Of a stretch of DNA of 64,000 bases, positions 1 to 64,000 are shown piece by piece (position 1 is the stretch's first letter; each line of letters begins with the position of its first letter). This DNA comes from Geosiphon pyriformis uo1 (lineage: Eukaryota > Fungi > Glomeromycota). The notes beneath the pieces were generated by a model. That model made no database searches. It was not told the DNA's origin and saw nothing but the letters and a program-made list of their open reading frames with translations. The stretch lies in assembly GCA_016748015.1 (NCBI GenBank), contig JAAOMT010000723.1:222351-286350 (forward strand). Reading direction: 5' to 3'. The position numbers and the translations under genes are program-made.

Positions 1-635
1 GTGCAAGTTCATAGACTAGTACTACAACAAGTTGTATAAAAGAAGAGCTTTTTTCTTCAAGAAAATGTATCTTACTTTAGATTTATCACTTAGAACTATT
101 CCTACACACACAAAAAAAAATAAAATATCAAATAATTTGAAAAACCAATTTCTTTAAATATTGCACTTGGAAAATCTCCAAAAACCCAACTAACATTTTG
201 AAATTGATTAGCTACCAATTTCAGTAAACTGTTAGTGACTCCAGGCCTGGATAGAAAACGTTTCCCTTAATAAAATCCTATTTCTTTTACATTTCTTTTA
301 TTTTTCTTTTTTTTTCTTATTACAATCATTAGGGTAGCCTACAGATGAGATTCCTGTAGAAGAGTTGACTTTTACAGCAAAATAACTACACATTTTTAGT
401 AAGCTTCTAGATGAGCAATTCCTAGGAAAGAGTTGACATTTACTACAATGTAACTACATAAAGTAACTGGCAAGGGATTGGCCATTCCACTCATAAGCCC
501 AGCAGTTCAAATTATAGGAGATAATTTGAAGATAAATTCAGTTATTGAAGGTTTAACTACTTTTAGAAAACGTGAATTTGCAACCAACAGACATTTACAA
601 CATTCAAAAAAAGAGACCAAAAACCTCTGGTAACA
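1..635 (+). repeat. 3' part of an LTR of the same Gypsy family (3' LTR or solo LTR, truncated by the window edge)
   Basis: Colinear with 23020-23661 and 31690-32324 and ends in ...aaacctctggtaaca. It is followed by atgt rather than the PBS (tttggtgct), so it is not a 5' LTR. Confidence 0.93.
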
Positions 636-3600
636 ATGTCCAATTTGAAAAATTACAGATTAAAATTTTTCAAGTAATTTTCGAAAAAAAAATCAAAAAG
701 TTTATCTAAAAAAAGAAGTTAAAAAATTTAAAAAATTTTAATAAAGCTTAATATTAAAAGAAAAAAATATTATTATTCATAAAAATTTAAGAATTCTTAA
801 TAAAAATATAAAGTAGTCAATTAGAAATATGTGTAATAAAAGAGAAATTTTAGTATTCTTTTTGAGAAATTACAAAATTCCAGAAATTTTAGGATTCTTG
901 ACTAGAAAAATTAAAAGAATTTAAGAAATCTTATATAACATTAATTATGTATATATAATAAAAATGTTAGAAGCAAAAAAAGACAGAATTTTTTCCAGAA
1001 TTAATATCAACAATTAATTAAAATTATCTAATATCTCTTCCTTCAAAAAATAGTTTTCTATAACTTGAAGTAAAATTAAATCACATATAAATAAAATATC
1101 CATTATTACTTGAATCTATATTATTGTTCTTTGATTAAAAAAATTAAACACTTTTATTCTATTAACACTCTATGTTGATAAAGATTAATGCGTGGAATTA
1201 TTAACATCAAAAAAGACTGATAAAAGACTTGAGAAAAAGGGTAAAAACTCAAAAATTGAAAATAGCTTATCAAAAAGAACCAGCCATTAAGCTGAAAAAA
1301 AAATTAACAAAATAAGTTTTCAGAAGAGTATTAAAACAATCATTGAATTTTTGTCTATTATATAAAATACTTAACCAAAATTTTTAGACTTCAAAATTTT
1401 TAGATATTACCAATATAATTGGCTATTAAGCACTAAGTTATGATTTTATTATTTATATCAACATCCTAAATAATTACCTATAACAATATTTAATATATAA
1501 GATTTTTTAATAAATATTTTTATAAAAATCTTTATAATTTTGGAATTAATCCAAAAAAATAGCATTAAAAAAAAGAAAAAATATTTTATTATTATTTATA
1601 ACATAATTAAGAAAACTAAAAAAAAGTTAATTAATTTGTTTATATTAATATATTTTATTTTAAAAGTATTAGTTTTTAAATCTGCTCATTTTATAATTAA
1701 TATTAAAAACCAAAAAACTATTTAATACATTATTATTAAAGATTTTTACAGTTTTTAATACAAAAACTACAACAATATACTATAAAAATTACTATTAAAA
1801 TTATGCAAAAAAAACTTATATTATTATGTTTAATTAACAAAATTAGCCAGCAAATAAAAATAAAAGATTAGCAATTAGCTTAATAATAACAAAAAAATAT
1901 GACACAATTTAGTTGTTTAACTTAAAAAAATTTTGACAAACTAAAAAATACCAATAAAAATTAAGGATTAACATATTTAATCTAATAAAAACGAACTTTA
2001 TTATGCTCTAAAATTTTTATATATTTCTATTTATATAGTTTAATATTTCAAATTTACAATTACTATTTAGAAATAGTTATTAAAAAATATTATTAATTGA
2101 TTTAATTGTATTAATTATAATTATAATTAGTATTAATAATATATAATTATAATTTTAAATCTAATTATTTAAATCTAATTATTTAAATTACCAATTTTTA
2201 GAAAAATAATATACCAAGTAAGCTTATAACTAAATTAATTAATTTAATATATAAATAATTAAAATACTTAAAATAGTCTTAATATAATATGTAAATTTTC
2301 TGTAAACTAAAAAAAATATCAGTTTTATATTAAGCCAATTCTTTTTTATAGCTTTATAGTAAGCATTTAGTTATTTTTTTCATATGTTTCTTTTTTTTCA
2401 AGTTTTAAATACTTCTTATTAATGCTTAAAATATATTATATATTTATTATTACTTATTTAAAGTTTTATTACTATTTAATTCTTAAATACATGTTATTAA
2501 TATTTTATGTTATGTTTTTTTTAGTTATGTTTTGATTTTAATTCATTTTTTATAGTTTAAATATGTACTTAATTATTTTTTTTATAAAAACTTATTGTTA
2601 CTTATAGTTTTCTTAAGTGAAATTGGTGTTTTTATAATTTAGTATTCAAATTGAAATTTAATGTACTCTAAAAATTTTCTAAAAATTTTGGTTTGGAGTT
2701 TTTAATATAATAGACAAAGATTTAATAAATAATAGTTAATAATAGATTTAAGATTTTTTTGGTTTGATAACTAGTTTATTTTGGTATTTACACTTTTTTG
2801 ATAAGCAATCCTAGTTTTTTAACTATGTTCATACTTTTTTCTGGTGTTTTTTATTAGACAAGTTTTAATATCATAATTTTAACACTTTTTTTATAATTTA
2901 TTAATAATTCAAATAAATATAAATAACAAAATAGTACTATAGTAATTAATATTTTGTTAATAGTTATAATTAAAAATTATTATTCTAATATTGTTAAATA
3001 GTTATAATAAATACTATTAACATTAATATAATAATAATATAAGTTTTAATAAAACAGTCTTAAATTTATTAATTAATAAGTAATATAGATTTTAATAGAT
3101 AGTTTTATTTAATTTATAGTTTAAGTAAAAATAACTAAACCAATCTTAATATAAGTTAATTTATTTTTTTTTGATATTTTTTTAATTTCTACTATATGTA
3201 CATATATTTTTATAATATAAAATTCTTAAAATTCTTAAAATTTTTTTAAGTTATTACTAAAATTTTTAGTATTTTTAAAATTTTTAATATTCTTGTCAAT
3301 ATTTTTACAATTTTTAATATTATATGTTTTAATAATTTTCTAATTAACTAATTATATTATTATTATTTTTATGTTTGTTTTATATAAGTAATATTATATT
3401 AAATTGGTTTTTATTCAAAAATAAATAGTAATAACAATCTTTTTTTTATTTTAATAATTTATTTAACACTTTTTTTACTTTTTTAAATATTAAAATAATT
3501 CATATAACTATATATATATTGTTAAAAAAAGTATTGTTATTGTTAAAAAAGTTTCTAAAACTATGCTTTTTTTTTGATAATAGTATTATTTATATTTGTT

Positions 3601-4320
3601 TTTATATTTTAAAACTGTTTAATATTATAAAAAAACAACTTAAAATTTATATTTGTTTTATTATTTAAATATTTAATATTATTAATTAATATTTTATGTT
3701 TTTAAGTTAAACTATTATTAATAAAGCTAAAAACAATATTTTTAATTAATTTTATTATTATAAAACTACTTATAATAACAGTTAACTTCATAATAAAAGA
3801 ATTTATTTCTTAAGAAATAATAATAAATAAATAGTAAAAAAATATTAAAAAATAATATTTTTTGTTGTTTTTTAAAACATTTTTACTTTGTTAAAACCTG
3901 TTAAAATTAATTTTTTTTTAATATTTTTATTAATTTTATAGTATAAATTATAAATTTTAAAATAATAATAACAAATATATTTGTTAAATTAAATTTAAAT
4001 AATTAAAAAAACCAAAATAGCCGAAAAAAAACTGTTTTTTTAAGAATAATTTATTTTTTAGTATTTTTTATTTTAAAGTTTATTTGTTTTTTAAAAAAAA
4101 AACCAAAGTTTTTTTTAATTAATATTATTATCAATTATAATAATTTTGTTAAAATTAAAATAATTTAAATAAAAACTGTTTTTTAATTACTGTATAATTT
4201 TATTAATATTAAATTTATTATTATAAAATTTAAATTTAAATTTTTTTTAAATACTATTATTAAAATTAAGTTTATTAATTTTTTTATTTTTAAAATTATA
4301 AAAAATAAAAATTTCAATTC
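636..4320. other. Extremely AT-rich decayed non-coding sequence
   Basis: Almost no CpG, long A/T runs, no credible ORF. Scattered G/C-containing patches suggest eroded repeats. Confidence 0.75.
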
Positions 4321-4450
4321 TTTTTTTTCTCTCGTTGATCACCTGACTACAATAAGAGCAAAGAAAGTTTGTTGCAGAAATAGCTTTTCTTTTTACCTCT
4401 TACCCTTTGTTTTCACAGTTATTTCTCTTTTTACGCCTTTATTTGTTACT

Positions 4451-5724
4451 ATGGAACTGAAGGGCTCTTCTGCTGGTGATTCTGGTACTGGTTTGGCTGA
4501 ATTGGGGACCCAGTCTAGTAATAAGAAGAAAGCTTGTGTAGATAGTGTTTATTCTTGTGGTCTGTCATTCAAAAAGCTGAAAAAGCCTGCAGCTGGTAAT
4601 GTAATCGACTTGTTTGCTGGTTCTCTGAGCCTGGAGAATGTTGAAGGTACTGATGCCAAGCCTGTAGTGTCTTGGGGAAGTGAGATTGGTAGTGTTTTTA
4701 GCAGTATGAGCAATCTTTTAGATGCTAAGAATGTGGAGACCATGGTAGCCGAGGAAGTCTGTTATGCTGGATCAGGTGAGGATGATAACATAGATGAAGC
4801 AATGCCAAAGAGAACTCGCACGCAAACATGCACACTGGACAACCCGCCAAAGCAGCCTGTATTTGAACATATAAGCAATGATAATAGTGTGTTGAAACTT
4901 CCTCTTTGTGTAAGTGGTGGTCCTATCAGTTGCCACCACTCAGGTCATGTGCCATGATAAAATGGAGTTTTAATTCAACAAAATTGTTCGCATTGAATAT
5001 TGAAGTGTCAACTGTTCCTGGCAAAACAAATGTTGATAAGTTGATGGCAATAAAAAAAATTTTTTATTAGATTGATGGTTTTGGAGGGGTGTCAACTCCC
5101 TCAAAATTTCCAGGCATAATAAGATCATCTTTTATTTCAGAGTTGAGTTTAAAAAAGATTAGGAAAATAGCAATTAGTAAAAAGATCCTTGTTAATGATG
5201 ATATCAAAAAGATAAACAGTCACTCAGATTGGGAAGTGATCGTCAGGAAAATCTCAGTGGATCTTCTCAGATCAGCAATTAAGACAGTGTTTTCCAAGTT
5301 TGGTAAGATTATTTCCATTAAGTTGTAGCTTGTTGGTCTTTGGCAAAAGCTCTAGTGGAATATGAATCATTTGAGATGGCTGATTTGGTCGCAGCTAGAT
5401 GATCTGTGCTTGTGGGAAAAGATTCTGTTCATGTGGTGAAGGCAATCAGTGATAAACAAATGTGAGTATCCAGGGATCAGCATTGGGCATTACTTTACAC
5501 TCTCCCAGTTAACACCACTGCTCATGATCTTTTTGGTCTGTTGGATTCATATGGTGGGAAGATCTGTGTCATTGGCCATAATCTGGTTATGTATGTTCGT
5601 GATAGGTGTGTTGTCATTTGTTTTGTTAATGAAGTATCCAAATTGGCTGCTATTGGTTCAGCTCTGATTTTTAAGAGTGTAAGTTTGCATTGGGCTGGTC
5701 TTTTTCTAACCTGTTACACAACGT
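4451..5724 (+). pseudogene. LINE-A ORF1, 5' part (two RRM-like domains, start of zinc knuckle)
   Basis: Fragments VIVRKISVDLLRSAIKTVFSKFGKIISIKL and LLYTLPVNTTAHDL..DSYGGKICVI..RCVVICF. Contains stops and frameshifts. Homologous to LINE-B ORF1 fragments at 37067-37612. Confidence 0.85.
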
Positions 5725-6705
5725 TGTTACCAGAGGTTTTTAGTCTCTTTTCTTAAATGTTGTTAATGTTGATTTGTTGTGAATTCACGTTTCCAGGAAG
5801 TAGTTGAACCTCCAGTAACTGAATTTATCTTCAAATTATCTCCTATAATTTGAACTTGCTGGGCTTATGAGTGGAATGGCCAATTCTGTGCCAGTTGCTT
5901 TATGTAGTTACATTGTAGTAAACGTCAACTCTTTCCCAAAAATTGCTCGTCTGCGAGCTCACTAAAAATGTGTAGTTACTTTGCTGTAAAAGTCAACTCT
6001 TCTACAGGAATCTTGTCTGTAGGCTACCCTAATAATTATAATAAGAAAAGAAAAAAAATAAAAGAAATGTAAAAGAAATAAAATTTTGTTAAGAGAAATG
6101 TTTTTTATCCAGGCCTGAAGTCACTAACAGTTTACTGAAATTGATAACTAATCAATTTCAAAATGTTAGTTGGGTTTTGAGGATTTTCCAAGTGCAATAA
6201 TTTAAAGAATTTGGTTTTTTGAATTATATAATATTTATTTCTTTTTGTGTGTGTGTAGGAATGGTTCTAAGTAATAAATCTAAAGTAAGATACATTTTCT
6301 TGAAGAAAGATGCTCTTCTTTTATACAACTTGTCGTAACACTATTCTATGAACTTGAACTTTGCTATTTTCTACAATTTTGCTGAACTAAAAATACATTT
6401 CAGCGAACTACAAGTTATTTTTGCAAACTATTAGATATTTTGGTGAACTATCAATTATTTCAGCAAATTTCTACAAATTTCGGCGAACTTTTGAATGTTA
6501 CATAGTTTGGAGTATTGCATAATTTGATCATCGCAATTAGGTTACATTTGTGTTGTATACAAATTGGGTTATTAATTAAATGATAATTTCGGACATTTTG
6601 CTAATGTAATAAGTGATAATTTGAAATGATAATATATGCTAATTAATGATAAGATTTATAAGATAATTTTATGCTAAATAATATCTCTAATTTTGTCTGG
6701 TAACA
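5725..6705 (-). repeat. Gypsy-1 3' LTR (981 bp)
   Basis: Near-identical to 15073-16053 and adjacent to the PPT. Confidence 0.95.
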
Positions 6706-7393
6706 TAGCCTCTTCCTTAAGACTGAGCTTTGTCGAAGTCCAAGTACTGTCTGTAATTTCCAGATAGTAATCCAAAATTATTGAAGAAATTTGGTCTGAA
6801 AATTGTTGAAATTTCAGTTCTGTGAGCTTTCCAATGTATTGAATCTTCAAAGGTCGTAAAATTGGGTTTTGTAGGACATTTTCACAGGTGTGAAATAGGT
6901 TATAAAGTCTAAAAGCAGCTCTGAGCTTGTAATGACTGTTTGTTGGTCCAGCTGTTGTCTTGAATTCATTGTAGAGTTGTTTCTGAATAGCTTCTTTTAT
7001 AAAGTTTGCTGTTGTAAGTTCCAGTTTCCATTCATAGAGTGTTTTTCCAATGTGGAAATATCTATAGATTGGAAGATATTCAGTGTTTTCCTCATTGAGA
7101 CACAGTTGAAGTTTTTGTTGAATTGTAGTATTTAGTAGAATACTAATTGGAGTGAGCATTAGGTTTTCTCTTAAAGCAAGCTTTAAAAGTTCTGGCAGGT
7201 GAATTTCAGAATAACTTCTTGTGTTCTTCTTATATGAGTGATATTTTCGTGAATTTGGGGCTAAATTTGTAACTACTTCTGTTTGGGTATAATTAATGTG
7301 GTTTCCAGTAACAGTAATGGATAATTCGGGTATTGTTTTTAAAGTTAACATTAGTTTTTGGGATAATTGTTGAATGTTTTGAGGAATAGTCAT
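6674..7393 (-). CDS. Gypsy-1 extra 3' ORF (ORF3, 239 aa, unknown function) reading through the PPT into the 3' LTR
   Basis: Intact ATG-to-TAG ORF. A same-length homolog with internal stops lies at 30657-31376. Confidence 0.8.
   Translation of the reverse strand: MTIPQNIQQLSQKLMLTLKTIPELSITVTGNHINYTQTEVVTNLAPNSRKYHSYKKNTRSYSEIHLPELLKLALRENLMLTPISILLNTTIQQKLQLCLNEENTEYLPIYRYFHIGKTLYEWKLELTTANFIKEAIQKQLYNEFKTTAGPTNSHYKLRAAFRLYNLFHTCENVLQNPILRPLKIQYIGKLTELKFQQFSDQISSIILDYYLEITDSTWTSTKLSLKEEAMLPDKIRDII
6709..6718 (-). promoter_or_regulatory. Gypsy-1 polypurine tract
   Basis: The minus strand reads AAGGAAGAGG, 3 nt before the TG of the 3' LTR. The equivalent in copy 2 is GAGGAGGAGG. Confidence 0.85.
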
Positions 7394-7549
7394 TATAAGC
7401 GATTTGAAATAAAAGAAAATTATTTTGGTGTATGGGTTTTTATGTTATTTTTGTTTTGATTGTTTCTAAATTATAAGGAAATAACTAGTAAAATTAAATT
7501 AAGTGTTCAGGTTGAAAGGTTGTTCAATGACAACTATTGGTTCTAAGTT

Positions 7550-8884
7550 TCAGGGAATATCTTCAGGATTGACTAAAGGGGAATGTGTACCAATTTGTAA
7601 AATTAATGGTTCAGGATTGTTTCTGGAATGATAGTGTTTCAAATGATCTCCATGTACAACTTTTGCTAGGATTTTGTCATCAAGTCTTAGTTTGTATGAT
7701 CCATTGCCTAGGACTTCATAGATAAAAAATGGTCCATCCCATTTATTTTCAAATTTTCCACTCCATTGTTTTTCAGCTTTAGTTCTGTGTAAGAGAACTT
7801 TGTTTCCGATTTTAAATTTATTGGTGACTAGAGGCAATTTGTCATCATGTCATTCTTTTTGTTAAGCTTGGGAGTATTCAATATGGGTGGCTGCTATTCA
7901 TTGTTTTCTTTTCAATGTGCTAAGCAAAGTGTAGGCTTTTCGCTGAAGTGTTTCTTGGAAATTGTTTTCATTGATTGGTTGTGCTGGGTATGTTTCCACT
8001 ATGAAACTAATTGGTAATGTTGCTGTCCTTCCATAAGTTAAATCAAATGGTGTGTGTTTTGTGGTATCTTGTTTTAGTGTTTTGTATGCTAGCAACACTG
8101 ATGGAATAAAGATATCCTACTCTTGCTCAAAATCGGTTAAGACTTTGGCTAATGACTTACACAATGTTCTGTTAAAACGTTTCACAAGTCCATTTGTTTG
8201 TGGATGGTAGGGTGAAGACAGAGGTCTTTTGACATTGAATCGTTCACAAATTTCTTGTATTAGGTTGTTCACAAAGTGTGTCTCCTGATTGGATAAAAGT
8301 TCAATTGGACATCCATGTCTACAAATGATGTCTTTGTAGATGAAATTTGCTATTGATTTCACATCTGCTCATTGAATGGCTCTGGCTTTGGGCTATTTAG
8401 TAAGATAGTCTACAGCTACTGCAATATAACAGTTTTCTTAAGTGGTGATAGATAGTGGTCCGACTAAATCGATACCAACTTGGTCAAAGAATTGTCCAAC
8501 TTTGATTGGATTTAATGGTTCAGTAAGGCGTGTTCCTTCTCTTCTTTGACAACTATCACAAAATTCGACATATTTGTAAATGTTTTTTTTCATTCAAGGC
8601 CAAAAATAGTATTCTAGTGTTTTTTGGGTGGTGCCATCTTTTCCGAAGTGTGCTGATAAAAGATTTGAGTACATGTTGTATAATATGGTCTCTTTTTCCT
8701 GTTTTTGTATTAATCTAAGTGGTTTGTTTGGGTTTTTGAAATTTTGATGATAAATAATGTTGTTGTGTAGAAAATATTGTTTGGCTTGTTGTTGTAGTTG
8801 ATGTTTTTCATCTGGAGACCAATCTGTTGGGATTGTTAATGTTTCCAAATATTGCTTGAGATTGTTGTAGTTTTTTGAATTCAT
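7550..8884 (-). pseudogene. Gypsy-1 integrase, separate ORF, decayed
   Basis: Starts MNSKNYNNL at its own ATG. Motifs SAHFG..CDSCQ, GIDLVGP, SSPYHPQTNGLV and the GPY/F motif KWDGPFFIYEVLGNGSYKL. Confidence 0.9.
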
Positions 8885-10778
8885 TGTTTGTTGGCTCTTT
8901 TGGTTGGTTAAGTTGAGTGTTGGTTTTTGTGTTTTCTAATCTTGTCTCATTCTGGAGAGACAGTTAACATTGGTGTAGAGTTTTCCTGGTTTGTGATGTA
9001 CTATGTATTGATAAATTGCTAGAAATTCTGTCCATTGGGTTTGTTTTGCATTTAGCTGAATATTTTTGTTCTGAAGCTATTTGAGTCCAATATTATTAGT
9101 AATAATATCGAATTCTTTAGGCCTGAGATAAATGTTGAAGTGGTGTAGAGCTCAAATTACAGCTGCTGTTTCTAGTTCTATGGCAGGATAATTTTTCTCA
9201 GCTGGTTTTAATGTTCTGCTGGCATAAGCAATTACTTGCTCATTTCTATTGTCATCTAATTGTGATAAGATAGCACCAAAGGCAGTATAAGAGGCATCTG
9301 TTGTTAATTGGAATCGGTTGCTAAAATCTGGGTAGGCGAGGATTGGAGCTGTTGTCAGTTTTTCCTTGAAAATTTCAAAAGCTTTTTGGTGTTTGGTAGT
9401 CCATTTGTATTCAACGTTTTTGGTAGTAAGCTGGTTAAGGGGTTTTGCAATTTCCAAAAATTTTTTGATAAACTTCTGATAGTAGAATGCTAATCCTATG
9501 AATTCTCTTAGTTCTGTAGTGTTTTGAGGAGTTTTGAAGTTTTTGACAATGCTGATTTTTCCAGGGTCCAGTTTGATTCTATCTTTACTAACAATATGCC
9601 CAAGAAAGGCCAAGCTTGTTTTTCCAAAGTAGCATTTTTCGATGTTGAGTTTTAGTTCTGCTTTTCGTAATTGTTAAAAAACTTCTTGTAGGTGTTTTAA
9701 GTGTAATTCGAATGATGGAGAATAAACATCAGTATCATCAAGATAAACAACTACTGACTTCCAAAGAAGTCCTTGGTACACAACATCCATTAATCTCTGA
9801 AATGTTGCTGGTGCATTGCATAATCTGAAAGGCATTACATTGAACTCGTAATTTCTGCCTTGAGTGGTAAATGCTGTCTTGGGGTGATCTTTGGAATCCA
9901 TAGCAACTTGCCAGTAACCGCTTTCTAAATCTAGTGTTAAAAAGTATTTGGATTTTCTAAGAGCATCTAACATGTCATCAATCCAGGGAAGGGGGTAGGC
10001 GTCTCCAATTGTAACACTGTTGAGTTGTCAATAATCAACACAAAATCGGATCTTTCCATTTTTTTTTTTAACTAGCACTACAGATGAAGCCCAAAGACTC
10101 ATGGAGGATTGAATAAGCCCATTGTTAAGCATTTGTTGTACTTCTTCTTGGATGAATTGGTGGCTTTCTGGAGCAACTCGATATGCTTGTTGTCTTCTTG
10201 GTTTGGCATCTCCTGTATAAATTTGGTGTTGGACCAAATTAGTTCTTCCTAAGTCATTGTTGTTTTCAGCAAAGATATCGGCAAATTCTGCAATTAGCTC
10301 TTTGAGCTGGGTCTGTTGTTATGGTTCAAGTTATCCCATGTTGATTTGAGATAGTTTTTCCATAACAACATGGTAGTTTTCAGAGCTGGGGTTTGGGTTG
10401 ATTTTTGGTAGTAAATGTCCAATAATTTCAGAGAAATCGGGAACTGTTTGGAGTAATTTTTGTTAAAATATATTACTGTGAATAACTCCAATTTCTAAAT
10501 TATTTAATAAAATTATGGGGTAATTATTGGGGTTGTAAAAAGTAACTTGGACTTTCTTTGTTCCTTCTGGAATATAAATGTTTGGGATCAAAATATTATG
10601 TTCCAAGCAGACTTGTTTATTGGACTCAAAAATTTGTTGTGTGGTTGTTGGCTTTGGGCAGATGTAGATTTCTGGATGTTCTCCGAAAGGTGAGATGGTA
10701 ATTGGTTGTGGAAGTCTGAAAATCTGGTGGGATTCATTCTGTGTGTTAAGAGTTATATTAACTGGAACTGTAAATCGT

Positions 10779-11170
10779 CTAGTTGAACCAAAATCTCAGG
10801 TTCCTCTATCACTTTTTCCTAATTGTTCTCTTTGATTGACTAGTTGCAAACCCGAAATGTTGATTAGGGGTAGATAAATAGCTTGGGCAATTTTTTCAGC
10901 ATGTTCAATTTTGAATGGTTTGTCAGTTTCATTTTGAAGCATCACTGTAATGTCTCTAGTATATCTAGCATCAATTATTTCTCATCTGACATTGATTTCT
11001 TTGCTTGCCAAAGAGGACTGGGAGGTGATTTGAATCATTGCTCCTGGTGGGATTTCGAGTGCAATTTTGAGGTTGATTTTTGTGAAAGATTTGGGTTTGA
11101 GAACAAGAGTATCCTTGCCTGGATATCTTAGGTCATATCCAGCATCAATTTCATGTGCTTTTTCGGGTTT
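10779..11170 (-). pseudogene. dUTPase domain within Gypsy-1 pol
   Basis: All five trimeric-dUTPase motifs are recognisable: DAGYDL, SxSSLA, IIDAxYT, EKIAQA, RGTxxFGST. Confidence 0.88.
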
Positions 11171-11616
11171 TATTCTTTGTCCATTGTTGTTGAAGTATTT
11201 AAGTTGTAAGGCAGGCTGATTTTCAATAAGGTAGATAGGTGTTGTTTCAATTTCTTCTGTTGCTTTAGGTTTTCCAAATTCAATTTCATTCTCATCATTT
11301 TTGCTGGACAAGGGGATACTAAGAGTGTAGCATTCAAGACACCACTGTTCATCACAAGACATAATGCATTCTTCACATAGCTTAATGTTCATTTGCTCTA
11401 ATCATTGAATTTGAGCTTCTTGGGTTGGGTAGGTGTGACTTGCAATTTGGTGGTAGACTTCTACTTTGTTTTCGTAATCGAATTCAGCTAATTCTATGGT
11501 GTATTTAATGTATTCTGCTTCCTTTATTTGACAAACATCTTCTTTGGTAGCTCCATTAATTAATGTCATTGCTAGGTTGAAAATCATCTCGGCATCATGG
11601 GGGTAGTGATAAAGTT

Positions 11617-12540
11617 TGTTGAGAGCACTGTTGTATGCTGCATTAAAGGGTGTTCCTCTTTTTACTTTTTCTGAAATTGATAAAGCATATTGGCAGGTCT
11701 GATTGCAGACTCTTCCTCTTATGGCTACATCAATCCAATTGTATTCTTCTAGTAGCATATCTCCACAAGTCAAACAAGGGATGTTATCCCATTTTCCACT
11801 CCTTTTTATTAGATGGCCCCATTGTTCTCTGTGGCAAGCCTTGCAGTAATAACAAGTATGATTCTCATATTTTTCTTCAGGTAAAATGCAGGCTCCCATT
11901 GATGATAGTTTTTTGTGGCAGTCCTTACATTTAAGGGGAATATAGAGGCATTGTTTCCTTGGTTCGGGTTTTGAGTAAAGGATATTCCATCCAGAGGTTT
12001 TGGATTCAAAGTGTGGAGTAAAATGTTTTTGTTCTGTTTCATTGGCCCAGTTGAACGTTGATCCAAGANNNNNNNNNNNNNNNNNNNNTGTTGAGAGCAC
12101 TGTTGTATGCTGCATTAAAGGGTGTTCCTCTTTTTACTTTTTCTGAAATTGATAAAGCATATTGGCAGGTCTGATTGCAGACTCTTCCTCTTATGGCTAC
12201 ATCAATCCAATTGTATTCTTCTAGTAGCATATCTCCACAAGTCAAACAAGGGATGTTATCCCATTTTCCACTCCTTTTTATTAGATGGCCCCATTGTTCT
12301 CTGTGGCAAGCCTTGCAGTAATAACAAGTATGATTCTCATATTTTTCTTCAGGTAAAATGCAGGCTCCCATTGATGATAGTTTTTTGTGGCAGTCCTTAC
12401 ATTTAAGGGGAATATAGAGGCATTGTTTCCTTGGTTCGGGTTTTGAGTAAAGGATATTCCATCCAGAGGTTTTGGATTCAAAGTGTGGAGTAAAATGTTT
12501 TTGTTCTGTTTCATTGGCCCAGTTGAACGTTGATCCAAGA
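11617..12540. other. Assembly gap (20 N, 12069-12088) flanked by an exact 452-bp overlap duplication
   Basis: 11617-12068 is identical to 12089-12540. Gypsy-2 has only one copy of this segment. Confidence 0.92.
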
Positions 12541-15052
12541 GCCATGAATGTTTCAATGAGGAGTTTTTCCTCTTCCGGTTCGAATTCAAAAGCTGGGGTT
12601 TTTTCAGAGCATTTGTTGAATGTATTACAAGTGGCAAGTACCCGGGCGTGTTGTCCTTGGTAGGAGATTGTTAACTCTTGTGTTTCCCAATTCAGATTAG
12701 TATTGGCTTTTTGAAGCCAATCATTTCTGACGAGAGCTTGGTACTAGGATGCATCCATTACAAGAACTTTGACTGGAATGGTGATTCCATTAAGAGTGAA
12801 CGGAAAATTGTCAATTTCTCTTACTGAGGTCTTTTTCATGCCATCAGCAGTGACGATTACTGTTTGAGCTGGTCAGTCGACATTTCTCTTTAACTGTTGC
12901 ATTAACTGGTAGGTGATAATGCTTCCAGCAGATTCACTGTCTAGGATCAAGCGAATTGTCTTTTCTTCGACTTTTGTTTCAGTGTACATAGCTGTGATTG
13001 TTTTTTGTTCATTGGCGGCTGCATTGCTAAGCAGGAATGGTAACTCATTTGCTTCTAACTCAAAAGGGAATATATCTGAAAGGTTAGCATTTTCAGCAAT
13101 TCTGGCTGGTGGGATTGTGGTGGGAGTATAAGAAAGGTTTTGTTGTTGTGTTGCAGCTCTACCTTCTAAGGGTGCAGTATGGTGAAAATCCTGTTCTTCT
13201 GGCATTGTTAAATAACTGGGTTGAGTGTGGTAGTGGTTGGGTCTTGGTTAAATGGAATTTTGGAGAACCAATTGGTTGTTTGAACTGATTCTATTGTTGT
13301 TTACTTGGTATCAGTTTTGTGGTGTGAATTGATTTTGTGTGATTAGTCTTCGAGCAGGTACTTGATAATATTGTGTGTGTAGTTGTTGGTATTGCTGTTA
13401 GATTGGCTGTGAGACAGACTGATAATAGTTATTTTGGTATTGGGGTCTTGGTAGATAGTAAGCTGGTGGTAGTGGTTGATAATAAGATTGCTGTGGTGGA
13501 GGGTAACGTTGATTACTCCTATTTTGTTGGTCTCGTTGTAGCTTTCTGCAATCTTTTTTCCAGTGACCAGAGATTCCACAGTAATGGCAATTCTGAGGCT
13601 GGTTATTGGAAAGTGATACAAAGTTATTTTGATTTCATCTTTGGGGTGATTGATATCTTTGGGGTTGCTGTTGTTGTTGATTGGTGAAATAGTTTTCAAC
13701 CTTCTTTGTAAGTTGGTCAATTTTTTCCTCAGCTGCTAAGCTGGTTTTTCCAATTGCCAAATTTACAAGTTTTGTGCGATTGGCCTCTTCCATGGCCATT
13801 TTGTATCTTTTCACATGCTGTGTGGCAGAGTTTAAATCTTCTGGCACATGTGGGCAAACTTTTTTAATTAGTTTATCTTTTAGACCAGCAATAAATTGAT
13901 CCAAGATTTGAGTATTGGAATAATAATTATTTGTTTCAAGTTGGTGAATTTGTCTGAGAAGTTTGTTGAATTTCCCAATATAAGTCATAACAGATTCGAA
14001 GGGTTCTTGTTTGATATTTTGAAAACAATTGTGAAGGGTAATGGAGGTATTATTGTTGGTAAACTGTTCAAGAAAAGCTGCTTTGAAAGTGTTCCAATCA
14101 TTGAATAGGGCAGCCAAGTTTTCAAACCATTCTCCTGCTGTTCTTTTGAGAAAATAGAGAATTGTTCTTAACATTCTGGCAGCATTCCATCTATTTGCAT
14201 CTCCAGCTTTAGTAACTTGGTCAAGCCATTCTTGGGGACTGGTCTCAATGTCTTCTCCATTAAATTCAGAGATTTTTGCGATGTATGTTGTCATTTTGTG
14301 TTCTTCATTTTCACTGTTTATTGATTTTTTTTCAGATATTTCAAAGTCATTTTCTTTGTTTGCTGCTGTCTTAGAGTGTTCACTTTGATTTTCAGCCAGA
14401 AAGTCAAGGAGATTGGAACTAGTTTGAAGGGGTTCTTGTTGTCTGATGGGACTTCTGAGTGATGTAAAATCTTCTGGTCTTGCAAATCAATTTAAGGGTG
14501 AATTAGGTGTTTGTGCTTGTGCAAGTGAAGCTAAAAAAAGTGTAATAGTAAGTAGAAGTTTTGAACTGGTTCTTTGTTCAGGTGTTTGTAAATGGTTGGC
14601 AGTTGTTTTTGGTAGTGTTAGAGTATTTGGGGTGGTTTTTGAGTATTGCTTCAATTTGTTTTTGCCTTTGTTGCTTGTTTCTGTTTCCGATTCAAAATCA
14701 ATAGAGTATTAAGACTGCACTGGATATGTTTCTTCACAGTATTTGATAATGTTAAAATTAAGTTTGTGAAAGTAAGTGGCAAGTGTTTCACTGTTAAGGT
14801 CTTCAGTTCCCAACTGTGAATAGTGTGCTAAATTATTGTAAAGGTTGCTTCTAACTTCTGAGATATTGTAATTTCCAAAAAGATAATTGTTGATGCGGTT
14901 TTCAATGTATTGGTATACTGATTTCTTGACAACTTTAATTCCATCTGGAATGTTGAATCTTTGCTTGCAGTGGGTGTAAATTGATTGGTAATACTCTAGA
15001 GTTGTTGCATCTGGTGTGGTCGCCACTTTGAATTTTGTTGTTGCTGTGTTAT

Positions 15053-15070
15053 TTTTGTGAAAGAGCACCA
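15053..15070 (-). promoter_or_regulatory. Gypsy-1 primer-binding site
   Basis: The minus strand reads TGGTGCTCTTTCACAAAA, 2 nt after the 5' LTR end. It is a decayed version of the copy-2 PBS. Confidence 0.85.
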
Positions 15071-15072
15071 AA

Positions 15073-16053
15073 TGTTACCAGAGATTTTTGGTCTCTTTTC
15101 TTAAATGTTGTTAATGTTAATTTGTTGTGAATTCACGTTTCCAGGAAGTAATTGAATCTCCAGTAATTGAATTTATCTTCAAATTATCTCCTATAATTTG
15201 AACTTGCTGGACTTATGAGTGGAATAGCCAATTCCATGCCAGTTGCTTTATGTAGTTACATTGTAGTAAACGTCAACTCTTTCCCAAAAATTGCTCATCT
15301 GAGAGCTCACTAAAAATGTGTAATTACTTTGCTGTAAAAGTCAACTCTTCTACAGGAATCTTGTCTGTAAGCTATCTTAATAATTGTAATAAGAAAAGAA
15401 AAAAAATAAAAGAAATGTAAAAGAAATAAAATTTTGTTAAGAGAAATGTTTTCTATCCAGGCCTGGAGTCACTAACAGTTTACTGAAATTGATAGCTAAT
15501 CAATTTCAAAATGTTAGTTGGGTTTTGAGGATTTTCCAAGTGCAATAATTTAAAGAATTTGGTTTTTTGAATTATTTAATATTTATTTCTTTTTGTGTGT
15601 GTGTAGGAATGGTTCTAAGTGATAAATCTAAAGTAAGATACATTTTCTCAAAGAGAAATGCTCTTCTTTTATACAACTTGTTATAACACTATTCTATGAA
15701 CTTGAACTTTGCTATTTTCTACAATTTTGCTGAACTAAAGATACATTTCAGCAAACTACAAGTTATTTCTACAAACTATTAGATATTTCGGTGAACTATC
15801 AATTATTTCTACAAATTTCTACAAATTTCGGCGAACTTTTGAATATTACATAGTTTGGAGTATTGCATAATTTGATCATCGCAATTAGATTACATTTGTG
15901 TTGTATATAAATTGGGTTATTAATTAAATGATAATTTCGGACATTTTGCTAATGTAATAAGTGATAATTTGAAACAATAATATATGCTAATTAATGATAG
16001 GATTTATAAGATAATTTCATGCTAAATAATATCTTTAATTTCGTCTGGTAACA
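15073..16053 (-). repeat. Gypsy-1 5' LTR (981 bp)
   Basis: Near-identical to 5725-6705 and adjacent to the PBS. Confidence 0.95.
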
Positions 16054-16725
16054 GCATGTAAACAGTTTGGTCATGTTTCTGGTGCCTGTTCTGTGGGTAA
16101 GAATTCTGGTGGTCATGGCAAGTGTGTAGTTACCTCTCAAGATCAGATTTGTCTGGCTAATATATATAGGAAAAAGCACGTTCCCATTACCCATCCAGTT
16201 TCCTTTGGTGGTAAAACATGGGCCCAGATTACTAGCAACTCTCCCTTTTGTGTGACTTCTTTAGTTGCTTCTGGTGTTGGTTTAATTCTGGATGTAAAAC
16301 CTCTTTTAATGGCCTCTGGGTCTCTTGATATTTCTGATTTGGGTAATTGTTTGGCATTTTTGGAATGCTCTTTAGAGCTCTTAGCCAATTAGATTTCCAG
16401 TATTGTGAAAAAACTGAGTTTTATTGAATTGGTGCCATTAACGTCTCCTTCTTGTGTTTTTCCTCTGGCTGTTTCTACACCTGTGGGTTCAGTTGGAGAT
16501 TCAGATATGGCTCTGGATGGTGGATTGACTTTGTTTGTCTCCTCTTTTTCTGGTGCTAATAAATCTACTGTTGTTCTTAGTTCTAGCAGCTCGAAGGTTC
16601 TTACCTCTAAAGTAGGTTTGGAATCTAAGATGTCTGCTCTGGAGGCTTCTATTGGTTCAGTTCTGGTGAGATTGGATCTCTTGTGTTCTAATTCAAGTTC
16701 TTCCATTCATTCTCCATCTCAATGA
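16054..16725 (+). pseudogene. LINE-A ORF1, 3' part (rest of zinc knuckle and coiled-coil-like tail)
   Basis: Resumes as ACKQFGHVSGAC, completing the C-x2-C-x4-H-x4-C knuckle broken at 5724. Homologous to LINE-B CEKCGKFGHSALKC. Confidence 0.87.
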
Positions 16726-19700
16726 GCAATTTGGTTTGGAAATTTGCAACGTGCAATGTTTAAGGTATCAATGTTCCTGCTAAGCAAGCAGACATTGTTC
16801 ATTGGCATGTAAGTTCTGGAAATATGGTTTTTTTTGTTACTAAAACAAAGTTGAGGTCCTCTGCTGGGCCATGGATCAAGGATAAGTTTGATGGGATTCG
16901 GATTTTTACTTCTGGTTTGGATGTTGGTCATCTTGGTACTGGTATTGCTGTAATTATGAACAATTCTTTGGCTCGCCATGTTTCTAAGGTTGATGAGATT
17001 CCTGGTCAGGTTGTCTCTGTGCAACTGTTGTTTAAAAGCAAGTTCTCAGTAACTGTGCTCGGTTTGTATGCTGGTGTTTTTTCTGGTGTTTATTTCAGTT
17101 AGGCATCTGAGATTAATTCTATTATTGTTAAGACTGTTAATACCAGCACTTTTATCATATTGGGTGGAGATTTCAATAAAAGTAGGTCTGGGAGGAGTGC
17201 AAGTTTCAGGTTTTGCTTGGGTCTGGGTCTGGTTAATTCTTTTACTGGCCATCATTTGGCTGGGGTGCCTACATAGCACAATTCAAGGGGAGTTAAAAAG
17301 ACTATCAATTACATTTTAGTTGGTGAAAATCTGTTTTTCACTGTTGCTAAGCATTGTATTGGGCCTGTTTCTGAATTTTTTGATACAGATCACAGTGCTA
17401 TTATGGTGTTGGTTGGTTTGGGTGGGCTCTTGGATGTTTGGTTAAATAGTTTGCGCAAGCAGACTAACAAAGATTGTTGGAAGTTCAGGATTAAGAATGC
17501 AGATGTTGCCAAGTGGACTAAGTTTAAGAATTGTGTTTCAACTAGGCTTTAGTTGGTCGGAGACCTCTTTTCTGATGCCAAAGCTGGTGGTGATTTGGAT
17601 ACTATGTGGGCAATTTTGGAAAAAGAAATGATTGATTTAGCTGATGAGGTTTTCTCGAGACATTGGTTTAGTGAATTTTAATGCTCTAGAAATAGGCATT
17701 CTTTAAAGTTCTTTGGGTTTGAGTTGCTTATTTCCAAGATTGTTAGTAAGGTTTGTTCTGATGACATGCTTGGAGTTAATTGTCTTGTAAGAAAATGGTT
17801 CACTTTGGACAAGACCAAAGCTTGTGTTTTCTCTGACTTGGTTATCTTGGGTGGGGATAGTGTGGTTCTTCTTAAACACTTGTTATTAGTTCACAAAGAG
17901 TATAGGAGATCAAAAATGTTTGAGTCAAGGTTGGCTGAAGAGGCGTCTATTTGGAATGCTATAGACAAGTGTATGGAGAGTTTTGCTTCTAATAAAGGTG
18001 GCATAATCAGAAGTGTTTTGAACTGGTCTTTTTGCAAGATGGTCTTTGATCATTTGGTGGTTGATAGTAACTTGGTTTTAGAGCCCAAGGAGATGAAATC
18101 TAAGGTAGATAAAATCATGGTGGGGTGGACAAGGGTGTGCACTATACCTTCATTGTTGCCTGATCACTGGGTCTGCCAGTACATGCCATTGGATTATGTA
18201 AGAGACGAGGCTTTTTCTGGTGTTATAAAGGAAATTGGTATGGAGAATTGCTTTTGATGGTGGGTGGTCTGCCTAATGGCAAAGCCACTGGCCTGTCTGG
18301 TATTCCTAATGAACTGTAGAAGCATGGTGGTGAGATGGCTTTGAGTTGTCTATTGACTTTGCTAAATGCTTGCTTGTCTGCTGGCAGGGTGCCTGTTTCT
18401 TGGCAAAAGACTTGAGTGTTAATGATTCCTAAGCCATATGATTGGGATGGTGTTCTTAGAAACATGTGTTCTATTGCTCTAATTAAAACTACCAGGAAGA
18501 TTTTTTCTAAAGTTTTGTCTGATTGGATTTTATTTGCATGTAGTAAGTTTGGTGTTTTCCGTGGTGACAATTTTTTGGTATTGAAGAGCACGTCCACACA
18601 GTCTCTAGTGTTTACTGTTGGGGCAGTTGTAGAGGACACTTTCGAGAAGAATAGGGAACTTTGGCTGGTTCTGCAGGACATGTGAAAAGCATATGATTCT
18701 GTTGGATGGCATTATTTGAGGGCTAATTTACGAAGAATTAAGATGTGCGACAAGTTCATTGAATTTTTTAGTAATATACATGAGGATAGGTTCAACAAAG
18801 TGATAACTGATTTTGGTCTCTCTGATGGATATCGTGTTTGCAATGGTTTAGATTAAGGTGAAGTCTTCTCACCACTTTTGTGAAGAATTTTTTATGATCT
18901 GCTTCTATGTAAGGTCAAGAGACATTAACAGTTTTTTGGATACTGGATATGTTCCAAGTTTGTTTCAAAATCAAGTCAGATTGAGAGCAGTGGTAGGTTG
19001 TTTTCTTATTTTGTGGCTGGTGCTTTTGTTGATAATACGATTTAGGTTAGGAACTGTCAAGCTGCTATTCAGAATATTTTGGACATTGTAAGTGAGTTTT
19101 TTGTTGTCAATGATATTTTCATCAACAATAAGAAGACCATGGCCATTCCAATCAATCCGGGTGTTAAAGTTGCTTCTTTGAGTATTAGTAGTTTGCCTAT
19201 TTCAATAGCCAAAAAGGATGAAGCTTATCGTTATCTGAGAATTTTTTTGTCTACTGAAAGACTTTCAAAGTTGAGCATAGCCAAGGCTTATTCTGATGTT
19301 CATTTCTTTGTTAATGTGGTTCTCAGAAAGGCTATTACTGATAAACAGTTTTTGTATTTGGTGTCAGCCATCTTGTAGCCTATTGTTAGCTATCATATTC
19401 AGTTCAATTTTGTTTCATTGAATATTTACTGCAAATGGGATGTGATATTGAGGAAGAGTCTTAAGTCTAAGACTGGTTTATTTTGTGATTTCCCCAGTGA
19501 AGCTCTGTGTTATCTGTCTTTATATGGCCTAAAGTCTTTTGAGCAGATACAGTCCGAAGGGAAGTTGGCTGCCTTGATTTTATTTTCCAATTCTTTCAAA
19601 GTGCTTGGCCAATTGTTTAAGCACAGGTGTCTTAATTTGCAGGTTCTGGTCTCCTTTGAACCCTTTGCAGTTTTCTGTTAAGTTGCATGTTAGTCTTATA

Positions 19701-21407
19701 AACAATTTTCTGGCTGGTGTGGTTAAGATTTTTTTGTGCAATAAGTTGTCTTTGTCGAATGGCTTGTCCAATGCATTTCGCAGTCCTGGTAGTTTTTCTG
19801 TGTCTTCTATTCTAAAGAGTTCTCTGCACTTTAATTCTGTTCATTTATTGATGCGTTTTGGTATGGTTTTTGGTGATAAGTTGTTTGATAAAAAGGAACG
19901 TGTTATAAGTTGGGTGACTTTTAAACGCTAGAAGAGATTGAATCCAAGGAGTCCTGTTCCTTACTGGTTTAGTGTTGTGTCTGATTTTTTTTGTGATGCT
20001 GGCGTTTCATTGGCCAGTTCTGTAAGATCTATTTGTGTTTCTGGTTTGAACGTTCTGGATTTTGAGAATTTTTCTGTGATTCTTGGTGGGTTGCATAAGA
20101 TCTGGTCTGACTCATTTAAAGTCTTTACAGATGGCTCATTAAAAAATTTTGGTCATGCTAATGTTGCTGGTAGTGCGGCTGCTTATTTTCTTACTATTGA
20201 TTTGAGTATTGGTGTTAGGGTTCATGGTCTGCTGTCTTCTACTATGGCCAAACTGCAAGCCATTGCTTTGTCTTTGGAGTGTGTTCTATTTTTTTGTACA
20301 GTAGTCATGCATACTAACAGCCAGGCAGCTATTGATGCATGCATTTCTGAGATGTCATTGTCTGTGCCTGATTTTTGCTCCTTTTGTTGGTTGGAAAGAT
20401 GCCAGATTTTTAATTTGATTCATGAAAAGGATCTTTTTGTACAGTAGGTTAAGGTTAAGGAACATTCTGAGATTCTTGGCAATGTTAAGACTGATCTTGC
20501 TGCTGGTAACACTGCTTTTTCTTATCTGTCTTTGCCTGTCAGTATCTGGGAGTGATTTTTGGTAGCTAAGGGCACATCAGTGTCTGACAACACTCGTCAT
20601 TTTGTTTGGAATTTGTATAGATCTATTTGTCATGCATGATGGGAAGTGAGACCTGGCTGTGATGTGATTCCTGAGGTGCTAATTAAGGCTGTAGATTGGA
20701 GTGCTACCACTAGGGTGTGACATCTTGATTCACATATGCTTGCTGGTTTTACTAGTCGGAAGTCTTCCTGTCTTCACATGTACCTGATGAAGGCTGTACA
20801 TTGACAGCTTTCTGTGGCAGTTAGAAAATGGTTATATGATAGGTTTTACCCTGGTGTGCTATGCTTACTGTGTTGTGAGATGGAGTTACCAGATCATGTT
20901 TTTATGTGTTTTTATGATGTGGAGATTCATGGGGAAGTTTTGGCTGTGGTGTCTGTGGATTGGCTTTCCATGGTCAGTTCTTATGGCTCGTTGTCTTCTG
21001 CTGTTTTGTGATCTCTTGGTCAGTGTTCTGTGGATGTTGAATTGTATTCGGTCTTATGTAAGGGGTTTGTGCTGAGGGAATGGTGTGCTGAAGCTGTGAG
21101 AATTTTTGATGATAGAAAGGAGGCTGTCAATGCTGTGGTTGGCTTTGTTAAGTGTTTAGTTGAGCTGCATTGCTCTAAGATTTGGTTAGTAAGGTTGGTG
21201 TTTAGAGTGAGAATGGAGAAAGCTGGTTTGGTTGAGGATGACAGTTTGTTTTCAGGTTTGTCTCGCTGCTTGGGTTTTTTGTTGTCTGATAAGGTAGTAA
21301 GGATGCTTGGTGTTGCTGGCTCTTTTGCTGTTAGTTTTGGCTGTCACAAGTCTTGTCTTTTTTTCTCTGGTTTGGATGGTAGTCTGTGTGTTAGTATTAG
21401 TATGTAG
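16722..21407 (+). pseudogene. LINE-A ORF2: APE endonuclease, RT, RNase H, C-terminal Cys/His motif
   Basis: APE FATCNVxGIN..LGGDFN..TDH; RT LVLQDMxKAYDSV..QGEVFSP..AFVD; RNase H VFTDGS..KLQAI..TNSQAAI; C-terminal CLLC..ELPDHVFMC. Many transition-derived stops. Confidence 0.92.
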
Positions 21408-21544
21408 TGTTGCCTTGTCTGGCCTGAGTGGCTAGTTACATGTAGAAAAATGCATGAGCTGCATTTAGTTTAAGCTTCTTAGTTTGGTTCTATGTACTAG
21501 ATAGTGGTTGGACTTTACTCATTAAAAGCATAATAAAAAAAAAA
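21408..21544 (+). promoter_or_regulatory. LINE-A 3' UTR with conserved stem-loop and A-tail
   Basis: Alignable with the LINE-B 3' UTR (21878-22019, minus strand). Hairpin at 21428-21462. Confidence 0.7.
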
Positions 21545-22019
21545 TTACAAAGTTTGTTATATTTTATATTTATTGTTATTTTTTTAAAAAAAAATATATA
21601 AGAATATCAAAATTTAAGTTAAATTTTGTTAATTATAATAATATTTTGCTATTTATTTTAAAAAATCAAATTATATTAATTTTGTTTTTGTTTATTAAAT
21701 AGTTTTAATAAAAAAAAAATAATTGTCATAAAAAATGTTTTTAAGATTAAATTAATTAATTTTTTAGCTATGTAATTTTTAAAATTTAAAATTTAATTAT
21801 TTAAATATATAATTATGCATATTTTATTTTTTTAATTATCTAAGTTTATATTATTATTATTTCAAATTTTAAAAAACTTTTATTTTTTTATTTATTTATT
21901 AGGTTTAACAAGTACAGCCCAACCACTACCTAATTATATAAAAACCAACAAGTCTTATATTAAGTATGGCTTATGTATTTTTCACATGTGACCAGCTACT
22001 CAAGCCAGTCAAGACAACA

Positions 22020-22682
22020 CTACACACCAAGAACACTAGCTATAGGGAAATTATGTAGAAAACCAAACTGCACACTATTCAAATGAGGATGGAGACCGAA
22101 ACATATATGTATACCTAACTTAATCCCCAAGGTATAAATCATGCCACAGGACCAAACTGAAGACAAACCAGTTACTAATGGGACAATAGATCCATCATGT
22201 GGCAAAAGACCATGCTTTTTATAATGGGCTCTTAGTTTGGCCCTTGGCAGCCATATACTAGATCTGTAATTCTCAGCAAAATGATAAACCAGATCAACCA
22301 TCAGGGATTCACTATTTGACTTAATCCCCAAAAACTGCTTTGCCTTAGCCACCCAGTCCTTAAACACGAAACCTTTAGACAAAGACATATACAAACAATC
22401 TGAGTTTGCTGTCTCATGAAGCAAGCAAACCATCACATCACAGATGGCATGCGCACTCAACAAAATCATCCAATCTGTGATGGCTTCTAATATTAAGTCA
22501 TTATGAGTGTTGACATTGAAAACACAAACAAATGTGTAATCTGAATTTTCTAAAAGTCTACAATAAATGCACAACACACTAGGATAACCTGGATTATATA
22601 ATTTTTTTCTCTTGGCCACAGACAACTGATGGTGCAAGACTTTTATGAAATACAAATGGAGCATCACAGAAGCAGAACTCAT
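22020..22682 (-). pseudogene. LINE-B ORF2 C-terminal part
   Basis: YFIKVLHHQLSVAKRKKLY..CIYC..ENSDY..C aligns with the LINE-A ORF2 C-terminus at 20780-21407. Confidence 0.88.
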
Positions 22683-23661
22683 TGTTACCAGACAAAATTA
22701 GAGATATTATTTAGCATGAAATTATCTTATAATTCCTATTATTAGCATATGTTATCATTTCAAATGATCACTTATTACATTAGCAAAAATGTCCGAAATT
22801 ATCATTTAATCAATAACCCAAATTGTACACAACACAAATGTAACCTAATTGTGATGATCAATCATGCAATACCCCAAACTATGTAACATTCAGAAGTTTG
22901 CCAAAATTTGTAGAAATTCGCTGAAATAATTGATAGTTCACCGAAATATCTAATAGTTTGCCAAAATAACTTGTAGTTCGCCGAAATGTATCTTTAGTTC
23001 AGCAAAATTGTAGAAAATAGCAAAGTTCAAATTTATAGAATAGTGTTACAACAAGTTGTATAAAAAAAGAGCTTTTCTTTTCGAGAAAATATATCTTACT
23101 TTAGATTTATCTCTTAAAACCGTTCTTATACACACAAAAAGAAATAAATATCAAATAAATTCAAAAAACCAAATTCTTTAATTATTGTACTTGGAAAATC
23201 CCCAAAACCCAACTAACATTTCGAAATTGATTAGCTACCAATTTCAGTAAACTGTTAGTGACTCCAGGCCTGAATAGAAAACGTTTCTCTTGACAAAATT
23301 CTATTTCTGTTACATTTCTTTTATTTTCTTTTATTTTTTTTATTACAATTATTAGAGTAGCCTACAGACAAGATTCCTGTAGAAGAGTTGACTTTCACAG
23401 CAAAGTAACTACACATTTTTAGTGAGCTTCCAGACGAGCAATTCCTGGGAAAGAGTTGACATTTACTACAACATAACTACATAAAGCAACTGGCATGGAA
23501 TTGGCCATTTCACTTATAAGCCCAGCAAGTTCAAATTATAGGAGATAATTTGAAGTTAAAAATTCAGTTACTGGAGGTTTAACCACATCCAGAAAACGTG
23601 AATTCACAGCAAATAAGTATCAACAACATTACAGAAAAGAGACCAAAAACCTCTGGTAACA
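22683..23661 (+). repeat. Gypsy-2 5' LTR (979 bp)
   Basis: TGTTACCAGA...TCTGGTAACA ends. Internal AGTTCGCCGAAAT-type repeats and TATAAAA at 23059-23065. Confidence 0.95.
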
Positions 23662-23662
23662 T

Positions 23663-26600
23663 TTGGTGCTCTCCCACGGAAATAACACAGCAACAAAATT
23701 CAAAGTGGCAACTGCCTTAGACATCACAACCTTAGAGTACTATCAATCGATTTATACACACTGCAAACAACAATTTGAAATATGTGACGGAATCATAGCT
23801 TTCAAGAAAACACTTTTTCAATACATCAAAAATCGAATCAACAACTATCTCTTTGGGAACTATAACATTACAACAGTTAAAAGAGATCTTCTTGAAAATA
23901 TACTACACTATTCCAACACCAAATTAAAAAACATTAGTACTGAAGCTTACACTACTTATTTTGAGGAACTCGATTATAATATTATTCGATTCTGTGAAGA
24001 AAAATATCTTGCAAACACACAATTTGCCTTTGAACTCAAATCTGAACCTGAAACCAGTAGCAACAAAAGACAAAAAGATAACCAACCTGTTCACACAACA
24101 CCCAATACTCCCAAAATACCATTCAAACATTTACAAACACCTGAACAAGGAACCAGCTCAAAACTTCCACTTACTATCACACCTTTTTCAGCTTCACTTG
24201 CACAAGCCCAAACACCTAATTTACCCTTGAATTGATTTACAAGACCAGAAGATTTTACATCACTCAGAAGCCCCACCAGACAACAAGAACCTCTTCAAAC
24301 TAGTTTCAATTTCCTTGATTTTCTAGTTGAAAACCAAAGTGAACACTTTGAGACAGCAGCAAATGAAGAAAACAACTCTGAAATAACCGAAAAAAAATCA
24401 ATAGACAGTGAAAACAAAGAAAACAAAATGACAATATACATTGCAAAAATCCCTGAATTCAATGGAAAAGATATTAAGACCAGTCCCCAAGAATGGCTCG
24501 ACCAAGTTACTAAAGCTGGAGATGCAAATAGATGGAATGCTGCCAAAATGTTAAGAACAATTCCCTACTTTCTCAAAGGAACAGCAGGAGAATGGTTTGA
24601 AAATCTTGTCACCCCATTCAATGATTGGAACGCTTTCAAAGCAGCCTTCCTTGAACAATTCACTGACAATAATATCTCCATCACTCTTCGCAATCGTTTT
24701 TGAAATATCAAACAAGAACCCTCCGAATCCGTTATGACTTATATTGGAAAATTCAACAAACTTCTCAGATGGATTTGCCAACTCGAGACAAACGATTATT
24801 ATTCTGATGCTTAAATCTTGGATCAATTTATCGCTGGTCTAAAAGATAAACTAATTAAAAAAGTTTGTCCACACATGCCAGAAGATTTAAACTCTGCCAT
24901 ACAGCATGCAAAAAGATACAAAATGGCCATGGAAGAGGCCAATTGTACAAAACTTGTAAATTTGGCAATTAGAGAAACCAGTTCAGTAGCTGAGAAAAAA
25001 ATTGACCAACTCACAAAGAAGGTCGAAAACTATTTTACCAACTAACAACAACAACAACCACAAAGATATCAACCACCCCAAAAATGAAATCAAAATAACT
25101 TTGCACCACTTTCCAATAACCAGCCCCAGAATTGCCATTACTGTGGAATCTCTGGCCACTGGAAAAAAGATTGCAAAAAGCTACAACGAGACCAACAAAA
25201 CAGGAGTAATCAATGTTACTCTCCACCACAGCAATTTTATTATCAACCATCACTACCAGCTTACTATCCACCAAGATCCTAATACCAAAATAACTATTAT
25301 CAGCCTGCCCCACAACTAATCCAACAGCAATACCAACAACCATCCACACAACATTATCAAGTACCTACTCGAAGACCGATTACACAAAATCAATTCACAC
25401 CACAAAACCGATACCAAGTAAACAACAATAGAATCAGTTTGAACAACCAATTGGTTCCCCGAAATTCTACTCAACCAAGACCCAACCACTACCACACTCA
25501 ACCCAGTTATTTAACAATGCCAGAAGAACAGGATTTTCACCATACTACACTTTTGGAAGGTAGAGCTGCAGCACAACAACAACAAAACTCTTCTCATAAT
25601 CACACCACTATTCCACCAGCCCGAATTGCTGAAAATACCAATCTCTCTGATATCTTTCCTTTTGAATTTGAAGCAAATGAATCACCATTCTTGCTTAGCA
25701 ATACAGTGACTAATGAGCAAAAAGCCATTACTGCAATGTACACAGAAGCTGAAGTAGAAGGAAAGCCAATTCGCTTGATCCTAGACAGTGGATCTGCCAG
25801 AAGCATTATCACCTACCAGTTAATACAACAGTTGAAAAAAAATGTCGACCGACCAGCTCAAACAGTAATTGTCACTGCCGATAGCATGAAAAAGACACCA
25901 GTAGGAGAAATTGACAATTTTCCATTCACTCTTGATGGAATCACCATTCCAGTCAAAGTTCTTGTAATAAACGCACTCCAGTACCAAGCTCTTATCCGAA
26001 ATAATTGGCTTCAAAAAGCCAATGCTAATCTGAATTGGGAAACACAAGAGTTAACAATCTCCTATCAAGGACAACATGCCCGGGTACCTGCCATTTGTGG
26101 TACATTCAACAAATACTCTGAAAAAGCCCCGGCTTTTGAATTTGAACCAGAAGAAGAAAAACTAATAATCGAAACATTTATGGCTCTTGGATTAATGTCC
26201 AACTGGGCCAATGAAACAGAACAAGAACATTTTACTCCACACACTAAACCCAAAACCTCTGGATGGAATATACCTTACTCGAAACCCGAACCAAAGAAAC
26301 GATGCCCCTATATTCCCCTTAAATGTAAGGACTGCCACAAGAAACTATTGTCAATGGGAGCCTGCATTTCACCTGAAGAAGAATATGAGAATCATACTTG
26401 TTATTACTGCAAAGCTTGTCACAGAGAGCGATGGGACCATCTAATAAAAAGGAGCAGAAAATGGGACAACACTCCTTGTTTGACTTGTGAAGATATGCTA
26501 CCAGAAGAATACAATTGGATTGATATAGCAATAAGAGGAGGCGTCTGCGATCAGACCTGCCAATATGCTTTATTAATTTCAGAAAAAGTAAAAAGAGGAG

Positions 26601-29104
26601 CACCCTTTAATGCAGCATACAACAGTGCTCTCAACAAACTTTATCACTACTCTCATGATGCCAAGATGATTTTTGACTTAGCAATGACATTAATTAATGG
26701 AGCTACCAAAGAAGATGTTCATCAAATGAAGGAAGCAGAATACATTGAATACACTATAGAATTAGCTAGATTCGATTACGAAAATGAAGTAGAAGTCTAC
26801 CACCAAATTGCAAGTCACACCTACCTGATCCAAGAAGCTCAAATTCAACAATTAGAGCAAATAAACATTAGGTTATGTGAAGAATGCATTATGCCTTGCG
26901 ATGAACAGTGGTGTCCTAAATGCTATGCTCTTAGTATTCCCTTGCCCAGCAAAAATGATGAGAATGAAATTGAATTTGGAGAACCTGAAGAAATGGAAGA
27001 AATTGAAACAACACTCATCTACCTTATCAAAAATCAGCTTGCCTTACAACTTAAATACTTCAACAACAATGGACAAGGAATAAAACCCGAAAAAGCACAC
27101 AAAATTGATGCTGGATATGACCTAAGATATCCAGGCAAGGATACTCTTGTTCTCAAACCCAAATCTTTTACAAAAATCAATCTTAAAATTGCACTCGAAA
27201 TCCTGCCAGGAGCAATGGTTCAAATTGCCTCCTGGTCCTCTCTGGCAAGCAAAAGAATCAATGTTAGAGAAGGAATAATCGATGCTGGATATACTGGAAA
27301 CATAACAGTGATGCTTCAAAATGAAATTGACAAACCAATTACCATCTCACTTTTTGGAGAACATCCAGAAATCTACATCTGCCCAAAGCCAACAACCACA
27401 CAACAAATTTTTGAGTCCAATAAGCAAGTCTGCTTGGAACATAATATTTTGATTCCAAACATTTATATTCTAAAAGGAACAAAGAAAGTCCGAATCACTT
27501 TTTACAACCCCAATAATTACCCCATAATTTTATTAAATAATTTAGAAATTGGAGTTATTCACAGTAATATATTTCAACAAGAATTACCCCAAATAGTTCC
27601 TGATTTTTCTGAAATTATTGGACATTCAATACCAAAAACCAACCCAAACCTCAGCTCCAAAAACTACCATGTTGTCATGGAAAAACTATCTCGAATCAAC
27701 ATGGGACAACTTGAACCACAACAACAGATCCAGCTCAAAGAGCTAATTGCAGAATTTGCTGACATCTTTGCTGAAAACAACAATGACTTAGGAAGAACTG
27801 ATTTGGTTCAACACCAAATCTATACAGGAGATGCCAAACCAAGGCGACAACAAGCCTACTAAGTTGTCCCAGAAAGTCACCAATTTATCCGAGAAGAAGT
27901 ACAATAGATGCTTAACAATGGGCTTATTCAACCATCAATGAGCCCATGGGTCTCACCTGTGGTCCTAATTAAAAAGAAAAATGGGAAGATACAATTTTGT
28001 GTTGATTACCGACAACTCAACAGTGTCACCATTGGGGATGTCTACCCTCTTCCCCGAATTGATGACATGTTGGATGCCCTTGGAAAGTCCAAATACTTTT
28101 CAACATTAGATTTAGAAAGTGGATACTGGCAAGTTGCTATGGACCCCAAAGACCACCTCAAAACAGCATTCACCACTCAAGGAGGAAATTACAAGTTCAA
28201 TGTAATGCCTTTCGGATTATGCAATGCACCAGCAACATTCCAAAGACTCATGGATGTTGTTTACAAAGGCCTCCTTTGGAAATCAGTAGTAGTTTATCTT
28301 GATGACACTGATGTTTATTCACCATCTTTCTAGCTACATTTAATTCACCTGCGAGAAGTTTTTCAACGATTACGGAAAGCAGGATTGAAACTGAACATTG
28401 AAAAATGCTACTTTGGAAAAACAAGTTTAGCTTTTCTTGGTCACATTGTTAGCAAAGATGGAATTAAACCAGACCCCAAAAAAATCAGTACTGTCAAAAA
28501 CTTCAAGACTCCACAAAATACCACAGAATTAAGAGGATTTATTGGATTAGCATCCTATTACCGAAAATTCATCAAAGGATTCTCAGAAATTGCAAAACCC
28601 CTCAACCAGCTCACTACTAAAAATGTCAAATACAAATGGACAGAAGAACACCAAAATGCCTTCGAGATACTTAAGGAAAAACTCACAACAGTTCCAATCC
28701 TCGCCTACCCAGACTTCAGCAACTGATTTCGGTTAGCAACTGACGCCTCTTATACTGCCTTTGGTGCCATCCTATCACAGTTAGATGACAATGGAAATGA
28801 GCGAGTAATTGCTTATGCTAGTAGAACATTAAAGCCAGCCGAAAAGAACTATCCCACAACAGAATTAGAAACCACAACAGTAATCTGGGCCCTACATCAC
28901 TTCAACCTTTATCTCAGACCCAAAAAATTCGATATTATCACTGATAATATTGGACTTAAATGGCTTCAAAACAAAAACACCCAGCTGAATGCAAAACAAA
29001 CCCGATGGACAATATTTTTAGCTAATTACTGATACATTGTACACCACAAACCAGGAAAACTCCACACCAATGTTGATTGTCTCTCAAGAATAAGGCAAGA
29101 TTAG
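23663..29104 (+). pseudogene. Gypsy-2 gag-PR-(Zn fingers)-dUTPase-RT-RNase H polyprotein, a single frame interrupted only by point stops
   Basis: ORF-track pieces at 23663, 24428, 24818, 25439, 27908 and 28385 share one frame. Zinc knuckle CHYCGISGHWKKDC (25133-25174), protease LDSGS (about 25781), RT YLDD (28295-28306), ends ..DCLSRIRQD-TAG. Confidence 0.93.
23664..23681 (+). promoter_or_regulatory. Gypsy-2 primer-binding site (non-initiator tRNA ending ...GGAGAGCA-CCA)
   Basis: TGGTGCTCTCCCACGGAA lies 2 nt after the LTR and starts with TGG, complementary to the tRNA CCA end. Confidence 0.85.
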
Positions 29105-29153
29105 AAAACAAAACCAACACCCATTTGAATTAACAGCATCAAAACAACAAACA

Positions 29154-30489
29154 ATGAACCCCAAAAACTACAACAATCTCAAACAATATTTAGAGACATT
29201 AACAATCCCAACAGATTGGTCCCCAGACGAAAAACATTAGTTACAACAACAAGCCAAACAATATTTTCTACACAACAACATTATCTATCATCGAAATTTC
29301 AAAAACCCAACCAAACCACTCAGATTAATACAAGAACAAGAAAAAGAGACCATTTTATACAATATGTACTCAGATTCTTCATCAGCACACTTCGGAAAAG
29401 ATAGCACCACCCAAAGAAACACTAGAATACTACTTTTGGCCTTGAATAAAAAAAGACATTCATGAATATGTCGAATCTTGTGATAGTTGTCAAAGAAGAG
29501 GAGGAACTTGCCCTACTGAACCTTTAAATTCAATCAAAATTGGACAGCCTTTTGACAGAGTCGGCATTGATTTAGTCGGACCACTATCTATCACTACCCA
29601 AGGAAACTGTTATATTGCAGTAGCTGTAGACTACCTTACTAAATGGCCTGAAGCCAGAGCCATTCAACAAATAGATGCAAAATCAGTAGCAAATTTCATC
29701 TACGAAGACATCATTTGTAGACATAGATGTCCAATTGAGCTTTTATCCGATCAGGGAACACACTTTGTGAACAACCTGATACAAGAAATTTGTGAATGAT
29801 TCAATGTCAAAAGATCTCTGTCTTTGTCCTACCATCCACAAACAAACAGACTTGTGGAATGTTTTAACAGAACATTGTGTGAGTCATTAGCCAAAGTCTC
29901 AACCGATTTTGAGCAAGAATGGGATCTCTTTATTCCATCAGTGTTACTAGCATATAGGACATTAAAACAAGATACCACGAAACACACACCATTTGATTTA
30001 ACTTATGGAAGGACAGCAACGTTACCAATTAGTTTCACAGTGGAAACATACCCAGCACAACTGATCGATGAAAACAATTTCCAAGAAACACTTCAGCAAA
30101 GAGCCTATACTCTGCTTAGCACATTGGAAGGAAAACGACAAATAGCAGCCACCCATATTGAACACTCTCAAGCTCAACAAAAAGAACGGCATGATGACAA
30201 ATTGCCTTCAGTTACCAATAAATTCGAAATTAGAAACAAAGTTCTCTTACACAAAACTAAAGCTGAAAAACAATGGAGTAGAAAATTTGAAAATAAATGG
30301 GATAGACCATTCTTTATCCATGAAGTCCTAGGCAATGGATCATACAAGCTAAGACTCGATGACAAAATCCTAGCAAAAGTTGTACATGGAGATCGTTTGA
30401 AACACTATTATTCCAGAAACAATCCTGAACTATTAATTCCACGAATTGGTACACATTCCCCTTTGGTCAGTCCTGAAGATATTCTATGA
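29154..30489 (+). pseudogene. Gypsy-2 integrase, separate ORF (one frameshift near 29415, several stops)
   Basis: Starts MNPKNYNNL at its own ATG. HFG..CDSCQ, VGIDLVGP, SDQGTHF, YHPQTNxLVE and GPY/F region. No chromodomain seen. Confidence 0.9.
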
Positions 30490-30656
30490 AACTTAGAACC
30501 AATAGTTGTCATTGAACAACCTTCCAACCTGAATACTTAATTTAATTTTACTAGTTATTTTTTTATAATTTAGAAACAATCTCACAAAAACAAAACAAAA
30601 ATAACATAAAAACCCATACACCAAAAATAATTTTCTTTTATTTCAAATCGCTTATA

Positions 30657-31376
30657 ATGACTATTCCTCAAAACATTCAACAATTATCCCAAAAACTAAT
30701 GTTAGCTTTAAAAACAATACCCAAATTATCTATTACTGTTACTGGAAACCACATTAATTATACCCAAACAGAAGTAGTTACAAATTTAGCCCTAAACTCA
30801 TGAAAATATTACCCATATAAGAAGAACACCAGAAGTTATACTGGAATTCACCTGCCAGAACTTTTAAAGCTTGCTTTAAGAGAAAACCTAATGCTCACTT
30901 CAATTAGTATTCCACCAAATGCTACAAGTCAACAAAGACTTCAATTGTGTCTTAATGAGGAAAACACTGAATATCCTCCAATCTAATGATATTTTCACAT
31001 TGGAAAAACACTCTACGAACGGAAACTGGAACTTACAACAGCAAACCTCACAAAAGAAGCTATTCAAAAACAACTCCACCATGAATTCAAGACAACAGCT
31101 GGACCAACAAACAGTCGCTACAAGCTCAGAGCTGCTCTTAGACTTTATGACCTATTCCACACCTGTGAAAACGTACTGCAAAACCCAATTTTTCAACCTT
31201 TGAAGATTCAATATATTGGAAAGCTCACAGAACTGAAATTTCAACAATTTTCAGACCAAATTTCTTCAATAATTTTGGATTATTATCTGGAAATAACAGA
31301 CAGTACTTGGACTTCGACAGAGCTCAGTCTTGAGGAGGAGGTTATGTTATTAGACAAAATTAGAGATATTATTTAG
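30657..31376 (+). pseudogene. Gypsy-2 ORF3 (239 codons, internal stops)
   Basis: Colinear with 6674-7393. Stops at about 30801 and 30984-30989. Confidence 0.82.
31332..31341 (+). promoter_or_regulatory. Gypsy-2 polypurine tract
   Basis: GAGGAGGAGG, 3 nt upstream of the 3' LTR. Confidence 0.85.
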
Positions 31377-32324
31377 CATGAAATTATCTTATAATTCCTA
31401 TTATTAGCATATGTTATCATTTCAAATGATCACTTATTACATTAGCAAAAATGTCCGAAATTATCATTTAATCAATAACCCAAATTGTACACAACACAAA
31501 TGTAATCTAATTGTGATGATCAAGCATGTAATACCCCGAACTATGTAACATTCAAAAGTTTGCCGAAATTTGTAGAAATTCGCTGAAATAATTGATAGTT
31601 CACCGAAATATCTAATAGTTTGCCGAAATAACTTGTAATTCGCCGAAATGTATCTTTAGTTCAGCAAAATTGTAGAAAATAGTAAAGTTCAAGTTCATAG
31701 AATAGTGTTACAACAAGTTGTATAAAAGAAGAGCATTTCTCTTTGAGAAAATGTATCTTACTTTAGATTTATCACTTAGAACCATTCCTACACACACACA
31801 AAAAGAAATAAATATTAAATAATTTGAAAAACCAAATTCTTTAATTATTGTACTTGGAAAATTCCCAAAACTCAACTAACATTTCGAAATTGATTAGCTA
31901 CCAATTTCAGTAAACTGTTAGTGACTCCAGGCCTGAATAGAAAACGTTTCTCTTGACAAAATTCTATTTCTGTTACATTTCTTTTATTTTCTTTTATTTT
32001 TTTTATTACAATCATTAGGGTAGCCTACAGACGAGATTCCTGTAGAAGAGTTGACTTTCACAGCAAAGTAACTACACATTTTTAGTGAGCTTCCAGACGA
32101 GCAATTCCTGGGAAAGAGTTGACGTTTACTACAACATAACTACATAAAGCAACTGGCACGGAATTGGCCATTCCACTCATAAGCCCAGCAAGTTCAAATT
32201 ATAGGAGATAATTTAAAGTTAAAAATTCAGTTACTGGAGGTTCAACCATATCCAGAAAACGTGAATTCACAGCAAATAAGTATTAACAACATTACAGAAA
32301 AGAGACCAAAAACCTCCGGTAACA
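31345..32324 (+). repeat. Gypsy-2 3' LTR (980 bp)
   Basis: Near-identical to 22683-23661. Starts TGTTATTAGA (mutated) and ends CTCCGGTAACA. Confidence 0.95.
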
Positions 32325-35300
32325 TTGTGTAATCATACCTAACCTGACCATCTGCATGCCATATGTCAAAAGTATGATGCTTGTCTATCAGACTGCTAAG
32401 AGATTCATTAACCATGCCACTCACGTACTTGAATTCCCACCCAACAAGATTGACAGCTTCATAAAGTTTTCTGGCCATATGATGAGCATTGCCAGAAAGA
32501 GGTCTGTCTTTTATGCTAAGAAAGTGGTGTGACATTTTAACAGAAAAAACGAAACTAGAACCAGTAATAGCACCAGCAAAAAAGTCAGCACGCTCGTTGC
32601 CAATAACACCAACATAGTCTTTCATCTTATTTCATGTAACTGAAAGATTTTTTGACAAAATAGTTTTACAAATAAACTCACATTCTATTCAGCATTTTCT
32701 TCTGAAGTCCAGTTTGGTGTTTTCTAAGGTTGTTGCACATAAGTCTAATAAAGCCTAACTATCAGTAAACAACACTACTGAGCTATGACTAGGGACACAA
32801 TTCAAGGCCAGAGTGATTGCCTGCATTTCTGCAAGCATTGAAGACAATAAACCAGGAATTCTAATACTAACACCAATGTCAGCACTAGGAAAATAAGCAG
32901 CAGTGCCACCACTAACACCAAAGGAACCAAAATCTTTAACTAAACTGTCAGTATAAATAGGTATAACATTAGAATCCACTTGTCTTAGACAATCCCTAAT
33001 ATAACCAGTGTTGTATAAGAAAAATTTGAAAGAGAGAAGATATGACAAATTGCTACCACCAACCAGACCACCAGACTCAATAAATTCTACAAGAGAAACA
33101 AACCAACCAGAAGTTGGTCCCCTAAGATCCAATCTTTTCCATCTATGAAATGTATTCTATGTAAAACACCTGTCTCAACAGTCCAACAGCTGGTTCACAT
33201 AGATTATCCCAAACCTTCTTAGTAAATCTACTATCTTTATGTAAACATCCAGTCCAAAGACATCAGCAGCAGCAACTCCACTGCTCACATGAAACATGTT
33301 AGTCGCACTACTTCCTAAGAACAGGCTACAAAATGAAAGTGTGTTCATTATGCCAGCTAAAAACAATTCTCAGAATTGCCCAGGAGCATTATCGGAAAAT
33401 TGAGAGGGTTTTGGGGCAGCCAACTAACAGTCTGCAGATCTATCGCACAGTGTTTGAACAAATCACCAAGTATGCCCACAGAATTGGCAAAAGACACAAA
33501 ATTGGCCAGTGAATTTTTGGCTAGAAGCTGCCTGAAAGGCACCATGTTATATAAACCTGGGTAATAAAAAGCCTCTGTGAGGAAATTTTTAGGCAGGTTA
33601 GCCTTGAGTTTTAGACCTTTTCTTAACAACTTGTCCCATTTTTCATACACACTAATAGGAACATGACTAAATTGGAGTCTATAACTAATGATAGACTGTA
33701 AAACAACAGAAACCAGATACAGAAATTGTTTATCAGAAACCACTTTCCTCAAAACCAAGTTTGTAAAAAACTTCAAGTCCAAATGTGCCTTAACAATACT
33801 AGGGTGAGAAAGTCTCTCAGTTGACAAAAAAATGTCTAAGTATCTATAAGTCTCACATTTTTTTGCTATTGTAATGTTTGACTTACTAATTACCAGCCGA
33901 GAATTGGCAACTCTTTTGTTGATTGGTATAGCCACTGTCTTATTCACATTGATTAAAATGTCATTGACACAAAAAAACTCACTAGCAATATTTAAAATAC
34001 TCTGAATAGCAATCAAACTGTTTCTAATCCAAATTATATCATCCACAAAGGCTCCAGCAGCCATAAAAGACATCTTGCTAAACCCAAAATTTGGTTTGCC
34101 AATGCATGTAAAGAACCTAAATTCTATCCTATAGCCATATGCATATTCAAATTTTTTGATCTCACAAAGCAAAGGATCATAAAAGATTCTCTACAGTAAT
34201 GGAGAGAAAACTTCTCCCTGGTCAAGTTTATCATGAACTGTGTACCCTGATGTCAACTCAAAATCTGTCATAACACAGTTTACCTGACCATTGTGAATAT
34301 TTTTAAAAAACTTAACAAAACAAGAACACATTTTGATCTTGTTCAGACTATTCTTCAAGTGATGCCATCCAATGAAGTTATATGCTTTTTACATATCCTG
34401 CAGCACTAACCACACTTTTCTGCCCTTTTCCAAAGCATCTTTAACCACTGAGCCAACAGCAAAAATCAGAGAAAGAGTAGATGTGCCCTTTAAGACTGAG
34501 AAGTTGTCACCCTAAAGAACATTAAATTTGCTATATGCTAAAGAGATTCTATCTGAGAGCAGCTTAGATAGTACTTTGTAAGCAGTCTCGATCAGAGCAA
34601 TAGGTCTTATGTTGGTCAAAGTACCTTTCCATTCATATGGTTTGGGTATTATGGAGACCCAGGCCCTCTTCTATAGTGTAAGAACCATTGTCAAAGTTAA
34701 ACACATGTTGCAAATTTCCAATAAACCACTCAAAACTCTCTTGTTATAATGTTTCCACAGTTCATTGGTTATATCAGAAAGCCCAGCTGCTTTGCCATCC
34801 AGTAGGTCATTGACCACTACCAGCAACTCATCCAAACTGAAATCGCTCATAATACCCATAAAGGCACTAGAGTCAACATAAGCTAAGGGAGCATATTGAG
34901 TTGACCAGTAGTCTGACAAAACTTTGGACACCATACATTTTTTCATCTATCTTTTCATAATCATATCAATATTTGACTTGACATCATGAGGATCTAGGAT
35001 CAAATTATCATCTACTATCAGATGGTCGAGCACTACTTTTCGAACTGGCTGGTCTAACACACTTCGAATTATGCACCCTTTATCAGAGCTAAAGTTCTTT
35101 ATATGTTTGTCAATTGCTTTTCTGATGAAGTTATCTCTTGCCATTCTGGATTCATAATACTTAGATTTGTGGTATTTTTTCCTTACACCTGCCAGGTGCT
35201 GAAGAGCTACTTTGGTCCCAATATTATTATTAATTAGGGTTTCGAACTCAGAAGCTTCTGTCTTATCAAAACTAGACCAAGTGTGTAAAAAGTGAGCAAA

Positions 35301-36353
35301 GTCTACAGTACAACTCAAACTCAGACTCTTTACAATCTTTGTCACCAGAAGTTCTAACCTAAAAAACTTGGAAAAATATTTGTTCTTCATACACACAAAG
35401 TCACTGAACCAATATTTGGAGAAAATTTTATCAGCTGACATCACCACAGTCTCTTTCAGAATGTTCCATATTGTATCCAAATCCCTAAGGTTCTTTGCCA
35501 GGTTGAATTTAGGCAAAACTATAGCAAATTTATCAAACAAGTATTCTCTGAAACATAGCCATTTACCAGCATTAGCATCCTTGATCTTAAACTTCTACTT
35601 GTCCCTATTGGCTTGCTTACATAAACTATTTAAATCAGAATCCACAAGACCCCCCAACCCAATCAAGACTGAAACTGCCCGATAATCAGTGTTGAAAAAT
35701 TTCACAACAGAGCCAATCTCGTGGCCAGCAACAGCAAAAGATAAATTGCAACTAACAAAGATAAAGTCAATAGTTCTTTTAATCTCTCACGAGTTGGACC
35801 ATATAGGAGCTTTGACCAGCATATAATCAACGAATGAATTTACCAAACCCAAATCAGAACAAAACTTGACACTTGCACTCTTTCCTTTCCTGTTTTCATT
35901 GAAATCCCCACCCAAAACCACAAATGTGCTAAAATTGACTGCTTTGACAATGAAAGAATTGACAACTGAAACTTGACTAAATCTTGACTCAGTGGAAGCA
36001 CCAGCATACAACCCCACAACGAATATTAAGATCTTGTCCTTAAAAAGAAGTCTAATTGAAATAACTCATCCAGGAATCTCTTCTACCTTAGAAACATGCT
36101 GAGCCAGACATTCATTCATGATAACTGCCATACCAGCTTTTAGAAAACCTTTCTCCAGCCCAGAAGTGAATATCTGCACACCATCAAATTTTTTCATAAT
36201 TCATGGCCTTATGCTAGACCTTAATTTAGTTTCAGTAATAAAGGAAATCATGTTACCCGAATTCATGTGCCACTATATGACATCATCTTGCTTTGCTCGA
36301 ACATTAAGGCCTCTAACATTGCATGTAGCAAATTTCCAAATCAAGTCACTTAT
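32325..36353 (-). pseudogene. LINE-B ORF2 (APE, RT, RNase H), main part
   Basis: WKFATCNVRGLNV, LGGDFNE, AGAFVDDIIW, IYTDS..AEMQAI..FTDS, GNERAD. The start ATG is mutated to ATA. Confidence 0.9.
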
Positions 36354-38223
36354 TAAAAAGTAGAAGATACCCAAGAACCCGAGCTAGCACACAACTAATC
36401 TAACTTCACTAAAACTGAACCAATAAAGGCCTCAAGAGCCACCAACTTGGACTCCAAATAGCCCATCTTAGTCATCAAAATCTTTGAACTGCTGGGTCCC
36501 AGAGCTGAAACAACAGGGAAAAGTACAGGCATTACTACAGAGCTTTTTAAGACCATATTCAAATTTGAATCCAATTCAACATTTATTAATATAACTGGAC
36601 TGTTAGAAGAAGACAGAAAAACCAAAGGCACCAATTCCATGCTGTTGAGTTTGTGCAAAATGCCATACATCTGATCACCCAAGAGTTCTAAAGAGTGTTT
36701 TAAAGATGACAAATAAGCATCTAAAGATGAATTGTTGGTCAGAGCAAGAGAAGAACCACCACCCATACCTGAGGCACCAGAAGAAAAAGAACCAGAACCA
36801 GAACCAGATTCAAATAGAAGACCACCAGAAAAAGAGGCAGAAGAAACTATTTGAGTTCAGAATTTGCTGTCAAAAGCAGTAAGGCAAGAAATAGGAACAT
36901 TTTTCTTGGCATACAACCTAGCCAACTGAACACAATTCTTGTCAGAAGCAGTTTTTTTATAGGATTTTTTAGATAGAGCAGACATCAAAGTGTCAGAAGC
37001 ATCACATTTCAAAGCTGAGTGTCCAAACTTTCCACACTTCTCACACCAAACCAAGTCCAATTTAGCCTAAGAAAGTTTTACACCACCAAAAATTGGTTCT
37101 GTGCAAAACACAAAATCAAGCTCATTTTCAGACTCAAAACTAACAATGGTACAGTGGGTCTGGTTTCCAGTCTCCAGAGAATGATTGATCACACAAGTTT
37201 TTCTACCAGCTCCTTCTAAAAGAGTACCAAAATCATGAACTGTTGTTCCTACTGGCAAAGTAAACAAAAGCACTCTGAAGCAATCCCTAAACATCCAAGT
37301 ATTATGATCTCCCATGGTCATAGTCACATGCACTGAATCCTTTCCAATAAGGAATGACCATCTTAACACCAGTTGTTTTGCCTATTCCAATTCAGCAAAT
37401 TCTATCACAGTCTTCTGCTATATTCCAATTAGCTGAATTTTGATTGACTTAATATTACCAAACTCAGATATTGTGGTGATGATCATTTTCTTCAGCATAT
37501 TCATGGGAATTTTTTTGATTACTACAGCCCAATCTGAACAAATTTCTTGTTTCTTGAGATTGCTGTTTATGATAATTCCTTTCTTTCTGGCCAATGATAT
37601 AGTCTTAATCAAGCTTTCCTCAGAAGTAAATGTTGATCAGATAATCTCTTCAAATTTTGAGAGAGTGGTGGCCCCCCCAAAACCATTGACTGTTGAAAAA
37701 ATTTTCCTAATAAATTGGGTCTTTGCTGTAGCAGATTTGTCTTCTACTGCCAAAAAATTAATATCCAAAGCAAATGACTTCCTAACAGAAACTTCTACAG
37801 GAGTCTTTACAATTTTAGGATCTATCCATTTTCTTTCCAAAGATATATTGAGGGGAGGTGGGAGAAGTTCTACTTCTTTATTCATATCAAAATTGGGAGA
37901 GCCAAAAGAGGACCCAAAGACTATGTTGGAATCCACTTTTTTCGCTTTAGGAGTAGTAGCTGCCAAGTTTAAGAGAGACTCACCATTGACACCTTCCAAA
38001 ACCATATTGTCTTCACCACAACTAGACTTACTATCCATGTCCAAGTACATGCCACCAGAACCAAGTTTGACTAGAGAAATGTTTCTTTTATCATCTGAAT
38101 GTTTAATATTACCAAGAACTACTTTTTTTTTTGGGAGAAAAAACCACCAGCAGGATCATAGAAAGTGTCCTTAGGCACTTTTTTCTTAGACAAATCACTG
38201 CTAGAAACAGCCTTTAAATCCAT
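36350..38223 (-). pseudogene. LINE-B ORF1 (RRM-like x2, zinc knuckle)
   Basis: MDLKAVSSS..; AVVIKKIPMN..EFGNIKSIKIQL; RVLLFTLPVGTTVHD; CEKCGKFGHSALKC. Confidence 0.86.
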
Positions 38224-39037
38224 AACAAAGGGGTTATTAGATAAAAAAATATTGATATAAACTTAACAAGAAAAAATAAAAAACTTTTTTTTCAGAAAGT
38301 GCGCTCTTTAAAAATTATTTGGAGGTAAGAGAGAAAGAAGTCTTTTCCATACTTTTATATTTCTATAATTAAAACTAATATTTAAAAAAAAATTCTATTT
38401 AATAAAATATTTTTAAATTCAAATTATATTTTTACTAATTATTAAAAAGTTTGATTTTTTTCTTTAAAAATTATAATTTTAAAGTTTTTATATATAAATT
38501 AATTAATTTAAGATTATTTATTATTATTAATTTTAATGCATAGTTTTTATTTTAAAAAAGCAAAAAATTAAAGCAAAAAAATTATAAATATAAATATATT
38601 TAATTAATAATAATAAAAACAAGTTATCTTTTTTTAAAAACAAGTTAATTTTTCTTATAATATTTAAATAAAACCAATTTGAATTTTATTTATTATGTTA
38701 TTGTTACAATAATATTCATAATATATTAATTAAAAAATTCGGAATTTTAGTTTAATACTAATAAGATTTTTGATGAAACCCCAACTTGATAATTATAACA
38801 CATCAAAAAACCTAAAACAAAAGTTTAAATTCTAAAAACCAAAGAGATGTTAATAAAACCTTGTATTTAACATTTTTCAAATTAAATATCATTAATGTAC
38901 CATTCGCGATGTATTTTTATCAACTGTGATGCTTAAATTCATTTGCACCAGGTATATTTTAAGCAATTTAAAATAGCTGGGAATAAACCCCTAATTAACA
39001 GGTTCTAGTTAATTGCAAACCATCATTTCACTTTCAG

Positions 39038-41979
39038 TTAAACCTCATCAACAAATGTGCCGAACAAATCGGCTTCTCCTTCGGTATCTGTAGCGTCCCG
39101 ACCAATAACACCACCCTCACCACCATTTGGCTCATCGTCTGTTGGATCCGAAATCATAGAAGATGTCAATGTCATGGATATCTCGTTGATAGGATCCGGA
39201 TCAATTTTTTCTATTGCACTCCTGATTACATGCATCATCTTGGGATCCAAGTCCAATGCCCGCGTAAAGTTTTGTGTAGCACTGACTCTATCATTCAAAG
39301 CCTTGTAAATCTTTCCCAAAAGAAAATATACTTTGGGTTCTTTAGGTACAGTAGCTTTAAGGGCTTCTAATTCTTGAATTGCAGCCTATAAACATTAACA
39401 TTATATCAAATCGGAAAATGCAACAAAATAAACTAGTAGAATGAAAGTTTAAGATTAAAGTTCGAACCTGGTATTCCTCTTCTCGAAATAATGATTTGGC
39501 TTTTTTGAATCTAGCCAAGGGTGTATTAGGCGTTATCTCACATGCACGATCGTAAAGAGAGCGGGCATCCTCAAATTTCCCCATCTTCTCTAGGACCTAT
39601 TTTGCCAAAATCAGATTAACGATTTGGTCAATAAAATTATATTTTATATTAGCAAGATTGTAAACACAGCATACCTTCCCCAAACAGCAAATGAGAACAG
39701 CGTGATTCGGATTTATTTCCATCGCTGTTCGATAATGACGCTCAGCTGATTGCTTTTTGCCACAGGTGGAGTAATAATTGGCTAGCCCATACCTAAATAG
39801 AATATTAGAAAGGTGATCGAAATTAATTCATATCTAAATTTCTTAAACGCAAACAATATCTCACCATGCATTATAATGACGGCGATTTGTATTGATAGCA
39901 TTTCGAAAATGTTCTTGGGCTTTTTCAAAATTTCCGTTGGCCATACATTCATGCCCAGACAATGTATGCGCATACGTAAAACTAGGGTCCAATTGTATTG
40001 CACGATGAAAACATTTCAATGCCATATCATGCTCTTGTTGTCGGCTGAAGCAATTACCAACTGCACACCATGCTTGTGGTGAATGACGTTCAAATTCGAC
40101 TAAATCATGAGCAAGAGTACTAAGAGCAACATCTTTTCGCATGTGCCAAAGTGCTGTAGAATATATTTCCATATCCTCATGTCGAAAAGTTTCATGTTGT
40201 CGTACATATTGGAAATAAACTTCAGCCTTGTTAAAGGAAGAAGCAAGTTAATTATCGTGTGAAATTTGTTAGAAACTAATTACATAAAGATAAATTTTGG
40301 ATAATTACTCTTGGATAATCAACTAACTCAAAGTGGGCTTTGCCAAGTTGAGCATAAACCCACGTTGATTGATATTGACATTCAGGTAATTCTCTAAAGG
40401 CAGAAATAGCCTTTTGGCATTCATATACACTTAAAAAGGCATGACCTCGTGCACACTTTTTTAATAAATCCAATATTTCTAATCGTGCCGTTTTACGTTC
40501 AAGATCTTCGGCTTGGGTATTTCCTTTGTGAGGTTGTTCATGTTCTTTAGTAGTATCTTCGACTGTACCTTTCTAGCAAATTCATCTCATTGTTAATAAT
40601 TGTAAAGTAACTTTATTCTGGAACCATCGCACACTTTCAATTACTAAATACCTCGTTTTCAACATCTAGAAGATGTTTGATATGAGCATTCGCCCTAGTT
40701 CTCTTATTCTCGTCTTCAATAATCATGTTATTTTTATCTTCATTCATCATTCGCGTTCGTTTTTTCTCCCTGTTATCAATTGTAGGTATGGATTGGGTGG
40801 TTGGTGTAGTCTATTAACATTGATAATATAAATACATGGGTGATATTTCAATAAGATTTTTGGTCGCGATCAAATCAGACCTTTTTTGATGAAATTCGTA
40901 AACTTCGTCTTGCTGTAGCAACATTAATCCCTCGCTCCGGTCGTTGATGCTATTGCAATATTAGATGATATTTAATGTATGAGTTGAATTTCAATGATCC
41001 TGAGATGACCATTAATTTTCTTTCGATAGAAGGGTACCGGTTTTGTTAAAATACTATATTTTTGATTTCGAATGATATCGGTACATGGAAATCTTGGTGT
41101 AGACTTTTCATTAGGTGGCTGGAATATTTCTTGTATATCAATTTGATTCGACTTTCCTTTATCCATATTGATTATGAGTAGGAGAAAATATTTCATCTTT
41201 AAGATAGACTTCGTATTAAAAAAACCATATACCTAGCTGACAAAGGGCCTCAAAAGCTTCCCATACAAATGGATTTTTTTTGAGACATGTCATGTAGTGC
41301 TGGGCGGCTTCATCGATATGTCGGGTTTTTCTGCATAATGCTCCTAAAAGACATAATACGGAGGCTTCATCAAGTTTGTCGCTTTTCGAGCAATCCCCAG
41401 ACGCGTCTGCCCGAGGGAAGAAATGAAATGATCAGATGAGGCTAATTTCGAAAAATTTGCATGACAGGAAGCTATTAATAATCCTTTTTGAGAAAGAGTT
41501 AACGAAATGTTTGGGAAGGTTTCTTTTAGAGTGCATTATGAAAAAAGTCGCTACTATGAACGCGTTTATCTTTCACACGAAGAAAATCATATCGAATTCG
41601 GATGATTCGGTTTATCATTTGCTGCCTTAACCAAAAGAAACGTACCCAAGCTACTATATCCTTCTACCTCAGGCAGAATTGATGATAATTTGTCTCGTCC
41701 ACAATCAGCTTTGTCCAACTCAAGGCAACATTTTGCGAAAAGATATACGCACTTGGGTGTGCGAGCATTATTTAAAAGACAGAACGCCGCTTTACGATTA
41801 CCACTACGATAGTAAGATGTGGCCAGCAAAAAAAGAGAGTTTTCGTCCTTCTTATCATAGGCAAACAATCTTTCGGCTAGGAAAATGGCATTCCTGTACA
41901 TGTAATTGTCCAGCGAATGCCATATCATTCCCTCAAGCTGGGGTGCCACCAAAGGGTGAATCGTATAGTTTTCTGTCAT
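39038..41979 (-). CDS. CDC27: Anaphase-promoting complex subunit 3 (Cdc27/Nuc2/BimA), multi-exon
   Basis: N-terminal IWHSLDNYMYRNAIFLAERL and TPR core MEIYSTALWH..SPQAWCAVGNCFS..FTYAHTLSGHE..RHYNAW. GT-AG introns. Confidence 0.93.
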
Positions 41980-42507
41980 CTTCGAAGGCAGCTACAAATT
42001 ATTTTGAGTTGAGTTTTTCTAAAACTTGACTGTTTTTCAAAGTCCCTGCTTTTACTAAAGTCCAAATATCGTCGTCAAAAGGAAGTGAGGTGTTATATCG
42101 AAACTTTTGAATTCTTTTGAAAATAAGCAGTCACATATCAACATATTATTTTCATCGTATACTGGCCACTCTGATTAACCAAATAATTACAGGAAGCCCG
42201 ATGATTCAATGCCTAAAAGAACCAGGGAATCCCGAGCTCAAATTCAAATATTGTTATGATTTGATAAAATTCTGATAGGTCCCCCTTATTAAAATTCTGA
42301 GTCACATGAGTACAGTTTATTTTGTGAACTTTTATTTCGAGGGAAGAACTATTACTCTTTTTAACTAGTTTTCATCCTACCTCACATATTGTTTTTGAAA
42401 ATTGAAAAATATTTTTATATTCGTGAAATATTATTAATCATAGGATTTTAAAATTCGTTCAAGCCATTGGAAATTCCAATTTTAATCTTGGGGATTGTCT
42501 TTCTTAC

Positions 42508-44022
42508 TCATACTACCCTCCGTCGGTCCCGTTTATAATCCCTTGAAGATGACCTTGATGGATGACGACCATTATCCCTTGCGCGATCTCGATTTCTTCG
42601 ATCAAGTGAAACACGCTCATCGGAAATTCGCCGAGGACTTGCAGACCTAGAATCCCTTCGAGGCAGTGGTCTCCTATCAGAGCGTTCATCCGGTCTCCTC
42701 GTTCGTCCACTATCTTTATCACGAAAATCACGGTCTTGCTTACTTTCCATATAATCTTTATCTCTATCGTGGCGGTCATTTCTATATCGACTATTACGAT
42801 CACGTTCCCTACGATCGTCTCTATCACGTTCTCTATACCCATAATCATCTTGATGCGAATCTCTATCCTGTGATGTTTTCCTTGTGTCACTATGAGGCCT
42901 TTCTCTCTCCTCAAATACCATCTCATATTTACTTCGAGGAGGAGCATCATTACCACCGCGATATTGAGTTCGTCGCTCTAAATTTTCCGAGCCTCCATAA
43001 CCAATTGAGCCTCGCTTAGTCATCTTGGTTTTCAACCAATCATTATGGATCTTTGAGACAGACTGTGAGAAATCCACTTTGATACGTCGATCATCGATCA
43101 AGACATTGTTCATTTTAAAATATGCCGTCTCACAATCTTCCCGATTTTCAAATTCAATGAAAGCGTAACAAAGTGAGTCCCCAGTTTTTTTGTCCCGAAT
43201 GATCTCACAATTATCAATCTGACCGAAACGTGAGAAGATTAACTCGAGATCTTCGTCTTGAGTCACCGGATTCAGCTGACATACAAAGAGCACATTTTCT
43301 GGGGGTTTAACTTCAGCAAACGGAATATCTCCAATCATTTCTAAAGTTAAAGCCTGTGCTGCCGCTTCTTTTCTTCGCAGCAATTTTTCCATCTCGTCAG
43401 GCGGAAGTTCAGGTTCAATGCTCTCATCTTCGGCAATTCGAATTGTCTCTAACATTTCTTGGGTAGGGAGGGGCGATTGATCAGGCACTTGCAATCCTTC
43501 TGGATCCTCAAAAGGATCTTCAAGCACAATAGTATGTTTTATTCGAATATCTTTGTATGGACGCCCGGTATCATCACAGTACACATTATTGATCTCCTCA
43601 AGAACATCAAATCCCTCGGCTACCTCCCCAAACACGGTATGCTTGCCGTCAAGATAATCGAGATTCTCACCAGTAGTGATAAAGAATTGCGATCCACTGA
43701 CATCACCCCCCTCTTTACCGTCGCTAGCAACAGCCATTGAAACAGTCCCTTTATTCTTGTGCTTCAGTTTCGGGTGTATTTCAGCGGGAAAGTAGCGCCT
43801 TTGCGGACCATAGAGAATTCCAAATAAGGATTCACCTCCTTTTCCCGTCGCTGTAGGATCACCAGTTTGGACCATAAAGTCCTTTTGCACATTGTGAAAA
43901 CAACAAAAGTTGTAGTATTTGATTTTGCATAGTTTAAGAAAGTTCAGAGTCGTTTGTGGACACCTTTTTACGTGCAAATCTATTACAAGGTCACCAAGTG
44001 AAGTCTCAATTAATACGCTCAT
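42508..44022 (-). CDS. PPIL4: Cyclophilin-RRM protein PPIL4/Rct1/Cyp59, single exon
   Basis: [55 protein letters not shown], and an RD/RS-rich tail. Confidence 0.95.
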
Positions 44023-44259
44023 TCTAGAACGGAAAAAAGTTGATAAGAGGGCTTAGTAGCCAAATGAAAAGTTTCTCGTAGCTTTTTAATTTTCAATATA
44101 ATTCTGGTCGAGCATGATCTGGAAGGCTAGATAATTTCAGATAACAACATTAGTAAATCAAAACTTAGTCCCATTGACCCGAACACCAAGAACCATCCTT
44201 AAGTTCCATGGCTTCTGGTATTCTTTAAGTTACCTGCAGTTTATCTTTTAGGGTTTAAA

Positions 44260-45801
44260 ATGGCATTAACTGTACTTCTAACTACTGTCTCAATTATTAC
44301 CTGCAAGACCCTTTGTCTAACGTTTGCCGGCAGAAAAGCAACCCAGAAGACGTTAAATTATCTTTTACCCTTGGCAATCAATGGTTCAATTCTTTGTATG
44401 GCTCCCTTTCCACTTAGTCGAGTCTTCGCCTTCAGCTAACCTAAATTCTGCTACAATCGAACATTTATATTTCTGATGTAAGATACAAACAACTGTGCGG
44501 TACTGGTCCAGTCGACTTGGCAACCAGGCTCCATAGAAACAAGAATTTTGTTGCCTTGTACGTGTTATATGTCCTATTATTTCTCTTTGAGAATGTTTTA
44601 ATCATAATAGAGATTTTGTATATGAGATCACATAAGTCAGAATCTAATTTAAATTGGGTGTTTCTTTACGTTAATATAAGGAACCAAAAACTTTATCGGA
44701 CACACCCTGATGCCTTTGGACGTGACGGTTATTCCTTGGAAGAATTGTGAGTATTATTTTTTTATTCAAAGAGAACATTAATAATAATAATAATAATAAT
44801 ATCTTATTTTTAATCCTCCATTATCTAGATATCATCAGAGCCAACGCACGCCACCAATTCTTCATAGTTACGAACAAGAGTTGAGCAATTACGATTCAGA
44901 AAAAGCTGCTGGATTAACCATCATTCCGGCTTCGGAGACTCATGTCACAAATAATAAACTTTCTGAAAAAAGCCCAATTATTACTGCTATACCATATATC
45001 GGCTCTCCTGGTACTGATGCCAATTCCCAATCAAAGTTTCCTCCAAACTCACCATTAGGGAAAAAACGAGCAACATCAAATTATTGGCCAACAAACAAAC
45101 AAACAACCTTATTCGTACAGGAGATTTCATCGTTCAATCCCTCTAATCAATTTGAAATGACTCATAATTCGAACACTTTTAGCCCGAAGCCTTCCAAGAA
45201 TGTAGTTAGGAAAGATGACCCTATTTCCACTTCGGCAAAGATTAACTTTTTCAATCCAAAAGTTGACTCACCTGAAGTCGGTCAATCTATCAATAGCTCG
45301 AGCCCTAAATTTCTAATGAAAAAGAATGTCCCTAGCCCTAATTTCCCAAACCCGAAAAATTCACCTTCAGATTTATTTATTCATAGCCCTAGTCCTGAGG
45401 TTGAAATTAAGGAGAAAGAGTTACAACTATTTACAGCTAAAAAGATGATGTCGCCAGGTTCCGCTATAACTTTTGAACTTCATCAAGACAACGAATTTGT
45501 ATCTCAACGAACACGATCCCGAGTTAAAGAAGTTACAAACCCTGTTTCATCCTCATCTCAATCACCGACACCAATTAGAGGCAGGAAACCAATGGTAGAT
45601 TTTCAGAGCAGTTCTGAAGCTCGGTATAATAAAGATATAACAGGCACTCGAAGAAAAACAATCAATTCTACTACTAGCCAACCCAATACTTTCCCTAGCC
45701 TAAATTTTGAAAAAAAATCAAAATCACGAGCAAAAGTTAAACATAAAAGCTCTCAAGAGTCCCATCATGAAAGGGACAAGAAAAGGCGTCGAGAGGAATG
45801 A
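44260..45801 (+). CDS. Hypothetical multi-exon protein with a large Ser/Pro-rich disordered C-terminal exon and basic tail
   Basis: In-frame GT-AG joins give ..YKQLCGTGPVDLATRLHRNKNFVAL-NQKLYRTHPDAFGRDGYSLEEL-YHQSQ.. into ORF 44881-45801. The start is uncertain. Confidence 0.55.
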
Positions 45802-46083
45802 ATAAGTTCAAATGAATCTTGCTCGAGTCCGCAAATATATTTACGAATTTTGCATATATTTACATTTCAAGATCGTCAAGCAATATATTAAATGGATTCA
45901 ATAATAATGCTTTTTTTTTTATGTTCACTACGTTAATTTTGTATATTATAGCAAAGCATTTAAGTTGGTTTTTCGAACATGATTATTTACCTCATCTCCT
46001 TTGTACACATTGAGGGATCAAGGTAAAAGGTTTGACACAATCATTTTTTCAAATTAAGCTACAATCCCAAAAGGATATTGGGA

Positions 46084-47098
46084 TTATCCAATTTTCAAGC
46101 CAAGTCCAAAACCAATTACGAAAGCGGTATTAGTTTGGAATGTTCTTTTTAAAAAATTTATGACGTTCCTGAAATCTCTTGGTGATCCCGTTTCGTCTCG
46201 GTCCGATTGCAATATCAGATTGTATGTTTGGTCAAAAATTCCCCAATTAATTTGTGGTATCTCATAGCCTTGAGCCCTCATGAATGGAATTAGAAAAAAG
46301 GCAGCACTAATAGTCAGTACTGCCAATTTTGTTACTTTTTTCACGAAATACCCAGAAACGAATCCCATTGTAGTACCCAACATAATTTTTGTCATTTTAG
46401 AAGCAAAATTCGGCTGATTTCCTTCGTTTCCGTTTGTGGGTACGGTTAGTTCGGGAGCATCATGATAAGGGGGATTGGTAGGCGTTGATGATGCTGCTGT
46501 CGAAGCTGACGCAAATAAATGATTTACAGAACCAGTTCCTTGGTTTAAATCTACATTCCAAGAAAGAAATTAAATACCCGTTTTTTACTGATAATTAAGA
46601 AGCAAATAACAATTGTTGGACTACCAACCTACGCAATATGCAACGTTTCCAAAGCTGTTGAGCGCGGTAGTGACGCTGATAATGCCAAAAAAGGTGAAGA
46701 CCTTAAGATTTTTTAAGCTGGGAACCCCTTTCGTCACATAACAATTTTCTTTAATCAAAGCAGTCAATATAGCAGAACTATCTGATTCCACCCTTCTAGA
46801 TTGTATTAAAGAAAATGAAAGGTCTGAAGCAAAAGTAGGGTCTTAAATAAGCGGTCAGGTTTAATCTGATTAAAAACAATTGATAAGGGCAAATGCACAA
46901 TAAACTGGGTAAAAAGAAATAGAAAGTGGCGTTTAGCTACTGGTTCTTATCACGACCTTTTCTCTCAACAGCCTGTCGCTTAATAGAATTGACCCATGAA
47001 GAGTAAAAGAAAGCTGGGCGTTGTTGAGAAATAAAAATACAACGAATGGTTCCGTATAATGGAATTGCTAATCTATTGGAAGGTCGGAAGAATGACAT
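46084..47098 (-). CDS. FUN14-family mitochondrial outer membrane protein
   Basis: Last exon has IMLGTTMGFVSGYFVKKVTKLAVL..GY..INW..FVIGFGLG. Upstream exon via an intron at about 46551-46628. The start (MSFFRPSNRL at 47098) is tentative. Confidence 0.7.
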
Positions 47099-47340
47099 GG
47101 GAAGTGGAGTAAAAAATAAAACCTTGAAATATCGCAGGTTTCGATCACCTTTATATCAGATATAGAATGTTTGACAGTTAAACTAAATTCTATTTGGTAT
47201 TGATTGTTAGTGGTATTGTTAGATTTAAACGAAAGAGAAATTTGGATTAAAATATGTTATAGGATCTATAAAATTTTGTTTAGCCTTTTGATTTTTGAAA
47301 TTATTTATATACTATTCAACGTAATATGTAAAAAACATAA

Positions 47341-47646
47341 TCAAGCCCACAAAATATCATCGTAGATCAGTTGCCTATGCGTCACTCGACCAACCTCATG
47401 AAATGAATTATTATCATCAGTCCCAGTACCATAAAATTCGTCTTCAGCAAAACCCAAGATACGTAAGACCCAAAAATATGCGTAAATCAAGAATACAAGA
47501 GAAATCAAAGCCTCAAGATAATCAAAGTATTGGTGTCGAAGTTTAAGATTACCAATATTTTCTTGCAAACTCTCATTTTGGGTGTAAGACACATTTATAA
47601 ACTGCGATAAGATAGCAATTGGTTCTGTTTTCTCTTTGGAATCCAT
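47341..47646 (-). CDS. Small hypothetical single-pass membrane protein (101 aa)
   Basis: ATG-initiated ORF with CpG retained and one hydrophobic helix LEALISLVFLIYAYFWVLRIL. Confidence 0.4.
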   Translation of the reverse strand: MDSKEKTEPIAILSQFINVSYTQNESLQENIGNLKLRHQYFDYLEALISLVFLIYAYFWVLRILGFAEDEFYGTGTDDNNSFHEVGRVTHRQLIYDDILWA

Positions 47647-48424
47647 GTTGTTTTAATTTATATTTGAAATAGATACGTTATGGGATTTTGATTTTTAAAA
47701 AGAGGATATTTCCCAGTGAATTCAGTAACAACCAGAAAAGAGATCGAAAGAAATTTAAAGGGATTTTTATAAAATTTTATACAATTGTTCAACCTTTTCC
47801 AGAACACAATTAAACAAAGTCTTAAATAATTAAAAGTAAAGTAAGTCTTGTGAACAATTGGTTAAATGAATTATTTTTATTTTAAAAAATTACGTAATAT
47901 AATTATTTAAGTGATTTTAACTTTGATAATATTTTTTTTAATTTTTTGCTTGAACATCAATACTTTATTTTATTCTTGGTTATTTAATATTTTTAAAGAT
48001 TATATTTATTAAAAAAAAATAGAATTAGAAAAAAAATAAAAGTAATGAAAAACAGGAATGAATGTGATTTTATTGAATATGAAAGAGAATAAAATTTTTG
48101 AATGCAAATTGATATTGGAATAATTATAAATAAATAAATAAAATATATTATAAAACAATAATTTTATTAAAAAAAATTCAATTTGCCACTTTAAGTAACA
48201 AAAAATATAAATATTGTTCTTAAAATTTTAATTAATTAAAATATTGAAAATCTTATTTTTTATTTAATTATGATAATTTAAAACTTTTATATATTTCTTT
48301 GATATTCTTATCTAAAAATCTGACGTCACGCGCATCTTTGAAAAATAGGTTTTTAACCAATTCAATTAAGATTTAACTTGAATAATCTTGGTTGAAAAGT
48401 AACCTACTTCGCTATCGGGACATT

Positions 48425-49238
48425 ATGACCTCATGGAATAGAATGATTCAGGGTAGAATTAAATAAGGATTATTTTCCTTCAATAATTGATGATTTTTTC
48501 CAAAACTTGTTAATAATAATTATTGTATTTCTCACTACTTTTAAACTTTGATTTGTCTTTTAGAAAGGATCATTGATTCAGATCTTATTGATGGTTTTGC
48601 CGTGCTTACTGCTTATCATACCCAATGTATTTATTCATATGGAGAGTTGGAAGTATTATCAAAGGTAGACCTTTTTACCTCTTCAAATAATTTTCATTAT
48701 TTTAATTTAGCTCTTCAAATTTGTTTAGGTTGACCCTCAAAAGTTTCAAAGTCTCGGTAGAATCTTTGATAAGATCGATATAACTGGTAAGCTCAAATTA
48801 ATTTTTTATCTTCAAAGTTTTTTGGAAAAACGAAACCTCATTCATTCTTTTTTATATTATTTATAGACTCGGTCATCAAAATACCAAACATTCAATCTCA
48901 ATACCAAGTATTTTACAAATCAATGTCTAGGTATGGAATAAATTATATATTTGAACCCATTTTCAAAAAGTCCCTAGAATAATTTGGATAAGGCTTTTGT
49001 TTTTTCAGTCTTCATGGAATTTCTTCACTGAATCATTATCTGACAATCACCAGTTTTTCCCTTGGGGTAAGTAAAATTTTTATAAATAAAAAATTGTAAT
49101 CAAAAATTATGCAGATGATTCAGATAATGAGTTGGTTTTTTAATTATACTTTTTTCTTTCTAGATTTTTCTCGCAACATATCATTCGCAACAAGCCATCA
49201 AACATATAGAAGAATTAACAGATTTATTACGAAGATAA
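48425..49238 (+). CDS. Divergent profilin-like protein, six small exons (about 125 aa)
   Basis: Phase-consistent splicing gives MTSWNRMIQ-ERIIDSDLIDGFAVLTAYHTQCIYSYGELEVLSK-VDPQKFQSLGRIFDKIDIT-DSVIKIPNIQSQYQVFYKSMS-SLHGISSLNHYLTITSFSLG-IFLATYHSQQAIKHIEELTDLLRR*. Confidence 0.65.
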
Positions 49239-49588
49239 AATTTAATTACTTTTTAAAGGTGAATGCATTGCTTAATTTAACCTCGTCAAATGCAATTTTA
49301 AATAAAAGTTACCCACTTTTGATGAACTCATTGTTAATACTCGTTGCATTATCGATCATACATACATATAACCGTCTCAATTGTATTACGGGAAATTTAA
49401 ATGATGTCATTTTGATGTAATTTCTGTGATTGAAAAATTATTTTAGGTTTGGTGTGAATATCGAACTTTTAAATAAACGTTCAAATTTATGCTTAGAGCT
49501 TTTTATTGCTATTTTTTTTTGTTTTTTTTCAAGAAACTCTTGATTTTTTTCGAATTACAACTTTGAACCTCAGCATTAACCTTTAAAT

Positions 49589-51440
49589 ATGGCGCGTTTT
49601 GAAACCCTTGACCATCACACAGGTAGAGGTTTGGAATATATGTATATATATACTTTTTATTTTTCTTTATTTCTTATCGGTTTAAATTTTCTGTATAATA
49701 GACGAAGTTCTTGAAAAAGAAAACTGGTACACCTTAAATAACATGATATTCGCTGACCTGATAGCATTATGTCAAGAAAGGGGTATTTTTCCTTCGCTCA
49801 CCTTTGTTTTTCTCTTCCTTGACATTTTAAGAAAAAAACTAAACCGTAATAACTCCTTTTGCTTTGTTAATCATATAGGATTGCCTATAGAAGGTGATAA
49901 AACAGCTCTAGTTCAACAATTATTGGATTGGGTAAGTGTAATGGATTTTCCCTCACTTTGGTTTGAATTTACAAATTAATCATTGAAACTTGTCAAACTA
50001 GAAACAAAATACGCGTCCTGTCCCCGCACCTTCGACTCCAAGACTTATCTCAACTGATAAAGGAGCTGCTGCCCAACCCATGAAACTAAACTCTACATAT
50101 TGGGCCTCCTTATTCACAACTGGAGACTTGCAAAATATTGATTATCATAAATTGGAAGTTGGGAGAAAATTAGGTTCCGGAGGATTCAAAGATTGTTATG
50201 CAGGGAAATATGAAGGGGTAAAGTATTTCACTTTTCTATGGAATATTTTATATTCTCTCATAGTATGAGTTCACTGATATTTCTCAATTGATAATTTTAA
50301 GGAGCCAGTAGCAATCGGTGAACTACGTATTGTAAATTTCACCGAAGCAGATTTTCAAGAGATGAAACACGAGATTGACGTCCTCAAGTAATTTTTAATA
50401 TTTTCATTTCCTCTCGCTCTATGATATTTCTCTGCTCCTATATCTGACTAAAAATTTTCAAACCAGACAATTGCGACACGAAAACGTAATTAAATTTATT
50501 GGGGTATGCACAAAGACCAAACATTTATGCATTATCACCGAATTATGTGAAAATGGAGACATGTTTGATTACATGAGAAAAGCTCCTAAACCACCATTTA
50601 GCCAACAGGTAAATGAAAATATCAAGTTTTTCAATAGTTAAAATATTTTAATTTTCAACTAAATCCTCCTATTTATCTATCCTCACCCTTAGATCATGTT
50701 TATGCACGATATTGCCTTAGGTGTTTCATATCTACATACGCGTCGACCCAGTATAATACATCGAGATTTAAAATCTATGAATATACTTGTTTCTTCTGAT
50801 TTGCGCGCGAAAATAAATGATTTTGGTTTGGCACGTATTCGTCCTAGAGCCAATGCTAGTATGCATACTCAATGTGGGACTCCCAATTGGCAGGCCCCCG
50901 AATTTTGGGCCTCAAATCCAAGATATACCGAGAAAGTTGACGTAAGTAAATCTGGATTTTCTTTATTTTTTTCAACTGATGGTGCTGAAAATAACCGATG
51001 AATATAACTTTTCCCACTGTTAAAGATTTATGCATGCGCCCTCATATTTTGGGAAATTTTAACATGGAGTGAACTCGGATATCCATATCAAAACTATTCT
51101 GAACATCAACTATACGAAGCAGGTATATAAAAGATTGTTTTATTGGGATTTTTTATACTTCAAAAATTTCTGAGCCAATTTAAAATATATGATCAATCAA
51201 ATTTTAGTGAAGGACAAAGGCATCCGACCTAGTATTGAGGGATTAAAAAATTTTCCACCAAGTCTTCTTCGTCTGATCCAAGCAATGTGGCAGAAAGAGC
51301 CAAAAAAGGTATTTCATATTTTTTTGGTTATTCCAAAGTTAGAATTCGTTTCTTAGGTGATTTACCTTCTCTGTTTTGGCTCCTTAAAGCGACCGAGTAT
51401 GGGGATTGTGGTTGAACAACTTGGAGAATATCTAAGCTGA
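49589..51440 (+). CDS. Tyrosine-kinase-like (TKL) protein kinase with N-terminal SAP-like domain, multi-exon
   Basis: SAP-like LIALCQERGLPIEGDKTALVQQL. Kinase motifs LGSGGFKDCY, IIHRDLKSMNILV, DFGLAR and CGTPNWQAPE. Confidence 0.88.
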
Positions 51441-51973
51441 TGAATTAAACCTGAATTATCATTCGATTTATTGATTCACCTTATATCGTTTTCGCCAATA
51501 TTTCGTGCCATCCTGTTTTTATCCGGTTGATTGGAAATATTTTCCCTATGCCCCACTGTTTAATATTACTTGCTCCATTCTTTCCTTGAGTTATTCCTTT
51601 TATCATCGCTTAAACCCCTCACCAATTACAAACCCATCATTATTAATTCTAAAGCGTACGCTCAAAAACTCTTGATTTTCGGCCTCGTACAAATTCTATT
51701 ATGTATTATAAACTTTTGTTCGAATTTTTTTTCAAGATTGCGATTTTGCATGTTTGTATATTTGAAACTTTACCTTTTCTGAATATGTAACAATTTCATG
51801 CGGACTCCTCCCAAATAAAAACTTTGAGGTATTTATGTGTGTTACGTAGATCACACCTCATTCTATATAAGGAAAAGAGAAAAGCACATCCAAAAATTTT
51901 AATATAACGGTACAGATGAAAAAGTTGAAAGACATTCATTTTTCCCAATTTTGATAGTAACCCTTTTTCCAAC

Positions 51974-53079
51974 ATGTCGCAAAACCTTCTTTTCTCTACC
52001 GAACTCATCTCCTTCGAAGTTCAAGCCGCACTTCCTAAAGGTTACACCCTTCGCCCTTTGTCAAGTGACGACTACGAACGCGGGTTTTTAAAAGTTCTTT
52101 CTGTGCTCACAGTCATCGGGGACATTTCTAAAGCCATGTTTCTTGGTATGAAGGAATGCGGTCAATTTTAACACGTTGCTCACTAAGACTCCATAGACCA
52201 CAGAAGCTGATATAATTTTCTGACTCTATTTTTGCAACTCTCCCCAAATGGTTAATTAAAGAAAGGTTCAATTATTTAAAACAGCACAATCACGAATATT
52301 TTACGGTTGTTATCGCTGACCCAACGGACCGCGTCGTCGGTGTTGGTACAATATTCGTTGAGCGTAAATTCATTCGGAATACCGGGCTTGTAAATAATTT
52401 TACGAAATCTTCTTAATCCGTTAATTCAATTTCCAATTTAATCGGGCATTTTAATTTAGGTGGGTCATATTGAAGATATTGCTGTTGATGAGAGCCAACA
52501 AGGAAAGAAACTTGGCTTGAGGTAAGCTTTGTGGGTGGGAAGCTAGTTGAAGTATTAAAAGAATACCGACATACCCTGAAAGGGTGTTTCCATTTCATCC
52601 AAGTCTCCTGGTCTATGAATATACTAATTTCCTTTTTCTAGAGTCATTCAAGCGCTTAAATATATTGGGGCCAAAACAGGCTGTTATAAAGGTAACATAA
52701 TTTTATTATTAGTTTATCTTTTTCTTTTTTCTAATTTAAATCAATTTTTAATTCGTCGAATTCCTAAAGTAATTCTGGATTGTTCAGAAAAGGTAAAAGT
52801 CCTGATTCTTTGTTAAGATTCTCTAATTTTTTTGAGATTCTAAAATTTTAATGATATACTTGCTGCATTTTTTATCATGTGGTATCATTACAGAATGTGC
52901 CGTTTTATCAAAAGTGCGGGTAAGTATCAGGCTCGGGTTTATTATAAATGTTTTTGCTTTCCTGATTTTTTTCCAGATAGATTTTTTCGGTTTCTAAAAC
53001 AAGATTTTTTTTCAGTTTTACGCGTAAAGAAGTCGAAATGGTTTGGTATACTGATGAGCCGCCCAAGGCCAATTTATAA
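51974..53079 (+). CDS. GNA1: Glucosamine-6-phosphate N-acetyltransferase, multi-exon with micro-exons
   Basis: LPKGYTLRPLSSDDYERGFLKVLSVLT; VGTIFVERKFIR; GHIEDIAVDESQQGKKLG; GCYK-VILDCSEK-NVPFYQKCGF. Confidence 0.92.
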
Positions 53080-53248
53080 AACCCAAATCGGGTATCGATA
53101 TTTAAATGTTCCTGTCACATTGTTGAAAATGGTACTAATTATTCATTAATAAAATATTATCCTCCGAAATTTTGTTTTATATTCGATGCATGTCACACGA
53201 GTGTAATCTCCTTTTCCAGTTAATCAAATATTTCGAATAAATAAAAAA

Positions 53249-54580
53249 ATGCTATACCTAAAATTTGCATGCAGATTGATCAAAATTTGCCAACTTCCTT
53301 TTTGTGATTTAGTTGACGACATGGCAACTTGCCAACGTCTTTACACCTTTTCCCACCTATTGATCACCTATTTCTTATTCGTTCTTTCTATATTGGTAGT
53401 CCTAAATTGTGCAGAATTAGAGCCAGCTTCAGCAAAATCACCTGGAACAGAACAGAGTCAGTTTGCACGTTTTGAACAACTTCTCGCTGGTGACGGATCA
53501 GCTCCGTTTTTATTCGAGGAGACAAACTTGGATGCCATCGAAGATTCTAAAGCTTTGCGCCAATGGGGTGAAAACCTGGCAAAAGCGGCTGTGAAGGGTA
53601 AAGTACAACACATTTTAAAAAACCACCCACCACCTTCAGTTGCTAAAAGTGTTGTGAACCATATTTTGGGAAATCCTGGTAAACGGACACGGCATCGTAC
53701 CCCATCACCACCATCGAAAAGTTTCCGAGCAGCTTCCAACACCATGACTGAGAAAAAAACTGACATTCTAAAAGCATTGTTGTTGCTCGATTCTATTTAT
53801 GATTCGGTCTCTGAGATTCCTTATTTTCGTACCGAGGAAGCGTTCGAACCAAACGCTCCGCGCTCTCCTGCTGTAGAAGTTATAGTTACTTCATTAGTAA
53901 TTCGTGGTAAACAAACTTTTGACAATTTTATTGACGCTACCTCTTCAACAACCGGCACAGCTTGTAGTTCTACCAATAAAACGTATCATAATCAGTCGGA
54001 TCGTTCAATATTCTACAATTCTTTATCAGCCGGACTCTCGTCTGGCATTTTGACGCGACTATCCAAGAATTCCAATATTGACTTCAAAACGAATATCTTG
54101 ATCGATGTGATGAGTACATTGGCTATTCAAATTCATATGGTTAAGAGTATTGCTTCGTTAGCAGGCTTGGATACAGACGATGACGCGGTACGCACCATGA
54201 TTTATTTGTGCATCGCGTCCGATAGTGTGAAGAGTTTAATGGCACAAGCTGCGCGTGACTTGGCGATTATTTCAATGCGACGAATGGTTGGTAAAATTCC
54301 AAGTTCGGCCTTAGCTGCCATAAATAAACGCGTTGCGATGAAGCTGATTACCAAAGGAAAAATAGGGTTAGTCAGTTTGGCAAGCTTGGTGCCTCTAATC
54401 GGTGATTTAATCATTTTTATAGCAGACGGGATGTCAACTTATGGAATTGGTAAAGTAGCAAAATTTGTATTTTGTCCATTACCTACGGTTCCACCATCAG
54501 AAGACCAGGGATCATCATCATCATCATCACCACCATCACCATCTTCCTCAGTCTCAGTTAGTTTAAAACCTGAATTATAA
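53249..54580 (+). CDS. Intronless secreted or membrane-anchored protein with C-terminal EcsC-like domain
   Basis: 443-aa ORF (alternative start 53321) with an N-terminal hydrophobic segment. C-terminal LAIQIHMVKSIASLAGLD..VRTMIYLC..INKRVAMKLITK..LVPLIG..DGMSTYGIGKVAKFVF resembles the EcsC family. Confidence 0.75.
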   Translation: MLYLKFACRLIKICQLPFCDLVDDMATCQRLYTFSHLLITYFLFVLSILVVLNCAELEPASAKSPGTEQSQFARFEQLLAGDGSAPFLFEETNLDAIEDSKALRQWGENLAKAAVKGKVQHILKNHPPPSVAKSVVNHILGNPGKRTRHRTPSPPSKSFRAASNTMTEKKTDILKALLLLDSIYDSVSEIPYFRTEEAFEPNAPRSPAVEVIVTSLVIRGKQTFDNFIDATSSTTGTACSSTNKTYHNQSDRSIFYNSLSAGLSSGILTRLSKNSNIDFKTNILIDVMSTLAIQIHMVKSIASLAGLDTDDDAVRTMIYLCIASDSVKSLMAQAARDLAIISMRRMVGKIPSSALAAINKRVAMKLITKGKIGLVSLASLVPLIGDLIIFIADGMSTYGIGKVAKFVFCPLPTVPPSEDQGSSSSSSPPSPSSSVSVSLKPEL

Positions 54581-54776
54581 GATGCTACAGAAAATGATTA
54601 GACTCAAGATTGAATTTAAATGTGAAGTTTTGCTATTAAGAATAACAATTTGCCGGACTATCTTTCCAGCTCTTGACACTTTGATTTCTATGCATATTAT
54701 ATTTTAGTTCTAAGTAATGAAAATATTATCGTATAATACTTTAGATTATGAGTGAATAGTAATAGTAATTTTTGTC

Positions 54777-57538
54777 CTAGTCTGCCTTGATAGCTGGAAT
54801 TTAGAAAAAAACTTGTTAAAAATGTTGAAATTTCAAAAAATGTAAAAATTTAGACCAAACTTACCAGAATAAATTTTTCTTACAAACCAATAAGTACCGA
54901 AAAATCCCAAAGTTCCCGTTAGCAAACCAAATACACAAGAAGCGAGAAAACTATACATGAAATAAACGAGGGTTGGAATGAAGCCCGTAATTTGCAGTTT
55001 GGCAAAGTAGAAAATACTATATAGGAAAATATAGATGGCTGAGCTGCCACCGACAAAAAATGAACGCCACCACCAGTGATAATTCTGGGTTGAATGAGAA
55101 ATAATGCGCATTAATTAAAATTAATAGATGTTTATCAAATATCATAAATAGTTTACCTCTCCACACAACTGAAAATAGGTGATCACAATGGCTATCTCAA
55201 TTACTGTCACGACCAAAATGATAAAGACCAATCCAAGAAACCCAAACATATAGTAAAACTGATCTTGCCATATGGACTTCAGTATGAAAAAAAGCTCAAT
55301 AAAGATAACCGCAAATGGCATCAAGCCACCAATCATTATGCTAAGAAACGGTGAGAAAATGTAAAAAACCAAGATTATCTTGTTTAAAAAAAGATGAGCG
55401 CACTAAAATGTCTTACCTGACACCAGGTTGTAAATACCAAACTGATTCTGGAATTTGTCGAGGAATTTGGTTGGTACGTACGGGATGTTCAATTATCTTC
55501 TTCTTATAACCAAAGTACGCTCCTATGAGCGCAAGTGGCAAAGAAATGAAGAACCAAATAGAAATCAAAGCAAAAAAAGTTCCAAAAGGTATGGCACTCG
55601 ATGAATGTTGTGACCAGATGAAAAAGTTGAGCGCGAATATGACACCGAATATAAAACCCGGAAATAATATCGAGGTCTGTAAAGCAGATCGTCAAAATAA
55701 ATAACTTTTGTAAAATATTGATCAAGACATTAAAATTGAGGATAACTTACGACAACAGCATTTTTTTTCCAAGCAGTCCCCTTAAATACTTTATACATTC
55801 GCGAGCTGTAGTATCCAGCAAAAACACTTTGGCGGAAAAAAATTAGTTAATCACATGTCCAGCTTGAATAGAAAGAACTTTCTTATACATACGCCGAGAA
55901 AGCAAATAAAAATAGAGCAAATGATAGAAATCCACCACGATATGAAGGGTTTAAAACACCCAGAATCGAAAATACTATGAGAATTTTAAATGTTTATTAA
56001 TATGTATTGATAGAGAATTTAATTTAATAAAAGTCAATACCCATAGTAAAGATCCCCATTAATAAAATTTGGACCCCTGATCCGAGCAAAGGGGCTAGAA
56101 AGCCACCCCATTTTGGCGGTCTGAAAACATCACCATGAACTAGTTTCCAACCTGTAGTATCATCTTGATCTTCCTAGCAATTTTAGACAAATTTTAGCAT
56201 GTCGATTGTTTCAATGAAATTTAAGAAGAATATTTTACGAACAAGTTTCAAATCTTTTTCGTTATAAGAAGCGATATCTTTGTTAAGAGTTCGAAGCATG
56301 ATGATAGCCACCATCGCAGACAGGAACAGAGCAATAATAAGGGAATTTATAATGGAGTACCAATGAATTTGTGGATCTGTATTGACTAAGTAAAGATCCC
56401 AACGATTTCCCCAAGATACTTGTTTATTCTTTCAAAAGGATTGAGAAAATAATGAGATTTAAATAAAATAACAAAATTAAGAATGATGAATATCTTTAAA
56501 ATTATTATTTACCTCTATCCATTCAACAGAATATGAATAAGTTACTGACACACTCCCGTTACCAACTTCCAATTTTTCATTTTTAGAGTTTTCCGGTTTG
56601 TCAGGGCAAATGTTTTTTAATGCATTGATTCTAGAGTAAAATATTTAAGTCAAGGATTAGAAACTTCTTTGGATCAAGTTTAATTAATGAGTGATTATTT
56701 GTTGACACACATACACTTACGAATATGGTTCAACTTCAAATCCGACAATCAAGTATCCATTGGGATCGTTATCTTTTTTCTCATACAAAATCTTAATGGC
56801 AAAATGATTGTTAAGATATGCCGTCTTGTCGTTTCGCTGGCAAAATAAAAGCGAAATTTGATTAGCTTTCTATTTGATTTCACATAATTAAACCTATAAG
56901 TCATAAATGCACCTTATCTTCAGTTTGGCCGAGGTTAAACCCAACTTCATATTGTCTTTGTTTTCCATCTGCCGTGGGATATGCAGTTGCACCGGGAAGG
57001 TTATCAACGATCCTGAAATTGAGTCAACTCAAATTGATATCAAGATTAAAGAAACCCAAAAATGGGAGCAAACCAACTCACCATTCAACTCGATAATCTT
57101 TTTTGATTAATTGCTTAGCTCTCATTGATTCCCCGGCATTCAAATCTTTTGCACATACCACTAAGCATTCTTTATTAACTCCAACATTAAGCTATTTAAA
57201 AAAGGAGAGCAGAGTAAGAAACTTGAAAAATTAACTTAAATTCTTGCACAAGACAGATTTACCTTCAATTTCTCGGGGCCAAGTTCGATGCGATCACCGC
57301 GCAAAACCTCCCCCAAATTCAACCACCGATTTCCCCCTTTGCGAGCAGGACATACAAACGGAAGATCGCTATATGCAAAGGGAAGTTGAGTTTTATCGGA
57401 AAATATTTTATTGACATAGAGATCGACAGGTTCGTCATATTGAAAAGTTTTTGGGCTCAGTCCTGGAATATAGAAACCCGTGCCAAGCGGAATGCACAAC
57501 ACTAGCAGAAATATAATTGTTCTGTGTAGTAGCTTCAT
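54777..57538 (-). CDS. Transmembrane 9 superfamily (EMP70/TMN/nonaspanin) protein, multi-exon
   Basis: Signal peptide then FYIPGLSP..NLGEVLRGDRI; IHWYSIINSL; TGWKLVHGDVFRPP; HPVRTNQIPRQIP; NYHWWWRSF..IYS-AIKAD*. Confidence 0.93.
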
Positions 57539-57740
57539 GTTGGTTTGATGAGGGAGTTTCTGTTTCAAGATAACAGGAAAAGTTTGATAAATATTACCAA
57601 ATTGATGCAACAATACCGAACTTTTGGGACGCGTGATCCTGCGTTACCCTCTAAAAAGTCATCAAGACATGTGTGTTTAAAAACGAATTTGCGAGATTCT
57701 TATCAGAGAACTGGGTGTGCTTATTTTTAATCCTAAAAAA
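57539..57740. promoter_or_regulatory. Putative bidirectional promoter between the TM9SF and DnaJ genes
   Basis: Only 202 bp separate the two divergent start codons. Confidence 0.5.
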
Positions 57741-58878
57741 ATGTCAGAATATTTGAGTTTTCTTGGCTGGACCTTTCTACCACAGCTCGTGACCAACTGG
57801 CTTCAAAGTTTATATTACAAGCTTTCCTACCCAGTTGGAGCAAACGTACCGAAACCAGGACAACAAAAGTATTCACGACATCATAGTCGAATATATGCTT
57901 TTGTGGTGTTAGCTTATCTCGCTTATACAATCATTCAAGTTGATCAATCAATACAACCAAACTATTATAAGCTTCTTGACCTTGGTCGAGACTTTACTGA
58001 CAAAGAACTTAAGACAAACTCTCGAAAACTGTAAGTTATTAAACCGGGTTCCATTTTTTAGAAAGAGTTATTGACAAAGCTAGGGTTTTCACAGACATCT
58101 CCAATACCATCCTGATAAAAATCCTGGAGAAGAAGCAAAGGCCATATTCATAGTTATACGCACAGCATATGATACTCTCTCAGACCCCGTGAAACGTTTC
58201 GCATATGATAGGTGAAGGCTTTTTTATTTCTTTCGAACCTATTACGCCAAAAAATATCTTTCTAAATTGCTATATTCATTCTAAAGATTTGGCCCCGATA
58301 TTGAACGATGGGATCATTCAAAAACGATACGTGATTACCTATACAATGGGTGGTCCTCTTTTGTCGAATTTTATTTGGGCACCGGTCTTTTATTGCTTAT
58401 ACTCAATATCCTGGGGAAAGGACAATTTGGGCGATTCTGGAGATTTGTTGTATTTTTTGCGATGGGATGCCTGGAGGCAACTATGATACTTCATCCGAAA
58501 CCCCCGTTAATTCTATCCTTACTAATACCACATCGTGTCATTTTTGAACAAATTACGATATTACGACAAATCTTTATCACCACTTTTATTGGTTTGTCGC
58601 AAGTTGGACCAGTCTTGTTCCCTTCTGAATCAACCGATTTTCGTGAACCGCTACAAAGGCTGGATATTTTAAGCAATATAGTTGCAGAAGAAGCCACAAA
58701 TCACGTACGAGCAGGGTTTGAACCTTTCGCACGTGATCCACAGGGTAGAGCTGATTTGAAGAGAAAAATGGAGAAATTGGCGATGGATTCCTATTTGTAT
58801 ACGGATCCTGAATTCAATCGAATGTACAGTCAAGCCCATCAACGGATGGTCAGTCGGCGAAAAAATCCACGAGTTTAA
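57741..58878 (+). CDS. Membrane-associated DnaJ (J-domain) protein, multi-exon
   Basis: N-terminal [17 protein letters not shown]; J domain [29 protein letters not shown]; C-terminal TM helices. Confidence 0.88.
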
Positions 58879-59708
58879 TGAATATGTAAAAGGATTAATA
58901 ATTAATTTGCGCTCAAAGCTCCGCCAAAAAGCAGGTCTTTTTGAAAAATAAGATGCCTTTTGGGCAAATAAAAATGTTTCATAATTCTTATCTTCCAAAT
59001 ATGAAAACATGTGATCATTTTAATATGCTGTGTAAATCCTCAAAGAGACCATTTTCCATTTCTGGATTCGTTTTTAATGAGCGAATTTTTTGGAGATTAC
59101 AATTATTTAGCCATTTTATATCATGGTAATTATAATTAATTTGAAGAAAGTTAATATTAAAATAACACTTGTGGGGATTGGAATTTTTTCATTTAGTTAC
59201 AGCGTTATTTTTAATTAATACTAATCGAGTAGTTTTTAACCATTATTGTAACATTTTATTAAGACCAGTTTTTAAAGTCAAAATTTTCAAATATTATTTT
59301 TTGACAATCAGAAATAATAAAAAGATAAAATAAAATATTTTAAATTGTTTACTAATTTTATGTTAAATTAATAATAAAAAATATCAAAATAATTCAAATA
59401 GTTCAAATTTAAATCAATTTAATTATCAAAAAATTTTAACATTTAAATCACAAAATTGGCCAAATATTTATTTATAATTAAATTAAATTGCAAATATAAT
59501 TAATAAACATTATATTAGTTGTAATTCATTTTTATTTATTTATTTAACATATAAAGTTTTATTATTATTTATTACAATACAACAATCAAATGTTTTAAAA
59601 TAAACATATTTATGTACTTTTTATATTATTACTCATAAAAAAACATACAAGAAAATAGTAAAAAAAAGAACAGATAGACCAATAGAAGAATAGTAGTTAA
59701 CACATAAA

Positions 59709-59882
59709 CACATTGTTTAGCAATGTGAAGCATAATCAGAAATTATGGCACATTGCTCAGCAATATAAAGCATTGTCAAAAAATCATAGCATATTGTTCA
59801 ATAATATGGAACAATGTTAGAGCACATTGCTTAACAATATGAGTATTGCTCAAGAAATCATAGCATATTGCTCAAGAATGTG
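59709..59882. repeat. Degenerate tandem array of about 40-bp units with a palindromic core
   Basis: CACATTGC-TCA-GCAATGTG-like cores at 59709, 59749, 59790, 59823 and 59864. Confidence 0.65.
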
Positions 59883-60159
59883 AGTAATCTTATAAAACCC
59901 AAATTATGTATATATAGCAAGAGCATTAAAAGCAAAAAAAACAAATCAGACAGAATAAAATCAATATCAAGATCTCCATTGAAATACATCTTAGTTAAAA
60001 TTATCAATATTAATAAATAATTATTCACTATCTAAATTACTCTTCTTACAATCAATACTCTATGTTAATAGTATTTAATACTTGATTACACTGGAACAAT
60101 AGCTCTTAATTATGGTGTTACCTAAGTAAAAAAACTGATTTAAAGTTATAAAGAAACAT

Positions 60160-60325
60160 GACCAAAACATGACATAATACAGAATAGTGTGCAATAACAT
60201 TGGATAATGCATTATAACTTAAGATAATGCAAAATAACATGTTATAATGTGAGATAACACAGAATAATATGTAATAATACCAGATAACATATTATAATAT
60301 AGGATAACTAGTAATAACATAGAAA
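60160..60325. repeat. Degenerate ~10-bp tandem repeats (ATAAC/ATAAT core)
   Basis: Recurrent ataacac, ataatgc, ataacat and ataatgt about every 10 nt. Confidence 0.55.
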
Positions 60326-61559
60326 AATAAAGCAATTACAAAAATAACAAAGCAATAATTAGCAATAATAGAACAGTTAAAAAGCAATCCTGTAAAACCA
60401 AAAGAATATATAAAAATGAATAATTAAGAAAGATAGAAAAAAACAGACATTTAGATACAAATGACTAGACAAAAAGCAATTCTTTTATTCTCTATTATCT
60501 CTTACTTGCTCTTAGATTCCAAAATAAATCAATTATTCAAAATCAAATTCACAAATATATGTTTTCAAAACTTCTATGTTCAAATTAAATTGAGTCATTG
60601 TTTTGTATCTCTATTTCAGAACAGATGCTCTTAGCATAATTGTCTCAAATCATTAATGATTTGGACCAATTGCTCTTGATTACAACAATTGACAATACTA
60701 ATTCTTTTTTTTTCTTTTTTTCTTTTTTTTATTTTTATTTTTTATTTTTTGTGAAGCAACAACATAGTAAAATTAACTGTTTGAGTAAAAAAGAGAAGCT
60801 CTTTTTAAGTTTTGGATATTAACATTATTTTGATAACTTACCAAAAGAGTAAAAAAAACAATATCAAACCTTAGTAACTGCATTTGTTAGCTCAGAAAAA
60901 ATAGCTTACATTTATAAAAAGTTGCAATCAGTGAAAGCCAAACCTTTGTGTCTTATAACCAACAAATTCAACAGATAAATTCACAACTAGTAAATAAGAC
61001 CTTCAGAGACTAATAATCAAGACTAAATCAATGAAATTATGTAAAACATGCATTATTAATAATTAAGAGCACCAAATGTTACTATTTTTCTATCTCACCA
61101 AGTTTACCTGTAACAACAGTTATTGATGGGATACTAACTTACCATTGTCTTAGCTTATTTCTTTAATTTCTTTTATTTTTCTTTTTTCTTTTTTTTCTTT
61201 ATTTTTTTCTTTATTGTTTACTAATTGATTAATACATAAAGGTACTAATGTTAAGATATATAGTACTGATAAAAGACCCAGAAATAAGGATAAATACTCA
61301 TAATTAAGAATAGCTTACTAGAAGATTGCTGGCCATCATGCCAAGAAAAAAATCAATAGAATTGTAATTTTGAGAAGTAATGAACAACAAAACACATTAA
61401 TTCAAAGGTTAATACTTAAAACATCACTAAAAAAAAACAATATCTAAATCTCTGTCTATTATACAAAAAACTCAACCAAAACCTTTAGATAACCAAAATC
61501 TTCAAATAATACACATTATATCAGCTATTAAGCACCAAGTTACAGGTTTGTTATTTGAT

Positions 61560-64000
61560 TTGAGACCCTAAATAATCATTTGTAACAATATATAACTAAA
61601 TATAAGTTTAATTAAAGTTAAATTACATTGAATTTATAGATAAAAACTTATTTAAAACCACTATTTTTTGCAAAATTATAATCAAATTTTAATTTTTAGT
61701 AGACAAATTATTTATATTATATTTTATTTTAAAATTAAAAAGTTTTTACTTAATTATAAACAACTTTTTAAAAATACCAATATTTTTTTATTTAAAAAAA
61801 TATACTAATTAACTTTATAATTAAAAAAACCAAAGTATTAATAAATTCAATAATAAACTTAAGTAATAAAGCCAATTTAATTAATTTAAATTTTAAAAAA
61901 CCCAATTTAAAACTAATTACAAAATAAACAATTATAATAATAATAATAAAATTAAAAAAACAGTAGTTTTAACATAAAATTTTGCATAAATAAAACAAAA
62001 CTCAAATATTTTGAAATTAATTACAGATTTAAACAAAAACTTCAGAAAAAAATATAAATATCTTGTAATTAAAGACCAAATAATTTACTTAAAACAATAT
62101 TAATATCTAAAAGTTTTTTATTAAATAAAACTTATTTTTAAAATACTAATTTTAATAATTACAATATTCAGAATTTTTAAAAAACTAAAAAATAATAATA
62201 ATATCTTTTAACTATTAAGTAAAGTTAAAAAACCAAGAAATAAAATAAGTATAATTACATATTTAAAAAACCAGATTATTAACTTTAAAAAAACACAAAA
62301 AAAAATTTAACTTAATTTTAAAAATAATAATTTTTTTTAATTTAAAAAAATTATATACTGTTTTTTTAATAAAATTAATTAATAAAACAAAGTAATATTT
62401 AAAAATTTATGTAACTTAAAATAAACAATATTGTATTATTACTAACCAATAAATTTTAATTTAATATTAATAATTTTACCAAAAATATATATAGTATTTT
62501 TAATATTATTTATAAAAATTCAAAAAAATTATTATAAAAAACAAAAACAGCAAAAACAAAACCAAACACAAAAACTACAAAAATTTTTGCAATCTTAAAA
62601 GTTTAAAAAAAAAGCTTTAATAAATTTAAGTTTAAAATACAAACTTTATATAAAATAATTTAATACTATTCTTAAAAATTAATTTTATAATAAAATTATA
62701 TACAAACTGAAAAATATTTTTAAAATAAATTAATTTAATCTTAAAAAAAACACTAAGTACCAAAATAAAAACTATTGATTCAAAAAAATTTTAATAATTA
62801 ATAATTGGTTTTTAAGCACTAATAAAAACCAAAAAAAAAAGATTTTAGGTTTTTATTTAGTTAATTTAATTTTTAAAATTAAGTAATTTAATAAGTTAAT
62901 TAAACAAAATTATATACAAAAATATAACTTGTTTTACTTTTAAAATTGGTAAAAATTAGCTAAAATTCAATATATTAAGCAATATAATTAAGTATTAATT
63001 AAAGTTAATTTTAGCAAATATATTATTATTATTATTATTTAAAAAAAGAGTTGTTATTTATAATCAAATTAAAATTAAACACTATAATTGGTAAAAATAT
63101 TATAAAATTAATATAAATATTCAAAAAATCAAATAAAATTTATATTTTATTTTTTATAAAAAAAAAACAGACTTTAAAATAACAATAAAAAAAAGCTTTT
63201 TTTTTAAGAAAATATATTAATTTTAATTTAAAAAACCATTATAAATTAACTTAATAAATCTATTTTAAAAACTTAAAACTTTCTTCAAAATTAATACTGT
63301 TTAAAAACTTATAATTATAATTAATAGTTTAAAATTAATTAGTTATCAATTTTAATAATTACTTAATTACTTTTAAACTTAAATTAAAAAAAAAACTATT
63401 TTAATTTTTTTTAATTTTTTTATTTTTATTTTTATTTTTATTTTTATTTTTTTTTATATTATTAAATAGTCTATAGTTAAGACTTTTTAACTTTTACAGC
63501 AAAGTAATTATATATTATTAAAAAACTTACAAATAAGATATTTTTGTAAAAAAGTTAATTTTTATTATAAAATAATTGGTTATTTTATTATAAATTTAAC
63601 AGCATATATAATTTAAAGTATAAAAAAATATTTCGAAGATAAATTAGCTTATTAAAGATTTATTAATTTCTATTAACAGTAAAATTAATAATAAAATAAT
63701 ATTAATAACATAAAAAAAAACAAATTAAGATATTATATTAAAAAAGTATATAACTAATTTATGTTTTTAATTATAAAATTATTTATTATCTTAAATTAAA
63801 CTTGATTTTTTATTAAACACAAAATTATTTTTATAATTATATAATTTAAAATTCCAAATATGTAATAATTAATTATTTTATTAATAAATATTAAAATAAT
63901 ATTAAATTAATTTTTTTTTAATAATATTTAATGTTTTTTTAATTAATAATAATAATAATTTTTAAATATTATAATTATTTTAATTTTATATAATAATTTA
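61560..64000. other. Extremely AT-rich decayed non-coding sequence
   Basis: No ORFs and almost no CpG. Includes a (TTTTTA)n run at about 63405-63455. Confidence 0.75.

Follow-up and report, generated by a model that had tools for sequence, protein, structure and literature searches.

The 64,000-nt window analysed here, the whole stretch of DNA from Geosiphon pyriformis, carries two full-length long terminal repeat (LTR) elements of one family, here called A and B, together with part of a third LTR. Coordinates, strands and features are as follows.

22683-32324, +: element A, Ty3/Gypsy LTR retrotransposon, decayed
22679-22682, +: left target-site duplication of A, TCAT (partner TTGT; presumed original TCGT)
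22683-23661, +: 5′ LTR of A, TG...CA ends
23664-23679, +: primer binding site (PBS) by sequence, starting with TGG 2 nt past the LTR
23705-29104, +: ORF1 of A, Gag-protease-Zn insert-dUTPase-reverse transcriptase (RT)-RNase H, ending with TAG at 29102-29104
23705-24424, +: Gag N-terminal extension, ATG-less
24425-24934, +: Gag capsid region (Pfam, Retrotrans_gag / Ty3_capsid)
25130-25180, +: CCHC zinc knuckle (Pfam zf-CCHC, under cut-off), with a Q/P/Y/N-rich linker next to it
25715-26065, +: aspartic protease (DSG; Pfam)
26324-26923, +: Cys-rich insert with three putative Zn sites
27086-27346, +: trimeric-type dUTPase of A (Pfam)
27968-29029, +: RT (YLDD) and Ty3-type RNase H
29105-29153, +: spacer of A from RNase H stop to integrase ATG, 49 nt, A/C-rich, ATG-free
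29154-30540, +: ORF2, stand-alone integrase (HHCC, DDE core, SH3/GPY-F-like end)
30564-30571, +: TATA-like element TATAATTT, non-canonical, 93 nt upstream of the ORF3 ATG
30657-31376, +: ORF3 of A, 239 aa, overlapping the polypurine tract and LTR start, with three stops
31332-31341, +: polypurine tract (PPT), read as E-E-E within ORF3
31345-32324, +: 3′ LTR of A
16053-5725, −: element B, same plan as A, decayed, with an assembly gap at 12069-12088
16053-15073 and 6705-5725, −: LTR pair of B
10775-11203, −: trimeric-type dUTPase of B, complete
8938-8936, −: RNase H stop of B
8884-7499, −: integrase of B
7393-6674, −: ORF3 of B, intact
1-635, +: third LTR of the family, 3′ part, 88–90% alike, then ATGT

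Both elements are now dead. The earlier note had reported two full copies, which is right as to length only: ORF1 of A has acquired 11 in-frame stops through decay, its integrase ORF is frameshifted near 29417 by a private 1-nt insertion, its dUTPase has lost 213 nt in frame at the C-terminal end (71 codons; the dUTPase of B is complete), and B is interrupted by an assembly gap of 20 Ns, accompanied by a duplication of 472 nt. That A and B inserted independently, as the same note proposed, is well supported. The LTRs are 95.9% identical within A (37 of 40 differences being transitions), 95.5% within B and 91–92% alike between A and B, with indels private to each pair; the 4-bp target-site duplications, mutated and CG-centred at both elements, differ (ATGC/ACGT for B); and the empty site of A is preserved as a contig joint, 22678|32325, which skips 9646 nt (9642+4). 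No tRNA gene was found in the window. The further step from features common to both copies to ancestral features is unsafe as an argument, since four TGA stops, probably products of parallel CpG decay, are also common to A and B; the RNase H stop is nevertheless ancestral by other evidence, given below.

Pfam domains in the window place Retrotrans_gag, zf-CCHC, protease, dUTPase, RT and RNase H all in one frame. Gag likely starts at a GUG, judging by its context (A at −3, G at +4), and the N-terminal extension behaves as coding sequence (pN/pS 0.37, A versus B), matches no family and is unlike the extensions of relatives. The Cys-rich insert holds six CxxC/CxxxC motifs conserved in A and B and has no Pfam or ESM Atlas match; nor is it homologous to the Cys/His-rich extension that relatives carry on RNase H. 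Both the dUTPase and the Zn insert are missing in 15/15 relatives having both protease and RT, and are additions at family level. A dUTPase between protease and RT has already been reported in gypsy elements of fungi: the available excerpt of PMC2864245 describes dUTPase in the pol of PosPlaTy3-5 (Postia), Tmt1 (Tuber) and Phanerochaete elements, placed in PosPlaTy3-5 between protease and RT as it is here. Those are chromodomain elements, for which the excerpt mentions no split integrase, whereas no chromodomain match was obtained here (E 0.1; just a weak SH3_Tf2-1 match), and membership of the chromoviruses was rejected.

The Pfam rve/H2C2 integrase of the window lies in a later frame than RNase H, beyond a stop. 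This split pol is, on comparative sequence evidence, inherited and not a product of decay, because the TAG occurs in both A and B despite an RT/RNase H pS of 0.39–0.50 and spacers that differ by indels, a family pile-up lists no variant at the stop, the junction is split in all scorable loci and the integrase start is conserved. The pile-up (502 contigs) lists no variant at the stop at or above 2%, while adjoining sites vary, and 17 contigs diverge directly past the stop, with TAA. Among metagenome loci, the junction is split and integrase ATG-started in 39/39 scorable cases, most without internal stops; this count omits L081, a continuous gag-pol outgroup, and L082. The integrase Met occupies the same column in 101/120 homologs among the matches listed, which show 41–51% identity in all but one case and include five named Rhizophagus proteins. 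The integrase ATG has a purine at −3 in 37/41 cases. An ordinary continuous pol, in which the RNase H stop arose by decay or undergoes readthrough, is scarcely credible. Such a reading could point to the integrase of B, in the same frame beyond one stop, and to the four other stops common to both copies, but across the 39 loci integrase occurs in each of the three possible frames with respect to RNase H, at gaps of −20 to +943 nt, CpG decay does not account for a stop that reads TAG/TAA, and the Met is conserved. With 0/39 relatives fused, the outcome that the note had named as refuting it, a continuous pol in most copies, did not arise, and the junction survey refutes continuous pol as a general account.

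Ribosomes restarting past the RNase H stop (stop-coupled reinitiation) are the likely source of integrase, a reading drawn from the layout of the junctions. The stop falls −20 to +97 nt from the integrase ATG in 28/39 loci, within 20 nt in 11 of them, and AUGA / UAAUG overlaps occur in 5/39. Some upstream ORF terminates near the ATG in 34/39 loci; in six of the 11 long spacers it is a small ORF that does so (1.9 expected; 0/100 shuffles). Spacers of up to 100 nt contain 4 ATGs against ~15 expected. Stop-restart translation occurs in fungal viruses and SART1, and the overlaps here are of the same kind; those examples differ in that none concerns an LTR-element integrase, and most gaps here, the window's included, exceed an overlap. 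Against the restart reading, textbook stop-restart uses overlaps shorter than the 49–51-nt gap of the window (51 nt in B; the A and B spacers differ by indels), and that gap shows no RNA structure.

Rather unlikely, in our estimate, is translation of integrase from a subgenomic mRNA of its own, arising by a TATA-less internal start or by splicing from the leader. Foamy virus Pol is made from such a separate mRNA, gaps here reach 943 nt, five of the 39 loci (L006, L010, L011, L053 and L056) have no ORF that terminates 100 nt or less from where integrase starts, ATG-free leaders with good Kozak context would suit a 5′ UTR equally, and ORF3 of the same elements seems to be driven by an internal promoter; ORF3s of bdelloid elements are reportedly on spliced messages (PMC5408684, in the part available). 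Upstream of integrase, however, neither TATA (4/36 loci; 3.9 expected) nor branch-AG patterns (19/36; 19.5 expected) are in excess, and an own mRNA would render the exact overlaps and small linking ORFs at the ATG needless. Less probable still is that ribosomes enter the genomic RNA internally, aided by structure before the AUG. A covarying hairpin motif in 10/82 loci, ending 0–25 nt upstream of the integrase ATG in the nine instances aligned, would suit it, and Rfam gave nothing credible in the six loci scanned or in window positions 5000–33000; yet the motif is missing in the window and in 72/82 loci, no RNA structure is predicted in the window's spacer, and the hairpin could equally serve restart or packaging.

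ORF3 lies downstream of integrase in 26/40 relatives and is lacking in 14/40, being common in the clade but missing from some subclades. The modules are therefore not one package: the integrase split is clade-wide, ORF3 patchy, and the dUTPase and Zn insert family-level. The nearest named relatives of ORF3 are G. pyriformis proteins, many deposited as "hypothetical proteins", so that recognising the family corrects gene catalogues. Family members share a basic core (28/28) and have no membrane helix, with a maximum 19-residue hydropathy of 1.29 in the window and at most 1.71 across 36 rows. A model built from a diverse alignment is all-helical (pLDDT 89) and covers only a relative's 150-aa form, so there is no confident model of the window's 239-aa protein; the model from Geosiphon-only sequences reached pLDDT 38. 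In a non-circular test the window ORF3 scored 12.4 bits against the short family (best of 2000 shuffles 9.9), a weak link, and a profile match at probability 99.6 was set aside as a basis because it is partly circular. Searches of ORF3 against Pfam, PHROGs, PDB sequences and ESM Atlas returned no credible match, a match to Mdm2 (E 0.05) being treated as chance, and a metagenome scan with a narrow ORF3 alignment returned none. Foldseek found no solved fold at E 0.001 for the model, an absence that is no proof of a new fold; the best structural match reached Z 5.7, with an rmsd of 3.2 across 80 residues, and was level with generic helical rows.

ORF3 is likely transcribed from its own internal promoter, as suggested by TATAWAW motifs upstream of it in 22/30 loci (4.2 expected), or 12/17 (2.9 expected) when only spacers are counted. 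The window copies have only TATAAT there, with canonical boxes at the same position in relatives. Antisense TATA patterns are also common (14/30), partly because TATA is palindromic. From its charge and position, ORF3 is predicted to be a nucleic-acid-binding accessory factor. There is next to no chance that it is env-like and the element a fungal retrovirus-like agent: its place between integrase and the 3′ LTR and the presence of a dUTPase, as in some retroviruses, would fit, but ORF3 has no hydrophobic segment and is small, basic and helical, with no viral fold match, and a basic, all-helical, non-membrane family is not env. An env-bearing errantivirus- or retrovirus-like element was accordingly rejected, ORF3 lacking a transmembrane anchor and a fusion-protein fold, and the "retrovirus-like complexity" of the earlier note falls away, there being no transmembrane segment or env match and the RT-RNase H being nearest Ty3.

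The elements are a distinct lineage of Ty3/Gypsy (Metaviridae) within a widespread deep clade with a separate integrase ORF, and the three-ORF plan that the note had described is real (39/39 relatives split; ORF3 family in 26/40). They have TG...CA LTRs, a PBS, a PPT, a 4-bp duplication (class range 4–6 bp) and the order PR-RT-RH-IN; integrase lies outside Pol, its usual place in Ty3/Gypsy being within, which is not classificatory. The RT-RNase H is Ty3-type with a single RNase H and no tether (Ty3 334 bits, next family 226, foamy virus 151), and Ty3 is the best PDB match for both RT-RNase H (E 1e-98) and integrase (E 5e-27). A quick tree of the fetched loci only puts locus L002 as sister (support 100). 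Ty3 itself shares the LTR ends, PBS, PPT and domain order and differs from the elements here in their separate integrase ORF, lack of a gag-pol frameshift, conserved third ORF and inferred GUG start. Ginger/GIN-type DNA transposons, which carry a stand-alone gypsy-like integrase between inverted repeats and no RT, were rejected, as integrase comes after an RNase H in 39 loci and LTRs, PBS and PPT are present. The available excerpt of PMC12440569 gives the general Ty3/Gypsy plan as one or two proteins with IN within Pol, and describes Troyka / Kuafuorterviruses as having CG...CG ends and a 3-bp target-site duplication; the latter were rejected on the TG...CA ends and 4-bp duplication found here.

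Partial parallels exist elsewhere. The bdelloid rotifer elements Juno/Vesta/TelKA also combine a dUTPase with a variable ORF3 slot, which here is occupied by a Nudix gene in locus L009; theirs, in the accessible portion of PMC5408684, have integrase within pol and ORF3s of env, GDSL, DEDDy or TM type. GENE23 of maize Grande is likewise a small accessory gene between pol and the 3′ LTR with its own promoter, its product nuclear, but is antisense where ORF3 is sense (PMC7264820, in the part available). Additional ORFs of plant elements are heterogeneous within one lineage (PMC6317226), unlike ORF3, one family throughout a deep clade. A search of the accessible literature found no published description of the three-ORF plan.

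Taken together, we read the elements, at a probability of roughly 55%, as dead Ty3/Gypsy members of a deep split-pol clade, with integrase likely made by restart and ORF3 a likely accessory factor under an internal promoter. From the LTR transcript a single polyprotein would be translated, starting at the GUG and needing no gag-pol frameshift; reinitiation at the next AUG past the RNase H stop would supply free integrase at a lower dose; and the dUTPase, specific to this family, would guard the cDNA against uracil. LTR elements normally bring integrase into particles within Gag-Pol, so a clade whose integrase is free must package it by some other route and set its dose in some other way; here the enzyme would need to reach the particles with no Gag tether to carry it. 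ORF3 would act as a regulator (anti-silencing, transcription or targeting), neither particle nor envelope protein, making it a candidate for a regulator that the element itself encodes, in fungi that reportedly methylate transposons at CG (bioRxiv 2021.03.30.436303). More speculatively, and with the odds against it, the elements may represent an undescribed deep Metaviridae clade of arbuscular mycorrhizal fungi and relatives whose three-tier plan would be new among LTR elements. It would consist of a Gag-RT polyprotein translated from a GUG, a reinitiated integrase that is packaged in trans, and a helical protein of new fold, expressed from a TATA promoter, that either counters silencing by CG methylation or directs integration towards CG sites. 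In G. pyriformis, LTR elements account for 41% of the genome (PMC11952901). The clade also has intact-looking members, among them loci without internal stops and the named Rhizophagus proteins.

In a self-comparison of the window, one LTR element occurs twice at full length, as A (22683-32324, forward strand) and B (16053-5725, reverse strand), and a third LTR of the family is partly present at 1-635. The stretch 63430-63575, which matches a portion of the LTR at 68%, is an old relic, and a 472-nt exact duplication flanking a 20-N gap in B (11617-12388) is an assembly artefact. LTR identity is 95.9% within A and 95.5% within B compared to 91-92% between copies, and each pair carries private indels; A and B are thus separate insertions, as an earlier note on this DNA had proposed. 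By its ends, domain order and best PDB matches the element is Ty3/Gypsy, and its layout in A is as follows.

PBS to stop TAG at 29102-29104, forward strand: single frame of Gag, zinc knuckle, protease, Cys-rich insert, dUTPase, RT and RNase H
ATG at 29154, forward strand: integrase ORF, after the RNase H stop
30657-31376, forward strand: ORF3, spanning the PPT and entering the LTR

The separation of integrase from RNase H is supported by a contig pile-up at the stop, a conserved integrase start and the organization of relatives. Across 502 contigs from one DNA run (possibly the source sample) on 29050-29190, no variant of the stop was listed at a threshold of 2% and six sites nearby vary; differences close to contig ends go unlisted, and 17 contigs depart from the reference right at the stop, completing TAA. 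Among the best 120 of 841 integrase homologs, from a search that excluded fused lengths, 101 start at the same Met column, 3 carry that Met after a short extension, 14 begin at a later Met, and the remainder are one partial and one chimeric gene model. A length-blind DNA scan retained the 80 best of 542 loci, drawn from 17 of the 64 parts of a metagenome collection; all 39 that contain an RNase H end as well as an integrase were split, so that pol is not mostly continuous among relatives. Integrase occupies all three frames relative to RNase H across these loci, with gaps of -20 to +943 nt, and in a quick tree they cover branches exceeding one change per site; the sole fused element seen (L081, viral collection) is a distant outgroup. 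We place the probability that the three-ORF architecture is an inherited Ty3/Gypsy variant at roughly 95%.

This variant is apparently undescribed. The earlier suggestion of a distinct, possibly undescribed lineage stands insofar as the variant is real and inherited, and the literature searched yielded no description of the three-ORF plan; supplements of the two papers on mycorrhizal fungi, Repbase and GyDB could hold consensus families relevant to novelty. A separate downstream ORF is not among the integrase states given in the available part of PMC2774666, the gypsy elements of these fungi are handled only in bulk in the portions seen of PMC11952901 and bioRxiv 2021.03.30.436303, and excerpts of PMC5718144 and PMC5009743 held nothing relevant. 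Troyka (judged from excerpts of PMC12440569 and PMC11673190) and the chromoviruses were ruled out.

A and B are both dead elements. Their CpG observed/expected ratios are 0.40 and 0.27, versus 0.96 in the window's gene-rich part, and parallel CpG decay best accounts for four TGA stops common to the two. Sharing alone is therefore no proof of ancestry, as had been claimed for all common features, but the RNase H stop is inherited. RT/RNase H and the Gag extension diverge more between copies than integrase or ORF3, which suggests that subfamilies have recombined.

For integrase expression, our modestly preferred mechanism is that ribosomes would reinitiate, coupled to the RNase H stop. It draws on a purine at -3 in 37/41 integrase starts and on stop proximity (-20 to +97 nt from the ATG in 28/39 loci, at most 20 nt in 11, two or three of those starts being uncertain). 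Moreover, ATGs are scarce in spacers no longer than 100 nt (4 in total across 17 loci and both copies, versus ~15 expected), and 6 of 11 longer spacers contain a small ORF, begun by an ATG, that terminates near the integrase ATG (1.9 expected). Small basic ORFs chained via stop-start overlaps lie in the RNase H-integrase gap at metagenome loci L014:602-736, L040:848-1400 and L055:393-548. Production from a separate mRNA, the main rival, is suggested by five loci with no stop close to the integrase ATG, but neither TATA nor branch-point-AG motifs are in excess upstream of integrase, which is more consistent with stop-coupled reinitiation.

Just 5′ of the integrase ATG, a subclade (10/82 loci: L019, L017, L018, L024, L029, L035, L036, L039, L042, L079) carries a hairpin of 37-38 nt (e.g., L019:4464-4500) whose stem covaries at four pairs. 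The window lacks it, Rfam returned nothing for it in those loci that were scanned, and a single exact occurrence of its pattern lies in viral contigs (L083). At L056:6706-7432, a 727-nt non-coding spacer with several apparent stems precedes integrase; 13 nt match the end of the hairpin motif, Rfam gave no match, and the spacer is possibly a larger structured RNA.

A search for ORF3 found 203 homologs, and the 120 listed comprise 119 named Geosiphon pyriformis and the protein of the window itself. When 1.84 billion representatives were searched with a profile, 35 matched, six of them distantly. Iteration over ORFs 3′ of integrase yielded one family of 130-290 aa, present in 26/40 loci in which 600 nt or more follow integrase (23 already in the profile, 3 independent; reversed controls reach 3.1 bits). 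Against a Geosiphon-free profile, the window ORF3 reaches 12.4 bits and a paralogue from Geosiphon 22.9 bits (best of 2000 shuffles, 9.9); this score and the position point to a weak but real membership. A relative's 150-aa form has a confident predicted fold of eight helices (pLDDT 89), with no clear structural match. The core is net basic in 28/28 rows, with a conserved G and A-x-R-x-Y-x-L-F, and has no membrane segment; the element is not env-bearing, contrary to the retrovirus-like complexity envisaged earlier. ORF3 could encode a soluble nucleic-acid-binding protein; a regulatory role would be guesswork, prompted by its charge, its position and the fact that it is dispensable.

TATAWAW occurs 20-120 nt 5′ of the ORF3 ATG in 22/30 loci (4.2 expected), compared to 5/30 in the next 100 nt upstream, and in 12/17 non-coding spacers (2.9 expected). 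These upstream regions mostly lack sequence relationship, an antisense TATA pattern occurs in 14/30 loci, and in A and B the motif is only TATAAT. We infer that an internal promoter may drive ORF3. In maize Grande, accessory ORFs that carry a promoter of their own are known, and the additional ORFs of plant elements form a heterogeneous set (available parts of PMC7264820 and PMC6317226, respectively). At L009:1945-2886, a Nudix hydrolase gene (E 1e-10; TATA ~55 nt upstream) occupies the ORF3 slot, a second nucleotide-sanitising enzyme in the clade beside dUTPase. The ORF3-slot protein at L050:2985-3851 presumably resembles a family of hypothetical proteins that is much expanded in arbuscular mycorrhizal fungi, possibly a source or derivative of ORF3.

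The dUTPase and Zn insert are family-level modules, missing in 15/15 relatives having both protease and RT. The dUTPase is of the trimeric type, complete in B, and positioned as in PosPlaTy3-5 (PMC2864245, as far as excerpted). All six Cys motifs of the insert are preserved in A and in B; comparisons with databases and relatives' extensions gave no match. At pN/pS 0.37 and ~60% identity, the Gag extension is coding sequence, and Gag probably starts at GUG: an in-frame GTG (A at -3, G at +4) lies 41 nt past the PBS start in A, and B shares it, as do two loose-end groups from the DNA run. Five relatives have an ATG 50-82 nt past the LTR end. A long acidic Cys/His-rich C-terminal extension of RNase H, a putative Zn module without a Pfam match, occurs at L019:3497-4438 and in L024, L029, L037, L042 and L056, and is separated as a small ORF in L017 and L039.

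Target sites were duplicated over 4 bp (TCAT/TTGT, ATGC/ACGT), and the mismatches within each pair are those expected from decay of a CG at the centre; the empty-site joint skips 9642+4 nt, and ATGT follows the third LTR. These two to three sites suggest a CG target preference. The flanks have an old LINE-type look, with CG today only 0.4-0.8%: decayed LINE-like sequence (RT, RNase H-like ORFs) at 4187-5724, 16054-22682 and 32325-38200 encloses both copies, and A's right flank is 64-67% like B's flank. Eight metagenome contigs (L012, L019, L021, L035, L037, L042, L046, L060) have the order integrase-(ORF3)-single LTR-Gag, most likely an assembly collapse on the LTR, although they may be tandem forms or circles with one LTR. 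CpG content is normal in host genes at 42508-44052 (reverse strand), 44800-46569, 53207-54580 and 58285-58878, which include a probable cyclophilin-RRM protein, labelled by its motifs, and a putative FUN14-like ORF.
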